45,915 nucleotides of DNA, taken from contig JAUWGT010000002.1 in the NCBI GenBank assembly GCA_030606265.1, positions 1 to 45,915 of the forward strand, given 5' to 3'. Of the stretch, positions 1 to 45,915 are shown in pieces. The translations under genes and the position numbers were made by a program. Origin of the DNA: Candidatus Stahliibacteriota bacterium (GTDB taxonomy: Bacteria > Hydrothermota > Tepidihabitantia > SM23-42). Under the pieces are notes generated by a model. It made no database searches and had not been told where the DNA came from. It was given only the letters and a program-made list of their open reading frames with translations. Every line of letters begins with the position of its first letter. Position 1 is the stretch's first letter.

Positions 1-68
1 GAGCCTTGTATGAAACTTAAGACTCATATTATTATAATATAAACAGACTGATGCGTCAAGGGGTTGGT

Positions 69-96
69 TTGACAATAGAACAGATTTCAGTATACT
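69..96 (+). promoter_or_regulatory. sigma70-type promoter, -35 TTGACA (69-74) / 16 nt / -10 TATACT (91-96)
   Basis: Exact -35 consensus with a 16-nt spacer and a near-consensus -10, about 70 nt upstream of the DUF885 gene start. Confidence 0.45.
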
Positions 97-167
97 GTCA
101 ACATGGTGAGGTCTTTTCACACGATTTTTCCAAAAAAGATCTATGATATTAATGAAAGCGTGCAACT

Positions 168-1862
168 TTGATTATGAAGATATATAGACATTTTTTCATT
201 ATGGTCGCGATTTTTCTTGCCAGCTCAACAGCTTCTTGTCTGAGCTTGGACCAGATCGTTGACGAGTATCTTGAAGAGATCTGGCGTTTTCACCCGGTTA
301 GTGCTACACATCAGGGCGTTCACATGTATGATACTTTGCTCGCTGATTATTCAAAGAATGCACTAAAAGCTGTGAAAAAGCGCCTTGGCGAGCTCGAGCA
401 GAAATTGTCTGCGGTCGACACGACCTCTCTATCGATCGATGGCATCGTTGATTATTACCTTGTGAAAGCCAGTATCGCTGATGAGTTGTTCAGTATTGAG
501 ATCATCAGAGAATATGCAAAAAATCCCCTTATTTATTCGACTGAGTGCATATACGGTGTTTATACGATCCTACTCAACCCGTTACATTCTAAGTATGATC
601 GGACGTATGCGATCTGGCGTCGGCTAGAGCAGGTCCCTGATTATCTTGAACGCGCGGTAAAAAATCTCGATCACCCCTCACAATTTTTCTGTGAGATCGC
701 GATCGGCCAGCTTGGAAGCGGAACTGATTTTATCGACGATATCTATACGATATATGTTGATTCTCTACCCGAGCACAAAAGAACCAAATTCAAATATATC
801 ACCCGTAAAGCTATTGCTGCAATGAAGCTTTTTGCCCTGCAGCTTGAGATGCACGCTGATCCAAAGACCCCTTATGTTTTGGGCCGAGATCATTATGAAT
901 ATATGTTAAACAATATTCATTTACTCAACATTGATGCTGACAGCCTGTTAAAGATCGGGCGAAATACACTCGACTCAGTCTCGATATTGATCGATAACCT
1001 GCAGCAAGAACACGACGAGCCGGTTGGGATAAAGATCAGGTTACCGGAAAATTTCAGCAAGTCTGATGTTGAATCATATCGCAGTAATGAAATTCTGACG
1101 GTACGTGAATTCGTCGAGCAATCTGGACTCGTGACCGTACCTGATTACATCGGCGATATCAATATCGTGGAGACGCCGGAATTCATACGTGGGCTGATCC
1201 CGGGTATTGCTATGCAGCCTCCAGGACCCTTTGACGATTTTAAGACAAGCTATTTTTACGTACCGCCCGTGCCTGATCAATTCAACATTGGACAGGTTGA
1301 ATACTATTACAACTATGTACATAACCGGCAATTCAGGGGTGGTGTTGTTCATGAAGCATACCCGGGACATCACCTACAAATATCGATCGCAAACCAACAT
1401 CCATCGAAAATCCGCAAGAGTTTTCATGACTATTTCTTTATCGAAGGGTGGGCCTTGTATTGTGAGGAGCTTATGGCCCGTAGTATGCTTTATCAGGATG
1501 ATACGCTGGGCGCGTTTATCAATGCGCTGCAGGGTGTTAAATTTCGAGCGGCGCGGGTGATCGTAGATGTTATGTTGCAAACCGGACAGATTTCCTATGA
1601 CGATGCGGTAAAATATATGGTCGAGGTGCTGGGCAGAAATCGCGATTATGTTGCCCGTGAAGTTAGTAGATACATAACGAATCCTGGTCAAGCTTCGAGC
1701 TATCTATTGGGTAAGGTTCAGTTATTAGCACTACTCGATGATTTTCGCAAAACACAAGGTGCTGATTTTTCGTTCATAGGATTTCACGATAATTTGTTGA
1801 GTTATGGTTCGATCCCGATAGCTTTGATCAAAAGACTCATGCTTGCAGAACCCCAGCCATAA
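168..1862 (+). CDS. DUF885-family protein (metallopeptidase-like, probably exported)
   Basis: 564-codon ORF with TAA stop. Hydrophobic N-terminal segment FFIMVAIFLASSTASC. HEAYPGHHLQ motif recalled from the DUF885 family. Track start is TTG 168; ATG 174 (MKIYRH) is more likely. Confidence 0.7.
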   Translation: MIMKIYRHFFIMVAIFLASSTASCLSLDQIVDEYLEEIWRFHPVSATHQGVHMYDTLLADYSKNALKAVKKRLGELEQKLSAVDTTSLSIDGIVDYYLVKASIADELFSIEIIREYAKNPLIYSTECIYGVYTILLNPLHSKYDRTYAIWRRLEQVPDYLERAVKNLDHPSQFFCEIAIGQLGSGTDFIDDIYTIYVDSLPEHKRTKFKYITRKAIAAMKLFALQLEMHADPKTPYVLGRDHYEYMLNNIHLLNIDADSLLKIGRNTLDSVSILIDNLQQEHDEPVGIKIRLPENFSKSDVESYRSNEILTVREFVEQSGLVTVPDYIGDINIVETPEFIRGLIPGIAMQPPGPFDDFKTSYFYVPPVPDQFNIGQVEYYYNYVHNRQFRGGVVHEAYPGHHLQISIANQHPSKIRKSFHDYFFIEGWALYCEELMARSMLYQDDTLGAFINALQGVKFRAARVIVDVMLQTGQISYDDAVKYMVEVLGRNRDYVAREVSRYITNPGQASSYLLGKVQLLALLDDFRKTQGADFSFIGFHDNLLSYGSIPIALIKRLMLAEPQP

Positions 1863-1963
1863 GTACAGACCTTCAGATCATTATTAGAGGGTATTTCTAA
1901 CGGGGTGAAATGACAGGAATACAAATAGAATTATGTTGTATTATAGAGTGAATGGAGGTTGAA

Positions 1964-4246
1964 ATGAAAAAATCAATAATATTGTCTATCATCACAAGTC
2001 TGTTTTTGTTTATCTGGATAGGATTGCTCAATGGCGCATCTCCTTCGGATAATGGAGAGGGATCGCTATCACCGTATTTCCTGGTTCAAGGTGATCCTGG
2101 GGTCGAGAGTTTTCCCCTGCTCAATGCTGACGCGGATGTCCATATCGCCGGTATTACGGCTGAAATAGAGCTGACTCAGGTATATAAGAACGATGGGAAG
2201 AAGACGATCGAAGCGCTTTATGTATTTCCGCTTGGCGTGAAATCAGCGATACATGCGATGACCATGAAGATAGGTGATAGGATCATTGAAGCAGATATCG
2301 AAGAGACAGCTAAGGCGCAGAAGATCTATCAACAGGCAAAAGAAGATGGTAAAGTTGCTTCGCTCCTGGAACAGAAACGACCGAATGTTTTCCAAATGAA
2401 AGTTGCTAATATCATGCCTGGTGATGTCGTCGAAGTCGTTGTGAAGTACACAGAGATTCTCGTGCCTGAAAACGGCGCGTATGAATTTGTTTTTCCGACT
2501 GTAGTAGGCCCTCGCTATACCGGTGAAACAGATAAGGCCAAAATAAAAGGCTCGGATAACTGGGTAGTGACGCCTTATCTTCATGAGGGAGACAAGGCGC
2601 CATATGCATTTGATATCAAAGTTAATCTTAGGACCGGCTTACCTTTATCAAAGGTTTGGGTTACATCGCATAAGGTCGATATTCGCAAAACCGGCAATGA
2701 CCGAGCCAAAGTCACCCTTGCCAAAAATGAGAAAGATGGAGGAAACCGCGATTATATTCTGAAATACACTTTGCAGGGTAAGGCGATACACAGCGGGATT
2801 TTACTATATCCAGACAAGAAGGATAACTACTTTTTGCTCATACTTGAACCGCCTAAAAAAGTAGAGATGAAAATGGTCCCGCCCCGCGAGTACGTTTTCA
2901 TAATTGATGTATCGGGTTCTATGAATGGTTTTCCTTTAGAAGTTTCTAAAGCATTAATCCAAAATATTGTCGGAGGGTTGAGGAAAAAAGATTACTTCAA
3001 TATACTTTTCTTTGCCGGTGGTTCTCAAGTACTATCCGACCATCCGTTACCGGCTACGAAGGAGAATAAGAAGAAAGCGATAGAAATGGTCATGTCCCAG
3101 TCAGGTGGTGGTGGAACTCAGATCCTCGATGCCTTTAAGCGAGCCCTGGCTTTGCCCAAGAAAAAAGGTTTGTCACGGATCATCATCACTGCTACTGATG
3201 GATATGTCACGGTAGAAAAAGAAGTTTTTGATCTGGTCCAGAATAATTTGAATGAGGCAAACTTTTTTGCTTTCGGCATAGGTTCGGGTGTTAACCGCTA
3301 TATCATTGAAGGTATTGCCCGGGTCGGAATGGGTGAACCCTTTGTCGTGACAAATCAGGAGGAGGCGGAGCAAACAGCTGAAAAATTCATGAACTATATT
3401 AAACACCCATTACTCACAAATATCAAGGTCGAATTCAAGGGCTTTGATTCGTATAATGTCGAGCCGTTTGCCTTACCAGACCTTTTTGCGCAGCGTCCCC
3501 TTATTTTATACGGAAAATACAAGAATGCTGCAGGTAAGATCATTGTGACCGGTCGAACGCCTTCAGGAACTTACCGAAAGGAAATAAAAGTTACCAAGTC
3601 TCTTGAGGATACGAACAATAGTGCGCTTAAATACCTCTGGGCAAGAGAAAAGATCGCCCGTCTTTCTGATTATGGAGCGGCTGGTGAGGACGTACGCGCA
3701 GAGGTTACCAAACTCGGTCTAGAATACCACCTCATGACCCAATATACATCATTCGTTGCGGTCGATAAGGTAATCAGAAAGACCGGCGAAATTGTAACCG
3801 TGAAACAGCCGCTGCCGCTTCCCCTGGGAGTGAGTAACTATGCCGTGGGCGGGGTCTCAGGTCAGGCATATAAAAGTTATAATATCGCGCCCAGTGCGCC
3901 GGTTATGCGAGAAGCCCGTGAAGATGAAGATGGTAGATATCATTATGTTCATATCCCTCAGGTCTATGTTACAGGTGGTATAACCCCGGCAAATCTGAGC
4001 CTGGACGATGTTGAAGATGCTCTTCTGGATCAAATAAAAGAGGAACTTGAGAAAACATTCGCTGCCTGGAAACTGAATAGTGTGACCGTTTCTTTGAAGG
4101 TTGAAAAGGGTAGTGTAATCCAGATCAAGGTAAAAACATACGATGCAAAAACAATGAAGTTATCAACTTTGCAGAATATATTGAAGAAACTTAAGCTACC
4201 TTTAGGTTTTACTGGTTCTGTAGAGATTACTCTTGAGTATACATAA
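1964..4246 (+). CDS. VIT domain + von Willebrand factor A domain protein
   Basis: N-terminal TM/signal. VIT-like region (FPLLNADADVHIAGITAEIELTQVYKN, KRPNVFQMKVANIMPGD). vWA MIDAS motif in YVFIIDVSGSMNG and TATDGYV. GGAGG lies 5 nt upstream of ATG 1964; the track start ATG 1952 overlaps that SD. A strong terminator follows. Confidence 0.85.
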   Translation: MKKSIILSIITSLFLFIWIGLLNGASPSDNGEGSLSPYFLVQGDPGVESFPLLNADADVHIAGITAEIELTQVYKNDGKKTIEALYVFPLGVKSAIHAMTMKIGDRIIEADIEETAKAQKIYQQAKEDGKVASLLEQKRPNVFQMKVANIMPGDVVEVVVKYTEILVPENGAYEFVFPTVVGPRYTGETDKAKIKGSDNWVVTPYLHEGDKAPYAFDIKVNLRTGLPLSKVWVTSHKVDIRKTGNDRAKVTLAKNEKDGGNRDYILKYTLQGKAIHSGILLYPDKKDNYFLLILEPPKKVEMKMVPPREYVFIIDVSGSMNGFPLEVSKALIQNIVGGLRKKDYFNILFFAGGSQVLSDHPLPATKENKKKAIEMVMSQSGGGGTQILDAFKRALALPKKKGLSRIIITATDGYVTVEKEVFDLVQNNLNEANFFAFGIGSGVNRYIIEGIARVGMGEPFVVTNQEEAEQTAEKFMNYIKHPLLTNIKVEFKGFDSYNVEPFALPDLFAQRPLILYGKYKNAAGKIIVTGRTPSGTYRKEIKVTKSLEDTNNSALKYLWAREKIARLSDYGAAGEDVRAEVTKLGLEYHLMTQYTSFVAVDKVIRKTGEIVTVKQPLPLPLGVSNYAVGGVSGQAYKSYNIAPSAPVMREAREDEDGRYHYVHIPQVYVTGGITPANLSLDDVEDALLDQIKEELEKTFAAWKLNSVTVSLKVEKGSVIQIKVKTYDAKTMKLSTLQNILKKLKLPLGFTGSVEITLEYT

Positions 4247-4272
4247 TTAAGGACGATTAGGGATATAGGTAT

Positions 4273-4309
4273 AAGCACTTCGGGCTTTTTGCCCGAAGTG
4301 CTTTTTTTT
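4273..4309 (+). terminator. Rho-independent terminator
   Basis: Perfect 13-bp stem AAGCACTTCGGGC / GCCCGAAGTGCTT, 5-nt loop, followed by a T-run. Confidence 0.85.
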
Positions 4310-4364
4310 ATATATAGATAAGTTCAGATTAAGGTTCAGACCTTACAGGAAGGAAAATGTCTTC

Positions 4365-4392
4365 TTGACAGGGCGCTCATATCCGATATCAT
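4365..4392 (+). promoter_or_regulatory. sigma70-type promoter, TTGACA / 16 nt / TATCAT
   Basis: -35 at 4365-4370 and -10 at 4387-4392, upstream of the 4432 CDS. Confidence 0.4.
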
Positions 4393-4431
4393 TATTAAAA
4401 CCATTTGATCACGAGCAAAGGAGGTATGTTT

Positions 4432-4824
4432 ATGTCCGGATCTGTGACATTTGAATATGATGCCGAGAAGAACATAGTCTTTACTGAAGATAATTGGGAG
4501 ATCAAGACGCGCGAAGACGTCGACGCATTTTTTGTAGAATATCAGAAGTTCTTCAAAGGTCTTAACAAAAAGGTATATGTAATTTCACACATCGATGGCC
4601 TTCTCGTTCGCGCCAAAATTGCCGGTTATTACGGCGAAACAGCGCGGACAACGATTGGTAATTACGTACTTGGCTTTGCCCGTTGGGGGACTGATGACTG
4701 GGCGCGCATGACCGTGCGCACGACTTCACTTAAAGTCAAACTAACAGTGAATATTTATGATACACGTGAGGAAGCAATACACGCTATCGAAGAGATGAAA
4801 AAAGCTGAGGAAGAAGAGTTTTAG
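4432..4824 (+). CDS. Hypothetical cytoplasmic protein (130 aa)
   Basis: ORF with AAGGAGG (4418-4424) 7 nt upstream of ATG 4432. The track start at 4405 and ATG 4426 are poorly spaced from the SD. Acidic C-terminal tail. No family recognised. Confidence 0.5.
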   Translation: MSGSVTFEYDAEKNIVFTEDNWEIKTREDVDAFFVEYQKFFKGLNKKVYVISHIDGLLVRAKIAGYYGETARTTIGNYVLGFARWGTDDWARMTVRTTSLKVKLTVNIYDTREEAIHAIEEMKKAEEEEF

Positions 4825-4879
4825 TCCATAAGTTACAAGGCTCATTTTTTTTCTTCTGACCGATACAAGGAAGTTATTT

Positions 4880-5245
4880 ATGGATAACCCAAAACGCTGG
4901 TGGTTAACACCATGCGGACTAGACTGCAGCAAATGTTCTATTCATTTAAGGACTGAACAGGAACTGGACTACTGGCGCAAACAAAATATTGATCCAGAGA
5001 AAATACGATGCGATGGGTGTAGAGCTGACCGCAGTGGTCATCATTGGTCACCCGAGTGTCAGATATTACAGTGTTGTGTATATGGGCGGAAACTGGAATT
5101 CTGTATGCAGTGTCCGGATTTTCCTTGTAAGGTGCTTGATAAGTGGGGTCAGGAGCATGAGCACCATGCAAAGGCAGTTAAAAGATTGGCCATAATGAAA
5201 GATGCGGGCATTGAGGAGTGGTTGGTGGAACATGGTTGCTCTTAA
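4880..5245 (+). CDS. DUF3795-family Cys-rich protein
   Basis: Cysteine pattern CGLDCSKC ... CDGC ... CxxxxC ... CMQCPDFPC matches my recollection of DUF3795. AAGGAAG lies upstream of the ATG. Confidence 0.6.
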   Translation: MDNPKRWWLTPCGLDCSKCSIHLRTEQELDYWRKQNIDPEKIRCDGCRADRSGHHWSPECQILQCCVYGRKLEFCMQCPDFPCKVLDKWGQEHEHHAKAVKRLAIMKDAGIEEWLVEHGCS

Positions 5246-5296
5246 GATTTTTTAGATACGCTTCGGTACTAAATATCATAAAACAAAGGAGGCATA

Positions 5297-5971
5297 ATGC
5301 GTAAGCTGGTGCTAGTAGCATTGGTTGTCAGTATCATCACATTTCTATCTTGTGGTGGTGGTGCAAAACCAAGCCTGAAATTGAGTAAGACCACTTTTAC
5401 ATGTGGTGAAGAGATTGCGGTTACGTTCACCGCGCCAGGTTATGAAGAGAACGCGTGGGTTGGTATTATTCCATCTGATATTCCTCATGGCGATGAGAGT
5501 CAGAATGACGAGCATGACCTCACCTATATATTCCTTGAAAAGCAAACTTCCGGGGTCTTGAATTTCTTCGCGCCAGGACAGGCTGGTTCATATGATTTTC
5601 GCATGCATGATACAGATGACAATGGCAAAGAGGTTGCCAGTATAACATTCCAGGCCAAGGTTGTAACTGAAGGAGCAGAACTCTCCCTGGATAAAAATTC
5701 TTACGCACCGAAAGAGGAGATAAGATTAACCTTTACTGCGCCAACTACATTTGGTCCCAAGGCGTGGGTTGGTCTCATTCCATCCGATATTCCACATGGC
5801 AGTGAGGACGAAAATGACCGGCATGATTTAACATACCAGTTTCTAGAAAAGAAGACCCAGGGTCTTTTTGTGTTCAATGCCCCGGAAAAGCCAGGAAAAT
5901 ATGATTTTCGTATGCATGACACTGATGATAACGGTAACGAGATAACCTATATTGAGTTTATTGTAAAATAA
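5297..5971 (+). CDS. Lipoprotein with internal tandem duplication
   Basis: Signal peptide plus lipobox (ITFLSC). Two ~90-aa repeats share FTAP...AWVG(I/L)IPSDIPHG...ND.HDLTY.FLEK...G.YDFRMHDTDDNG. AAAGGAGG upstream. Confidence 0.65.
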   Translation: MRKLVLVALVVSIITFLSCGGGAKPSLKLSKTTFTCGEEIAVTFTAPGYEENAWVGIIPSDIPHGDESQNDEHDLTYIFLEKQTSGVLNFFAPGQAGSYDFRMHDTDDNGKEVASITFQAKVVTEGAELSLDKNSYAPKEEIRLTFTAPTTFGPKAWVGLIPSDIPHGSEDENDRHDLTYQFLEKKTQGLFVFNAPEKPGKYDFRMHDTDDNGNEITYIEFIVK

Positions 5972-5982
5972 TATTTCCTTAA

Positions 5983-7023
5983 ATGAAAGAGATCGATCTG
6001 CGCAGTGATACAGTTACCTTGCCGACTGATGAGATGCGGCAGGCGATGTTGAATGCAGTGCTGGGTGATGACGTATTTGATGAGGACCCCACTGTCAACA
6101 AGATCCAGAATCTCGCCGCGGAACTTACGGGCAAAGAGGCCGGACTTCTTGTTGCGAGTGGGACAATGGCAAACTTGGTTTGTGTGCTTGCCCATTGTGC
6201 GCGTGGTGAAGAAGCAATCCTCGGCGATAAAGCGCATATTTTCCTCAATGAAGCAGGTGGGATATCCGCAGTTGGAGCGGTGGTCCCACATCTCATTCCC
6301 AATCAGGATGATGGTACGCTGCTGCTTAATGATATCAAAAACGCGATCCGGGGTGAAGATGCACACTGGCCCAAAACGCGTCTGGTATGTTTGGAAAATA
6401 CTCATAACCGATGCTATGGTGCTGCTTTGACACCGGAATATATTGATTCAGTGGGAGCGGTCGCCAAGGAGCATGGATTGGTCGTGCACCTTGATGGCGC
6501 CAGGATTTTTAATGCGGTAGTTGCGCTCGGCAAGAAAGTCAAAGAATTCACCCGCAATGTGGATTCCATTTCATTCTGCCTGTCCAAAGGACTTGCTGCA
6601 CCGGTTGGCTCGGTAGTATGCGGCACGCGCGAATTTATTGCTAAAGCTCATAGAAGCCGTAAGGTTCTGGGTGGTGGTATGCGTCAGGCAGGTATTATCG
6701 CAGCACCTGGTATAATCGCGCTTGAGCGGATGGTCGAGCGCTTGAAAGAAGACCACCAAAATGCTCAGCAACTTGCTCAGGGTATCAGTCAGATCCCCGG
6801 GTTGGCGATTGACCTGGCGCGTGTTCAGACAAATATTTTATACTTCGATCTGGTTAACGACGCGATGAAACCGGAAGAACTCCAAAGACGTATGGCTGGG
6901 AAGGGCATTAGATTCTTGCAGACCGGACCGTCACGATTCAGAATGGTAACGCACTATGGTATTCGTCCTGAACACATTGAGACCACTTTGAAAATACTCA
7001 ATGCACAGATGAAGACAGCGTAA
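5983..7023 (+). CDS. ltaE: Low-specificity L-threonine aldolase (PLP-dependent)
   Basis: N-terminus DLRSDTVTLPTDEMRQAM..GDDVFDEDPTVN, SGTMANL, and the PLP-lysine context SFCLSKGLAAPVGS are typical of the threonine aldolase / beta-eliminating lyase family. Confidence 0.85.
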   Translation: MKEIDLRSDTVTLPTDEMRQAMLNAVLGDDVFDEDPTVNKIQNLAAELTGKEAGLLVASGTMANLVCVLAHCARGEEAILGDKAHIFLNEAGGISAVGAVVPHLIPNQDDGTLLLNDIKNAIRGEDAHWPKTRLVCLENTHNRCYGAALTPEYIDSVGAVAKEHGLVVHLDGARIFNAVVALGKKVKEFTRNVDSISFCLSKGLAAPVGSVVCGTREFIAKAHRSRKVLGGGMRQAGIIAAPGIIALERMVERLKEDHQNAQQLAQGISQIPGLAIDLARVQTNILYFDLVNDAMKPEELQRRMAGKGIRFLQTGPSRFRMVTHYGIRPEHIETTLKILNAQMKTA

Positions 7024-7027
7024 AAGC

Positions 7028-7062
7028 AAACCCCCACACTAATACAATTAGTGTGGGGGTTT
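7028..7062. terminator. Bidirectional Rho-independent terminator between convergent genes
   Basis: Perfect 16-bp stem AAACCCCCACACTAAT / ATTAGTGTGGGGGTTT with a 3-nt loop; the A/T runs at the stem ends would give U-tracts in both orientations. Confidence 0.85.
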
Positions 7063-7066
7063 ACAA

Positions 7067-8185
7067 TCACTGACCGAAAATACAGAACTCGCGGAAGCCG
7101 GTTATACCGATGCCCGCATCTTTTGCTTCTAATTTCACAAATCTACCCTGTGCATCAAAACCATCAATATAGAAGTAGTTCACGTTTTCATTATTCGATG
7201 CAACTGCAGTTCCCCAATTCAGCGTATCATCCGATACAAAAACATCATAACCCGGTGTTGATGGCGTTCCGGCAATGCTCATGCCGTACATGACCATTGC
7301 ATTGACCGTATTCGTTGTACTAAGGTCGATATAAATCCAGGAAACATTTGTCGACGGTAAGACGACGCAGTAGGTAGGCCAGGGGCCCCACTTGCCGTCG
7401 GTTGCTTTCGAATAAGGATCAGCGTATGCCTCGGCATAGCAATTTCTGCCCAGGGAAAGCAGCTGATATGGATCGTCAGGAATATCTGTGGTATCGGGGT
7501 CAGTAATATAGTTATATCCAAAATCACTTTCGCTCGGCGCTGGTATTTGCGCTATTACCCGCCATTTACTGACATAGGCTTCAGGCAAGACATATTCTGG
7601 TAGAGTGATAGAGGTTGCGGTGTTGACGTCCTCCTGCCACAAAGTATAACCTGGACCATCCTGGGTAGCTTTTACCTCGAACACGTAGTTATCCGGTTCA
7701 ATGCCGTGTGTTGACACGAGCTGGGTCCAGGTAAAGGTGACATTTGTATCACCAATAACGACGGTAGGATCACCGCGCCACTGGGTCAGCTCAGGTAGTT
7801 CAATGTCGGTATCGAGCGGGAAGAAGTCGCACCATACTTTTGGTGTTGTGTCCGGCCAGTTCGGATCATAGTTCATGACGATTACTTTGAAGGTAGCGCC
7901 CTGTGCGTCCATAAGGTCACCACCAACAAAAGTTTCCGTGTAATTCCCCGTGCTGTCGGTCCGGTCACTTTCTTCAGGATCGAGACCGAGGAAATTCGTG
8001 AAGAAACTTTCCGGACTATTGATCCAGAATCCTACCCATCGGTCAATGAGCGGCGCGCCTGAATCGTCATTATAAATACCGTGTATTACTATTTCATCAT
8101 CTTCATCAAATGGAGCCTGGGGGCCACGTTCACAACCAAGCCAAATGAATAAACCAATCAGCGCCAAAAGCGCGATTTTCTTCAT
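7067..8185 (-). CDS. Lipoprotein with C-terminal discoidin (F5/8 type C)-like domain
   Basis: Signal plus lipobox (WLGC). The C-terminal ~130 aa (WIYIDL...YDVFVSDDTLNWGTAV...FVKLEA) resemble a discoidin/CBM fold. AAAGGAGGAAAA upstream. TGA stop followed by TTG TAA. Confidence 0.6.
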   Translation of the reverse strand: MKKIALLALIGLFIWLGCERGPQAPFDEDDEIVIHGIYNDDSGAPLIDRWVGFWINSPESFFTNFLGLDPEESDRTDSTGNYTETFVGGDLMDAQGATFKVIVMNYDPNWPDTTPKVWCDFFPLDTDIELPELTQWRGDPTVVIGDTNVTFTWTQLVSTHGIEPDNYVFEVKATQDGPGYTLWQEDVNTATSITLPEYVLPEAYVSKWRVIAQIPAPSESDFGYNYITDPDTTDIPDDPYQLLSLGRNCYAEAYADPYSKATDGKWGPWPTYCVVLPSTNVSWIYIDLSTTNTVNAMVMYGMSIAGTPSTPGYDVFVSDDTLNWGTAVASNNENVNYFYIDGFDAQGRFVKLEAKDAGIGITGFREFCIFGQ

Positions 8186-8288
8186 TTTTCCTCCTTTGTT
8201 TTGAAATTATAGTCTTAAGTGTAAATATGTCAATGTCTTTGTTGTTGGTGCTTGAGGATATGAAAAGGCGGTTTATCGCAGCATCGTC

Positions 8289-8317
8289 TTGACAATGACA
8301 AAAAAATTCGTTAAAGT
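8289..8317 (+). promoter_or_regulatory. sigma70-type promoter, TTGACA / 17 nt / TAAAGT
   Basis: -35 at 8289-8294 and -10 at 8312-8317. The ATG at 8330 is only 12 nt after the -10 and has no SD. Confidence 0.4.
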
Positions 8318-8329
8318 AGACTTACAATA

Positions 8330-8719
8330 ATGAAGAACTCAATCGTACTTTTAGTCGATGCATTAGTCAATTTTTTCCTTGGTATGCTGCTAGTTGTATT
8401 CCCTGCTGACATATTTGAATTTATCGGTTTGCCGATAGCTGACCATGCTTTTTACCCGACAATACTGGGTGCTGTTCTTATCGGAATAGCAGTTGCTCTT
8501 ATTGTTGAATTCAATCGGAAACCTGCTGATATGGTTGGTCTAGGTCTGGGTGGTGCCATTGCCATTAATCTGTGTGCTGCATTTGTCCTGGGGTTTTGGC
8601 TGCTAAACGGAAACCTGCATGTTTCACCCTTTGGTTATGCAATACTGTGGATAATAACGATTATCCTGGTAGTGATCAGTTGTTTTGAAATTTTTGTATT
8701 TTATCGAACAAAGAAATGA
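8330..8719 (+). CDS. Small integral membrane protein (about 4 TM helices)
   Basis: 129-aa ORF that is almost entirely hydrophobic; no family recognised. Confidence 0.5.
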   Translation: MKNSIVLLVDALVNFFLGMLLVVFPADIFEFIGLPIADHAFYPTILGAVLIGIAVALIVEFNRKPADMVGLGLGGAIAINLCAAFVLGFWLLNGNLHVSPFGYAILWIITIILVVISCFEIFVFYRTKK

Positions 8720-8726
8720 GGTGAAG

Positions 8727-10454
8727 ATGAGACTCAGTGTTTTTATCTTATTGTTTTGTATTAGCCTTTGTATGGCGGTCATTCCGCTGCCTGGTTCACC
8801 GTCCTGGACATCAAACGATAATGATTATTCAACCGGCGGTGCTTTATATGACATTACCATGGACGGCTGGATTGATTACTGTACAGGTAATGGAAATGAT
8901 ATGGCCATGAATACAAATGCGATATACATTAACCAAAACGGAATTTTGGAATCCAGCGCATCATGGCGTTCTACAGAGGCCGGGTATTTTTCGCATATCT
9001 ATATTGGCGACGTTGATAATGATGGTTTTCCTGATATGGCAGTAGCTTATCTCGGATTCGGCGCAGCAAATCAGGGGCCTACGAGTATTTACCGAAACAC
9101 TGGTAATGGTTTGGACCAGGATGCCTGGTGGACATCAGCTGATCAATACAATTCTTTTGATTGTGCATTTGGTGATGTCGATCTCGATGGTGACCTGGAT
9201 CTTGCGGTTGCTGCTGGTGATGCTTACTCGGCGCTTGAGTCGCCTACCCGAGTATACCGGAATAATAACGGTAGTATGGAAACAACCCCATACTGGACAT
9301 CGATTGATTCTACGCCGGGCGATGCCTGTCGCTGGGTGGATTTGGATAATGACGGTTATCTCGACCTGGTCGTTGGTTACCGGCACAAGCTTGCAGCTTT
9401 TACTAATATTGGTGGCACGCTTGAACAAACAGCATCATGGTCAACCGCTGAACCGGGTTGGATTCTGAGGATCGCGGTTGGAGATTATAATAATGATGGT
9501 TATAAAGATATCGCGGTGGCGAGTAATGGTCAGTTAGGTGGTGATGAGAGCCAGATTGAGGTATACAAGAACGATAATGGCGTACTTCAAACACCACCGG
9601 AATATGTTATGTTAACATCAACAAGTTACTGTTCGTGCGTTGAGTGGGGTGATGCGAATAATGATGGTTGGCTAGACCTTGCCGCAGGTGGCTGGTGGGA
9701 ACCAGTGGTCGTTTTTGAAAACATTAATGGCACAATCAACACGACGCCGGCTTGGTCGTGGAGTGGTGGTTCTGGTCTGGTATGCGAGACTGTGATGTGG
9801 GGGGATGTACGCAACCACGCATTGAATGCGGTCGATGAATATAAAAGCGGTGACGGTACGCGCCAGTTATTTAGTCTCACTCGCCATCCGATTCAGGAAC
9901 TGGAACAGATCATGGTTGATGATTCGATTCTGCAGTTTGCCGATTTTACCCATGATCCGTTGACTGGATGGGTTTCTTTTGCAAATGCACCTCCTTCGGG
10001 TTCTGACAATATCAAAATAACATATACTTATACCCAGTATCCCGACCTCGGAGTGACCAACTGGAATGCGTCTAATGGCAACTATCTTTTCAGCAATACA
10101 ACGGGCATTAAAGAGTATGAAATCGTCCGGCATGGAGCCGCGTTGAAACTCGATGTTTTTCCAAATCCATTCTCAAGGCTGACAAAAATCTACTTTGAAA
10201 ATGTGCATCCCGATAGGATGACACATTCATCCTACGGGACAGGCAGCGCAGAGGGCATAGAGCTAAAGATATATGACACGAGCGGAAGATTAGTGAAAGA
10301 ATTTTTACTGCCTACTGCCTACTCCTTACTGCCTACTGTTCTTTCCTGGTCTGGTACCGATGATAAGGGACAGAAATTACCATCCGGTGTTTATATAATT
10401 GAACTTAATACAGGTAAACAAATTGCACGTAAGAAGGTGGTTATCACGCGGTAA
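8727..10454 (+). CDS. FG-GAP/VCBS repeat protein with T9SS C-terminal sorting domain
   Basis: Signal peptide MRLSVFILLFCISLCMA. Repeated GDVDNDGFPD, GDVDLDGDLDLAV, VDLDNDGYLDLVV, GDYNNDGYKDIAV, GDANNDGWLDLAA motifs. C-terminus FPNPF...IYDTSGRLV...SGVYIIEL...KKVVITR. The track start at 8685 overlaps the previous gene; ATG 8727 follows GAGGTGAAG. Confidence 0.75.
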   Translation: MRLSVFILLFCISLCMAVIPLPGSPSWTSNDNDYSTGGALYDITMDGWIDYCTGNGNDMAMNTNAIYINQNGILESSASWRSTEAGYFSHIYIGDVDNDGFPDMAVAYLGFGAANQGPTSIYRNTGNGLDQDAWWTSADQYNSFDCAFGDVDLDGDLDLAVAAGDAYSALESPTRVYRNNNGSMETTPYWTSIDSTPGDACRWVDLDNDGYLDLVVGYRHKLAAFTNIGGTLEQTASWSTAEPGWILRIAVGDYNNDGYKDIAVASNGQLGGDESQIEVYKNDNGVLQTPPEYVMLTSTSYCSCVEWGDANNDGWLDLAAGGWWEPVVVFENINGTINTTPAWSWSGGSGLVCETVMWGDVRNHALNAVDEYKSGDGTRQLFSLTRHPIQELEQIMVDDSILQFADFTHDPLTGWVSFANAPPSGSDNIKITYTYTQYPDLGVTNWNASNGNYLFSNTTGIKEYEIVRHGAALKLDVFPNPFSRLTKIYFENVHPDRMTHSSYGTGSAEGIELKIYDTSGRLVKEFLLPTAYSLLPTVLSWSGTDDKGQKLPSGVYIIELNTGKQIARKKVVITR

Positions 10455-10578
10455 ACGTCATGCAAAAAAACTGTTTCATATGTGCATTGTTGATCGTCGC
10501 AAAAAAATATTCGAAGATAAACGCAGCGAGTCGAGATTTAGCTATATGTATATTGCTATATACATATAGGGAGGTAAA

Positions 10579-10662
10579 ATGCGTGCAGAGAAATTAAACG
10601 AGATCGCCAGATACGGTCAAGAATATATCAACGTATCGGTAAAAGCATTTCATATTAAATGA
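10579..10662 (+). CDS. Candidate 27-aa upstream ORF translationally coupled to the next gene
   Basis: ATG 4 nt after GGGAGG. MRAEKLNEIARYGQEYINVSVKAFHIK. Its TGA overlaps the ATG of the next CDS (ATGA), and that CDS has no SD of its own. Confidence 0.25.
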   Translation: MRAEKLNEIARYGQEYINVSVKAFHIK

Positions 10663-11597
10663 TGCTTCAAAGAACAAGTTTATTGATAGTTGCTTTTGCA
10701 TTTATGGTTCTTTCGATAATCAATTGCGGTCGTGCAGTAGAAAATAGTGATGAAAGACCTCGGGTCATATTCATACACCGTGAGGAAATAACCGAGGAGT
10801 CCGAAGTTTTCAAGATTACAGATGAGGACTTTAAAGAGCATATGAAGAAGCTGAAAAAGAAAGTGCCGATCGGTTTTACCATCATCGTTCAAAAACCCTT
10901 TGTGGTCATTGGTAATGAATCAACCGCTATCGTAAAACAGCGTTCAGAAAGAACGATTAAGTGGACAGTCGATATGCTCAAGCAAGATTATTTCAGTAAG
11001 GACCCTGACAATATCATTGATATCTGGTTATTCAAGGACGAAGAGAGTTATTACAAATATGCCAAAGAACTCTTTGATGACGAGCCGACAACACCATTTG
11101 GGTATTTCTCAGAAGTGGAGAATGTTCTGGTAATGAACATAAGTACAGGCGGCGGTACTTTGGTGCACGAGATCGTTCATCCTTTTATGCATGCGAATTT
11201 TCCTGAGTGCCCGCCTTGGTTTGATGAAGGTTTGGCGTCTTTGTATGAGCAGTGTCAGGAAAAAGACGGTCATATTACTGGTTTGACCAACTGGCGGCTC
11301 GAGGGTCTACAGGATGCCATTGAGCAGTCGAGCGTGCCTTCATTCAAAGCCCTGACTGATATGGATGCACATGATTTTTACACAAAGGACAAAGGAACTA
11401 ATTATGGTCAGTCACGATATTTATGCTATTATCTTCAAGAAAAAGGGTTGCTTATTGAATTTTACCGAGAGTTTTACAAAAATCGAAAAAAGGACCCCAC
11501 GGGTTATAAAACCCTAAAACAAATTCTGGGTGAAGACAATATGCTTGCTTTCCAGGAAAAATGGCAGGTATATGTGCTCAAGCTGACATTCCCGTGA
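10659..11597 (+). CDS. Lipoprotein with HExxH zinc-peptidase-like motif
   Basis: Signal plus lipobox (SIINC). LVHEIVHPF followed by WFDEGLASLYE (HExxH...E arrangement as in MA-clan-like peptidases). TGA stop. Confidence 0.55.
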   Translation: MMLQRTSLLIVAFAFMVLSIINCGRAVENSDERPRVIFIHREEITEESEVFKITDEDFKEHMKKLKKKVPIGFTIIVQKPFVVIGNESTAIVKQRSERTIKWTVDMLKQDYFSKDPDNIIDIWLFKDEESYYKYAKELFDDEPTTPFGYFSEVENVLVMNISTGGGTLVHEIVHPFMHANFPECPPWFDEGLASLYEQCQEKDGHITGLTNWRLEGLQDAIEQSSVPSFKALTDMDAHDFYTKDKGTNYGQSRYLCYYLQEKGLLIEFYREFYKNRKKDPTGYKTLKQILGEDNMLAFQEKWQVYVLKLTFP

Positions 11598-11656
11598 TTT
11601 ATTCATGATTTGTTGAGGAGTTTAGATTACTGCTGATGTAATACAGGAGGAGTATT

Positions 11657-12349
11657 ATGTGTGGAAGGTTTGTGCGTAGATGCACGATCGATGAAGTCAA
11701 GGAAGAGTTCGAGGTCTGGGACATCCAGTGGGCGTTTGAACCCAGTTATAATATCGCGCCGGGGCAGGATATTGCTGGTGTCGTCGGGAAGAATGGCGAA
11801 AAACAATTGATAAAGTTAAGATGGGAGTTGATTCCGTTCTGGGCAAAGGATGAAAAGATCGGTTACAAAATGATCAATGCCCGATCAGAGACCCTTGCTC
11901 AAAAACGGAGTTTTGCCCGATCTTTCAAGACCCGGCGCTGTTTGATCGTCGCCGATGGGTTTTATGAATGGCGCGTGGAAACAAAGATCAAAATTCCTGT
12001 GTATGTTCGTCTTTGTTCAGATAAACCATTCGGCTTTGCCGGTCTTTACGATACATGGAAAGCCCCCGATGGTCAGAAAATAGTATCGTGCACGATCATC
12101 ACAACTGAACCCAATGCACTCGTCAAGCCTATTCATAACCGCATGCCGGTAATTATTGAAAAAGATAAAAGAACGATGTGGCTGGATATCAAGATCGAGG
12201 ATCCTGAAGTCTTGATGCCGTTGCTCAAGCCGTATAATGCAAGAGATATGAAAGCCTATGAAGTGACCCGTATGGTCAATTCACCGAAGTTCAATTCAGA
12301 AGACTGCATGAAACCTGTCATCACTCCGAAGAAACAGGATCTTTTTTAA
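11657..12349 (+). CDS. yedK: SOS response-associated peptidase (SRAP, abasic-site DNA-protein crosslink protein)
   Basis: Diagnostic N-terminus MCGRF (catalytic Cys2), NIAPGQ, MINARSET, ADGFYEW, HNRMPVI. AGGAGGAG SD. Confidence 0.9.
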   Translation: MCGRFVRRCTIDEVKEEFEVWDIQWAFEPSYNIAPGQDIAGVVGKNGEKQLIKLRWELIPFWAKDEKIGYKMINARSETLAQKRSFARSFKTRRCLIVADGFYEWRVETKIKIPVYVRLCSDKPFGFAGLYDTWKAPDGQKIVSCTIITTEPNALVKPIHNRMPVIIEKDKRTMWLDIKIEDPEVLMPLLKPYNARDMKAYEVTRMVNSPKFNSEDCMKPVITPKKQDLF

Positions 12350-12367
12350 TATTCGTCTAATAAGAGC

Positions 12368-12395
12368 TTGACAATTCCAGAATTGTATATATAAT
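12368..12395 (+). promoter_or_regulatory. sigma70-type promoter, TTGACA / 16 nt / TATAAT
   Basis: Consensus -35 (12368-12373) and consensus -10 (12390-12395), followed by an AT-rich ~100-nt leader before the PurF-like CDS. Confidence 0.5.
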
Positions 12396-12495
12396 ATAGT
12401 GTATATTATATTTTTTTGCTCTATATATAGTGTAATAAATCGATGTCATTGTATATTTGCCAGATAATAAATAATTCAATAAGGGGGTTTTGCAA

Positions 12496-13908
12496 ATGAG
12501 CGGTATGGTTGGTTTTTTTTCAAAGAAAGACTGCAAAGAAGATCTTTTTTATGCTACAGATTATCATTCGCATTTAGGTACTTCATATGGTGGGATCGCA
12601 ATCTATGATGGTAAGAGACTCCAGAAAAAGATTCATACGATCTCCAAAGCCCAGTTTAAATCGCGTTTCAGTGAAGATATTGATTTCACCAATATGAAGG
12701 GGCGTGCAGGACTCGGTGTTATCAGTGACCGAGACACTCAACCTTTGATAATGAGTTTGAAGTTTGGCGAATACGCCATCTGTGGTGTTGGCTATATCGA
12801 TAATCAGGATAAGCTTGCCCGACAATTGATTAAAGAAGGTGTTGTTTTTTCTGAAATGCCCAATGGTAAGGTTAACCAAATCGAACTGGCGGCAAAACTC
12901 ATTAATAAAGGGAAAACCCTCATCGATGGTATCGACTACTTACATGACAAAATCGACGGTTCTTTATCATTATTGCTACTCGGTAAAGAAGGCGTTTATG
13001 CAGCCCGTGACAGGTATGGACGGAGTCCATTAGTTATGGCAGTGCGAAGAGGCGATAAGATAATCGTTTCAGAGACCTGTTCATACAAGAACCTTGGATT
13101 TAAGACCAAGAAGTTCCTGGGTCCTGGTGAGATCATTTTAATTAGTGATGGCAAAGTGAAACAGTTGAAAAAGCCGGGTAAGATCATGCAGCTGTGTACG
13201 TTCCTCTATGTATATGCCGGGTTTCCCGCTTCAGAATACGAGGGTAAGAATGTTGAGGAGTTCAGAGAGTGTTCAGGGAGGACAATCGCACGCCGGGATA
13301 GGGTGAAGGTTGACCTTGTGGCTGGTGTTGCAGATTCTGGTACTGCATACGCTCACGGCTATGCGCACGAATCAGGTGTGCCCGTGCGTATCCCTTTGCT
13401 CAAATACACACCGGGATGGGCGCGGAGTTATGTACCGCCATCTCAAGAAACAAGGGATAGGGTGGCGCTTATGAAGCAGATCACTGCCGATGCTTTGATT
13501 AAAGATCAGCGTATGGTAATAACTGAAGATTCTATTGTGCGGGGCACGCAGCTGAAAAACTTTTTGCTCGTTAAGTTGTGGGATGCTGGAGCAAGAGAGA
13601 TCCACGTGAGACCTGCCTGTCCAGCACTCATGTATCCGTGCAAATACCTTTATTCAACGAGGCGGCTCGATGAGTTGTTTGCCCGAAGAGTTCTGAAACG
13701 TATGTTTGGTAAACACATAAAAAATATTGGATCGTATCTTGATCCTGATTCAAAACCATATAAGAAAATGCTCAAGCTCATGGAGAAAGATCTGAATGTG
13801 ACGTCATTACGGTATCAGAGATTAGAGGATATGCTTTCAGCAACTGATTTGCCCGCAAAACGGTTATGTACGTATTGCTGGACCGGTAAGGAAATAGGCG
13901 AACAGTAG
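12496..13908 (+). CDS. Amidophosphoribosyltransferase (PurF)-like protein with degenerate glutaminase domain
   Basis: PRPP-binding loop VITEDSIVRGTQL, ADSGTAYAHGYA, and Cys positions resembling PurF 4Fe-4S ligands (CTFLYVYAGFPAS, PC, CTYC). The N-terminus is MSGMVGFF instead of MCGIVG. AAGGGGG lies 8 nt upstream of ATG 12496. Confidence 0.7.
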   Translation: MSGMVGFFSKKDCKEDLFYATDYHSHLGTSYGGIAIYDGKRLQKKIHTISKAQFKSRFSEDIDFTNMKGRAGLGVISDRDTQPLIMSLKFGEYAICGVGYIDNQDKLARQLIKEGVVFSEMPNGKVNQIELAAKLINKGKTLIDGIDYLHDKIDGSLSLLLLGKEGVYAARDRYGRSPLVMAVRRGDKIIVSETCSYKNLGFKTKKFLGPGEIILISDGKVKQLKKPGKIMQLCTFLYVYAGFPASEYEGKNVEEFRECSGRTIARRDRVKVDLVAGVADSGTAYAHGYAHESGVPVRIPLLKYTPGWARSYVPPSQETRDRVALMKQITADALIKDQRMVITEDSIVRGTQLKNFLLVKLWDAGAREIHVRPACPALMYPCKYLYSTRRLDELFARRVLKRMFGKHIKNIGSYLDPDSKPYKKMLKLMEKDLNVTSLRYQRLEDMLSATDLPAKRLCTYCWTGKEIGEQ

Positions 13909-13919
13909 AATTATAGCCC

Positions 13920-13947
13920 TTGACAGAGTTTTAATTTCGGTTAAAAT
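13920..13947 (+). promoter_or_regulatory. sigma70-type promoter, TTGACA / 16 nt / TAAAAT, for the cold-shock gene
   Basis: -35 at 13920-13925 and -10 at 13942-13947, leaving an ~80-nt 5' UTR as is typical of csp genes. Confidence 0.45.
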
Positions 13948-14033
13948 ATAATCAAGCTATACCGTAAGTTGGAGGATGTGCACGTTACATATCCTTTTTC
14001 AACAAAATGAGTAAAGCTTGAAAGGAGAAATAA

Positions 14034-14249
14034 ATGCCAACCTACGGAAATGTGAAGTGGTTTGATGGTAAGAAGGGATACGGTTTCATTGAGAAAGAAG
14101 ATGGGTCAGGTGATGTTTTTGCCCATTATGCAGATATTGCAGGTGATGGGTACCGGACCCTTAGAGAAGGCGAGAGAGTTAAGTTCGAAATTACCGATTC
14201 CCCAAAAGGGGAGAAAGCCACACAGATTGAGCGTGTTGAACGCGAATAG
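14034..14249 (+). CDS. csp: Cold-shock protein (CspA family)
   Basis: GNVKWFDGKKGYGFI (RNP1) and DVFAHY (RNP2); 71 aa; GAAAGGAG SD; terminator follows. Confidence 0.95.
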   Translation: MPTYGNVKWFDGKKGYGFIEKEDGSGDVFAHYADIAGDGYRTLREGERVKFEITDSPKGEKATQIERVERE

Positions 14250-14262
14250 AAACAAACAAATC

Positions 14263-14287
14263 AAAAGCCCCCGAATGGGGGCTTTTT
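14263..14287. terminator. Bidirectional Rho-independent terminator
   Basis: AAAAGCCCCC gaat GGGGGCTTTT between convergent csp and the DUF1625-like gene. Confidence 0.85.
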
Positions 14288-14322
14288 GATTGTAAGGCAG
14301 AAATCATTCACCGTTGAGTTTT

Positions 14323-14628
14323 TCATGACTTGACGGTTTTTTTCTTCCGACCGACAAGCAGGTAGATTACCACGATCACTATGATAATGAGAAGAATAAG
14401 CGCAATCGTGTTGTGAAAGATCATCGAAATAAGAATGGTGATTAAAGAAAGAACAAGGGCGATAACAAAGGTGATTACACCGATTAACCCCCGACCAACC
14501 TTGCCTAAAAATGGTAGGACATCAAGGAATGCACTTATCGGTCCGAGTATAAGAGAAAGGCCGATCCACATCAGTACGAAGCCAACGATCCTCAATATCC
14601 AGCCCATTACTTTGTGCTCGGTTTTCAA
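14323..14628 (-). CDS. DUF1625/TMEM43-like protein, C-terminal membrane segment (downstream of an in-frame TGA; pseudogene or recoded)
   Basis: Three hydrophobic helices. The reading frame stays open and in phase all the way up to 14850, directly after the TGA at 14851-14853 that ends the upstream segment. Confidence 0.55.
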   Translation of the reverse strand: MKTEHKVMGWILRIVGFVLMWIGLSLILGPISAFLDVLPFLGKVGRGLIGVITFVIALVLSLITILISMIFHNTIALILLIIIVIVVIYLLVGRKKKTVKS

Positions 14629-14850
14629 TTGAACTATCGCTTCATCCTTTGTTCCGGTAAAAGCCCGGTAAAGTCGGGTTTTACCTTTATGGTAGTAGGT
14701 AACGATTTCTTTACCGTTCAGTTTACCAAAAAGGGTTACCTTTATTCCTGCATGAACTCCTTTAAAACTTATCCGGAGGTCACCGACCCTTGGATTTCCG
14801 TATGACCCTGATCCCTTGAATACATAGTCACTGCCGATCAGCCTTACATC

Positions 14851-15375
14851 TCAATGTGCGATGGCGATATTTCTATTTAGTTCAATGTTTTCCGATTTGG
14901 GTAATGTGGCTGTTTTATTATCAAAAGAATATATGCCGATTTTAGCTTCATCTACATAAAAGGTTTTCGGCCTTACTAACATCGATGGATTTTCATGGTC
15001 CTCTGGTATTTTAAATTCACTCGATTCCTGCGGATTTGATGTCCAGGCTTTTTCATAACGATAAGTTGTTTTTTCTTCAGTGCCACCACCGGTTTTTTTC
15101 TTTGTTTCGGTTTCGGTTTCTTCAATCCAGGCATACATCTCCACGATGCGGTCAAGCATGATGTATTTTCCCGGTTTCAGGTATTTGGTGTCACCGAGCA
15201 ATTCATTCGTTTTAATGGGTCCGGTCAAGGCCACCAGTTCACCTTGCGCAGATGATTGAAGTGATTTATGGTCTACGGCAATAGCTTTTTCAGCGACCGT
15301 ACCGAGATTGACCCGACCTTCACTGTTCCATAAGACCACAAATGAAACGATGAACATAATGGCGCCGACAAGCAC
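14851..15375 (-). CDS. DUF1625/TMEM43-like protein, N-terminal segment (ends at in-frame TGA 14851-14853)
   Basis: TM helix then LWNSEGR motif typical of the family. The frame stays open upstream to 15459 and encodes YTEVKKTGWGQNIVKSIIG, which is family-like, but has no canonical in-frame start there. Confidence 0.55.
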   Translation of the reverse strand: MLVGAIMFIVSFVVLWNSEGRVNLGTVAEKAIAVDHKSLQSSAQGELVALTGPIKTNELLGDTKYLKPGKYIMLDRIVEMYAWIEETETETKKKTGGGTEEKTTYRYEKAWTSNPQESSEFKIPEDHENPSMLVRPKTFYVDEAKIGIYSFDNKTATLPKSENIELNRNIAIAH

Positions 15376-15483
15376 ACCTATTATCGACTTTACGATATTC
15401 TGTCCCCAACCAGTCTTTTTGACCTCAGTATAAACATCAGGTATATAACCTCCCTTTTGCTAGGTCACTATTTATATTCAAAA

Positions 15484-15511
15484 AGTATAATTATTTATTG
15501 AAAATATGCAA
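15484..15511 (-). promoter_or_regulatory. sigma70-type promoter (minus strand), TTGCAT / 16 nt / TATACT
   Basis: Reverse complement of 15506-15511 and 15484-15489, upstream of the AAGGGAGG SD of the DUF1625-like gene. Confidence 0.35.
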
Positions 15512-15565
15512 GTGCATCCTTGGTAAGATTAAAAACCACAAGGTGGTGTGTAAATATGTTGCGAG

Positions 15566-16183
15566 CTAACGGATTCTTAAAATAAATCCTGTATCATTGA
15601 TATAGATATCGACAGTATCTTGGTTCCGGTACTGGAATGCCCCGATACCATAAGCGGCATCGATAAACGGTATCTTATTACCATGCTTCAGTAGAAATCT
15701 CCACAACTTAGTCTCCGGCTGTATTTGATAGACTGAAGCTGTTTGCTTTTCAGGATCTGACCAGCGTCCGGTAAATCTTGTTACTTGATAATAAGAACCC
15801 GCGCCTAACCATCTTAACGCAAGACCCCATCTCAGGAAATACCCTTCGATCATCCATTGCTCACCGGATATATTGAACCAGCGATGCTGATCTTTCACTG
15901 CATTATAGAAAATTACTTCTGTTGTCCCGCTATCTCTTTCTGCATAAACCCAACCCAGTTGATGTTCGTTGGTATACCGTGAAAAAGTCTGGAGGAATAG
16001 CGAAAGGTAAATGAATGATGTTGCAAAAGCAAATAATACTAGAAAGACAATAAATGAAGATATGAATTTTCTAAAGGTCGTTTTCTTTTTTACTAAATTA
16101 ATAATAGTAGTAATAATTACAACGATAGAAACGACCAGCAAGATAATACCGACCAAACCTATTATTAATGTGAATTTATCCAT
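15566..16183 (-). CDS. Membrane-anchored hypothetical protein (2 TM helices + soluble domain)
   Basis: 205-aa ORF with TAG stop, directly downstream of the rubredoxin gene on the same strand. No family recognised. Confidence 0.5.
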   Translation of the reverse strand: MDKFTLIIGLVGIILLVVSIVVIITTIINLVKKKTTFRKFISSFIVFLVLFAFATSFIYLSLFLQTFSRYTNEHQLGWVYAERDSGTTEVIFYNAVKDQHRWFNISGEQWMIEGYFLRWGLALRWLGAGSYYQVTRFTGRWSDPEKQTASVYQIQPETKLWRFLLKHGNKIPFIDAAYGIGAFQYRNQDTVDIYINDTGFILRIR

Positions 16184-16210
16184 TTATTCCTCGCGTGGAT
16201 TATGATAACA

Positions 16211-16387
16211 CTACATTTCTTCTTCGTTCACATAGGGCGCGAAGAGGTCACTTGCCGCACTGCAAACCGGACAGACCCATTCATCTGGCAAATCCTCAAA
16301 AGAGGTGCCCGCATGGATGCCATTATCAGGATCGCCAAGTTGAGGTTCATACACATAATTGCAGACAGTGCACTGCCACATGTTCAT
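16211..16387 (-). CDS. Rubredoxin
   Basis: Not in the ORF track (58 aa). [58 protein letters not shown] carries canonical CxxC...CPxC iron ligands and GDP/FEDLPD motifs. AAGGAG lies 7 nt upstream. TAG stop. Confidence 0.9.
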
Positions 16388-16416
16388 TATAATTCTCCTT
16401 TATCCATCAGCCTAAG

Positions 16417-16444
16417 ATTCTAATAAAAATATGAAACCTGTCAA
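16417..16444 (-). promoter_or_regulatory. sigma70-type promoter (minus strand), TTGACA / 16 nt / TAGAAT, for rubredoxin
   Basis: Reverse complement of 16439-16444 (-35) and 16417-16422 (-10). Confidence 0.45.
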
Positions 16445-16472
16445 TAGGTTAGAAAAAGCTTTCATGTTTGGC

Positions 16473-16500
16473 TTGACAAGTCGATAATTATACCTAGACT
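16473..16500 (+). promoter_or_regulatory. sigma70-type promoter, TTGACA / 16 nt / TAGACT
   Basis: Divergent from the rubredoxin promoter. The ATG at 16516 lies 15 nt after the -10. Confidence 0.4.
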
Positions 16501-16515
16501 ATCTTCAGTTGGAAT

Positions 16516-16902
16516 ATGTTTAGTTACTTTAGAGTATTCTTCAAAGCTTTTGGTCGCATGCTCAGACGCTGGCCGAGACATGTAGAAAAGAAGATGGTGC
16601 CATTGATCGAACTCATGAAACAGAAAGAGTACAAAAAAGCAGGTAAAGAAATTGCCTATATCTCGCTAGATCTTTGCGCGCAGCTTGAGAGCAAAAAACT
16701 GAAGCCTAAAGAGGCAGATGTGTACTTCACATATTTGTTGGATATCATGGATCTTTCTGTTGTGCCATTGCAAAAAGAAGTCAAAACGCTGATCCTTGAA
16801 GGGAATGTTCTTCGTGATTACGGTAAGAAATTCGGTGCTGATATTAACCGTATGAGAGAGCTTGCGAACGATATAATCGGAACCCATGACGAGAAAAAAT
16901 AG
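16516..16902 (+). CDS. Hypothetical protein (128 aa)
   Basis: ORF with TAG stop overlapping the next gene by 17 nt. Start uncertain (ATG 16516, 16558 or 16594). No family recognised. Confidence 0.4.
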   Translation: MFSYFRVFFKAFGRMLRRWPRHVEKKMVPLIELMKQKEYKKAGKEIAYISLDLCAQLESKKLKPKEADVYFTYLLDIMDLSVVPLQKEVKTLILEGNVLRDYGKKFGADINRMRELANDIIGTHDEKK

Positions 16903-17629
16903 CGATCATTCGGTAAAAATGAAATCGTGGTGTGGCAAGTATTTAGCAGTCAATATTCTGTATTCGAAAGCAGGTGTGGCTCAGCAAATAATGGTGAGTC
17001 ATGATAGGGATGCAATTCTGGTTGATGCCGGCGATGGCGTACTGCGTGACTTGCAGTCTTGCGATTTTAAATGGGATCAATTAAAAGGTCTGGTCTTCAC
17101 CCACGGTCATTTTGACCATATCGGCGGTCTCTACTCATTGCTTGGCTTTTTGCGCATGATCGGTCGTGAACAAATGCTTAAGATATTCGTGCCAAAAGGT
17201 TGTGATGAAGTGAAATGTATGGTCAACTGTTTCCTTCAGAAATACTCGACAACTTTACCGTTTCACATCAAGGTGACGGATCTGGAGCCGGGACAAAGCG
17301 CGGACCTTGCGGCGATGAATATTGAAGCCTATGCTGCGGTTCATTTTGGCAGTATCAAGGGGGCAGGTATAACAAATCACCTGCCTGCTTTGTGTTATAG
17401 AATTACCTTTAAGGGAGAAATCATTGCGATAAGCGGTGATACCGGATCCAGTGCGCCGTTATATGATCTGGTCAAAGAGGCAGACCTTGCTATTATTGAG
17501 GCGACTTTTAGGAACAGCAATGATGCAAATGAAGAATATCTGAAAAAGGTTCACCTCTCAGAAGATATTGCCAAGGACATTGGTAAACTGGCAAAGGAAT
17601 ATATTCTCGTACATAAAGGTAGGAGATAA
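16886..17629 (+). CDS. MBL-fold metallo-hydrolase (RNase Z / beta-lactamase superfamily)
   Basis: HxHxDH motif in FTHGHFDHIGG, plus downstream SGDTG and H residues. Alternative start ATG 16919. Confidence 0.75.
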   Translation: MTRKNSDHSVKMKSWCGKYLAVNILYSKAGVAQQIMVSHDRDAILVDAGDGVLRDLQSCDFKWDQLKGLVFTHGHFDHIGGLYSLLGFLRMIGREQMLKIFVPKGCDEVKCMVNCFLQKYSTTLPFHIKVTDLEPGQSADLAAMNIEAYAAVHFGSIKGAGITNHLPALCYRITFKGEIIAISGDTGSSAPLYDLVKEADLAIIEATFRNSNDANEEYLKKVHLSEDIAKDIGKLAKEYILVHKGRR

Positions 17630-17662
17630 TTTCTGTGAGCATCAAACAGGAAACTTCCCCTC

Positions 17663-17690
17663 TTGACTTGACTCCTGGTGTAGTTAAAAT
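17663..17690 (+). promoter_or_regulatory. sigma70-type promoter, TTGACT (tandem TTGACTTGACT) / 16 nt / TAAAAT
   Basis: -35 at 17663-17668 and -10 at 17685-17690. A GAGGA SD precedes ATG 17710. Confidence 0.4.
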
Positions 17691-17709
17691 TTAGTGAACC
17701 GAGGATAGT

Positions 17710-17994
17710 ATGTTTCTACTTAGCTTATGTTTAGTTCTTATAAATGCCGATTTCACTATATGTGGACATTCGGAATCTCAATTTCAGCCAAGTGTTATCT
17801 TTGTTGACAGTTTATATTATGTATTCTGGTCAGATTTCCGGCAGTCAATGTCAATTTATGGCGCACGTGTGAAACCAGACGGCACGGTGATTGATTCGAC
17901 CGGTGTGTTTTTTTATCAAGGGTATTCAACATACGGTATCCGTACTGCCTATGATGGACAGAACCTTCTATTTGTCTTCCGCTACGGTTGTTGA
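17710..17994 (+). CDS. T9SS cargo repeat protein, N-terminal segment (ends at in-frame TGA 17992-17994)
   Basis: Signal peptide MFLLSLCLVLINA. First copies of the YxVxW...IYGxRVxPDG repeat, which continues in the next ORF in the same frame. Confidence 0.55.
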   Translation: MFLLSLCLVLINADFTICGHSESQFQPSVIFVDSLYYVFWSDFRQSMSIYGARVKPDGTVIDSTGVFFYQGYSTYGIRTAYDGQNLLFVFRYGC

Positions 17995-18015
17995 AATATC
18001 GGAAATATAATTGGG

Positions 18016-19002
18016 GTGCGGGTCACTCCAGAGCTTCAGATGCTAAACACGATACTTGTGAAAGCTGATAGCGAAGTCTCGCGCGAACCAGATATCGTTT
18101 TTGGTGGCGATAATTACCTGGTAGTCTGGTCAGATGGTACTTTTGGCGGTGAATACAAGGTTCAGGCAGCGCGTGTGAACCCTGACGGCGCAGTTCTTGA
18201 TTCTGGTGTGGTTTTTGGCATGGGGGCTTATTGTGAATACCGACCAGCCGTAGCTTTTGATGGTCAGCGGTATTTTGCGGTTTGGTATAACTATAACCAT
18301 AACCCAGCTGGTCTTTTTGGTCGATTCATAAACTCTGAATGTCAGCCTGAAGATCATGAGTTTGTCATCAGAGTATTGTCAGAGGATGCCCTATTAGACC
18401 CGGATATTGCTTTTGGTGACAGTAGTTATCTGGTTGTTTGGAACGAGCCGTCACCATACTATGATGATGATGTGTATGGACAGCTCGTTTCAGTAGATGG
18501 CGATCTGATCGGCGGTGCTATCGCCATTGCAAATGATTCTTCCTACCAATACGGAGCACGCGTCTGCGCTGGTGATACTCTTTATCTTGTGGTGTGGAAC
18601 CAGGACTGCGCCATTTTTGGCCAGTGGGTATCAATGTTAGGGGAGCTCGTTGGCAGCAACTTCCGGATCTCAGATACAGTGAGTTGCACCCGCGATTTTC
18701 CGTCTCTGGCGATCGGTAACGATGAGTCTTTGGTGGCCTGGCACCAATTCTGTGGGGGTAACTATGATATATTTGGTAATTTGGATATTCAACTCGGCGT
18801 AGAACAGACACCAGGTTTTTGGCAAGATAACGAATTCTTCAGTGCCACAATAATCAGCGGACCGCTGCATTTACCTGCCGGTAAGAAGTGTGACGTCTAC
18901 GATATTACCGGGCGACAGATCGATGTTTTGCACATACAGCCCGGCATTTATTTCATCGAACTTGACGGCAAGATAGTACATAAGGTAGTCAAAGTCCGGT
19001 AA
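18016..19002 (+). CDS. T9SS cargo repeat protein, C-terminal segment with sorting domain
   Basis: Same frame as 17710..17994; codons 17995-18015 (NIGNIIG) are open. Repeats GDNYLVVW, QRYFAVW, SSYLVVW, TLYLVVW, ESLVAW. C-terminus YDITGRQI...GIYFIELDGKIVHKVVKVR. Confidence 0.6.
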   Translation: MRVTPELQMLNTILVKADSEVSREPDIVFGGDNYLVVWSDGTFGGEYKVQAARVNPDGAVLDSGVVFGMGAYCEYRPAVAFDGQRYFAVWYNYNHNPAGLFGRFINSECQPEDHEFVIRVLSEDALLDPDIAFGDSSYLVVWNEPSPYYDDDVYGQLVSVDGDLIGGAIAIANDSSYQYGARVCAGDTLYLVVWNQDCAIFGQWVSMLGELVGSNFRISDTVSCTRDFPSLAIGNDESLVAWHQFCGGNYDIFGNLDIQLGVEQTPGFWQDNEFFSATIISGPLHLPAGKKCDVYDITGRQIDVLHIQPGIYFIELDGKIVHKVVKVR

Positions 19003-19084
19003 GCTCAAGGACGTTACTAGTAGTGTGTAGTTGCGGGTTCAACGGTGAATTTGTTTTCTGTTAGTAGCGCAGGTTATTTTACTC

Positions 19085-19112
19085 TTGACAAATCATCAAT
19101 CACAATTATACT
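19085..19112 (+). promoter_or_regulatory. sigma70-type promoter, TTGACA / 16 nt / TATACT
   Basis: -35 at 19085-19090 and -10 at 19107-19112, leaving an ~155-nt leader before ATG 19274. Confidence 0.45.
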
Positions 19113-19273
19113 TAAGTATCGAGAAGGTATTTTACAAGAATGGTAAGGCGTCTGTTATCAGATCGGTCTGATTGCCAGATCTGATAACTTGGAATAAAAA
19201 AACGATAGTACAGTGCACAAGGGGCGCCGTGAGAAGTAATGTATATTCTAATGCCATGATAGGAGAGACAAAT

Positions 19274-20512
19274 ATGCGTAAATATCTAATAATAATCTTG
19301 ATAGCAGGAATCTGTTCTTTAGCAGACGCCGCCTGGGAATCAATTGGACCAGAGGGAGGATATATACGATCTATCGTCGTATCCGCAACTGATGGTGACC
19401 TCGTATACGGCGCGACGTATTATTCACCGAGCAAGATCGTCAAGTCAACTGATGCAGGTGATTCCTGGACTCAGGTCGGTTCATACAGTAGTACTAATTA
19501 CTGCATGGCGATCGACCCTACAAATGATAATAAGCTTTATGCTGGAACATATTACCGTGTTTATAGATCAACAAATGGCGGGATTACCTGGATCGCCAGC
19601 AGTAGTATTACTTATGTTTATATATACGGTCTTACTGTCCATCCAACCAACCCGACCACGATATATGGTGCGGGCAGAAAATATGTGAGCAGCGGTAATT
19701 ATGATATGGTTTTTCTGAAGAGCACGGACAGCGGTCTTAACTGGATAAGCACGAGCCTTGAGATCGGTGGTTATAGTTATGGTTGGAGCGTGGCGGTCGA
19801 CCCTTCTAACCCGAGCAATATCTACGTTGGTGGATGTGGTTACACGACCACTTATAACCCTAAGGTTTACAAATCAACTGACGGCGGCTCGACCTGGAAC
19901 GAGGTCTATACAGCGACAACCGGCTATTATGTGTATTCAGTTGCAGTACATCCGACTAATTCTAATATTGTCTATGCCGGTACTTACACGGACGGCATTT
20001 ATCGTACAATAAATGGCGGTACGTCATGGACCAAGGTCCATACTGGTAATTACAGTTACCGGATGGCAACGACACCAGATGACCCTGATGTGGTTTTTGC
20101 CAGTGGCTACAACTATGTGTATCGAAGTGCCAATGCTGGTGCCAACTGGTCGACCGTGATAACTGGTTTGCCCACTGGCGGTTACTACTACGGTTTGGCG
20201 ATAAACCCGGGTGATGCTAATGATGCGTATCTTGGCGACAGATCAGGATTCTACAAGACGACAAATATGGGCACAAACTGGTATGCATCGAATAATAGTT
20301 TGCTTCTGGCTGATATAATAGGTATCGGTGTTGCACCGTCCTTACCATCGACCATATATGCAACATTTGAGGATGTCGCTGTTTACAAAACAACTAACAA
20401 TGGCGATGATTGGACCAAATTACCGTCTTTTTCAAGTTGCGGTGATATGTGCGCTTTTGCAATCCATAATACTGACCCAAACACGGTATTTACTCTTGAG
20501 GGGTATGGCTGA
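19274..20512 (+). CDS. BNR/Asp-box (sortilin/Ycf48-like) repeat T9SS cargo protein, N-terminal segment (ends at in-frame TGA 20510-20512)
   Basis: Signal peptide MRKYLIIILIAGICSLADA after an AGGAGAG SD (the track start at 19172 is an upstream extension). Eight S/TxDxGxxW repeats such as KSTDAGDSWT, RSTNGGITW, KSTDGGSTW. Confidence 0.6.
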   Translation: MRKYLIIILIAGICSLADAAWESIGPEGGYIRSIVVSATDGDLVYGATYYSPSKIVKSTDAGDSWTQVGSYSSTNYCMAIDPTNDNKLYAGTYYRVYRSTNGGITWIASSSITYVYIYGLTVHPTNPTTIYGAGRKYVSSGNYDMVFLKSTDSGLNWISTSLEIGGYSYGWSVAVDPSNPSNIYVGGCGYTTTYNPKVYKSTDGGSTWNEVYTATTGYYVYSVAVHPTNSNIVYAGTYTDGIYRTINGGTSWTKVHTGNYSYRMATTPDDPDVVFASGYNYVYRSANAGANWSTVITGLPTGGYYYGLAINPGDANDAYLGDRSGFYKTTNMGTNWYASNNSLLLADIIGIGVAPSLPSTIYATFEDVAVYKTTNNGDDWTKLPSFSSCGDMCAFAIHNTDPNTVFTLEGYG

Positions 20513-20596
20513 GGAACCGCCCAGGGCTATAAGTCCACCAACGGCGGGTCCAGTTGGAGTCTATCAGATCCTGGTTATTTTAGTTCAGGTTTTAAC

Positions 20597-21526
20597 ATGA
20601 CCAGGGATCCTAATAACAATTCAGTTTATTGGAGTTGTGGCGATTACTACACAGGCAGTATCTATGCAATGGCTGCGTCCAAAACAACTGATGCGGGCGT
20701 GACCTGGGTAAGGTATAGCCTGAGTCCAGGAACAGGTGATGCTTATTGCGTAGCAGTAGATCCTTCAAGCTCAAATATTGTATATGCAGGTGGTTCTGAG
20801 AGCAGTGCTGGTGCGATTTACAAGACGACAAACACAGGGTCAAGCTGGTCAAAGCTCACGGCAACCGGTCTGTCAGGGTATGTCTATGATCTGGCGATCG
20901 ATCCACTGAGCACGAGTACACTCTATGCAGGAACAGCAAACAGCGTCTACAAATCTTCTAATGCCGGTATGAACTGGTCGAGTACCGGTTTTAGCGGAGG
21001 TCGTACTAATGCCTTAATAATTGATCCTATAGATAATAATATCGTCTATGCTGGGACTTATAATAATGGTGTATACCGTAGTACAAATGCTGGTGGTAGT
21101 TGGACACAGATGAATGATGGTCTTGATGAGCTCACGATAAATCGTATGGGTATTGATCCCGGTGTGTACCTCTATGCCGGAACCGACGGTGCTTCAATGT
21201 TCCGTTGGTCTCTACAAGTAGGTGTTGAGGAATCCCAGGAGAATCCAGCAACGTGGCTTGTTTTATTTGCTTATCCGAATCCAGCAAAAACAAATACCAC
21301 GATCCAATATGTTTTGCCCAGAGAGACTGCCGTGGATATTGCGATCTTCGATGTTCAAGGAAGACTTGTAAGAGAACTTATCCAAGGCGAGCAGAGTACT
21401 GGTATGCATTCAGTATTTTGGGATGGATATGATGAACAGAATAATCTTACCGCAGCTGGCGTTTACTTTTACAAACTGACAACCGGATATGAAAGCGTGA
21501 TCAATAAATTGATATTAGTGAAATAA
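20597..21526 (+). CDS. BNR/Asp-box repeat T9SS cargo protein, C-terminal segment with sorting domain
   Basis: Same frame as 19274..20512. The open codons 20513-20596 encode GTAQGYKSTNGGSSWSLSD, a further BNR repeat. C-terminus YPNPAKTNTTIQY...IFDVQGRLV...WDGYDEQNN...GVYFYKL...LILVK. Confidence 0.65.
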   Translation: MTRDPNNNSVYWSCGDYYTGSIYAMAASKTTDAGVTWVRYSLSPGTGDAYCVAVDPSSSNIVYAGGSESSAGAIYKTTNTGSSWSKLTATGLSGYVYDLAIDPLSTSTLYAGTANSVYKSSNAGMNWSSTGFSGGRTNALIIDPIDNNIVYAGTYNNGVYRSTNAGGSWTQMNDGLDELTINRMGIDPGVYLYAGTDGASMFRWSLQVGVEESQENPATWLVLFAYPNPAKTNTTIQYVLPRETAVDIAIFDVQGRLVRELIQGEQSTGMHSVFWDGYDEQNNLTAAGVYFYKLTTGYESVINKLILVK

Positions 21527-21543
21527 TATTTACGGATGAACTG

Positions 21544-21574
21544 GGGGCTCTGTAAAGAGCCCCTTTTTGTTTTT
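21544..21574 (+). terminator. Rho-independent terminator
   Basis: GGGGCTCT gtaa AGAGCCCC followed by TTTTTGTTTTT. Confidence 0.85.
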
Positions 21575-21610
21575 ATGAGACTTAGCATTCCCGACCAATT
21601 TAATATTATC

Positions 21611-21638
21611 TTTACAAGTTTATTGATTTTGCTATAAT
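21611..21638 (+). promoter_or_regulatory. sigma70-type promoter, TTTACA / 16 nt / TATAAT, abutting the kinase start codon
   Basis: -10 at 21633-21638. The only possible start (ATG 21644) begins 6 nt later, implying a leaderless mRNA. Confidence 0.45.
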
Positions 21639-21643
21639 GGAAG

Positions 21644-23518
21644 ATGTACTATGATGACAGTACCCTGCCATCATTAACGCCTGACCCCGGTGAACGGATC
21701 CGTGAATATGAGATCATTGGCAAGATCGGGAGCGGTGGTATGGCCACCGTTTACAAGGCACGCCACACTTTGATAAATCAGGTTGTTGCCATTAAAATAA
21801 TGAAACCGGCGCTTACTTCTGACCCTCAGTTCTGTGAGCGGTTTCTGCGCGAAGCACAGGCGACCGCGCAACTGACCGGCCATCCAAATATCGTCACCAT
21901 TCACAATTTTTTTGAAGATAATGGTATGTATATTTTTGTCATGGAATATATTGAAGGTATCGGCGTTAATGATGAAAAGATCCGAACGCTTGCCCAGCGC
22001 ATCAAGAAATTCGGCGCTTTTGATATCGATAGTTTTTCACCGGTTCTTGGAGGGCTTTTGTCGGGTCTGGGTTTTGCTCATGACCACTCCATCGTGCACC
22101 GTGATATCAAGCCTTCAAATATTATGTTTTCTAAAAAATCTATTGCTAAACTCGTTGATTTCGGTATTGCCCAGATGGTCGGCGATCAAAAAATTACAAG
22201 GACTGGGACTGCTGTTGGGACGCCAAAATACATGTCACCCGAGCAGGTGAGAGGTAAGGAACTCGATACGCCGAGTGATATCTATTCACTTGGTATAACG
22301 ATCTATGAAGCTTTGACTGGACAAGTACCTTTTCGAGGTGACACTGATTATGAAATAATGCGCAAGCAAGAGGAGGAAATACCTTCATCGCCCGGGGATA
22401 TAAACCCGCACATTACGGAAGTCTGGGATCATCTTATTCTAAGGTGCTTATCTAAAGATCCTCAGCAGCGACCACAGAGCTGTCGGGAAATATCGCATAT
22501 CCTGAAGATGAACATCGTCACTGATATACCTGAACCGCCGGTCAGAATTAAAGCGCATCCTGTTCATGATACAAAACAGGCAAAGGTCGGCCAGAAACCA
22601 GAAGGGAAAGCGACTGACAAAAAGAAAACGAAAAAGCTGCACGCTATTTTTTATATCGGTTTGGGTGTATTTATTACCTGTACGATCCTGGCTTTGTTGT
22701 ACTACTTAACCATTCACTATCCGCGCCACAAAGAACTTATTAAACCTCTGCTCCCCGGGGTCAGCACTCCCGCCGATGCTCAAATAACGATTGAATCGCC
22801 GGCCCGTAAGTATTCTATAATCGGCAATCTGATCGTTGGTTCATCGTATGTGAAAAATGCTTTCGTTTTGTGTGACGAGGCAAAATTGAGTGAGATCATC
22901 GACCAACTCAGGCAAGACGAACCAGATATTACGTATGTTCATTTTACTGATGACCAAAATACCGTGATCGCCTCGAGCGATCCAGGGATAATGGGCGCGG
23001 TGTACAATTCAAAAATCCTTGATCCAGATACTTATGCAGTCCGGCAGCGCGACCGGTTCTATGAATGCGGTTTCAGTATCGAACTCGAAGAGAAAAAGTT
23101 CGGTGCGCTGTATTTTGGTGCGCTAACGAGTGAACAAGAACAAACACAACCCCAGAATGAATCACGTGCTGAAAGGTATAAAAGTATCGGTAAGGTCATT
23201 GCTCACTCTTCATATGTTGAAGACGTGCTGGTAATGGATGGGATAGCCACGCTTGATGATATCATTAGCGAATTACGTGCTGCGGTAACTGATATATCAT
23301 TGGTGCACTTTACTGATGGACAGGGTGTCATAGTTGCATCGAGCGATCAAGCGTCTTTAGGTCGTGAATTTTTCAGTGACATCCTTGAAAATGAAGAAAG
23401 CGTAGTTAGGCAGAAAGATGGTTATTATGAGGGTGGATTCAGTATCAGGATAGGGGAGAAAAGAATAGGTACTTTATATTTTGAAGCGGCGCTCACCGTA
23501 GGTGATAACTTTCGGTAA
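21644..23518 (+). CDS. Ser/Thr protein kinase with TM helix and duplicated extracytoplasmic sensor-like domain
   Basis: Hanks kinase motifs GSGGMATVYKA, AIK, HRDIKPSNIMF, DFGIA, GTPKYMSPEQ. TM helix IFYIGLGVFITCTILALLYYL. Two ~120-aa C-terminal repeats. Confidence 0.9.
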   Translation: MYYDDSTLPSLTPDPGERIREYEIIGKIGSGGMATVYKARHTLINQVVAIKIMKPALTSDPQFCERFLREAQATAQLTGHPNIVTIHNFFEDNGMYIFVMEYIEGIGVNDEKIRTLAQRIKKFGAFDIDSFSPVLGGLLSGLGFAHDHSIVHRDIKPSNIMFSKKSIAKLVDFGIAQMVGDQKITRTGTAVGTPKYMSPEQVRGKELDTPSDIYSLGITIYEALTGQVPFRGDTDYEIMRKQEEEIPSSPGDINPHITEVWDHLILRCLSKDPQQRPQSCREISHILKMNIVTDIPEPPVRIKAHPVHDTKQAKVGQKPEGKATDKKKTKKLHAIFYIGLGVFITCTILALLYYLTIHYPRHKELIKPLLPGVSTPADAQITIESPARKYSIIGNLIVGSSYVKNAFVLCDEAKLSEIIDQLRQDEPDITYVHFTDDQNTVIASSDPGIMGAVYNSKILDPDTYAVRQRDRFYECGFSIELEEKKFGALYFGALTSEQEQTQPQNESRAERYKSIGKVIAHSSYVEDVLVMDGIATLDDIISELRAAVTDISLVHFTDGQGVIVASSDQASLGREFFSDILENEESVVRQKDGYYEGGFSIRIGEKRIGTLYFEAALTVGDNFR

Positions 23519-23678
23519 TGAACATCAGCATGCTTTTTTTGGTCATAAATATGTAAAGGGAAGGTAACTATGACGGATAAATTTTTGGGAAAATGGGAGT
23601 CATTTAGAGATATGTTAGATTTAGCTGTACTATCACCTTGCCTTCTGAGGTTGAGATAACATGATCTGTTTTTGAATG

Positions 23679-23708
23679 AAAAGGTCGGGCGGTGCCCGAC
23701 CTTTTTTT
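23679..23708. terminator. Bidirectional Rho-independent terminator
   Basis: AAAAGGTCGGGC ggt GCCCGACCTTTTTTT between the convergent kinase and RND genes. Confidence 0.85.
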
Positions 23709-23737
23709 ATGGACTCTGTCTTTTGGTTTCTGCTCTC

Positions 23738-26700
23738 TTATGATCTTTGCTTTCTCAGGTTTTCCTTCGGCTTTTTCTTCCGCTCGAAAAGCGTGTATAT
23801 TACGGGGATGAACACGAGGGTCAAGAATGTTGAAATTAACAATCCACCGATGACTGATCTTGCCATGGGCGCACGCATCTCACTGCCGGCCCCGATACCG
23901 AGTGCCATGGGGATCAACCCAAAGCTGGTGGTCAGTGCGGTCATAAGGATAGGTCTAAGACGGACTCTTCCGGCCTCGACCACAGAATCAAAAAGCGACA
24001 TACCTTGCTCGCGGCGCAGCTGATTAGTATAGGTAATATAAACGATCGCATTGTTGACCACGATACCGCCGAGCAATAGCACACCCATCAGGCTTTGCAT
24101 ATTGATCGTCGTGCCGGTAAAAAAGAGCATCCATACGACACCAATGAGAGCGAGTGGTACGGTAAACATGATAATGAACGGCTCTTTGAATGATTCAAAC
24201 TGCCCGACCATTATCATATAAACAAGAACAAGCGCAAGTAATATGACAAAGCCAAGATCCCGGAATGTGTTCATCTGTTCTTCAAAACCGCCACCCATTT
24301 CAACGATGAAATCGGCGGGTTTTCGCAGGTTCTCGATGATCTTTTGGACATCAGCGGCGACACTGCCCATATCACGCCCTTCAACACTACCGGTGATCGT
24401 AACGATACGTTTATTATCCTCGTGATCAATTGAAACAGGTCCTATTGCGATTGTGTCCTTGATAAAATTTTGTAATGGTATCTCGCCGACCGGGGTCGTT
24501 ATCGTCATCGCTATTAATTTTTTAAGATCATTCCGATATTTTTTGTCGATCATGAGTTTAATATCATACTCATTACCTTCTTCTCGGAATTGACTGGCAA
24601 CCGCGCCTTCCAAACGTGAACGCAGAACACTACCGATCTGATAAGGCGTGAGTCCGAAATTCGCGGCCTTGCGGCGGTCAATGAGCAGCTGGTATTCTGG
24701 TTTTCCTTCGCCAAAACTCGATTCAAGACTAACGAGTCCTTCAACGGTTTGAAGCGTATCCATTAATTGGTCAGATATATTCTTTGCTTTTTCACGATTA
24801 TATCCGAAAATTTTGATCTCAATAGCGGGGCCGCCGCCGAACATAGAAAAATCATCCTGACCGAATGTTACTTTTAATCCTGGAATGATATTCTCTATCT
24901 TGGGTCGCAGGTCATGCTGAATATCGAAGACTGAACGCGCACGTTTTTCACGATGAGGAAGCTCGATCCATATTTGAGCAAAGTGAGGACCTGCAGTGCT
25001 CATGAATAGACTCATCATACCACCGGAACCAGCACCTATTGATGTCGACATTATGTTGATCTCAGGTACCTCCTCGGCGATGATCTTTTCGAGGTCTTTG
25101 ACCGCTGAATCAGTGACCCACATATTCGTACCGACCGGCATTTCGGCATTGATAATGATCTCACCCTGGTCTACCTGGGGAGTTAACTCGGTGCCGATCA
25201 GCGGTACCAGACCTCCCAGACTGACAACGAAGACACCAAGGGTGACGAGTATTACTATTAACCTATGTTGCAGGGCCCACTTGATGATGCGTGTGTATAC
25301 ATTTTCGACGCGTACATAGAAATTTGCCAGTCGTTGACCAAAAGCCTGTCTTTTTAAGGTTTTGAAACGTACGGAAAGCATCGGGATGATCGTTAAGGCG
25401 ACCAAGAGAGACGAGATAAGAGCAAAAGTAACGGTAAGGGCTAATGGTTTAAAGAACACCGAAGCCAGACCGCTGACCAGAAGGAGCGGTAAAAAAACCG
25501 CGACCGTGGTCAGGGTCGATGCTGTGATCGCGGCCGTCACTTCTTTGGCTCCAGCGCACGCGGCTTTTTTGGGCTCTTCACCTTTTTCTTTGTGGCGGAA
25601 TATCGCTTCGAATACAACGATCGCTGAATCGAGGACCATACCTATCGCGATCGTTAAACCACCGAGTGAGATGATATTGAGACTGAGGTTGAAGATATAC
25701 ATGAGAAAGAGAGAGAAAAAAACCGTGATAGGGATAGCCAGTGCTATGTACAGGGTTGAGCGGAAACTGCCAAGGAAAAGAAATAGGATAACAACAGCGA
25801 GGATCGCACCGAATATCAAAGTCTCTGCCGTGCTGCGCACTGAACGGTTGATAAAATCTGCCTGGTCGAAAATGAGGTCGACCTGGATACCTGGCGGCAG
25901 GTCTTTTTTTATTTTTTCAAGTTCTTTAACGACCGCGGTCGCGACTGTCACAGTATTGGCATCAGTTCGTTTTTGTACAAAACCCCATAATGACCGCACG
26001 CCATTGGTCCGCGAGATAGAGGTCTGTTCAGATGGTGATGAACGAACATCAGCGATCTGGGAGAGCAGTATCGGTATGCCGTTATTGTTACCAACAACTG
26101 TATTTCTAATTTCCTCGAGGTTGTCATACTCACCGATCGTTCTTGCGATATAAATTTTGTTCCCGGTTTCTATATTGCCGAGTGGATAATTAATGTTCTG
26201 TGCCTGCAGCGCGCCGATAATCTGGTCCGACGTTATCCCGGTACCTTTCAGCTTGAGCGGGTTGAGCACTATCTGTATTTCTTTCATGGCTTCGCTCATA
26301 GCATATGATGCGGCAACGCCGCCCACACGCTGGAGCTGGTCGGCGATATCTTCAGCGATCTCATCCAATTCAAGCGGGTCTATATCCCCGCCTACCGTAT
26401 ACATGACAACCGGTTGCTGTGAAATATCGAACTTGAAAATCATAGGGTAGGCTGCATCATCAGGTAGATATGGAGTCAGGAAGCCTAAAACATCTCGTAC
26501 GTCATTTGATGCCGCGTCAATATCTGCTCCCCAGTCGAATTGCATAAAGATCATAGAAAGATTCTCTGATGTCGTTGAGGTCATCTTATCGAGGTTATTC
26601 ACCGTACCAAGACTTTTTTCAAGCGGGTCAGTTATCTGCGTTTCTATTTCTACCGGACCTGCCCCAGGATAACTCGTCATAATAAACATCATAGGAAATG

Positions 26701-26821
26701 TAACATCCGGGAAAAGGTTGACCGGTAGGTTAGTGACCGAAATAAAGCCGAATAGTATGACGCCAAGAAAAACCATCAATACTGTAAGAGGTCTTCTGAT
26801 CGATATCTCAGTGAGGTTCAT
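23738..26821 (-). CDS. RND efflux transporter permease (AcrB/HAE1-like)
   Basis: 1027 aa. N-terminus SIRRPLTVLMVFLGVILFG, 12-TM/two-large-loop layout, conserved GGLTIAIGMVLDSAIVV and LLGGIVVNNAIV motifs. The ATG overlaps the upstream stop (TAATG). Confidence 0.95.
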   Translation of the reverse strand: MNLTEISIRRPLTVLMVFLGVILFGFISVTNLPVNLFPDVTFPMMFIMTSYPGAGPVEIETQITDPLEKSLGTVNNLDKMTSTTSENLSMIFMQFDWGADIDAASNDVRDVLGFLTPYLPDDAAYPMIFKFDISQQPVVMYTVGGDIDPLELDEIAEDIADQLQRVGGVAASYAMSEAMKEIQIVLNPLKLKGTGITSDQIIGALQAQNINYPLGNIETGNKIYIARTIGEYDNLEEIRNTVVGNNNGIPILLSQIADVRSSPSEQTSISRTNGVRSLWGFVQKRTDANTVTVATAVVKELEKIKKDLPPGIQVDLIFDQADFINRSVRSTAETLIFGAILAVVILFLFLGSFRSTLYIALAIPITVFFSLFLMYIFNLSLNIISLGGLTIAIGMVLDSAIVVFEAIFRHKEKGEEPKKAACAGAKEVTAAITASTLTTVAVFLPLLLVSGLASVFFKPLALTVTFALISSLLVALTIIPMLSVRFKTLKRQAFGQRLANFYVRVENVYTRIIKWALQHRLIVILVTLGVFVVSLGGLVPLIGTELTPQVDQGEIIINAEMPVGTNMWVTDSAVKDLEKIIAEEVPEINIMSTSIGAGSGGMMSLFMSTAGPHFAQIWIELPHREKRARSVFDIQHDLRPKIENIIPGLKVTFGQDDFSMFGGGPAIEIKIFGYNREKAKNISDQLMDTLQTVEGLVSLESSFGEGKPEYQLLIDRRKAANFGLTPYQIGSVLRSRLEGAVASQFREEGNEYDIKLMIDKKYRNDLKKLIAMTITTPVGEIPLQNFIKDTIAIGPVSIDHEDNKRIVTITGSVEGRDMGSVAADVQKIIENLRKPADFIVEMGGGFEEQMNTFRDLGFVILLALVLVYMIMVGQFESFKEPFIIMFTVPLALIGVVWMLFFTGTTINMQSLMGVLLLGGIVVNNAIVYITYTNQLRREQGMSLFDSVVEAGRVRLRPILMTALTTSFGLIPMALGIGAGSEMRAPMARSVIGGLLISTFLTLVFIPVIYTLFERKKKPKENLRKQRS

Positions 26822-27705
26822 TATTCACTCCTTGGAATTGGATTAATCTTTTCTCCGCCGGCGAGTCTTTGTTGTCCAACTACCACGATCAGCTCACCTT
26901 CTTCTATCCCGTCGAGGATCTCCACGAATTCATCACCGATCAAACCAACAGTGACATCGCGGCGTTCTGAGGTACTGTCTTTGACTACGAACAAATAACC
27001 GTCGAGCAAAGCGTCACGTGGTATCATCAGTACATTTTCCCTGGAACCCAAGTCTAATGTCACCCGGGCGGTCATACCGGGTTTTAATATCTTTTTTGGA
27101 TTATTAAGGACTGCCTTGGCGGCTACAGTCCGGGTCAACGGATCAATGATTGGGCTCACCTCTGATACCGTACCATTGAACTGAATTTCGGGTGCAGCAT
27201 CGACCATAACGCGAACTTTGCCACCTTTGTTTATGCAATCTATTGCATTCTCAGACACATTGAAGGAAACCTCGACCCTTGAAAATTCAACGACCATGGC
27301 TACTGGCGACTGCGGGGTGACCATCGAACCATTGTCGACCATGATATTCGCGACATTGCCGCTGATCGGCGCGGTGATATGACCTTCTTCGTATTCAAAA
27401 CCTATTGTCTCATTACGCAGGGCCATGAGCTTACGGCCTTTTCTAACATAAGTACCCTCTTTAACCAAGATACGTGTGATTCGACCCATTGTCTCGGGGA
27501 AGACATATGCGGTTTTATTTGCCTTTATCGTGCCGAAGATCTCACATGTACTTTGTACATTTCCAGGCGTTACCGGAATTACTTCAACGGGTATTATTTT
27601 TTCTGTCTCCTTCTGTTCAGCAGGTTTCCTAGAAACCATAATTCTCACTGTAATTGCGATACCTAAAGCAATAACAATTACCGAAATAATCAGAAACTTG
27701 CGCAT
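26821..27705 (-). CDS. RND efflux periplasmic adaptor (membrane fusion protein, HlyD family)
   Basis: N-terminal anchor, barrel-sandwich/lipoyl-like motifs (APISGNV, VEVSFNVSE, GMTARV), and position between the TolC-like and RND genes. Confidence 0.85.
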   Translation of the reverse strand: MRKFLIISVIVIALGIAITVRIMVSRKPAEQKETEKIIPVEVIPVTPGNVQSTCEIFGTIKANKTAYVFPETMGRITRILVKEGTYVRKGRKLMALRNETIGFEYEEGHITAPISGNVANIMVDNGSMVTPQSPVAMVVEFSRVEVSFNVSENAIDCINKGGKVRVMVDAAPEIQFNGTVSEVSPIIDPLTRTVAAKAVLNNPKKILKPGMTARVTLDLGSRENVLMIPRDALLDGYLFVVKDSTSERRDVTVGLIGDEFVEILDGIEEGELIVVVGQQRLAGGEKINPIPRSE

Positions 27706-28977
27706 CTATTCCTCCTTACCAATTGCTTTTTGAATCTCAGCTCTGGATGTATAATACCGCTTCAGTGCTGAGAGATAATTAGTTCTTGCCTGCATTGCTG
27801 CAAGCTGGACATCCATGAACTCAAGGTTTGTTGCCAGACCATTGCGATATCTGATTTCAATGATCTTATATGTTTTTTCTGCCTGAGTAACATTATCCTG
27901 GGCTGCAGCAATGGATTGCTTTGCGGCCTGGGAATTGTAAAAAGCTTGTTTTACTTCAAACACGATAGCTTTTTCCAGATTTTCAAGGGCCAGCTGGGCA
28001 CCTTTTACCTGGAGAGTTGCTTGTTTATACTGAGCGAGATTTCTGAAACCGGTGAATATTGGAAAGTCAAAACCAATATTAAAAGTGATATTCGTGCCCC
28101 AATCATCGCCACCAAAACCAAATGGTTTTGTCCGTGCATAAGTTGCACCGGCAACCAGGGACGGCAAGTTTGCACGGGCGGCGATCGTTTTGCTTAGTTC
28201 TGTTATCCGGGAATATTTTTTCAGATTCTTCAATTCAATACGGTTCTTTACTGCTTCTGCAGTCAGGTTATCAATATCGAATTCATCGTCAACCATTTGC
28301 AGTTCACCGGTGAGCTTGAATTCCTGTTGCAGGGGTGATCCCAGGAGCATTTTGAATCCTTCCTGAGCCAGTTTCAAACCATTCTCGGCCCCGATCATTT
28401 GCGGTTTAAGGTTTGCTACCTGCACCTGGGCGCGGAGTAATTCGAACTGGGGTACAAGACCAGCTTTGTATCTTGTCTCAACGGATCTTGCATGTCTTTC
28501 AAGTTGAGCTAGACTTTCGTGTGATAGGTTTACCATTTCTTTTAATATAAGTATGCCATAGAATGCATCAGTTACTGAATATCGCACTTCCTGTCTTTTT
28601 CTCACCATGTCGAGTTGAGCAATATCCTTGCCGAGGTCAGAAATTTTGTAGGCATTATATATTTTACCCCAGGTAAAAAGAACTTGCTGCAAGGTAACCT
28701 GATAATTGTAATTTTCGTGCTGTCCCATTGGTATGGGTATGCTATCCAATTCAAAAACCGCAACATCACTCATATATGCATAGTAGCCGCTGGCCGAGAT
28801 ACTGGGATAAAATGCCGATCGTGCTTCATCGACCATTGCTTGCGCAGTCCCGGCATCCAGGGTCAATTGTTCAATTTCTGGATTATTCTGCAGCGCATAA
28901 TCTATTGCCTGATAAAGAGACAATTCCAATGTATCGGTCGGTGCTATACTTATAATAAATATAAAAATAAATACCAT
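27706..28977 (-). CDS. TolC-family outer membrane efflux protein
   Basis: Two tandem halves with TolC-type repeats (LSLYQAIDYALQNNPEI, LVPQFELLRAQVQVANLK, YRNGLATNLEFMDVQ). GGAGG lies 5 nt upstream of ATG 28977. The track start TTG 28989 directly follows the upstream TGA. Confidence 0.85.
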   Translation of the reverse strand: MVFIFIFIISIAPTDTLELSLYQAIDYALQNNPEIEQLTLDAGTAQAMVDEARSAFYPSISASGYYAYMSDVAVFELDSIPIPMGQHENYNYQVTLQQVLFTWGKIYNAYKISDLGKDIAQLDMVRKRQEVRYSVTDAFYGILILKEMVNLSHESLAQLERHARSVETRYKAGLVPQFELLRAQVQVANLKPQMIGAENGLKLAQEGFKMLLGSPLQQEFKLTGELQMVDDEFDIDNLTAEAVKNRIELKNLKKYSRITELSKTIAARANLPSLVAGATYARTKPFGFGGDDWGTNITFNIGFDFPIFTGFRNLAQYKQATLQVKGAQLALENLEKAIVFEVKQAFYNSQAAKQSIAAAQDNVTQAEKTYKIIEIRYRNGLATNLEFMDVQLAAMQARTNYLSALKRYYTSRAEIQKAIGKEE

Positions 28978-28989
28978 TCCTACCTCCAA

Positions 28990-29580
28990 TCAGGGTATAA
29001 AGATATTGAGTCCAATACCATGCTCCCAGATCTTTTCATCTTTATCAAAATACCCGTATTTCTCAAGCTCGGCACTCGCAATATAATTGTAGCGTGTTGT
29101 ATATTCAAGAGCGATATATTTGACCGGTCTAAGCTCCAATGTGAAACCACCGACAAAACCGACGTCCCTTTCTGACATTTCTGTATCATCAGGTAGGACA
29201 ACGACTGAACCATTGTCCAGAGCACGCCATAGATAAAGTCCAAAACCTGTTTCAAGCGTGAAGCTGAACCAGGTGGGTTCAATAAATGGAAGAAGGTCAA
29301 AGCTCGTGCATAGCGTCAGCGGGATAAATTCATATTCATAAGTATCCGTGGCGGCTACTGCCGGATAGGTTACCATGTTGCCTCTGAGTTTCAAACCTAT
29401 ATGTGGTATAAAATTCCTTATCTCCAGCTCGCCACCAAATCCCCACTCACCTCTTGGATCTTCATCATCTTGATACAAGTAATTATAAGAGTAATGGGGA
29501 CTGAAGGAAAGCATGATCCCGTTGTTTCCATTAGCTGCTGCGACCAATATGGGTAAACTCAATAAGAGAAGTTTCTTCAT
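28990..29580 (-). CDS. Putative small outer-membrane beta-barrel protein
   Basis: Signal peptide MKKLLLLSLPILVAAA, then alternating hydrophobic/aromatic beta-strand pattern. First structural gene of the efflux operon. TGA stop. Confidence 0.5.
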   Translation of the reverse strand: MKKLLLLSLPILVAAANGNNGIMLSFSPHYSYNYLYQDDEDPRGEWGFGGELEIRNFIPHIGLKLRGNMVTYPAVAATDTYEYEFIPLTLCTSFDLLPFIEPTWFSFTLETGFGLYLWRALDNGSVVVLPDDTEMSERDVGFVGGFTLELRPVKYIALEYTTRYNYIASAELEKYGYFDKDEKIWEHGIGLNIFIP

Positions 29581-29581
29581 A

Positions 29582-30172
29582 TCACCTCCTTCTTTTCAAA
29601 CCATTAAAAAATAGTTCAAGTATTTCATTTTTGTCTATTTGTTTCTTTGGTACAATAAAATTGACAAAGAATCCAGTACGTATTGTGTTGAGATAATGCA
29701 AGGCTGCTACGTGCGGCTCAATTTTTCTGAATTCTTTTTTTGCGATACCTTGTTCAATGATCTTTGCGATAATATCGATCATTTCTTTTAAGCGGAAATT
29801 CATTATCGGCTTGACCGCCTTCATGATTTTGCTGGAAAGATTGATATTCTCCATGGAAAACATAAAGAAAGAGCTTTTCAGCTGGATCATGGTATCGATC
29901 CACTCGTCCGCGATTTTTTTCAGTTTTTTTGTGGACGTCATTGATTCTTTTTCAACTTCATGTAAATAATCAATACCCACTTTAAAATGTTCTTCAATGA
30001 CACTGACATACAAGGAAGCCTTATCCTTAAAATAAAGATAGAGAGTACCCTTGGCTATCCCCGTTGCCTGTGCAATGTCAGCTACTGTAGTTTTGAAAAA
30101 ACCTTCCTTGGCGAATATCCTCAGCGCGCAGTTTATGATTTTTTCCCGGGTATGTTGTTCTTTTGTTCTCAT
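29582..30172 (-). CDS. TetR/AcrR-family transcriptional repressor
   Basis: N-terminal HTH (IINCALRIFAKEGFFKTTVADIAQATGIAKGTLYLYF). Heads the efflux operon. A palindromic operator lies upstream. Confidence 0.9.
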   Translation of the reverse strand: MRTKEQHTREKIINCALRIFAKEGFFKTTVADIAQATGIAKGTLYLYFKDKASLYVSVIEEHFKVGIDYLHEVEKESMTSTKKLKKIADEWIDTMIQLKSSFFMFSMENINLSSKIMKAVKPIMNFRLKEMIDIIAKIIEQGIAKKEFRKIEPHVAALHYLNTIRTGFFVNFIVPKKQIDKNEILELFFNGLKRRR

Positions 30173-30202
30173 ATGTATTTTGACTCCTTATTCCTGGAAA
30201 AG

Positions 30203-30234
30203 TTTATAATGACTGACCAGTCAGTCATTATAAA
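30203..30234. promoter_or_regulatory. TetR-type operator: perfect 15-bp inverted repeat
   Basis: TTTATAATGACTGAC ca GTCAGTCATTATAAA, about 30 nt upstream of tetR ATG 30172; overlaps the -10 box of the minus-strand promoter. Confidence 0.7.
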
Positions 30235-30254
30235 GAAAACCCAGAGTTTGTCAA
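30227..30254 (-). promoter_or_regulatory. sigma70-type promoter (minus strand), TTGACA / 16 nt / TATAAT, for the tetR-efflux operon
   Basis: Reverse complement of 30249-30254 (-35) and 30227-30232 (-10); both are consensus hexamers. Confidence 0.55.
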
Positions 30255-30636
30255 GGGGGGGGATATGGGCTCAAATTACTATTTTGAGAATGTCGAAATT
30301 TGTAGGAGTGGAGCCTCTAGTCAACTGAAAAAAGATGAACTTATGAAGCTAAAAAGCTCAGATGTTCTGAACCTAGTAACCTCAAAACTTCAAAATACGA
30401 CGGGCGTACGTTTCGTCCCGAGCTCAACATCGAGGGAAACGCCCTACTCCTAATTTTCAGTCAGCTTGTAGGGATTTGACCCCAACTTTCTTATGTCCCT
30501 TATTTGTGTAATCTGTTTTTCGTCTGCCTGCCCCGTTAGATATGAGTTTAATTTAATTCGTAAACATTATAATATAGTGAAAAAAATCTATTGTGCATTA
30601 CTTTTGAAAGTTAGTTTTATCTAACAGGGTGTGCGA

Positions 30637-32922
30637 TCAAAGAGTCTCAAGTAATTTTTGAGACTCTTCTGAATTGGGGATTATCTTCAAAACCCTTTCC
30701 AGCACTTTTTTCGCATCCGCCATGTTTCCGCCACGACACTTGGCAGATAGCGTCCGCCTCTTTTTTTGGCGGATCTCATTATCATGTTCTAAACAACTCT
30801 TGACAAAATGCATCGTCTCGCCTTCCAATTCATTCAAAATCACCCTCCGCATGTGCTCGGACCAGGGGTCGTACATTTTACGGAAGGGCTCACCGCGGAA
30901 CATCCTAAATGCTCTTAAATATTCTTTCTTTGCAAACACCCATTCGCCTGCGCGTTTGAGTGCCTTTGCCCGGGTAATAGTCTCTTCATAAAATTGATAA
31001 TCGGTCGTAATATATCCTTTAAAATTAAGAAAGCCACTTTTTATAAAAAGGGTATTTGGCGGTAACTTAAGATATTTTCGAAAACTGTACAAAAGATGTG
31101 AAAGCGAACCTTTTGGATCTTTGGCATGTGACCAGAAATTCTCATACAACGATTCCAAAATTGTTTTTTTGTTAAAGCTAAGGTGAATTAGAAAACTCGC
31201 ATACATTGGTGTGGGCTCATGTCGAAGCCTTACACCATTACGATAGATACATACAGGACCTAAAAATCTTAAATGGTAAACAGGAATATTTTTTTGGAAA
31301 ACAGGCAATTTCAACAACGCCTTAGGCAATCCCGTAGGTTTTCCTTTCACAAGAAGTTTGTTCACTGGCCCGGGGAAGAAAAGAACCAACCGATGAAACA
31401 ATCCCATAAGTTGCTGAGAAGTTGCGTAATTAAAAGCTTTTCTATAATCTTTTATTTTAAAGGAGTGTGAAACCTTGTGCAATAGGAAAGCGACTTTTAG
31501 CTCGGGGCTTAAGGTTGCATCTTTTGGTACAATATCTTGACCAAGGAGAATGCGTGTTAGTAGGAAATCATATCCCATCCTGGTTTTTTTCAACATTGGA
31601 GATATACTCCTGATAAGTGCCTTTGCCTTTTTCTCTTCACCAAAAGCACACAAGCAGCAGCTACAGATCATGGAGGTGGTCGCAACGTATTTATGAATTG
31701 TCTCTTTTTTTGATTGGCAAAGGGCTTGATTGGCAAATTTCACGGCTTCCTGAAGTTTCCCTTCACCAATGAGACACTGTGCTTCAATAATTTTACGCAG
31801 AGTTTTTAAACCTCTTTTTTCTATATAAAGGTTTTTTAAAATCTTCCTTGCATTGCGGTACTCTCCTGCTTTAGCAAAATACCCAGCACGCAATTCATGC
31901 AGAACCATTTTGCTCTCGGCTTTAGCGTATTCAAGACTTCTCAACAACCATGAACGCGCTTTTTTGAACGAACCGATCATAGAATAAAGTGCGGCAATGT
32001 CACTGCAGAATGAAGAAGTTGACAAACGGCGGCAGATAGTTTCGCATTTCCTAATACAGGAGAGAGCTTCTCTAATTCTTCCAAGGATACCAAGTGCAAT
32101 TCCTTCTGAGACAAGAAGGTTAAAGCGCAGAATGGTATTACTATTATCACGTTTTTCATGTTTTCTCCTCAATTTCGCCAAAAGTCTATTTACAAGAACA
32201 AGCTGCTTTTCAGGATTCTCTACCCATGCCATTGCATCTAGCTCAGAACATCCTGCACGTATGGAGAGGTATAGGAGATCTTTTTTTTGTGCCTTTATCC
32301 GCAGATTCCTTGCTTTCCTCATGGTCTTTCGAAACGGAATTTCACCAAATGTAAGGTCAAGTTTTTCGACCCTTCTTGGAAGGGCGAGAAGTCTGTCAGG
32401 AATTCTTTTGAGAATTTCCTTTCCAGCACAAGAAGGAAGGGCATTCAAAATTTGCGCTGCCTTTCTTGTATCTCCTTCATTCAACGCCTGCTCAGCTTTT
32501 TTCAAACCATCCTGCATCTCTGGAGTTATCTCATTTTTTTCATTCGATTGAGAATCACTTCTGCGAAAACCCATCAAATTATACCTGTTCCATATGCACC
32601 AAATTCCTTTGATGGAGATTTTAATCCCATTTTCATTTAGAATATCTCGCGCTTCGGAAAGAGTGAAAGAAGGTTGTTTTTCTTTCAGCATAACAATATT
32701 CTTTTCAATCAAAGGTGCAAATCTCTTTAGATGTCTTTTATATATTTTTTTTCTTCTTAGGTTCTCGTTACCTCCATCTTGACGCAATTTTATCCATCGC
32801 CTGAGTGTTCTTTGATGAATATTGAAGGAAAATGCAACTTCCTTTAAGGAACCCGATATTAGATACTTTTCTACAGCCTGGATTCGATTTTGATACCCAA
32901 TATGTCCTTTAGACAATTTCAT
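30637..32922 (-). CDS. Large regulator A: transposase-type HTH + TPR-like region + winged-helix/BTAD (SARP-like) C-terminus
   Basis: N-terminus SLKEVAFSFNIHQRTLRRWIKLRQDGGNENL plus FTLSEARDILNENGIKISIKGIWCIWNRYNL (IS630/Tc1-like HTH pair, no DDE domain). Helical repeat middle. C-terminus YHLRFLGPVCIYRNG...LYENFWS...SLSHLLYSFRKYL, then BTAD-like AKALKRAGEW..A...Y..A..MFRGEPF. Confidence 0.65.
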   Translation of the reverse strand: MKLSKGHIGYQNRIQAVEKYLISGSLKEVAFSFNIHQRTLRRWIKLRQDGGNENLRRKKIYKRHLKRFAPLIEKNIVMLKEKQPSFTLSEARDILNENGIKISIKGIWCIWNRYNLMGFRRSDSQSNEKNEITPEMQDGLKKAEQALNEGDTRKAAQILNALPSCAGKEILKRIPDRLLALPRRVEKLDLTFGEIPFRKTMRKARNLRIKAQKKDLLYLSIRAGCSELDAMAWVENPEKQLVLVNRLLAKLRRKHEKRDNSNTILRFNLLVSEGIALGILGRIREALSCIRKCETICRRLSTSSFCSDIAALYSMIGSFKKARSWLLRSLEYAKAESKMVLHELRAGYFAKAGEYRNARKILKNLYIEKRGLKTLRKIIEAQCLIGEGKLQEAVKFANQALCQSKKETIHKYVATTSMICSCCLCAFGEEKKAKALIRSISPMLKKTRMGYDFLLTRILLGQDIVPKDATLSPELKVAFLLHKVSHSFKIKDYRKAFNYATSQQLMGLFHRLVLFFPGPVNKLLVKGKPTGLPKALLKLPVFQKNIPVYHLRFLGPVCIYRNGVRLRHEPTPMYASFLIHLSFNKKTILESLYENFWSHAKDPKGSLSHLLYSFRKYLKLPPNTLFIKSGFLNFKGYITTDYQFYEETITRAKALKRAGEWVFAKKEYLRAFRMFRGEPFRKMYDPWSEHMRRVILNELEGETMHFVKSCLEHDNEIRQKKRRTLSAKCRGGNMADAKKVLERVLKIIPNSEESQKLLETL
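30923..30970. repeat. 48-nt block identical to 36824-36871
   Basis: tctttctttgcaaacacccattcgcctgcgcgtttgagtgcctttgcc is present in both regulator paralogues. Flanking DNA differs at many positions. Confidence 0.9.
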
Positions 32923-32930
32923 GGAAAAAT

Positions 32931-32957
32931 TGTATATAAAACAAGACCTTTTGTCAA
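32931..32957 (-). promoter_or_regulatory. sigma70-type promoter (minus strand), TTGACA / 15 nt / TATACA, for regulator A
   Basis: Reverse complement of 32952-32957 and 32931-32936. The ATG at 32922 starts 9 nt after the -10 with no SD, so the mRNA is near-leaderless. Confidence 0.35.
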
Positions 32958-33070
32958 GAGAAAAAATTAAGAGGTTATAAAGCCTCTAAAATCAACAATT
33001 TATGATAAGAATTAATTGCCTCAAAATACATATTTATGTTTATAATAATGCAAAATAGAAGGAGGCTTTA

Positions 33071-36000
33071 ATGGAAGGTAAAAATATAATGTTGCGAGTT
33101 GTTGTTTTAACAACGCTCTTGACTGCACACAGCTTCGCGGCAAACTCGATATGGCACATGCCGAATGGAAGCAGTCGGGATCAGGCTAACGAAATTCTGA
33201 ACAGCGAGAATAAATATGTCTCTGGCGAATTATTAGTAGGATTCTATCCTTCAATCGGTCTGGCACAAACTAAAGCCATCCATGTGAAACACAGTTGTAC
33301 CATTATCAGCATTAATAACAAAGCAGGTTTTCATCGTGTAAGAATCCCACATTCTGCTAATGTAGAGGAAATGATTCAACAGTATCAGACAAACCCCTCG
33401 GTCAGATTTGCTGAACCCAATTATATTGCGCATGCAATGAAGATTCCCAATGACCCTTCGTATGGAAGCCAATGGGGTCTGCCCAAGATTGATGCTCCTC
33501 AGGCATGGGATACAACAACGGGCAGTAGTTCTATAATGCTATCAGTTCTTGACACCGGGGTTGATTATGACCACCCGGATTTAGATGGTGGTAAGGTGCG
33601 CACCGACATTGACTGGGATTTTTACAACAATGACGATGATGCAATGGATGACCATGGCCATGGCACACATTGTGCGGGGATATTAGGTGCTGATACTGAT
33701 AATGGCGTAGGGGTTGCCGGACTCAATTGGTTATGTCAAATATTACCGCTTAAGGTCCTCAACAACAGTGGTGCCGGATATTATTCAGACATCGCCGATG
33801 GCATAACCTATGCCACTGATCACGGCGCTAAGGTCTTATCTCTCAGTCTTGGCGGTCCTTCCTGGTCATCAGCGATGGTGGGAGCGGTTGATTATGCTTA
33901 CTCCAACAATGTAATAATTGTTGCCGCTTCCGGAAATGATTATGCCCAAAAACTGGTTTATCCAGCAGCTTATAATGAGGTAATTATGGTAGGTGCTAGT
34001 GACTCTAATGACGATCGAGCAGTTTTCAGTAATTATAATACTGAGCTTGATGTCATGGCGCCAGGCGTGAATATATACAGCACTTTGTGGGATAACACTT
34101 ACGCCAATATGAGTGGTACTTCCATGGCAACCCCTCATGTAGCTGGTCTTGCCGGGTTGATATTAGCGAGGAATCCTTCATTGAACAATGAAGAGATAAG
34201 ACAAATATCAAGACAATTTGCTGATGATATCGAAAATCCAGGCTGGGATATTTATTCAGGATACGGAAGAATAAATGCCTATCAGTCAGTTCTGAATGCT
34301 ATTGCATCTCCAGGTGTGGCATGGATACACCATCCTCAGGTTTATGGATATCTAAACCATTTTTCTGGCGTAGATACCGTATATGTAGTCGGAACCACTT
34401 CAGGTGCGTATTCCCTATATTATGGTGAAGGAACAAATCCTTCTTCCTGGATAAACTTTGCCAATGGTGGTTCAGCAATTAGTGATGATACCCTTGGATA
34501 TTGGAATCCAGGTGGGAGTGACAAGGGAATATTTACTATCAAACTGGTGTGTGGACCGGCTGAGGACAGGGTAGTAGTAAAAATAGAGGAACCAGAAATG
34601 CCGGGATGGCCGGTAATGGCCAATAGCTACTGGACAAGTCCTGCTCCGGTCATGGTAGACATTGATGGTGATGGGACTACTATGGAACTTATCGCAGCCA
34701 AGGACGAGTCCCTCTTTGTATGGCGATATGATGGAGCTATACTCAGTGGTTGGCCCCAGGCAATACTGGGCGGTAACGAGTACTACATATGGCATCACAA
34801 TGGACCTGCTATTGGAGATGTAGACGGAGACGGTGATCTGGAGATTGTGGTCTCTAACAGCCCATCTTTTGATAATGCTCCTGGCGAGCCAGGATATGAG
34901 GTGAACAGGTATGTATGGTTATTTCATCATAATGGAACCTTGATGAGCGGCTGGCCCAAATATATTTCAGAGGGTGTTAGTTCACCACCAGTTTTGAGCG
35001 ACCTGGATAATGATGGTGATCTGGAGATACTCATTGGTTCTGGAGATGTCAATATAGATGATTATGCACGTGTTTATGTCTGGCATCATAATGGCACACC
35101 ATTTCCGGGCTGGCCCCAGCAGATTATCAGTGTAACGAAGCAACCTTGTTACCAACCTCCAATAGTAGCTGACCTGGAAGGCAATGGAAGCCTCGAGATT
35201 GTAGTTTTCTCTGGTGCGGACGAATGGGCTACTGTTGACAGAACGGTCAGGATATATGCTACTAATGGTTCTTTGATAAGATCATGGGTAGTTGATGCAA
35301 ATATGTTCGGAAAGTTTCCTCGTCCACCTGGTGTAGTTGGTGATATTGATAATGACGGAGATATGGAGATCATAGTCGGTGCTTCTGAATATGGTTTTGG
35401 TTCAGATACAGGATTCTGCCACGTTGAAGTCTGGCATCATGATAGTACTGTGGTAAGCGGCTGGCCAGTCAATATAAGCGACTGCATTGCATTGAGTCTT
35501 GGCGATCTTGAGGGCGATGGGCAATTGGAGATATTCGGCGCCTCGGGTAGTGCATTTAATGGCAATTGTCGGGTATTTGTCTTTCGCAATGATGGCACCA
35601 ATGTGCCAGGTTGGCCTGTTTCCCTGGGAGAAGGCGTTGTTTTATTTTCACCTCCAGCTGTTGCTGATGTAGACGGGGACGGAGATATGGAAGTAATGGC
35701 ATCTGCCTCGCATCTTAATATGGGCATATATGTCTGGCACCATAATGGCACGCCACTCAATGGATTCCCAATAACCTTTCTTGACAATGGTTCGACTGCG
35801 ACACCTACTTTGGGAGACCTTGATGGAGATGGTGATCTTGAAGTGGCGCTTCCCACAAGTGGTTACGGTATCCAGGGGAAGATGCATGTCTGGGACTTGA
35901 CGGGTCCATATAATCCTCCTTTAATTGACTGGGGAATGCACCAGCACGATCTTTGGCACACTGGTTGGTACCATCCAAAGCCACCAACCGGGTTGTTAGC

Positions 36001-36559
36001 AACCCCAGGAACTGATTGGATCGATTTAACTTGGTACTCTAATACAGAGCCTGACATTACGGGATACAATGTCTATCGTAGTATTAGTGCGGGTGGTTCT
36101 TATACTAAAGTCAATATCGATCTGATTACAGATACCACTTATCACGATGCTGGTCTTATACCTGGACAGACCTATTTCTATGTTGTAACAGCAAGGATTA
36201 AGGCACAAACTGAAAGTCGTTACTCAAGCGAGGTGAATGCTATCATTATTGGAGTAACTGAAGACGCAAACTCCAGTATAATAACGCCGTTTCTGAGCAT
36301 ACAGCCCAACCCATCTTTAATGCAAGATCTAAGGATCTCATTTGGTGTTTCCCATGGAACTACAGTAAGACTGCAGGTTTTTGACGTATGCGGTCGGGTA
36401 GTGGTGACTCTTAATAACAGAAAGATGACTTCGGGAATTTATTTATTTAGATGGAATAGAAAGGATAAAAATGACCGTACAATTCCCAGTGGTGTTTACT
36501 TTGTGCGGTTAGATACGAAAGAATTCAAGAAGACAAAAAAAATGATACTACTGCAATGA
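33071..36559 (+). CDS. Subtilisin-family (S8) serine protease with FG-GAP beta-propeller, Fn3 and T9SS sorting domains
   Basis: Signal peptide. I9-like propeptide. Catalytic triad contexts LDTGVDYDHPDL, HGTHCAGI, SGTSMATPHVAG. Seven GDxDGDGDLE-type FG-GAP calcium loops. Fn3-like LTWYSNTEPDITGYNVYR. C-terminus IQPNPS...VFDVCGRVV...SGVYFVRL...KKMILLQ. AAGGAGG SD. Confidence 0.9.
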   Translation: MEGKNIMLRVVVLTTLLTAHSFAANSIWHMPNGSSRDQANEILNSENKYVSGELLVGFYPSIGLAQTKAIHVKHSCTIISINNKAGFHRVRIPHSANVEEMIQQYQTNPSVRFAEPNYIAHAMKIPNDPSYGSQWGLPKIDAPQAWDTTTGSSSIMLSVLDTGVDYDHPDLDGGKVRTDIDWDFYNNDDDAMDDHGHGTHCAGILGADTDNGVGVAGLNWLCQILPLKVLNNSGAGYYSDIADGITYATDHGAKVLSLSLGGPSWSSAMVGAVDYAYSNNVIIVAASGNDYAQKLVYPAAYNEVIMVGASDSNDDRAVFSNYNTELDVMAPGVNIYSTLWDNTYANMSGTSMATPHVAGLAGLILARNPSLNNEEIRQISRQFADDIENPGWDIYSGYGRINAYQSVLNAIASPGVAWIHHPQVYGYLNHFSGVDTVYVVGTTSGAYSLYYGEGTNPSSWINFANGGSAISDDTLGYWNPGGSDKGIFTIKLVCGPAEDRVVVKIEEPEMPGWPVMANSYWTSPAPVMVDIDGDGTTMELIAAKDESLFVWRYDGAILSGWPQAILGGNEYYIWHHNGPAIGDVDGDGDLEIVVSNSPSFDNAPGEPGYEVNRYVWLFHHNGTLMSGWPKYISEGVSSPPVLSDLDNDGDLEILIGSGDVNIDDYARVYVWHHNGTPFPGWPQQIISVTKQPCYQPPIVADLEGNGSLEIVVFSGADEWATVDRTVRIYATNGSLIRSWVVDANMFGKFPRPPGVVGDIDNDGDMEIIVGASEYGFGSDTGFCHVEVWHHDSTVVSGWPVNISDCIALSLGDLEGDGQLEIFGASGSAFNGNCRVFVFRNDGTNVPGWPVSLGEGVVLFSPPAVADVDGDGDMEVMASASHLNMGIYVWHHNGTPLNGFPITFLDNGSTATPTLGDLDGDGDLEVALPTSGYGIQGKMHVWDLTGPYNPPLIDWGMHQHDLWHTGWYHPKPPTGLLATPGTDWIDLTWYSNTEPDITGYNVYRSISAGGSYTKVNIDLITDTTYHDAGLIPGQTYFYVVTARIKAQTESRYSSEVNAIIIGVTEDANSSIITPFLSIQPNPSLMQDLRISFGVSHGTTVRLQVFDVCGRVVVTLNNRKMTSGIYLFRWNRKDKNDRTIPSGVYFVRLDTKEFKKTKKMILLQ

Positions 36560-36570
36560 CAGTAATACAA

Positions 36571-36603
36571 GAGGCTTAGCCTTAAAAATAAAGGCTAAGC
36601 CTC
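36571..36603. terminator. Perfect 13-bp hairpin between convergent genes (no clear U-tract)
   Basis: GAGGCTTAGCCTT aaaaata AAGGCTAAGCCTC. Overlaps the stop codon and last codons of regulator B. Confidence 0.45.
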
Positions 36604-38808
36604 TAATAAAGCCTTTATTTCTCCCGAATAAGGGATTATTTTAACAACCTTCTCCAGCACTTTCTTCACGTCCTTCTTGTTCCCGTGCTCTAAACAACTC
36701 TTTGCAAAGTGAATGGCTTCACTCTCCAATTCATTCAAGATCACCCCACGCATATGCTCTGACCAGGGATCATACATTTTCTTAAATGGCTCACCGCGGA
36801 ATAAAGCAAATGCCCTTAAATACTCTTTCTTTGCAAACACCCATTCGCCTGCGCGTTTGAGTGCCTTTGCCTGCGCAAGTGTTTCTCCAAAGAGTTTATA
36901 GTCGGTAGTAAAATAAAAATCCCAACGTAAGAAATCACCGTGAATTCTTATTAAATGTGAAGGTAATGAAAGATTTCTTTTAATGCGCACTAAAAGATGG
37001 GATAAATTTCTTGCTGGTTTCAGACTTTGAGACCAGAAGTTGCGGTATAGTTCTTTTAACGCTATTTTACGGACTTTGCTAATCGACAGATGAATAATAA
37101 ACGATCTGTCTTTTGGGCTTAACTTCAACCTCGAGATCGGTTTTTCTCCTTTAAGAATACTGAATCTGCCAAGAAATCTAAGGTGATATACAAAAGGTTC
37201 GATCTGAAAGGCTGGCATCTTTAGAAAAGCTCTGGGTAATCCAGAGTTCTTACCTTTTTTCAAGAGTTGTACTACTGGTTCCGGATAAAACAAGACAAGA
37301 CGTTCAAAGAGACCAAAAAGCTTCCGGGAACGAGCATACCTCAATGCTTTCTGGTAATCCTTTGCTTTTAAACTTATTCTTGCCTGATAAGAAAGATAAG
37401 CCAAGCGAAGATTAGGCACAAGTAGGGCTTTTTTTGGTAAATTAGTATCCCCTAAAAGAATCTTTCGTAGAAGATATTCCTTTTCCAATCGGTATTTTTT
37501 AAATAGTGTGTTATATTTTCTCAATAGAACTTCTGCTTTTTTCTTCTCACCCATCGCAGCATGACAACAAGCAAGGATAAAAGTAGCAAGATGGAGAAAT
37601 CTTCTAATTTCCTCTTTTTTCGATTGTACCAATGCTTGTACTGCAAATGCAGACGCCTTTTGAAAATCGCCTTGATCAAGATAGGCAAATGCTCTAAAAA
37701 GAGATGCCCGTGAATGGTAATCCCATTCCTTTGGTCTCCCTTCTTTTAGAACTTTCAAGGCAGCACGGTAATCACCCGCGGTTGTAAGGAATCCGGCAAG
37801 GCTTGCAAGGAGATGCTTTCGATAATCTGGATTAGCCCCTTTAAGAGCCTTTGTTGCCCATGATATTGCTTCGCGGTAATACCCTAATACAGAATAGAGT
37901 CCGGTTAATTCGCCCATGAAAAAACATGGGTCAGGAAGGTTTCTGATGATTATCTTGCATTTCTTAACACATTTCAGTGCTTCCGGAATTCTAAGGAGGG
38001 TTCCTAATGCATGTCCTTCAAATAGCAAAATGGTGAAGCAAAGACCAGAATCTCTTAACCCCTTTGTTTTTCTTCTTAATATGCTTACTAATTCTAACAT
38101 CCCCTTTGGCTCGCCTAACCACATCAAGGCATAACCTTGTTCAATACCAGCCCGAAGTGAAGAATAGTACATTTTCTGTTTTTCTAATTTCATTCTGAGT
38201 TTCTCAGCCTTTCTACGATAAACAGAAAGAGGAATCGCTCCAAACTCACTACTGAGTCTGTCAACCTGCCTTTTTGTCGACAGCAGTTGTTCTGGGATTT
38301 CCTTAATAATCTCAGGATAAGGAAAAACTGAACAGGAATTGATAATTTTCGCTGCCCCTGTCAGGTTTTTCTCGCTAATCATTTTCTTTATTCTTTGTTT
38401 TGTCCGTGGAGAAACAGAGGTAGTATTTTGATACTCTCTATATGAAGTGCATAATCGCTCTTTTACAAATCCAATCAACCCATGCCTTTGCCAAATACCC
38501 CAGATACATTTTGTTGAAACCTGTATTCCCTTTTGCTTGAGCATATCTTGTGCCTTACGAACAGTCAAGGATGGAATCAGTTCCTTCAATCCAACAATCT
38601 CATCTTCAATTATCTCTGGCGTTCTTCTCCAGTGCTTTTCAGTATGTTCTCCTCTTATTAGTTTTTCAGTACCGCCCTCTTTATACCATCTTACCCATCG
38701 CCAGAGCGTATTTCGGTGGATTTTGTACATAGCTGCTTTCTTTCTCAAAGAACCTTGTGAAAGGTAATCCTTGACTGCCTGAGTTCTTGTTTTAGTATCG
38801 ACCTTCAT
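36595..38808 (-). CDS. Large regulator B (paralogue of regulator A)
   Basis: Same architecture: SLRKKAAMYKIHRNTLWRWVRWYKEGGTEKL, LTVRKAQDMLKQKGIQVSTKCIWGIWQRHGL, helical repeats, YHLRFLGRFSILKGE, AKALKRAGEWVFAKKEYLRAFALFRGEPF. ATG 38808 is preferred. The track start TTG 38859 coincides with the -35 hexamer of the gene's own promoter. Confidence 0.65.
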   Translation of the reverse strand: MKVDTKTRTQAVKDYLSQGSLRKKAAMYKIHRNTLWRWVRWYKEGGTEKLIRGEHTEKHWRRTPEIIEDEIVGLKELIPSLTVRKAQDMLKQKGIQVSTKCIWGIWQRHGLIGFVKERLCTSYREYQNTTSVSPRTKQRIKKMISEKNLTGAAKIINSCSVFPYPEIIKEIPEQLLSTKRQVDRLSSEFGAIPLSVYRRKAEKLRMKLEKQKMYYSSLRAGIEQGYALMWLGEPKGMLELVSILRRKTKGLRDSGLCFTILLFEGHALGTLLRIPEALKCVKKCKIIIRNLPDPCFFMGELTGLYSVLGYYREAISWATKALKGANPDYRKHLLASLAGFLTTAGDYRAALKVLKEGRPKEWDYHSRASLFRAFAYLDQGDFQKASAFAVQALVQSKKEEIRRFLHLATFILACCHAAMGEKKKAEVLLRKYNTLFKKYRLEKEYLLRKILLGDTNLPKKALLVPNLRLAYLSYQARISLKAKDYQKALRYARSRKLFGLFERLVLFYPEPVVQLLKKGKNSGLPRAFLKMPAFQIEPFVYHLRFLGRFSILKGEKPISRLKLSPKDRSFIIHLSISKVRKIALKELYRNFWSQSLKPARNLSHLLVRIKRNLSLPSHLIRIHGDFLRWDFYFTTDYKLFGETLAQAKALKRAGEWVFAKKEYLRAFALFRGEPFKKMYDPWSEHMRGVILNELESEAIHFAKSCLEHGNKKDVKKVLEKVVKIIPYSGEIKALLEA
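36824..36871. repeat. 48-nt block identical to 30923-30970
   Basis: See 30923-30970. Confidence 0.9.
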
Positions 38809-38831
38809 GTTTGTCACTAATCTATGGAAAC

Positions 38832-38859
38832 ATTCTATATACTCTTGGACTTTTGTCAA
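38832..38859 (-). promoter_or_regulatory. sigma70-type promoter (minus strand), TTGACA / 16 nt / TAGAAT, for regulator B
   Basis: Reverse complement of 38854-38859 and 38832-38837. ATG 38808 lies 23 nt after the -10. Confidence 0.4.
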
Positions 38860-38967
38860 TAGAGGCTATATTCAAGCGATATTCCGTATCAGTAAATGCC
38901 TGGCACAAAGGTGTTTACGTAATTTCAGACACAACGCCAGATATATTTAAGTATACAAGGAGATATT

Positions 38968-40353
38968 ATGAAATTTTCGAGGTTATCTATTCTGGGAACG
39001 ATGCTGTTGATTTCTCTACCAATCTATGGGCAATCCTGGATCAAAACATATGGAGGAGACGCATGGGATTTTGGACATTCTGTTCAGCAAAGTCTGGATG
39101 GCGGCTATATCATCACAGGAAGGACAATGTCAGCTGGCGCAGGAGGAGAAGATCTTTATCTTATTAAGATTGATGCTAACGGAGATACTATCTGGTCCAA
39201 GACATACGGTGGAGCAAATTCTGATGGAGGATGCTGTGTCCAAAAGACATCAGATAGTGGGTACGTTATCGTCGGTCGAACATTATCATTCGGTGCTGGA
39301 TATGTGGACGTCTGGCTTCTGAAGACTGATTCGTTAGGGGACACACTCTGGACAAAGACATACGGAACTTCAAATGAGGATTGGGGATATTTTGGACAGC
39401 AAACCATGGATGGTGGTTATATCATCACTGGTTACCAGATGTTTTCCCCAGGAGAAGGGGATGTTTGGCTCATAAAAACCGACGAATCTGGAAATGTATT
39501 GTGGACAAATACCTTTGGTGGGTCAAATTATGATGAAGCTCGTTCTGTGAGACAAACTCCTGATAAAGGATACATCATCTGTGGAACGGATAATTTTAAC
39601 ACATCCAACTCAGAACTCTACCTTATCAAGACAGATTCTCTTGGTAGCGAAGAATGGTCCAAGACATACGGCGGAGCGTTAATGGATTATGGACTTGGTA
39701 TAGCACTAACATCAGATGGAGGATATATTGCAGTAGGGAAAAAAACTATTTCAGGAGTTGCAGGACAAGCCTATTTAGTTAGAGTCACTAGCAATGGGGA
39801 TACTCTATGGACAAAAGTTTTCGGAGGAACAGCCGAAGACTATGCTCACTCTGTTCAAGAAACTTCCGACAGTGGTTTTATCATAGCTGGTTCGATTGGG
39901 ATTCCAACGAACCACTATGGTTATCTTATCAAAACCGAACCCTCAGGAGATAGCCTGTGGTCAAAAACCTACGGTGGTTCACCAAGAAATCACAACTTTT
40001 TCTCTGTCCAGGAAACTAATGATGGCGGATATATCTGTGTGGGATCTATATCAGGTGATTATGATGTTTATGCTGTCAAGACTGATACTAACGGAAATGT
40101 CGGAATTAAAGAGGATATGGAAACAAGGAAGGAGAAACAAAATGCAGGATTGTTTGCGTCGCCCAATCCTTTTGTCTCCTTTACAACCGTGCCAGGATTT
40201 GAAAGGGAGAAATTTTTAGTCTACGATATTCAGGGTCGCTTGATAGAAAAATACCCTGGAAATCGTATTGGTGAAGATTTATGTGCAGGAGTATATTTCT
40301 TGAAATTCGCGGGGCGGGACAGTAAATTGGTGCGGGTGGTAAAAATACAGTAA
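38968..40353 (+). CDS. Beta-propeller repeat protein with T9SS sorting domain
   Basis: Signal peptide. About eight ~48-aa repeats W(S/T)KTYGG...D.G.SVQ.T.DGGYII.G......D.(W/Y)LIKTD..G. C-terminus ASPNPF...VYDIQGRLI...AGVYFLKF...VRVVKIQ. AAGGAG SD. Confidence 0.8.
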   Translation: MKFSRLSILGTMLLISLPIYGQSWIKTYGGDAWDFGHSVQQSLDGGYIITGRTMSAGAGGEDLYLIKIDANGDTIWSKTYGGANSDGGCCVQKTSDSGYVIVGRTLSFGAGYVDVWLLKTDSLGDTLWTKTYGTSNEDWGYFGQQTMDGGYIITGYQMFSPGEGDVWLIKTDESGNVLWTNTFGGSNYDEARSVRQTPDKGYIICGTDNFNTSNSELYLIKTDSLGSEEWSKTYGGALMDYGLGIALTSDGGYIAVGKKTISGVAGQAYLVRVTSNGDTLWTKVFGGTAEDYAHSVQETSDSGFIIAGSIGIPTNHYGYLIKTEPSGDSLWSKTYGGSPRNHNFFSVQETNDGGYICVGSISGDYDVYAVKTDTNGNVGIKEDMETRKEKQNAGLFASPNPFVSFTTVPGFEREKFLVYDIQGRLIEKYPGNRIGEDLCAGVYFLKFAGRDSKLVRVVKIQ

Positions 40354-40364
40354 GGAGGTATATT

Positions 40365-43300
40365 GTGTTTGCAGAATATAAACGTGTGATTGGCGTATTC
40401 CTATTGGCGGGAATTCTTCATCCCATGTTTGGTCAAACCCAGGAATGGGTTTACACATATAATGGGTCAACTGATGAACATGATCGGTTCAACAGTATTG
40501 TCTATGGTGGAGATGGAAATATCTATGTGTCTGGTTTTTCTGATGTCCAATGGCCCTCTTTACCTGGGGATTTTATCATAGTGAGCTTTGACACCTCAGG
40601 AACTGAACGCTGGTTTTATCGTCAAGCATTCGGTAGTGCAAGTTATCCTGCTTCTAAAATAATATGGGCAGGAGATGGAAATATATATGCTGGAACCTCG
40701 AACTTTGTGATCAGTTTAACACCTTCTGGAACTGAACGCTGGGTTTATTCAGATGCATCAAGTGTCAACTCCATAGACTATGGTAGTGATGGAAATCTCT
40801 ATATTGCTTCTGGTAATGATGTAATTAGTCTTACCACTGGAGGTGTTGAACGCTGGGTTTATCCTGGAATAGGCTATGGATATGACATCGTGTATGGTTC
40901 AGACGGCAATATCTATATTGCTTCGAAGAAAGATGACAAATTTACTGTAGTGAGTTTAACGTCAGGCGGTAATGAACGCTGGATATATTCATATAATGGT
41001 CCACTTGATGATGATTATGCAAAATCTATTGTCTTTGGCTCAGATGGCAATATCTATGCTGCAGGTAAGATTAGAACTGACCACTATAGTGATCTTTTTG
41101 TAGTGAGTTTGACTCCTTCAAATGTAGAACGATGGACATATATATACAGTGGACCGGGTGCTTACTGGGATTATGCAGCAGATATGACCATGGGCTTAGA
41201 TGGAAATCTCTATGTAACAGGAAAGGGTGGTTATGGGGGGAGCCAGGGTGATATCATTATTTTGAGTTTCACCCCTTTAGGTAACAGACGCTGGCTTTAT
41301 AACTATAATGGACCTGGAGGGAGTTCAGACTGCGCCTATGCTGTTTCCTATGGTCTGGATGGGAATATTTATGTTAGTGGTGAAAGTGTGGGGTTTGGTT
41401 CCTATGATGCTGTTGCCATATCCCTTACACCATTTGGCAATAAGCGTTGGGTATACCGGTATAATGGAGGAGATGAGGATGCCTCCTGGTCTTCTATTTA
41501 TGGTTCAGATGGAAGACTTTATATCTGCGGTGATACATACAGAAATATCCCAACTTTCAATGCAGACCTTCTCCTTATTAAGGTCAACCCGGGTGCAACT
41601 GGGGTATCTGATATCAGTACAAATCCAGCGGAACTGATCTTTGATTTTAGTAGCAAGGACTACCAGGATTCTTGGTGCCCGTCTGAAACAAGAGTATCAT
41701 CTGTCGTGCCGATTGCCCAAGATCTGATCGAAAAGTTAGAAAATTTACCTGCCTATGAGTTAATTCCCATTATCATTTTGATGTCCGAACAATTAAATAC
41801 CACTGCATTACAGGATCAAATACGTGATTTGCCAAAAACCGAACGCAGGAGTTTTGTTACATCAAAAGCAAAATCTCTGGCGCAGAGGACTCAGGAACAG
41901 ATACTCTCTTTTTTGGATGTTAAGAAATCAGAAGGCAAGGCAAATGACATCAGTTCCTTGTGGATTGTGAATTCTATTTCAGCCGAAGCATCATCTGATG
42001 TGATCCGTGAACTCTCTAAAATGCCGGGAGTCTGTCAGCTTTGGTTTGACGGAGATTATTTTCACGCCTTAGAAGATATCGGTCCGAAGAGAAAAATTAT
42101 TACAAGAGATATTGCCTGGGGCGTAGAAAAGATCAGGGCTAATGATGTCTGGAATAACCTGGGCTATACAGGCAAAGGCATAATTGTTGGGGTTCTTGAT
42201 ACTGGGGTTAGATGGAGCCATCATGATCTGGAAGACCATATGTGGGATGGTGGTACATTATATCCTCATCACGGCTGGAATTTTGTAAGTGATCACAACT
42301 CACCTGCTGATGATAATGGACACGGCACACATGTTGCCGGCACGATTGCCGGTGATGGAACATCAGGGACTCAAACCGGGGTTGCTCCTGATGCCCAGAT
42401 AATGGTGCTGAAGATCTTGAACTCATCAGGTAGTGGAAGTCTTTCAGATATGGCAAAAGCAGTCCAGTTCGCAGTTGACCACAATGCTGATATTGTTAAT
42501 GTATCTGTGGGTTCGGCTAATCCAAGTGACGGAACAAAAGATTATTGTCGGGATATGTGTAATATGGCATATGCTGCTGATCTACCAATGGCGATTGCTG
42601 CAGGAAATGGTGATGGCGCGGGTGGGCATTTTGCCATACCTTACGACATCTACACACCCGGTGATGTTCCTGCTCCCTGGTATGGCAGTACCGGGCATAG
42701 TGCATCAATGACAGTTGGCGCAACCGATAACAATGACATTATTGCGGGCTTCTCAAGTTATGGGCCTACCCAGTGGAATACATCGATTTATGCTGATTAC
42801 CTTTATCCCCCAGGTTTGATAAAACCTGATGTAAGTGCACCAGGTGTAAATATCACGTCGCTTCTTCATACAAGTGCATCAGGATACACTATCAAAAGTG
42901 GTACTTCAATGGCAACACCCCATCTTGCCGGCACCATCGCGTTGATACTTGAAAAGAATCCCTTTCTAACCTGTTCGCAAATAGATAGTATCATTGAAAA
43001 CTTCGGCGTTGTTGATCTCGGAAATCCTGGTAAAGATACTTACTACGGCGCTGGTCGGCTTGATGCCTATGATGCAGTAGAAGCAGTTCAGGCAACTGTA
43101 GCGGAAAAAGGAGTTTTCTATATTAGAAATGCTGCCTCAGCAACCGGGAACCTGGAATTCGATGAACTTTCATGGCAGGCAAATTGGATAACAGAAGCGA
43201 TCCCTGCCTCCTATGCTGTTGGACCTGGAGAATCAACCGTTGTTAAGGTCTATGTAGATACGAGCGGTCTAGCGTCTGGAACATACTGGGACACACTCCG

Positions 43301-43682
43301 GATATACTCTAATGATCCCAATGAAAACCCTTATTCTGAGCCTGTTTGCCTGATAACAGGAATTGTCGGGATTGAAGAAACTGAAAAGACAAGCCAATTG
43401 CCGATGGCGAATACATTGTATCATACCAGTCCTAATCCATTTAGGTCAGCGACTCAAATTAATTACAGCGTAGCAAACGAGAGCAAGGTTAAGCTTGTTG
43501 TGTATAATGTTTTGGGACAACAGATAAAAACCTTGGTAAATAAAAAACTGTTGCGTGGTCATTACGAGACAACCTGGGATGCAAAGGATGATAAAGGACG
43601 CAAGATGTCTGATGGAATTTACTTTGTACGATTAGAATCTGAAGGATTTAAGCAAACCCAAAAAGTGATTCTGCTCAAATAG
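40365..43682 (+). CDS. Subtilisin-family (S8) serine protease with N-terminal beta-propeller repeats and T9SS sorting domain
   Basis: GTG start 6 nt after AAGGAGG. About nine repeats ERW(V/I)Y....(Y)GSDGNIY(I/V). Catalytic triad LDTGVRWSHHDL, HGTHVAGT, SGTSMATPHLAG. C-terminus SPNPF...VYNVLGQQI...WDAKDDKGRKMSDGIYFVRL...QKVILLK. Confidence 0.9.
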   Translation: MFAEYKRVIGVFLLAGILHPMFGQTQEWVYTYNGSTDEHDRFNSIVYGGDGNIYVSGFSDVQWPSLPGDFIIVSFDTSGTERWFYRQAFGSASYPASKIIWAGDGNIYAGTSNFVISLTPSGTERWVYSDASSVNSIDYGSDGNLYIASGNDVISLTTGGVERWVYPGIGYGYDIVYGSDGNIYIASKKDDKFTVVSLTSGGNERWIYSYNGPLDDDYAKSIVFGSDGNIYAAGKIRTDHYSDLFVVSLTPSNVERWTYIYSGPGAYWDYAADMTMGLDGNLYVTGKGGYGGSQGDIIILSFTPLGNRRWLYNYNGPGGSSDCAYAVSYGLDGNIYVSGESVGFGSYDAVAISLTPFGNKRWVYRYNGGDEDASWSSIYGSDGRLYICGDTYRNIPTFNADLLLIKVNPGATGVSDISTNPAELIFDFSSKDYQDSWCPSETRVSSVVPIAQDLIEKLENLPAYELIPIIILMSEQLNTTALQDQIRDLPKTERRSFVTSKAKSLAQRTQEQILSFLDVKKSEGKANDISSLWIVNSISAEASSDVIRELSKMPGVCQLWFDGDYFHALEDIGPKRKIITRDIAWGVEKIRANDVWNNLGYTGKGIIVGVLDTGVRWSHHDLEDHMWDGGTLYPHHGWNFVSDHNSPADDNGHGTHVAGTIAGDGTSGTQTGVAPDAQIMVLKILNSSGSGSLSDMAKAVQFAVDHNADIVNVSVGSANPSDGTKDYCRDMCNMAYAADLPMAIAAGNGDGAGGHFAIPYDIYTPGDVPAPWYGSTGHSASMTVGATDNNDIIAGFSSYGPTQWNTSIYADYLYPPGLIKPDVSAPGVNITSLLHTSASGYTIKSGTSMATPHLAGTIALILEKNPFLTCSQIDSIIENFGVVDLGNPGKDTYYGAGRLDAYDAVEAVQATVAEKGVFYIRNAASATGNLEFDELSWQANWITEAIPASYAVGPGESTVVKVYVDTSGLASGTYWDTLRIYSNDPNENPYSEPVCLITGIVGIEETEKTSQLPMANTLYHTSPNPFRSATQINYSVANESKVKLVVYNVLGQQIKTLVNKKLLRGHYETTWDAKDDKGRKMSDGIYFVRLESEGFKQTQKVILLK

Positions 43683-43906
43683 AAAGCCGTACTCGTCCCG
43701 ATTCTCGTGGATCCTCGTCCTTCAGACGGGATAATTCGTTTTTCGTATTCGTCAGTACAAGATGTAGTGGTTTGCCCGCTCACGAGACTCTCGGAGATTT
43801 ATCAAACAATGCCCGATGAATCCCGTAATCCTATTTATAGAATTATAATACGAAGCGGGATGAATCGGGCGACTACAGTGGATTTTCCGATACTCCATTT
43901 CATAAA

Positions 43907-44131
43907 TCATTTCCGTTTCTCCGATACTCCGTTACCCCCATACTCCCGTACCATCTTTTCTATCTCTTCTGAATTAGAAATTATCTTGGTAACCCTCTCA
44001 ACCACTCTCTTCGCATCCGCTCTATTCCCGTGTTCAAAACAACTTTTCGCAAAGTGTAGTACCTCACTCTCCAATTTATTTAGTATCACCCGGCGCATTG
44101 TTTCTGAAGTATCAAAATACCCATACTTGAC
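43907..44131 (-). pseudogene. 3' remnant of a third regulator paralogue
   Basis: Encodes ...MRRVILNKLESEVLHFAKSCFEHGNRADAKRVVERVTKIISNSEEIEKM, which aligns with the last ~60 aa of regulators A and B (HMRRVILNELEGETMHFVKSCLEH...AKKVLERVLKIIPNSEE). No upstream domains. Its 5' side runs into the oppositely oriented GGDEF gene. Confidence 0.6.
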
Positions 44132-44159
44132 ACCGAAAACTTGAGAGTTATAATCGCAA

Positions 44160-45915
44160 ATGAAGGCTAAGAGACCCTCACGATTGGCAATTGTTGATCA
44201 CCTTACAGGTTTATACAACCGTCGACATTTTGATAAATGCTTGAAGAAGTTTATCTTAGAGGCAAAAAAGAAGAAAAAACATTTTTCTCTATTAATGATT
44301 GATATTGATAAATTTAAGGACGTAAATGATAAATATGGACATCTGGTGGGAGATACGGTTTTAAATGATTCAGCAAAAGTTTTGAAAGCCTCAGTGCGTA
44401 AGCCCGATATCTGTTTTCGCTATGGCGGTGACGAGATCGCAGTTCTCTTACCTAATGCTGACCAAAAGACGTCCGGAAATATTGCGGTGCGTTTAAAGAG
44501 CAAGGTCGAGAAATATAAATTCGCTACTAAAAATGGACTTAAGTTGCGTTTAAAATTGAGCATTGGTTTGGCAGTTTTCCCGGCCGATGGGCAAAAGCCT
44601 GAAGATTTAATCAAACAAGCTGACGTATTGTTATATAAGGTAAAGAGTAAGAAAAAAACGACAAGGAAAATCACTGAACCGTTCGTCTTAGAGACTAAAC
44701 TTATCCCTCCAGGACTAAAAGAAAATACGATTTCCCGTCCTAAATTGCTCTCTTTACTTAAGAAAAATTTTAATAAGAAGTTGATTCTTATCATCGCTGA
44801 TGCCGGTTATGGCAAGACGACACTTCTTTCTCATATGATAGAAGATAAAAAATCGCCTTATGTCTTTTATGATTTAGACAGATCGGACAGCGATTTCGCG
44901 GTCTTTTTCTCTTATTTAATGCATGGCTTTGAGCAGACCGATCCTGGCTTGGTAGAACGTTCCCGGCTGTTATCAACGCAAGGAGGAGAGATTGTAAGGA
45001 ACTATGAATTGGTGATGGGGACATTAATCAACGAGTTGGTGGAAAAGCTAAATGAGAAGTTGTTTATTTTCCTAGACGACTATCATAGCCTTACCGAGGA
45101 CAGTTTGGTCCATAAGGCATTAGATTATTTTATCGACCATTTGCCGGCTATGGTCTACGTAGTAATTGCCTCGCGTTCGATTCCTCCGCTCGTTTCATTG
45201 ACTAAGTGGCGGTCCAAACAGGATCTGTTTGAACTCGCGCGAGAAGAACTGCGGTTTACGGCTGAGGAATTGAAGACGTTACTCGCTGACGTTTACAAGA
45301 TGGCCCTTGGTGAAGATGAGTTGATGCGGGTTACGTCGGAGACCGAAGGTTGGATTACAGGAATACAACTCACTCTGCAATCAGCCGAAAAAGACGGAAA
45401 CACCTTGAAGCAGACCTTGAATGGCTACTTGGAGTCGAATCAGCCTTTGTTTAAATATTTTGCCAATGAGATTTTTAACGGTGAGCCGTTAGCGGTAAAG
45501 GATTTCTTGTTGAAAAGTTCGGTCCTAGACATTATGACGATCGAAGCATGCAATTGCGTTTTAGAAATAAAAGATTCAAAAAGATTACTGAGTGATCTTG
45601 AGAAACGTAATCTATTTGTCTACTCGATTGGCAAAGGAGAGTATAGGTATCATCGTCTTTTCCAACAGTTCCTAGAAGAGCATAGCAGGAATAAGAAATT
45701 TAGGAGAGGGCTCAATCTCAAAGCCGCAAAGTACTATCAAAAGAAAGGACAATTGGAACGAGCGGTCCGATATTATTTAGATGCTGAAAGTTATAGATTT
45801 GCCAGTAACGCGATCGTCAGGATGACCAAAGACATGGTGGAACAAGCACGATTTTCTACACTCCAAGACTGGCTCCAGCAAATTCCGGAAAGTATGTTTG
45901 AGAAACAGCCGTATC
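44160..45915 (+). CDS. GGDEF domain fused to MalT/LuxR-type STAND NTPase (partial, 3' end outside window)
   Basis: Not in the ORF track because no stop lies inside the window. 585 open codons from ATG 44160. GGDEF core DHLTGLYNRRHF, DIDKFKDVNDKYGHLVGD, RYGGDEIAVLL with RKPD I-site spacing. Then P-loop IIADAGYGKTTL, Walker B LFIFLDDYH, and MalT-like ETEGWITGIQL and YRYHRLFQQFL. Confidence 0.8.
   Translation, partial: MKAKRPSRLAIVDHLTGLYNRRHFDKCLKKFILEAKKKKKHFSLLMIDIDKFKDVNDKYGHLVGDTVLNDSAKVLKASVRKPDICFRYGGDEIAVLLPNADQKTSGNIAVRLKSKVEKYKFATKNGLKLRLKLSIGLAVFPADGQKPEDLIKQADVLLYKVKSKKKTTRKITEPFVLETKLIPPGLKENTISRPKLLSLLKKNFNKKLILIIADAGYGKTTLLSHMIEDKKSPYVFYDLDRSDSDFAVFFSYLMHGFEQTDPGLVERSRLLSTQGGEIVRNYELVMGTLINELVEKLNEKLFIFLDDYHSLTEDSLVHKALDYFIDHLPAMVYVVIASRSIPPLVSLTKWRSKQDLFELAREELRFTAEELKTLLADVYKMALGEDELMRVTSETEGWITGIQLTLQSAEKDGNTLKQTLNGYLESNQPLFKYFANEIFNGEPLAVKDFLLKSSVLDIMTIEACNCVLEIKDSKRLLSDLEKRNLFVYSIGKGEYRYHRLFQQFLEEHSRNKKFRRGLNLKAAKYYQKKGQLERAVRYYLDAESYRFASNAIVRMTKDMVEQARFSTLQDWLQQIPESMFEKQPY

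Follow-up and report, generated by a model that had tools for sequence, protein, structure and literature searches.

The locus

The window, that is, the whole stretch of DNA analysed (45,915 nt; Candidatus Stahliibacteriota bacterium, GCA_030606265.1 JAUWGT010000002.1:1-45915), holds about 38 genes. Translation of positions 14323-15375 (minus strand), 17710-19002 (plus strand) and 19274-21526 (plus strand) gave three reading frames, each with one TGA, no other stop and no frameshift. An earlier, sequence-only reading of this region had placed these in-frame TGAs at 14851-14853, 17992-17994 and 20510-20512 and had proposed that the coding sequence continues across each of them. The read-through translations confirmed this, as domain, repeat and BNR motifs run across the three codons.

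Gene 1 (14323..15375, minus strand) encodes a TMEM43-family membrane protein with a premature stop in this assembly, and PF07787 matches residues 80-321 across that stop (E 1.2e-54). The TGA (14851..14853, minus strand) occupies a conserved Trp codon, codon 175. This codon is TGG in three of five near-identical (conspecific) metagenome assemblies (L001, L004 and L006), in which the gene is intact at 344-350 aa, and in the orthologues of all five other species (L008, L012, L014, L015 and L031); it is TGA only in the window, L003 and L005. Folding and hairpin searches, including those with the covariance model R1 described below, found no SECIS-like hairpin 3′ of this TGA. The TGA is a nonsense allele: it is one G-to-A step away from TGG, is present in some strains only and is accompanied by no recoding signal. 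Its recurrence in three independent assemblies means that it is not a read error. It is recent, unrelated to the other two sites and segregating in the population, and the TGA allele is probably inactivated.

Gene 2 (17710..19002, plus strand; 430 codons in the read-through translation) encodes a secreted repeat protein and is a candidate selenoprotein with a Cys94-Sec95 motif. It has an N-terminal signal-like peptide and a T9SS-type C-terminal tail, and its repeat units continue straight over the TGA. The Cys codon and the putative Sec codon, TGT TGA, lie at 17989..17994 on the plus strand (TGA at 17992-17994). The same arrangement, TG[TC] TGA, was found in 16 distinct orthologous sequences, which include MAGs labelled Candidatus Stahlbacteria, WOR-3 and TA06 and have protein identities of about 40-94%; at the DNA level the TGA is invariant in 16/16 and the preceding Cys codon varies synonymously. 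The top 47 or so database homologues (36-80% identity) are all 275-331 aa long and cover the post-TGA part only, and a same-frame upstream ORF of 94-100 aa was present at every gene 2 locus read. The best 120 matches included no full-length gene 2 orthologue of any kind. No Cys orthologue was found among the matches listed, and the search of representatives was swamped by multi-repeat paralogues. There was no Pfam match to gene 2; its tail aligns with homologues named T9SS or secretion-system sorting-domain proteins, a similarity that suggests that the product may be T9SS cargo.

Gene 3 (19274..21526, plus strand; 750 codons) was identified by Pfam and NCBIfam as a BNR/Sortilin-Vps10-type beta-propeller protein and is a candidate selenoprotein with Sec at residue 413. 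A signal peptide stands at its N-terminus and its BNR motifs run on across the TGA. The C-terminal FlgD_ig and Por_Secre_tail T9SS sorting domain lies at 21272..21514 on the plus strand (PF18962 and PF13860, residues 667-747 of 750; TIGR04183 also matches) and is produced only upon UGA read-through. With a signal peptide and a Por_Secre_tail at the very end of the chain, the protein is predicted to be T9SS cargo. The putative Sec codon (20510..20512, plus strand) is invariant in 10/10 family members from eight loci, in the context ...EGxG-TGA-[GD]..., and a same-frame C-terminal ORF with the sorting domain follows it in 10/10 copies read. Among the best 120 homologue clusters (37-92% identity), more than 60 have lengths of 412-438 aa and end exactly at the TGA. 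In the UGA column, the closest full-length non-UGA homologue (P0124) has Cys, and three other close ones have Pro, Leu and Pro. A CGDMC motif (residues 389-393; 20438..20452, plus strand) lies 20 residues N-terminal of the Sec codon; CGxxC is present in nine of the ten TGA-type copies, with CGDIN in its place in L025, and is missing in the non-TGA full-length homologues P0124-P0128.

In genes 2 and 3 alike, both halves are open and conserved, amino-acid conservation begins at the codon right after the UGA, the called starts of the downstream ORFs are not conserved (in gene 3 they scatter from 19 to about 160 nt past the TGA among orthologues), and the signal peptide and the sorting domain are on opposite sides of the UGA.

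TGA as a terminator

TGA terminates about 9 of the roughly 38 window genes, and only three in-frame TGAs occur among them, one of the three in a Trp column. The normal terminator of the TMEM43 gene is itself TGA (14323..14325, minus strand), and the same codon is TAA in the orthologues of four other species (L008, L014, L015 and L031). Immediately after the TGA at 28990 come GGAGG and the start codon (ATG) of a TolC-like gene, the TGA at 29582 overlaps the ribosome-binding site and ATG of the next gene, and the TGA at 36557 ends a protein whose T9SS sorting domain stops three residues before it. These four sites support the earlier statement that TGA is a real terminator elsewhere and, together with the rarity of in-frame TGAs, the statement that the codon has not been globally reassigned. 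A supporting detail, that read-through at 11595 would overlap yedK, is weak, as read-through there reaches another TGA 12 codons on. No tRNA gene was found in the window.

Conserved hairpins downstream of two of the TGAs

A SECIS-like hairpin is predicted in gene 2 at 18011..18031 (plus strand; stem 18012-18018/18024-18030, pentaloop CGGGU at 18019-18023), 24 nt past the UGA. In the window it has the CGGGU loop, a 6-8 bp stem and a folding energy of -8.6 kcal/mol. RNAalifold predicted it independently, and 94.6% of cells are paired. Pairs 21-39 and 24-36 show changes on both sides, and the stem codons GTG and GTC show no synonymous variation.

Two hairpins are predicted in gene 3. The first, a small one found by RNAalifold (GGGCU-AUA-AGUCC; 20524..20536, plus strand), keeps pairs 16-26 and 17-25 despite two-sided changes (CG to GC and UA to GU). 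The main SECIS-like hairpin, CCAACGG-CGGGU-CC(A)GUUGG (20538..20557, plus strand; loop 20545-20549), lies 32 nt past the UGA. It reads CAGACGG-CGGGU-CCGUCUG in other species, with compensatory changes at pairs 31-45 and 33-43, and is also predicted by RNAalifold. It consists of 7 bp and a bulge; the window copy folds at -6.3 kcal/mol alone and at -11.3 kcal/mol with the adjacent hairpin, and the hairpin in most orthologues at -10 to -11.5 kcal/mol. Synonymous variation at codons +10 to +14 of gene 3 is 0-0.03.

Taking the gene 2 and gene 3 hairpins together, 91-95% of cells are paired, compared to 16-54% with the partners slid. Six pairs carry compensatory changes, and the covariation score was higher than in all 500 shuffles. 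Synonymous differences are 0 in stem codons and 0.4-0.8 in the flanks. Single-sequence folding z-scores were unremarkable and Rfam gave no family match. The amount of covariation is modest because most stem positions are invariant.

[quoted passage not shown] With their CGGGU loops, stems of 6-8 bp, spacings of 24 and 32 nt and MFEs of -6.3 to -11.5 kcal/mol, the predicted hairpins of genes 2 and 3 fit this published model; the window's gene 3 hairpin taken alone (-6.3 kcal/mol) just misses the energy threshold. The covariance model R1, built solely from hairpins of other loci and families, gave exactly two matches when both strands of the whole 45.9-kb window were searched, one at 18012-18030 in gene 2 and one, the best in the window, at the gene 3 hairpin. 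Unrelated genes share the CGGGU loop, in three different codon phases; one case is a third T9SS-cargo family (L047 and L050) that has this loop and a Cys-TGA, and a fourth gene (L036) has a GGUC loop and a Cys-TGA. A loop sequence kept in genes that are unrelated, and in more than one codon phase, points to a partner that recognises the sequence itself.

Selenocysteine as the probable reading

The sequence-only reading had treated the three sites as a single phenomenon, for which plain decay seemed insufficient. The second part held, since the TGAs at 17992 and 20510 are conserved across species; the first did not, as these two are conserved recoding sites and 14851 is a strain-level TGG-to-TGA nonsense allele. 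Of the options then listed, programmed recoding suits 17992 and 20510, with their conserved TGA and shared downstream hairpin, and fails for 14851, which has no hairpin and is TGG in relatives. For a population-level variant the assignment is the reverse, 14851 being the only site that it describes.

In the best explanation, which we regard as probable when taken as a whole, an uncultured bacterium of the Candidatus Stahlbacteria (candidate phylum WOR-3) is the source of the window, its genetic code is standard and UGA is a stop in it, the gene 2 and gene 3 UGAs are decoded, most likely as selenocysteine, and the TMEM43 TGA is an unrelated nonsense mutation. Features expected of selenoprotein genes, namely a conserved in-frame UGA where UGA is otherwise a stop and conserved in-frame coding on both sides of it, were found in gene 2 (16/16) and gene 3 (10/10). 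The sites at 17992 and 20510 are ancient recoding sites and most likely selenocysteine codons with their own hairpin signal, and on the best reading genes 2 and 3 represent two uncatalogued selenoprotein families among Candidatus Stahlbacteria T9SS cargo.

In this mechanism, a short mRNA hairpin capped by CGGGU would form about 20-30 nt 3′ of the UGA. On the model of bacterial SECIS elements, the hairpin would be the binding site of SelB, the elongation factor that brings Sec-tRNA(Sec) and would compete with release factor 2 to place Sec at the UGA. A product terminated at the UGA would be truncated and would lack the sorting domain. An N-terminal signal peptide and a C-terminal T9SS sorting domain occur together in the read-through product alone, so only this product would be exportable. 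The gene 2 product would carry a vicinal Cys-Sec pair, at which any Cys-Sec chemistry would take place, and the gene 3 product would carry Sec 20 residues after the CGxxC motif.

The window and about 285 kb of related loci showed neither tRNA-Sec, selA, selB or selD nor a known selenoprotein family. Neither gene 2 nor gene 3 matches an NCBIfam selenoprotein model; no PF15902, PF18962, PF13860, Sortilin, propeller or T9SS entry stands in the 2026 inventory (PMC13188914, Table 1); the deep-Sep new families include no mention of the gene 2 or gene 3 type; and a literature search found no paper linking WOR-3 with Sec use. Cys-containing orthologues exist for nearly all accepted selenoproteins (PMC12013277), and none was found for the L047 family among the matches listed. 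The chances are about even that extracellular proteins with obligate Sec make up at least four families in this lineage and that it has a SECIS consensus of its own for them.

Alternative explanations

That all three TGAs reflect ordinary decay into pseudogenes or sequencing or assembly errors is extremely improbable. Decay does describe the TMEM43 nonsense allele, and genes 2 and 3, as well as an RND transporter, carry deletions in other assemblies of the population. However, independent assemblies agree on the gene 2 and gene 3 TGAs, which are also unchanged in 16 and 10 diverged sequences that keep both halves open and conserved, and for these genes decay or error is ruled out by this cross-species conservation. 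Systematic error, which had been raised earlier, is likewise unsupported, as the conserved TGAs reappear in independent assemblies and species and the TMEM43 TGA was seen in three. A highly improbable alternative is that UGA is a sense codon genome-wide, through a reassigned code (UGA as Trp or Gly) or a general opal suppressor tRNA. The TMEM43 TGA is at a Trp position and Gly would suit the gene 3 context GYG-x-G, but the gene 2 and gene 3 positions are neither Trp nor Gly in homologues, in-frame TGAs are rare, and the TGA stops adjoin ribosome-binding sites and starts or, in one case, close a C-terminal sorting domain. The terminator evidence, including TAA for the TMEM43 stop in other species, contradicts a sense reading of UGA throughout the genome. 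The suppressor option of the earlier reading finds no support at the TMEM43 TGA, which lacks a hairpin and is TGG in relatives, or in the window's gene content, which includes no tRNA gene.

Gene callers annotate the split everywhere, and a GTG stands eight codons past the TGA in gene 2, as would suit two cistrons per pair, with translation stopping at the TGA and restarting downstream to give two polypeptides. This is very unlikely. The downstream products would lack a signal peptide and the upstream ones a T9SS sorting domain; the two ORFs are in the same frame in every case, the repeats run through the junction, and conservation starts at the first codon past the TGA and not at the variable called starts of gene 3. 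Hairpin-stimulated read-through without Sec is unlikely as well. It would have the hairpin, with or without a putative factor, slow termination and act as a translational attenuator for T9SS cargo, the UGA being read by a standard tRNA (Trp, Cys or Arg) or a dedicated non-Sec tRNA. The data show recoding and hairpins, while Sec as the inserted residue is what we infer from them; gene 2 and the L047 family are without Cys orthologues among the matches listed, and the non-UGA relatives of gene 3 show Pro or Leu besides Cys. Against this, the loop conserved in unrelated genes suggests a specific binding partner, the hairpin geometry matches the bSECIS model and L036 has the classical GGUC loop, the Cys-UGA pair of three of the four families is a motif known from selenoproteins (CU families, PMC13188914), and leakiness alone would hardly account for such long, strict retention of UGA in place of a sense codon. 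Quite unlikely, too, is a separate lineage-specific non-Sec system in WOR-3 and its relatives, in which the CGGGU hairpin would recruit a putative factor that inserts another residue or gates read-through specifically in exported surface proteins; such a system would account for the missing Cys-containing orthologues.

Significance

If the selenocysteine reading is confirmed, these selenoprotein families are missing from current inventories. Unusually, they would consist of exported surface proteins (T9SS cargo) and have few or no Cys-containing counterparts, and it is the latter feature that makes standard Cys/Sec-homology searches miss them. Every public annotation seen splits genes 2 and 3 into two 'hypothetical proteins', and the CGGGU hairpin offers a simple handle for locating such genes throughout WOR-3 and TA06 genomes and mending their gene calls. 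If true, the reading would also make export of the gene 2 and gene 3 proteins hinge on selenium supply and raises the question of what role a Cys-Sec site plays outside the cell. The locus further illustrates that several in-frame TGAs in one region can combine genuine recoding and ordinary mutation.

Comparison with known systems

Compared to ordinary nonsense polymorphisms and pseudogenes, the TMEM43 TGA is of the same kind, a strain-limited single transition at a conserved TGG with no downstream signal, whereas the gene 2 and gene 3 sites are under long-term purifying selection. UGA reassignment to Trp or Gly (tables 4 and 25; a recent Eggerthellaceae report, PMC13462651) likewise produces in-frame TGAs that split table 11 gene calls, and one of the three sites here is Trp. 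Unlike in those codes, TGA here still terminates genes and is very rarely found in frame, and of the three in-frame cases two lie outside Trp or Gly columns.

Some selenoproteins have a Cys-Sec arrangement, for which the products discussed here may be compared. The C-terminus of mammalian thioredoxin reductase is GCUG, and the Cys-Sec arrangement forms a selenenylsulfide in known cases. Other Cys-Sec ('CU') selenoproteins are the KCU-star family (NF033934) and SaoC (NF040734). The putative Sec similarly comes directly after Cys in gene 2 (GC-U), in L047 and L050 (C-U-SDC) and in L036 (DC-U). However, there is no sequence similarity to these families (NCBIfam gave zero selenoprotein-model matches), and the motif lies within a secreted beta-repeat protein and not at a C-terminus.

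Compared to bacterial SelB-dependent SECIS genes of the E. coli fdhF type, genes 2 and 3 share a conserved in-frame UGA where UGA is a stop elsewhere, translation that continues beyond it, and a coding-region hairpin 16-37 nt 3′ with a 6-8 bp stem and a small G-rich loop (CGGGU here, GGUC in L036). In contrast to those genes, the candidates here have few or no Cys orthologues, and the lineage has a loop consensus of its own. The proteins would be T9SS-exported surface proteins and not cytoplasmic redox enzymes, and in gene 3 a further small hairpin separates the UGA from the main one.

In-frame TGAs in a stretch where TGA terminates

Two of the three in-frame TGAs in this DNA, those of genes 2 and 3, are probably selenocysteine (Sec) codons in uncatalogued families of type IX secretion system (T9SS) cargo, and the third, in gene 1, is an ordinary nonsense polymorphism. 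Translation of the three stretches gave one TGA apiece, at 14851-14853 on the minus strand in gene 1 (the TMEM43 gene, 14323-15375), at 17992-17994 on the plus strand in gene 2 (a repeat protein, 17710-19002) and at 20510-20512, also plus, in gene 3 (a BNR/Sortilin protein, 19274-21526), without any other stop or frameshift, which confirmed what the sequence-only reading had described.

TGA closes about nine of the approximately 38 genes of the window. The earlier claim that it still terminates other genes held at 14323, 28990 and 29582, and 36557 can be added. The TMEM43 gene ends at 14323 in TGA in the window, and four other species have TAA at the equivalent codon; GGAGG and the ATG of a TolC-like gene come directly after the TGA at 28990; the one at 29582 overlaps the ribosome-binding site and start of the next gene; and that at 36557 closes an S8 protease of 1166 aa whose T9SS tail ends three residues before it. 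A reassigned genetic code was thus excluded for the window, and neither a new code nor a general suppressor, the latter proposed earlier as a source of the in-frame TGAs, was borne out, as TGA terminates normally. The only tRNAs detected in the window and 26 related loci were tRNA-Asn and tRNA-Glu; there was no tRNA-Sec and no suppressor tRNA. At 27706-29595 (minus), an ORF of 201 codons shares one frame by chance with the TolC-like gene, and the single TGA at 28990 separates the two; because a ribosome-binding site and ATG stand just after this TGA, they are two genes, a look-alike and not a fourth case.

A nonsense allele in the TMEM43 gene and variation among close relatives

Exact protein matches to the neighbouring metallo-beta-lactamase-fold gene led to seven metagenome contigs (L001 to L007), from JGI samples 3300042089, 3300040952, 3300040953 and 3300042087, whose identity to the window is 99.6-99.96%. 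Gene 1 encodes a TMEM43-family membrane protein whose Pfam domain spans the TGA. Among the near-identical assemblies compared, the TGA at 14851 is present in the window, L003 and L005, while L001, L004 and L006 have C at this position, so that their coding strand reads TGG (Trp). TGG, within IAIAHWD, is also the codon in all five orthologues from other species. Folding, hairpin scans and a covariance model search found no CGGGU-type hairpin after this TGA. The TMEM43 TGA is a nonsense allele that arose by a one-step G-to-A mutation of a conserved Trp codon, and its presence in three independent assemblies indicates a real segregating allele, not a read error. The view that the three TGAs exceed plain decay stands for genes 2 and 3 and fails for gene 1.

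Other differences were seen among these contigs. L001 lacks 90 bp of gene 2 (window 18301-18390), about 72 bp of gene 3 (about 20720-20795) and 16 bp in the RND transporter (25793-25808), the last causing a frameshift, and L002 lacks 22 bp in gene 3 (19504-19525), also a frameshift; these deletions may be variants in the population that arose through repeats, or may be artefacts of assembly. In the GATase_7 gene, five third-position substitutions within 16 bp (12825-12840) separate the window from all five other covering assemblies, which suggests a short recombination tract. The spacer 3′ of gene 3 (21520-21577) carries eight clustered differences, including a 1-bp indel, common to L001 and L002.

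Two families with a conserved TGA

More distant loci were retrieved with a 10-sequence alignment as query. In a scan of species-representative genomes, the relatives were labelled Candidatus Stahlbacteria and candidate division WOR-3, and they include L012, a 94% relative, and L018, the complete chromosome CP070834.1, on which the gene 2 orthologue falls within 1,037,231-1,050,181.

Gene 2 encodes a repeat protein of 430 codons with no Pfam match. Nearly all of the best database homologues of its read-through product, which extend to 36% identity, have a length of 275-331 aa and represent the post-TGA part only. At the DNA level, 16 distinct orthologous sequences were read (about 40-94% protein identity), some in unbinned metagenome contigs and others in MAGs that carry the labels Stahlbacteria, WOR-3 and TA06. 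All of them begin with an ORF of 94-100 codons whose N-terminus is signal-like; TG[TC] TGA comes next, and the remainder follows in the same frame. With the asterisk marking the TGA, the junction reads FRYGC*NIGNIIGVRVTPE in the window and L012, LRDSC*GQGNVMGVRVTPE in L009, FRNTC*QFGDIMGVRVTPE in L010, FRQGC*DIGNIIGVRVTPG in L018 and FRDGC*SVGDICGVRVTPD in L026. The Cys codon varies synonymously among the orthologues and the TGA not at all. No full-length orthologue with a sense codon was present among the best 120 matches, and a search for full-length Cys orthologues with the 94-aa N-terminal part against 1.84 billion representatives gave only large multi-repeat paralogues. The repeat itself, of roughly 70 residues (17710-17991, plus), is very widespread, being matched by 4393 representative proteins; the best-scoring matches listed have mostly 11-13 copies and a DUF3659 match, and the Cys-TGA seems to be restricted to the short six-repeat form. 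Adjoining gene 2 is the metallo-beta-lactamase-fold gene (16886-17629, plus), which has a PF23023 (Anti-Pycsar Apyc1-like) match in precomputed annotation, and in locus L047 a gene with a weak PF23023 match immediately precedes the gene 3 orthologue.

Gene 3 encodes a BNR/Sortilin-Vps10 beta-propeller protein of 750 codons with C-terminal FlgD_ig and Por_Secre_tail domains, the latter a T9SS sorting signal. Among the best 120 homologue clusters (37-92% identity), more than 60 have a length of 412-438 aa and stop exactly at EGxG. In 10 family members from eight loci the next codon is TGA, and the same frame continues past it into a C-terminal part with the sorting domain; in L026 a gene 2 orthologue precedes a tandem pair of gene 3 paralogues, and each of the three is split likewise. 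Reinitiation downstream of the TGA does not account for this arrangement, since the called starts of the downstream ORFs are scattered from 19 to about 160 nt past the TGA and the protein sequence is conserved from the very next codon onwards. A CGxxC motif 20 residues upstream of the TGA is present in nine of the 10 TGA-type copies (CGDIN in L025) and absent from full-length non-TGA relatives. Four such relatives (38-40% identity) have, in the TGA column, Cys in the closest (homologue P0124) and Pro, Leu and Pro in the others.

A shared hairpin 3′ of the UGAs

Single-sequence folding downstream of each TGA gave unremarkable z-scores, so that informative evidence came only from comparative analysis. 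In gene 2, a hairpin GGRGUG-CGGGU-CACUCC, predicted unaided by RNAalifold, begins 18 nt after the UGA, with loop variants CGUGU, AGGGU and CGUGC. Across 14 sequences 94.6% of its cells are paired, compared with 33-54% for slid partners; pair 24-36 occurs as AU (9), GU (3) and GC (1), pair 21-39 as UA (5), GU (3), AU (1) and CG (1), and the covariation score was matched by none of 500 shuffles. Both stem Val codons are invariant while the loop Arg codon varies freely. The gene 3 UGA is followed by two adjacent hairpins, the second being CAGACGG-CGGGU-CCGUCUG (CCAACGG-CGGGU-CC(A)GUUGG in the window), with 90.9% of cells paired and four pairs held through changes on both sides. In its stem codons, +10 to +14, only 0-0.03 of same-residue sequence pairs differ in codon, compared with 0.4-0.8 in the flanks. 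A long-range pairing in the minimum free energy (MFE) fold of the window gene 3, GGAACCGCC with GGCGGGUCC, was rejected because, unlike the local hairpin, it is not kept in orthologues.

[quoted passage not shown] The spacing is 24 nt in gene 2 and 32 nt in gene 3, and hairpin energies range from -6.3 to -11.5 kcal/mol; the window gene 3 hairpin alone, at -6.3, falls slightly short of the threshold and reaches -11.3 with its neighbour. An Rfam scan of 14000-22000 at E ≤ 10 returned no SECIS and no other relevant family.

The hairpin recurs in further genes. About 285 kb of WOR-3-type DNA was scanned for stops flanked on both sides by same-frame ORFs of 90 codons or more. Split pairs inside real genes comprised only the gene 2 and gene 3 families, the TMEM43 allele, a TAG in an L012 RND transporter and two more T9SS-cargo genes; the remainder were neighbouring genes sharing a frame by chance, or non-coding frames. 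The L012 TAG (9015, minus) divides an ACR_tran gene into open stretches of 344 and 668 codons and resembles ordinary pseudogenisation or an error. A third T9SS-cargo family, at L047:5278-6318 (TGA at 5560) and L050:127-1128 (TGA at 370), has a conserved Cys-TGA in CGWY[SD]C*SDC and a hairpin UUGCUC-CGGGU-GAGCAA whose loop, CGGGG or CGGGU, starts 19 nt past the UGA. The L047 protein has 20 homologues at 42-53% identity, all of which represent the post-TGA part only, and one is labelled candidate division WOR-3. A candidate fourth gene, L036:8284-10257 (TGA at 8866), reads YDTCYDC*SATEMAK and has, at this single locus, a hairpin GGCGAA-GGUC-UUCGCC. The SECIS element of E. coli fdhF has GGUC as its loop.

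Each of the three families has CGGGU in a different codon phase (GTG CGG GTC, GGC GGG TCC and CCG GGT), so the loop is not a shared peptide motif. A 19-position covariance model was built from six hairpins outside the window, two of them the L047/L050 pair and four from orthologues of gene 3, leaving the gene 2 family outside the training set. Searched over both strands of the whole window with filters off at E ≤ 10, it matched twice, at 20538-20557 and 18012-18030.

What reads the UGAs

On these comparative data, translation across the UGAs of genes 2 and 3 is, in our view, established. A conserved structured RNA whose conserved loop recurs in unrelated genes suggests that one shared factor reads them in trans. 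We consider it likely that both UGAs are SelB-dependent Sec sites, as this mode of reading fits the hairpin geometry, the G-rich loop, the exclusive use of UGA and the neighbouring Cys. No tRNA-Sec, selA, selB or selD was found within the window and the related loci fetched. Alternatively, the hairpins could direct read-through without Sec. The scarcity of Cys orthologues, atypical for selenoproteins (PMC12013277), leaves some room for this explanation, which we nevertheless judge improbable.

Comparison with known selenoproteins

Neither the gene 2 nor the gene 3 family matched a curated selenoprotein model in NCBIfam, no entry for Sortilin, BNR, propeller or T9SS stands in the 2026 inventory of prokaryotic selenoproteins (PMC13188914), and no published link between WOR-3, Stahlbacteria or T9SS and selenocysteine was found in the literature. 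All public annotations encountered split genes 2 and 3 into two hypothetical proteins. The proposed mechanism is of a known kind; what appears to be new are the gene 2 and gene 3 families, the secreted location of their proteins and a loop consensus specific to the lineage. Vicinal Cys-Sec motifs have precedents in the listed CU families (PMC13188914), and where these have Cys-Sec, gene 2 has Cys-TGA, a putative Cys-Sec.

Follow-up and report, generated by a model that had tools for sequence, protein, structure and literature searches.

The window that we analyzed, a 45,915-nucleotide stretch of DNA from a Candidatus Stahliibacteriota bacterium, contains two modules in which a three-part regulator is encoded divergently from one or two genes for secreted proteins that carry a T9SS sorting domain. 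Each regulator consists of an N-terminal bipartite HTH, approximately 400 aa of TPR/MalT-III-like repeats, and a C-terminal SARP module. The modules have in common a promoter box, newly described here, that would serve as a regulatory site for the cargo genes. We consider it reasonably probable, judging from sequence and modeled structure, that the regulators are locus-specific SARP-like activators of their adjacent T9SS-tagged cargo, wherein the C-terminal module reads this box. Each module would then be a self-contained regulatory unit particular to the WOR-3/Stahlbacteria lineage. The two-module layout had been proposed in a first-pass annotation, and an ORF check confirmed all five ORFs at the coordinates reported there. 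The genes, and a remnant of a third regulator, are as follows.

30637 to 32922, minus strand: RegA (regulator A), 761 aa; double HTH, TPR-like repeats, C-terminal winged helix plus BTAD
33071 to 36559, plus strand: cargo A, 1162 aa; signal peptide, fervidolysin-type prodomain, S8 subtilase, FG-GAP propeller, fn3, T9SS sorting domain
36595 to 38808, minus strand: RegB (regulator B), 737 aa; architecture as RegA
38968 to 40353, plus strand: cargo B1, 461 aa; signal peptide, SBBP-like beta-propeller (WSKTYGG repeats), T9SS sorting domain
40365 to 43682, plus strand: cargo B2, 1105 aa; propeller (YGSDGNIY repeats), S8 subtilase, T9SS sorting domain
about 43949 to 44119, minus strand: third regulator remnant, last 60 to 75 or so residues (BTAD plus tail)

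RegA and RegB are paralogs (44% identity across 717 aa, E = 0), separated from their divergent cargo genes by 148 bp and 159 bp, respectively. RegB has alternative upstream starts (GTG at 38817 and TTG at 38859), and the alignment of homologs favors 38808 or 38817. Because B2 starts 11 nt past B1, these two genes are probably co-transcribed. The Pfam Peptidase_S8 model matches cargo A (E 6e-62) and cargo B2 (E 3e-54), and the DTG, HGTH, and SGTSMATPH motifs readable in both translations indicate an intact Asp/His/Ser triad. As the first reading had held, each module has its own kind of propeller: FG-GAP repeats occur in cargo A only among the three cargo proteins, and SBBP/delta-60-type repeats (YGSDGNIY and WSKTYGG units) are found in propeller protein B1 and protease B2. 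The T9SS type A sorting domain TIGR04183 scores 39.6, 24.8, and 38.4 bits in the three cargo proteins, where the curated cut-off is 23 bits. Genes for the T9SS machinery (SprA, PorV, PorU, and others) were not found within the window.

The N-terminus of the regulators matches the NCBIfam models for IS481 (E 1.5e-12, model positions 2 to 109 of 284) and IS630 (E 4.7e-7, model positions 4 to 110 of 299), and in the AF2 model it forms two three-helix bundles. No rve/DDE domain was detected in the two window regulators at E ≤ 1, nor does one appear among the 25 commonest families across 24 family members. Likewise, no NTPase family (NB-ARC, AAA_16) was matched in any member checked and, without a P-loop NTPase, the regulator is not a STAND protein. 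The full-length AF2 model of RegB has a pLDDT of 86.4, and for its central region the fold matches are MalT domain III, Rap, and NprR, with target-normalized TM scores of 0.57, 0.63, and 0.55, respectively.

The SARP module spans residues 536 or so to 737 of 737, and its model (pLDDT 91.4) displays the beta-strand/helix/wing topology of a winged helix at residues 540 to 635. When this model was compared with the PDB by Foldseek, the top six matches were AfsR and EmbR. These were the sole strong matches, as E-values jump from 5e-5 to 8e-2 past them; the winged helix further matches the OmpR/PhoB-family domains of VbrR, VanR, PrrA, and PhoP. The whole 206-column module superposes on EmbR (2fez; query-normalized TM 0.76, rmsd 3.2 Å) and also on AfsR. 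By sequence, the module gives only sub-threshold Pfam matches, to BTAD in 17 of 24 members (best E 2e-4) and to Trans_reg_C in 8 of 24, and a PDB sequence profile search with the entire protein returned designed TPR proteins alone and no SARP; the C-terminal assignment thus comes from structure. Mean pairwise identity is 61% for the BTAD, 47% for HTH2, 44% for the winged helix, and 26% for the TPR core, a pattern that fits a constant output joined to a variable sensor. The most invariant DNA-binding element of the family is the HTH2 recognition helix (KGIWxIWKRYG), whose residues K100, W103, W106, and R108 are unvaried in 24 of 24 aligned homologs. The winged-helix recognition helix is of the canonical type in RegB (RNLSHLLVRIKR) and of a divergent type in RegA (GSLSHLLYSFRK). 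These results bear out what the first-pass annotation had read from the translations: a transposase-type double HTH lacking a DDE domain, a TPR-like middle, and a C-terminal winged helix plus BTAD.

The order of these domains, which that annotation had described as reversed relative to classical SARPs, is indeed so: a 2024 review lists only N-terminal arrangements of the SARP module in every class, and describes SARPs as exclusive to actinobacteria (PMC10972967). The regulator family resembles SARPs (AfsR, EmbR, ActII-ORF4, DnrI) in having an OmpR-type winged helix fused directly to a BTAD, in carrying TPR repeats within the same protein, as large SARPs do, and in being locus-specific regulators encoded beside their presumed targets. 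It differs from them in the C-terminal position of the module, the lack of an NB-ARC/NOD ATPase, the extra N-terminal double HTH, and its occurrence in WOR-3 next to secreted-protein targets, whereas SARPs belong to Actinobacteria and biosynthetic gene clusters. A repeat sensor and a DNA-binding domain are also joined in one polypeptide in MalT/LAL (STAND) and RRNPP (Rap, NprR, PlcR) proteins. However, the family has no P-loop NTPase, and its HTH belongs to neither the LuxR nor the XRE type; there is no evident signaling-peptide gene, and there are two DNA-binding modules rather than one. With IS481 and IS630-Tc1 transposases the regulators have in common the bipartite, paired-like N-terminal HTH (model positions 2 to 110), and both halves of that HTH weakly match Sleeping Beauty structures (5unk for HTH2, and 6urs, the PAI subdomain, for HTH1), but the DDE domain, terminal inverted repeats, and any evidence of mobility are lacking. 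Many paralogous regulators, each beside the surface or secreted genes that it controls, are also known from Bacteroidota as PUL-linked hybrid two-component systems, SusR, and ECF sigma/anti-sigma pairs. The protein families and mechanisms there are unrelated, the regulator here being a soluble one-component protein with a SARP output.

The family is compact, comprising 177 clusters at 50% identity, and is almost exclusive to WOR-3/Stahlbacteria MAGs; one genome can carry up to nine or more copies. Among 76 genome loci, most come from WOR-3 / Ca. Stahlbacteria MAGs and none is labeled as actinobacterial. Where an upstream neighbor is visible, 82 of 85 copies are divergent from it. The Pfam Por_Secre_tail domain is present in 49 of 68 divergent neighbors, and a local CTD model is positive for 60 of 71 (85%), versus 67 of 374 other flanking ORFs (odds ratio 25, p 2e-27). 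These partners are mostly beta-propellers (BNR/sortilin, SBBP, Kelch, RCC1, FG-GAP, LVIVD), along with C25 peptidases. Homologous cargo is found at the nearest regulator relative in 41 of 75 cases, versus 7.2 expected; the modules are inherited vertically as regulator-cargo units. We found no description of the family in the literature on WOR-3 and T9SS or on this domain combination.

This linkage recasts the earlier proposal of a modular, expandable sensor-regulator-secreted-protease system. Its modular character, and conserved linkage to T9SS-tagged secreted proteins generally, are upheld, but the link to proteases specifically is not. A dedicated system with the subtilase as its functional core might be suspected from the window itself, where both modules contain an S8 protease, and from the conservation of the module B pair (propeller plus S8) as orthologs of 479 aa and 1119 aa beside P0002. 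In addition, S8 proteases recur with some regulator clades, that of RegA among them. Yet only 13 of 82 modules include an S8 protease in their divergent operon, and the dominant cargo is non-catalytic propellers, such that the protease reading is too narrow and, as a general account, very unlikely. We regard as extremely improbable a view of the regulators as decaying or non-autonomous IS derivatives whose adjacency to cargo reflects insertion preference rather than regulation. Some members are annotated "transposase" in source records, the N-terminus matches IS481/IS630 models, and a truncated third copy lies within the window. Against this view, neither window regulator gene is flanked by terminal inverted repeats, the DDE domain is missing, no relatives were found in plasmid and viral collections, a length of about 740 aa is kept down to 33% identity across the 177 clusters, and promoter geometry is fixed. 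Given the missing inverted repeats, the lack of plasmid and viral relatives, and vertical inheritance of the modules as units, the suggestion that a transposase-derived head had aided their spread finds no backing here.

The divergent regions contain a common promoter arrangement, represented in the window by four promoters.

32929 to 32957, minus strand: RegA promoter, TTGACA-N17-TACAAT
33028 to 33046, plus strand: cargo promoter A, box ACATATTT, 5-nt spacer, TATAAT, no -35
38832 to 38859, minus strand: RegB promoter, TTGACA-N16-TAGAAT, then conserved GTTTCC
38929 to 38947, plus strand: cargo promoter B, box ACACAACG, 5-nt spacer, TATATT

An unbiased k-mer count revealed AATTGTGT in 17 regions versus 0.7 expected. 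Of 83 divergent regions, 59 contain the full arrangement, ACACAATT-N5-TATAAT, with a spacer of exactly 5 nt in 54 of the 59; the other 24 regions hold no recognizable box. In a PWM scan of about 1 Mb, 61 of 88 matches fell inside these divergent regions in the cargo direction, and none lay before T9SS cargo genes without a regulator in the window plus flanks. Cargo promoter A is the top match in the window (20.3 bits), and cargo promoter B scores 12.7 bits. The cargo promoters have no -35 element, as the average agreement is 2.7 of 6 matches versus 2.4 at random offsets. Regulator promoters are near the consensus TTGACA-N17-TATAAT. The distance from the box to the regulator's -35 is 69 to 72 nt in 39 of 50 loci, and box start positions in modules A and B are 71 and 70 nt from the respective -35 elements. 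The RegA ATG lies 6 nt past the -10, and its mRNA is therefore predicted to be leaderless. A second copy of the box, direct or inverted, was not found at any offset from -8 to -80. Two other candidate signals were discarded: a TGAAA...TTTCA dyad in the fixed-length spacer reaches at most 3 per center versus 2 to 3 in shuffles, and CTTTTGTCAA, common to both window intergenic regions, is merely the regulators' own -35 (TTGACA).

In the mechanism that we propose, the regulator would act in the cytoplasm as a one-component transcription factor, and its synthesis, from a strong sigma-70-type promoter and a leaderless or nearly leaderless mRNA, would be constitutive. The SARP module at its C-terminus would bind the single 8-bp box (consensus ACACAATT), which precedes the -10 of the divergent cargo promoter by 5 bp and lies at about -25 to -18 with transcription start sites placed from the -10 hexamers. 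In the AfsR complex, a SARP protomer makes contact with 8 bp, positions -29 to -19 hold the downstream repeat, and the target promoter has a poor -35 and is activated by sigma adaptation (PMC10936776). The box here is likewise an 8-bp unit over the spacer/-35 region, and the SARP module may replace the missing -35 contact as AfsR does, so as to turn on the neighboring T9SS-secreted gene or operon. The central domain, which is poorly conserved, would be the signal sensor and, because it differs between paralogs, each secreted protein might respond to a cue of its own. At the N-terminus, the transposase-derived double HTH could make a second DNA contact in the fixed region of about 70 bp between the back-to-back promoters. 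Two features of the sites run against this mechanism: classical SARP targets are tandem direct repeats, two or more in number, at a spacing of 11 or 22 bp, and 8 bp separate the 3′ repeat from the -10 (PMC10936776), whereas here a single box sits nearer the -10; and a recognizable box is missing from 24 of the 83 divergent regions.

That the winged helix reads the box is our inference, and the N-terminal HTH is an alternative reader, which we hold to be possible but unlikely; the SARP module would then supply RNA polymerase contacts or a weak, unspecific DNA contact. An HTH of the transposase type is the kind that binds transposon ends sequence-specifically, the invariant HTH2 recognition helix would suit a constant box, mean identity is a little higher in HTH2 than in the winged helix, and a single, non-repeated box is atypical of SARPs. 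What speaks for the winged helix instead is position, since a SARP protomer of the AfsR complex occupies the same place, beside the -10, as the box (PMC10936776), and since the BTAD, to which the winged helix is directly fused, has to be next to RNA polymerase in order to act. Box variation also tracks the winged-helix recognition helix, whereas HTH2 stays constant when the box changes. Specifically, the canonical recognition helix goes with ACAC-type boxes (odds ratio 5.2, p 8e-4, with kinship ignored), an association that is uncorrected for phylogeny because single-linkage clustering put 55 sequences in one cluster; some canonical helices accompany ACAT-type boxes. It is quite improbable, in our estimation, that the box is the site of a different factor, for instance an alternative sigma or a global regulator, and that the TPR-SARP proteins are repressors, autoregulators, or anti-activators. 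One box common to all paralogs is what a common trans-acting factor would produce, the rigid spacing to the regulator's own promoter could reflect autoregulation, and the conserved TTTCC immediately past the regulator's -10 could be an operator. Even so, the box is nearly missing at promoters without an adjacent regulator, other T9SS cargo in the window and flanks included, and a normal TATAAT -10 without a -35 is the signature of activator-dependent promoters. Moreover, the BTAD is an activation domain in every characterized SARP (PMC10972967), which argues for activation rather than repression.

If the modules are locus-specific activators, their one-to-one specificity is unexplained by the box, since the box and both recognition helices are near-identical in many paralogs per genome. 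Together with the fixed 70-bp distance to the cargo and the leaderless mRNA, this near-identity in up to nine or more paralogs led us to a tentative and rather unlikely suggestion: specificity may consist of action at the regulator's own locus rather than of DNA sequence, either by a cis-preference, passed on from a transposase ancestor, in which the adjacent site captures the protein as soon as it is made beside its gene, or by two DNA-binding ends that clamp both promoters. Such cis-action would be a new wiring of many parallel sensor-to-gene circuits with one DNA code, and could allow independent or mutually exclusive expression of secreted propellers and proteases. The family thereby poses the question of how many near-identical DNA readers remain gene-specific. 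It also places a SARP output module at the opposite end of the protein in a distant, uncultured phylum, with a domesticated transposase head and with secreted proteins instead of antibiotics as presumed targets. The box, spacer rule, and promoter geometry appear to be the first candidate regulatory code for WOR-3 T9SS cargo, a code that lets co-regulated secreted proteins be predicted from sequence alone, and the variable TPR sensors of this unexplored lineage are candidate ligand-responsive switches.

Scans for Rfam families and tRNAs gave no matches in the window, and a reading of its right end as non-coding was rejected, as a GGDEF-STAND gene runs past the edge. The third regulator remnant, which the first-pass annotation does not mention, sits downstream of the two intact modules; it has 51% identity to RegA residues 684 to 758 (tblastn, E 6e-15) and is also seen as DNA repeats D5 and D7. 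One further feature lies between the convergent ends of cargo A and RegB, and is probably a bidirectional terminator.

36570 to 36604, no strand assigned: perfect 14-bp inverted repeat

The two modules in the window each pair a regulator gene (RegA in module A, RegB in module B) with divergently oriented genes for secreted, T9SS-tagged cargo. The five-ORF layout described in the first-pass annotation is accurate, with every ORF present where it was claimed to be.

30637..32922, minus strand: RegA (761 aa), separated by 148 bp from the divergent S8 protease A gene
33071..36559, opposite RegA: S8 protease A (Peptidase_S8, E 6e-62), with FG-GAP repeats
36595..38808, minus strand: RegB (737 aa), separated by 159 bp from the divergent propeller gene
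38968..40353, opposite RegB: propeller protein, with SBBP/delta-60-like repeat units
40365..43682, starting 11 nt past the propeller gene: S8 protease B (Peptidase_S8, E 3e-54), with SBBP/delta-60-like units

RegA and RegB are 44% identical across 717 aa. All three module cargo proteins pass the TIGR04183 cut-off for a T9SS type A sorting domain, and each module carries a different propeller, as had been proposed. FG-GAP repeats are confined to protease A, and the WSKTYGG and YGSDGNIY motifs are the SBBP/delta-60-like units of the propeller protein and protease B. A 14-bp perfect inverted repeat (AGAGGCTTAGCCTT-N7-AAGGCTAAGCCTCT, 36570..36604) lies between the convergent ends of the protease A and RegB genes and is probably a bidirectional terminator.

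The regulators had been described as a fusion of an IS630/Tc1-type double HTH lacking a DDE domain, a TPR-like middle, and a C-terminal OmpR-type winged helix plus BTAD (together referred to here as the SARP module). Sequence and structure matches agree on these three parts, and the architecture is therefore correct. The N-terminus corresponds to the N-terminal ~110 positions of transposase models, with IS481 (E 1.5e-12) ranking ahead of IS630 (E 4.7e-7), and it is also matched by HTH_23, HTH_28, and HTH_32. Among 24 family members searched, these three HTH models are found in 23 and HTH_Tnp_IS630 in 12, and no DDE or rve domain was detected. Thus, the transposase-type HTH without a catalytic domain stands, with IS481 as the best transposase match and IS630 second. 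PHROGs matches to this region are likewise transposases, and the N-terminal profile weakly resembles Sleeping Beauty transposase in both halves of the double HTH (HTH2 with 5unk, E 0.044; HTH1 with the PAI subdomain of 6urs, E 0.41).

TPR families match the mid-region, and by sequence the C-terminal domains are both sub-threshold, with BTAD found in 17/24 members (best E 2e-4) and Trans_reg_C in 8/24. The AF2 model of the full-length regulator is confident (pLDDT 86.4, pTM 0.78) and places three-helix bundles at residues 5-45 and 65-108. After a disordered linker, residues 134-530 form all-alpha repeats, residues 540-635 a beta/alpha winged helix, and residues 636-736 a helical end. A Foldseek search with this model matched the SARP module of AfsR, domain III of MalT, Rap, and NprR. 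When residues 530-737 were modeled separately (pLDDT 91.4), the best six PDB matches were all SARP modules, from AfsR (8k60, 8hvr) and EmbR (2fez), after which E jumps from 5e-5 to 8e-2. The EmbR structure 2fez aligns with a query-normalised TM of 0.76 and an rmsd of 3.2 A over 206 columns. Pairwise identity averages 61% in BTAD, 47% in HTH2, 44% in the winged helix, and 26% in the TPR core, a pattern that fits an output that stays constant and an input that varies.

A word-indexed search returned 26 close homologs, whose source annotations read hypothetical, HTH, TPR, or "transposase". When 1.84 billion representatives were searched exhaustively with a profile, 177 clusters scored E <= 1e-30 and just 303 scored E <= 1e-10, and complete members are nearly all ~730-760 aa and aligned end to end. 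By these measures, the regulator family is compact and has sharp boundaries. Species-representative genomes hold 111 relatives, from which 76 loci were fetched for analysis of genomic context. Most of these loci come from MAGs of candidate division WOR-3 / Ca. Stahlbacteria; the few records labelled otherwise, Cloacimonadota, TA06, and Gemmatimonadota among them, may reflect binning or naming effects. The closest genome match to RegB (85% identity) is from a Stahlbacteria MAG, and the window is therefore likely to belong to this group. Individual MAGs carry many copies, with at least nine in CSMAG_2146, at least eight in MFD12922_bin33, and at least seven in JZ-2_201709_bins_162. For WOR-3, a closed chromosome (CP070664.1) and a cultured strain, sy37 (genome AP038914; PMC12285271), are also on record.

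In the first contexts examined, all homologs lie opposite a divergent gene for a secreted beta-propeller protein. The module B layout recurs exactly at one locus (a 479-aa propeller followed by a 1119-aa S8), whose regulator is present in JGI samples 3300033489 and 3300027740, and a further locus has two modules in tandem. The survey of related MAGs supports a conserved linkage to secreted proteins. Across all loci, an upstream neighbor is visible for 85 regulator copies, of which 82 are divergent from it, and Por_Secre_tail is present in 49/68 complete divergent neighbors. By a local profile of the T9SS C-terminal sorting domain (CTD), 60/71 divergent neighbors are positive, as against 67/374 of the remaining flanking ORFs (odds ratio 25, p 2e-27). 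The bodies of these neighbors vary and include BNR/sortilin (9), S8 (5), SBBP (5), Kelch (4), RCC1 (4), C25 peptidase (4), FG-GAP (4), and LVIVD (3). The C25 peptidases, cargo in 4/68 modules, are gingipain-like with T9SS sorting domains, as at 13036..16518 of locus L008. The original finding stands and reaches further than first envisaged. A dedicated secreted-protease system is not what these loci encode, since an S8 protease lies inside the divergent operon in only 13/82 modules. From the architecture, synteny, and cis-elements, we infer that the modules represent a lineage-wide, multi-copy family of locus-specific T9SS-cargo regulators.

Regulator and cargo are inherited together, given that nearest-relative regulators have homologous cargo in 41/75 cases versus 7.2 expected. 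This excess shrinks to 10 versus 5.9 for relatives that share less than 55% identity, which indicates that cargo is exchanged over long evolutionary distances.

The divergent intergenic regions contain recurrent elements, located in the window as follows.

32929..32957, minus strand: regulator promoter, module A
38832..38859, minus strand: regulator promoter, module B
33028..33046: module A cargo element, ACATATTT-atgtt-TATAAT (PWM 20.3 bits)
38929..38947: module B cargo element, ACACAACG-ccaga-TATATT (PWM 12.7 bits)

K-mer counts across 79 such regions revealed TTGACA in the regulator direction in 46 regions versus 3.8 expected, and AATTGTGT (ACACAATT in the cargo direction) in 17 versus 0.7 expected, along with the cargo Shine-Dalgarno sequence and -10 element. 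Regulator promoters are near-consensus TTGACA-N16/17-TAnAAT, with a conserved TTTCC directly past the -10. No more than 10 nt separate the -10 from the start codon in 46/75 cases, and no more than 25 nt in 73/75; regulator genes are therefore leaderless or nearly so throughout the family. Anchoring on the box, the 8-bp element upstream of the cargo -10, recovered the composite ACACAATT-N5-TATAAT in 59/83 regions, with a spacer of exactly 5 nt in 54/59. A -35 is absent at cargo promoters (2.7/6 TTGACA matches versus 2.4 at random offsets), and no second copy of the box was found near them. The distance from the regulator -35 to the box is 69-72 nt in 39/50 loci, and 71 and 70 nt, respectively, in window modules A and B (32957 to 33028; 38859 to 38929). 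The intervening spacer is fixed in length with no conservation of sequence; a dyad suspected there showed no excess over shuffled controls.

A PWM built from the composite sites and run over ~1 Mb on both strands (threshold >= 12 bits) gave 88 matches, of which 61, training sites counted in, lie in divergent regions in the cargo direction. A further 15 fall within ORFs. Another 8 lie in intergenic sequence elsewhere; no T9SS-tagged gene follows any of them, and some are at contig edges beside a regulator. Three window sites exceed 12 bits, namely the two module promoters and a site at 36262 (13.4 bits) within the protease A ORF that is probably due to chance. The ACACAATT box is lacking at the window T9SS cargo genes 8685..10454 and 19172..21526. 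Together, these distributions show that the box tracks the regulator rather than T9SS cargo generally. The T9SS-tagged cargo at 8685..10454 (+), 19172..20512, and 20597..21526 (+) (FG-GAP plus CTD; sortilin/BNR plus CTD) has no adjacent family regulator. As read from sequence, the box, spacer, and geometry would constitute a readable promoter code, new here.

The first-pass annotation also suggested that the transposase head aided spread of the modules, for which we found no evidence. No terminal inverted repeats flank the regulator genes, and no relatives were found among the plasmid and viral contigs searched. Given also the fixed geometry and co-inheritance with cargo, the head is therefore domesticated.

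In the simplest reading, the C-terminal SARP module would bind the box and activate the divergent cargo promoter. In the AfsR transcription complex, each SARP protomer contacts 8 bp at the start of an 11-bp direct repeat. The mode of action there is termed sigma adaptation, and PafBC behaves similarly through a -26 element of its own (PMC10936776). The box in WOR-3 is likewise 8 bp long and, assuming a TSS ~7 nt past the -10, has a predicted position of ~-25 to -18 in a promoter without a -35. Canonical winged-helix recognition helices (RN[LF][SA]HLLVRI[KR]K; recognition residues at positions 599-611) accompany ACAC-type boxes, whereas divergent helices such as GSLSHLL... (RegA clade) accompany ACAT-type or no detectable box. 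This association (odds ratio 5.2, p 8e-4) is a lead only, because the statistic ignores shared ancestry. HTH2 stays constant throughout.

Unlike classical SARPs, which use tandem repeats 8 bp from the -10, the WOR-3 regulators are associated with one box at 5 bp, lack the NOD ATPase, and have an additional double HTH. The reversed domain order noted at the outset is confirmed, in that the SARP module is C-terminal here and a 2024 review gives only N-terminal arrangements and describes SARPs as exclusive to actinobacteria (PMC10972967). Thus, the output module is of the SARP type, and the proteins depart from the SARP family in its position, in site architecture, and in taxonomy. A literature search returned no description of the regulator family and none linking WOR-3 to T9SS regulation.

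Other window genes include one for a Ser/Thr protein kinase whose C-terminal domain is a Cache-like sensor (21644..23518, +); Ser/Thr phosphorylation regulates AfsR-type SARPs. Directly upstream of module A, 23738..30172 (-) encodes a TetR-family regulator, outer-membrane factor, membrane-fusion protein, and AcrB-type RND pump, plus a small unannotated ORF (28990..29580) without a Pfam match. It resembles a standard efflux operon with no relation to the modules. Two features lie beyond module B.

~43949..44119, minus strand: third regulator remnant, the last ~60-75 residues, 51% identical to RegA residues 684-758
44160..45915, plus strand: GGDEF diguanylate cyclase fused to a STAND/AAA ATPase (5' part, 585 aa, continuing past the window end)

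The remnant stops where the GGDEF gene's promoter starts, which suggests module decay or rearrangement; with this truncated copy beside the GGDEF gene, modules evidently also decay. That promoter (44127..44154) is a perfect TTGACA-N16-TATAAT with the ATG 5 nt beyond the -10, and ~1060-aa GGDEF + AAA_16 + TPR_MalT proteins adjoin regulator modules at loci L001 (three copies) and L008.
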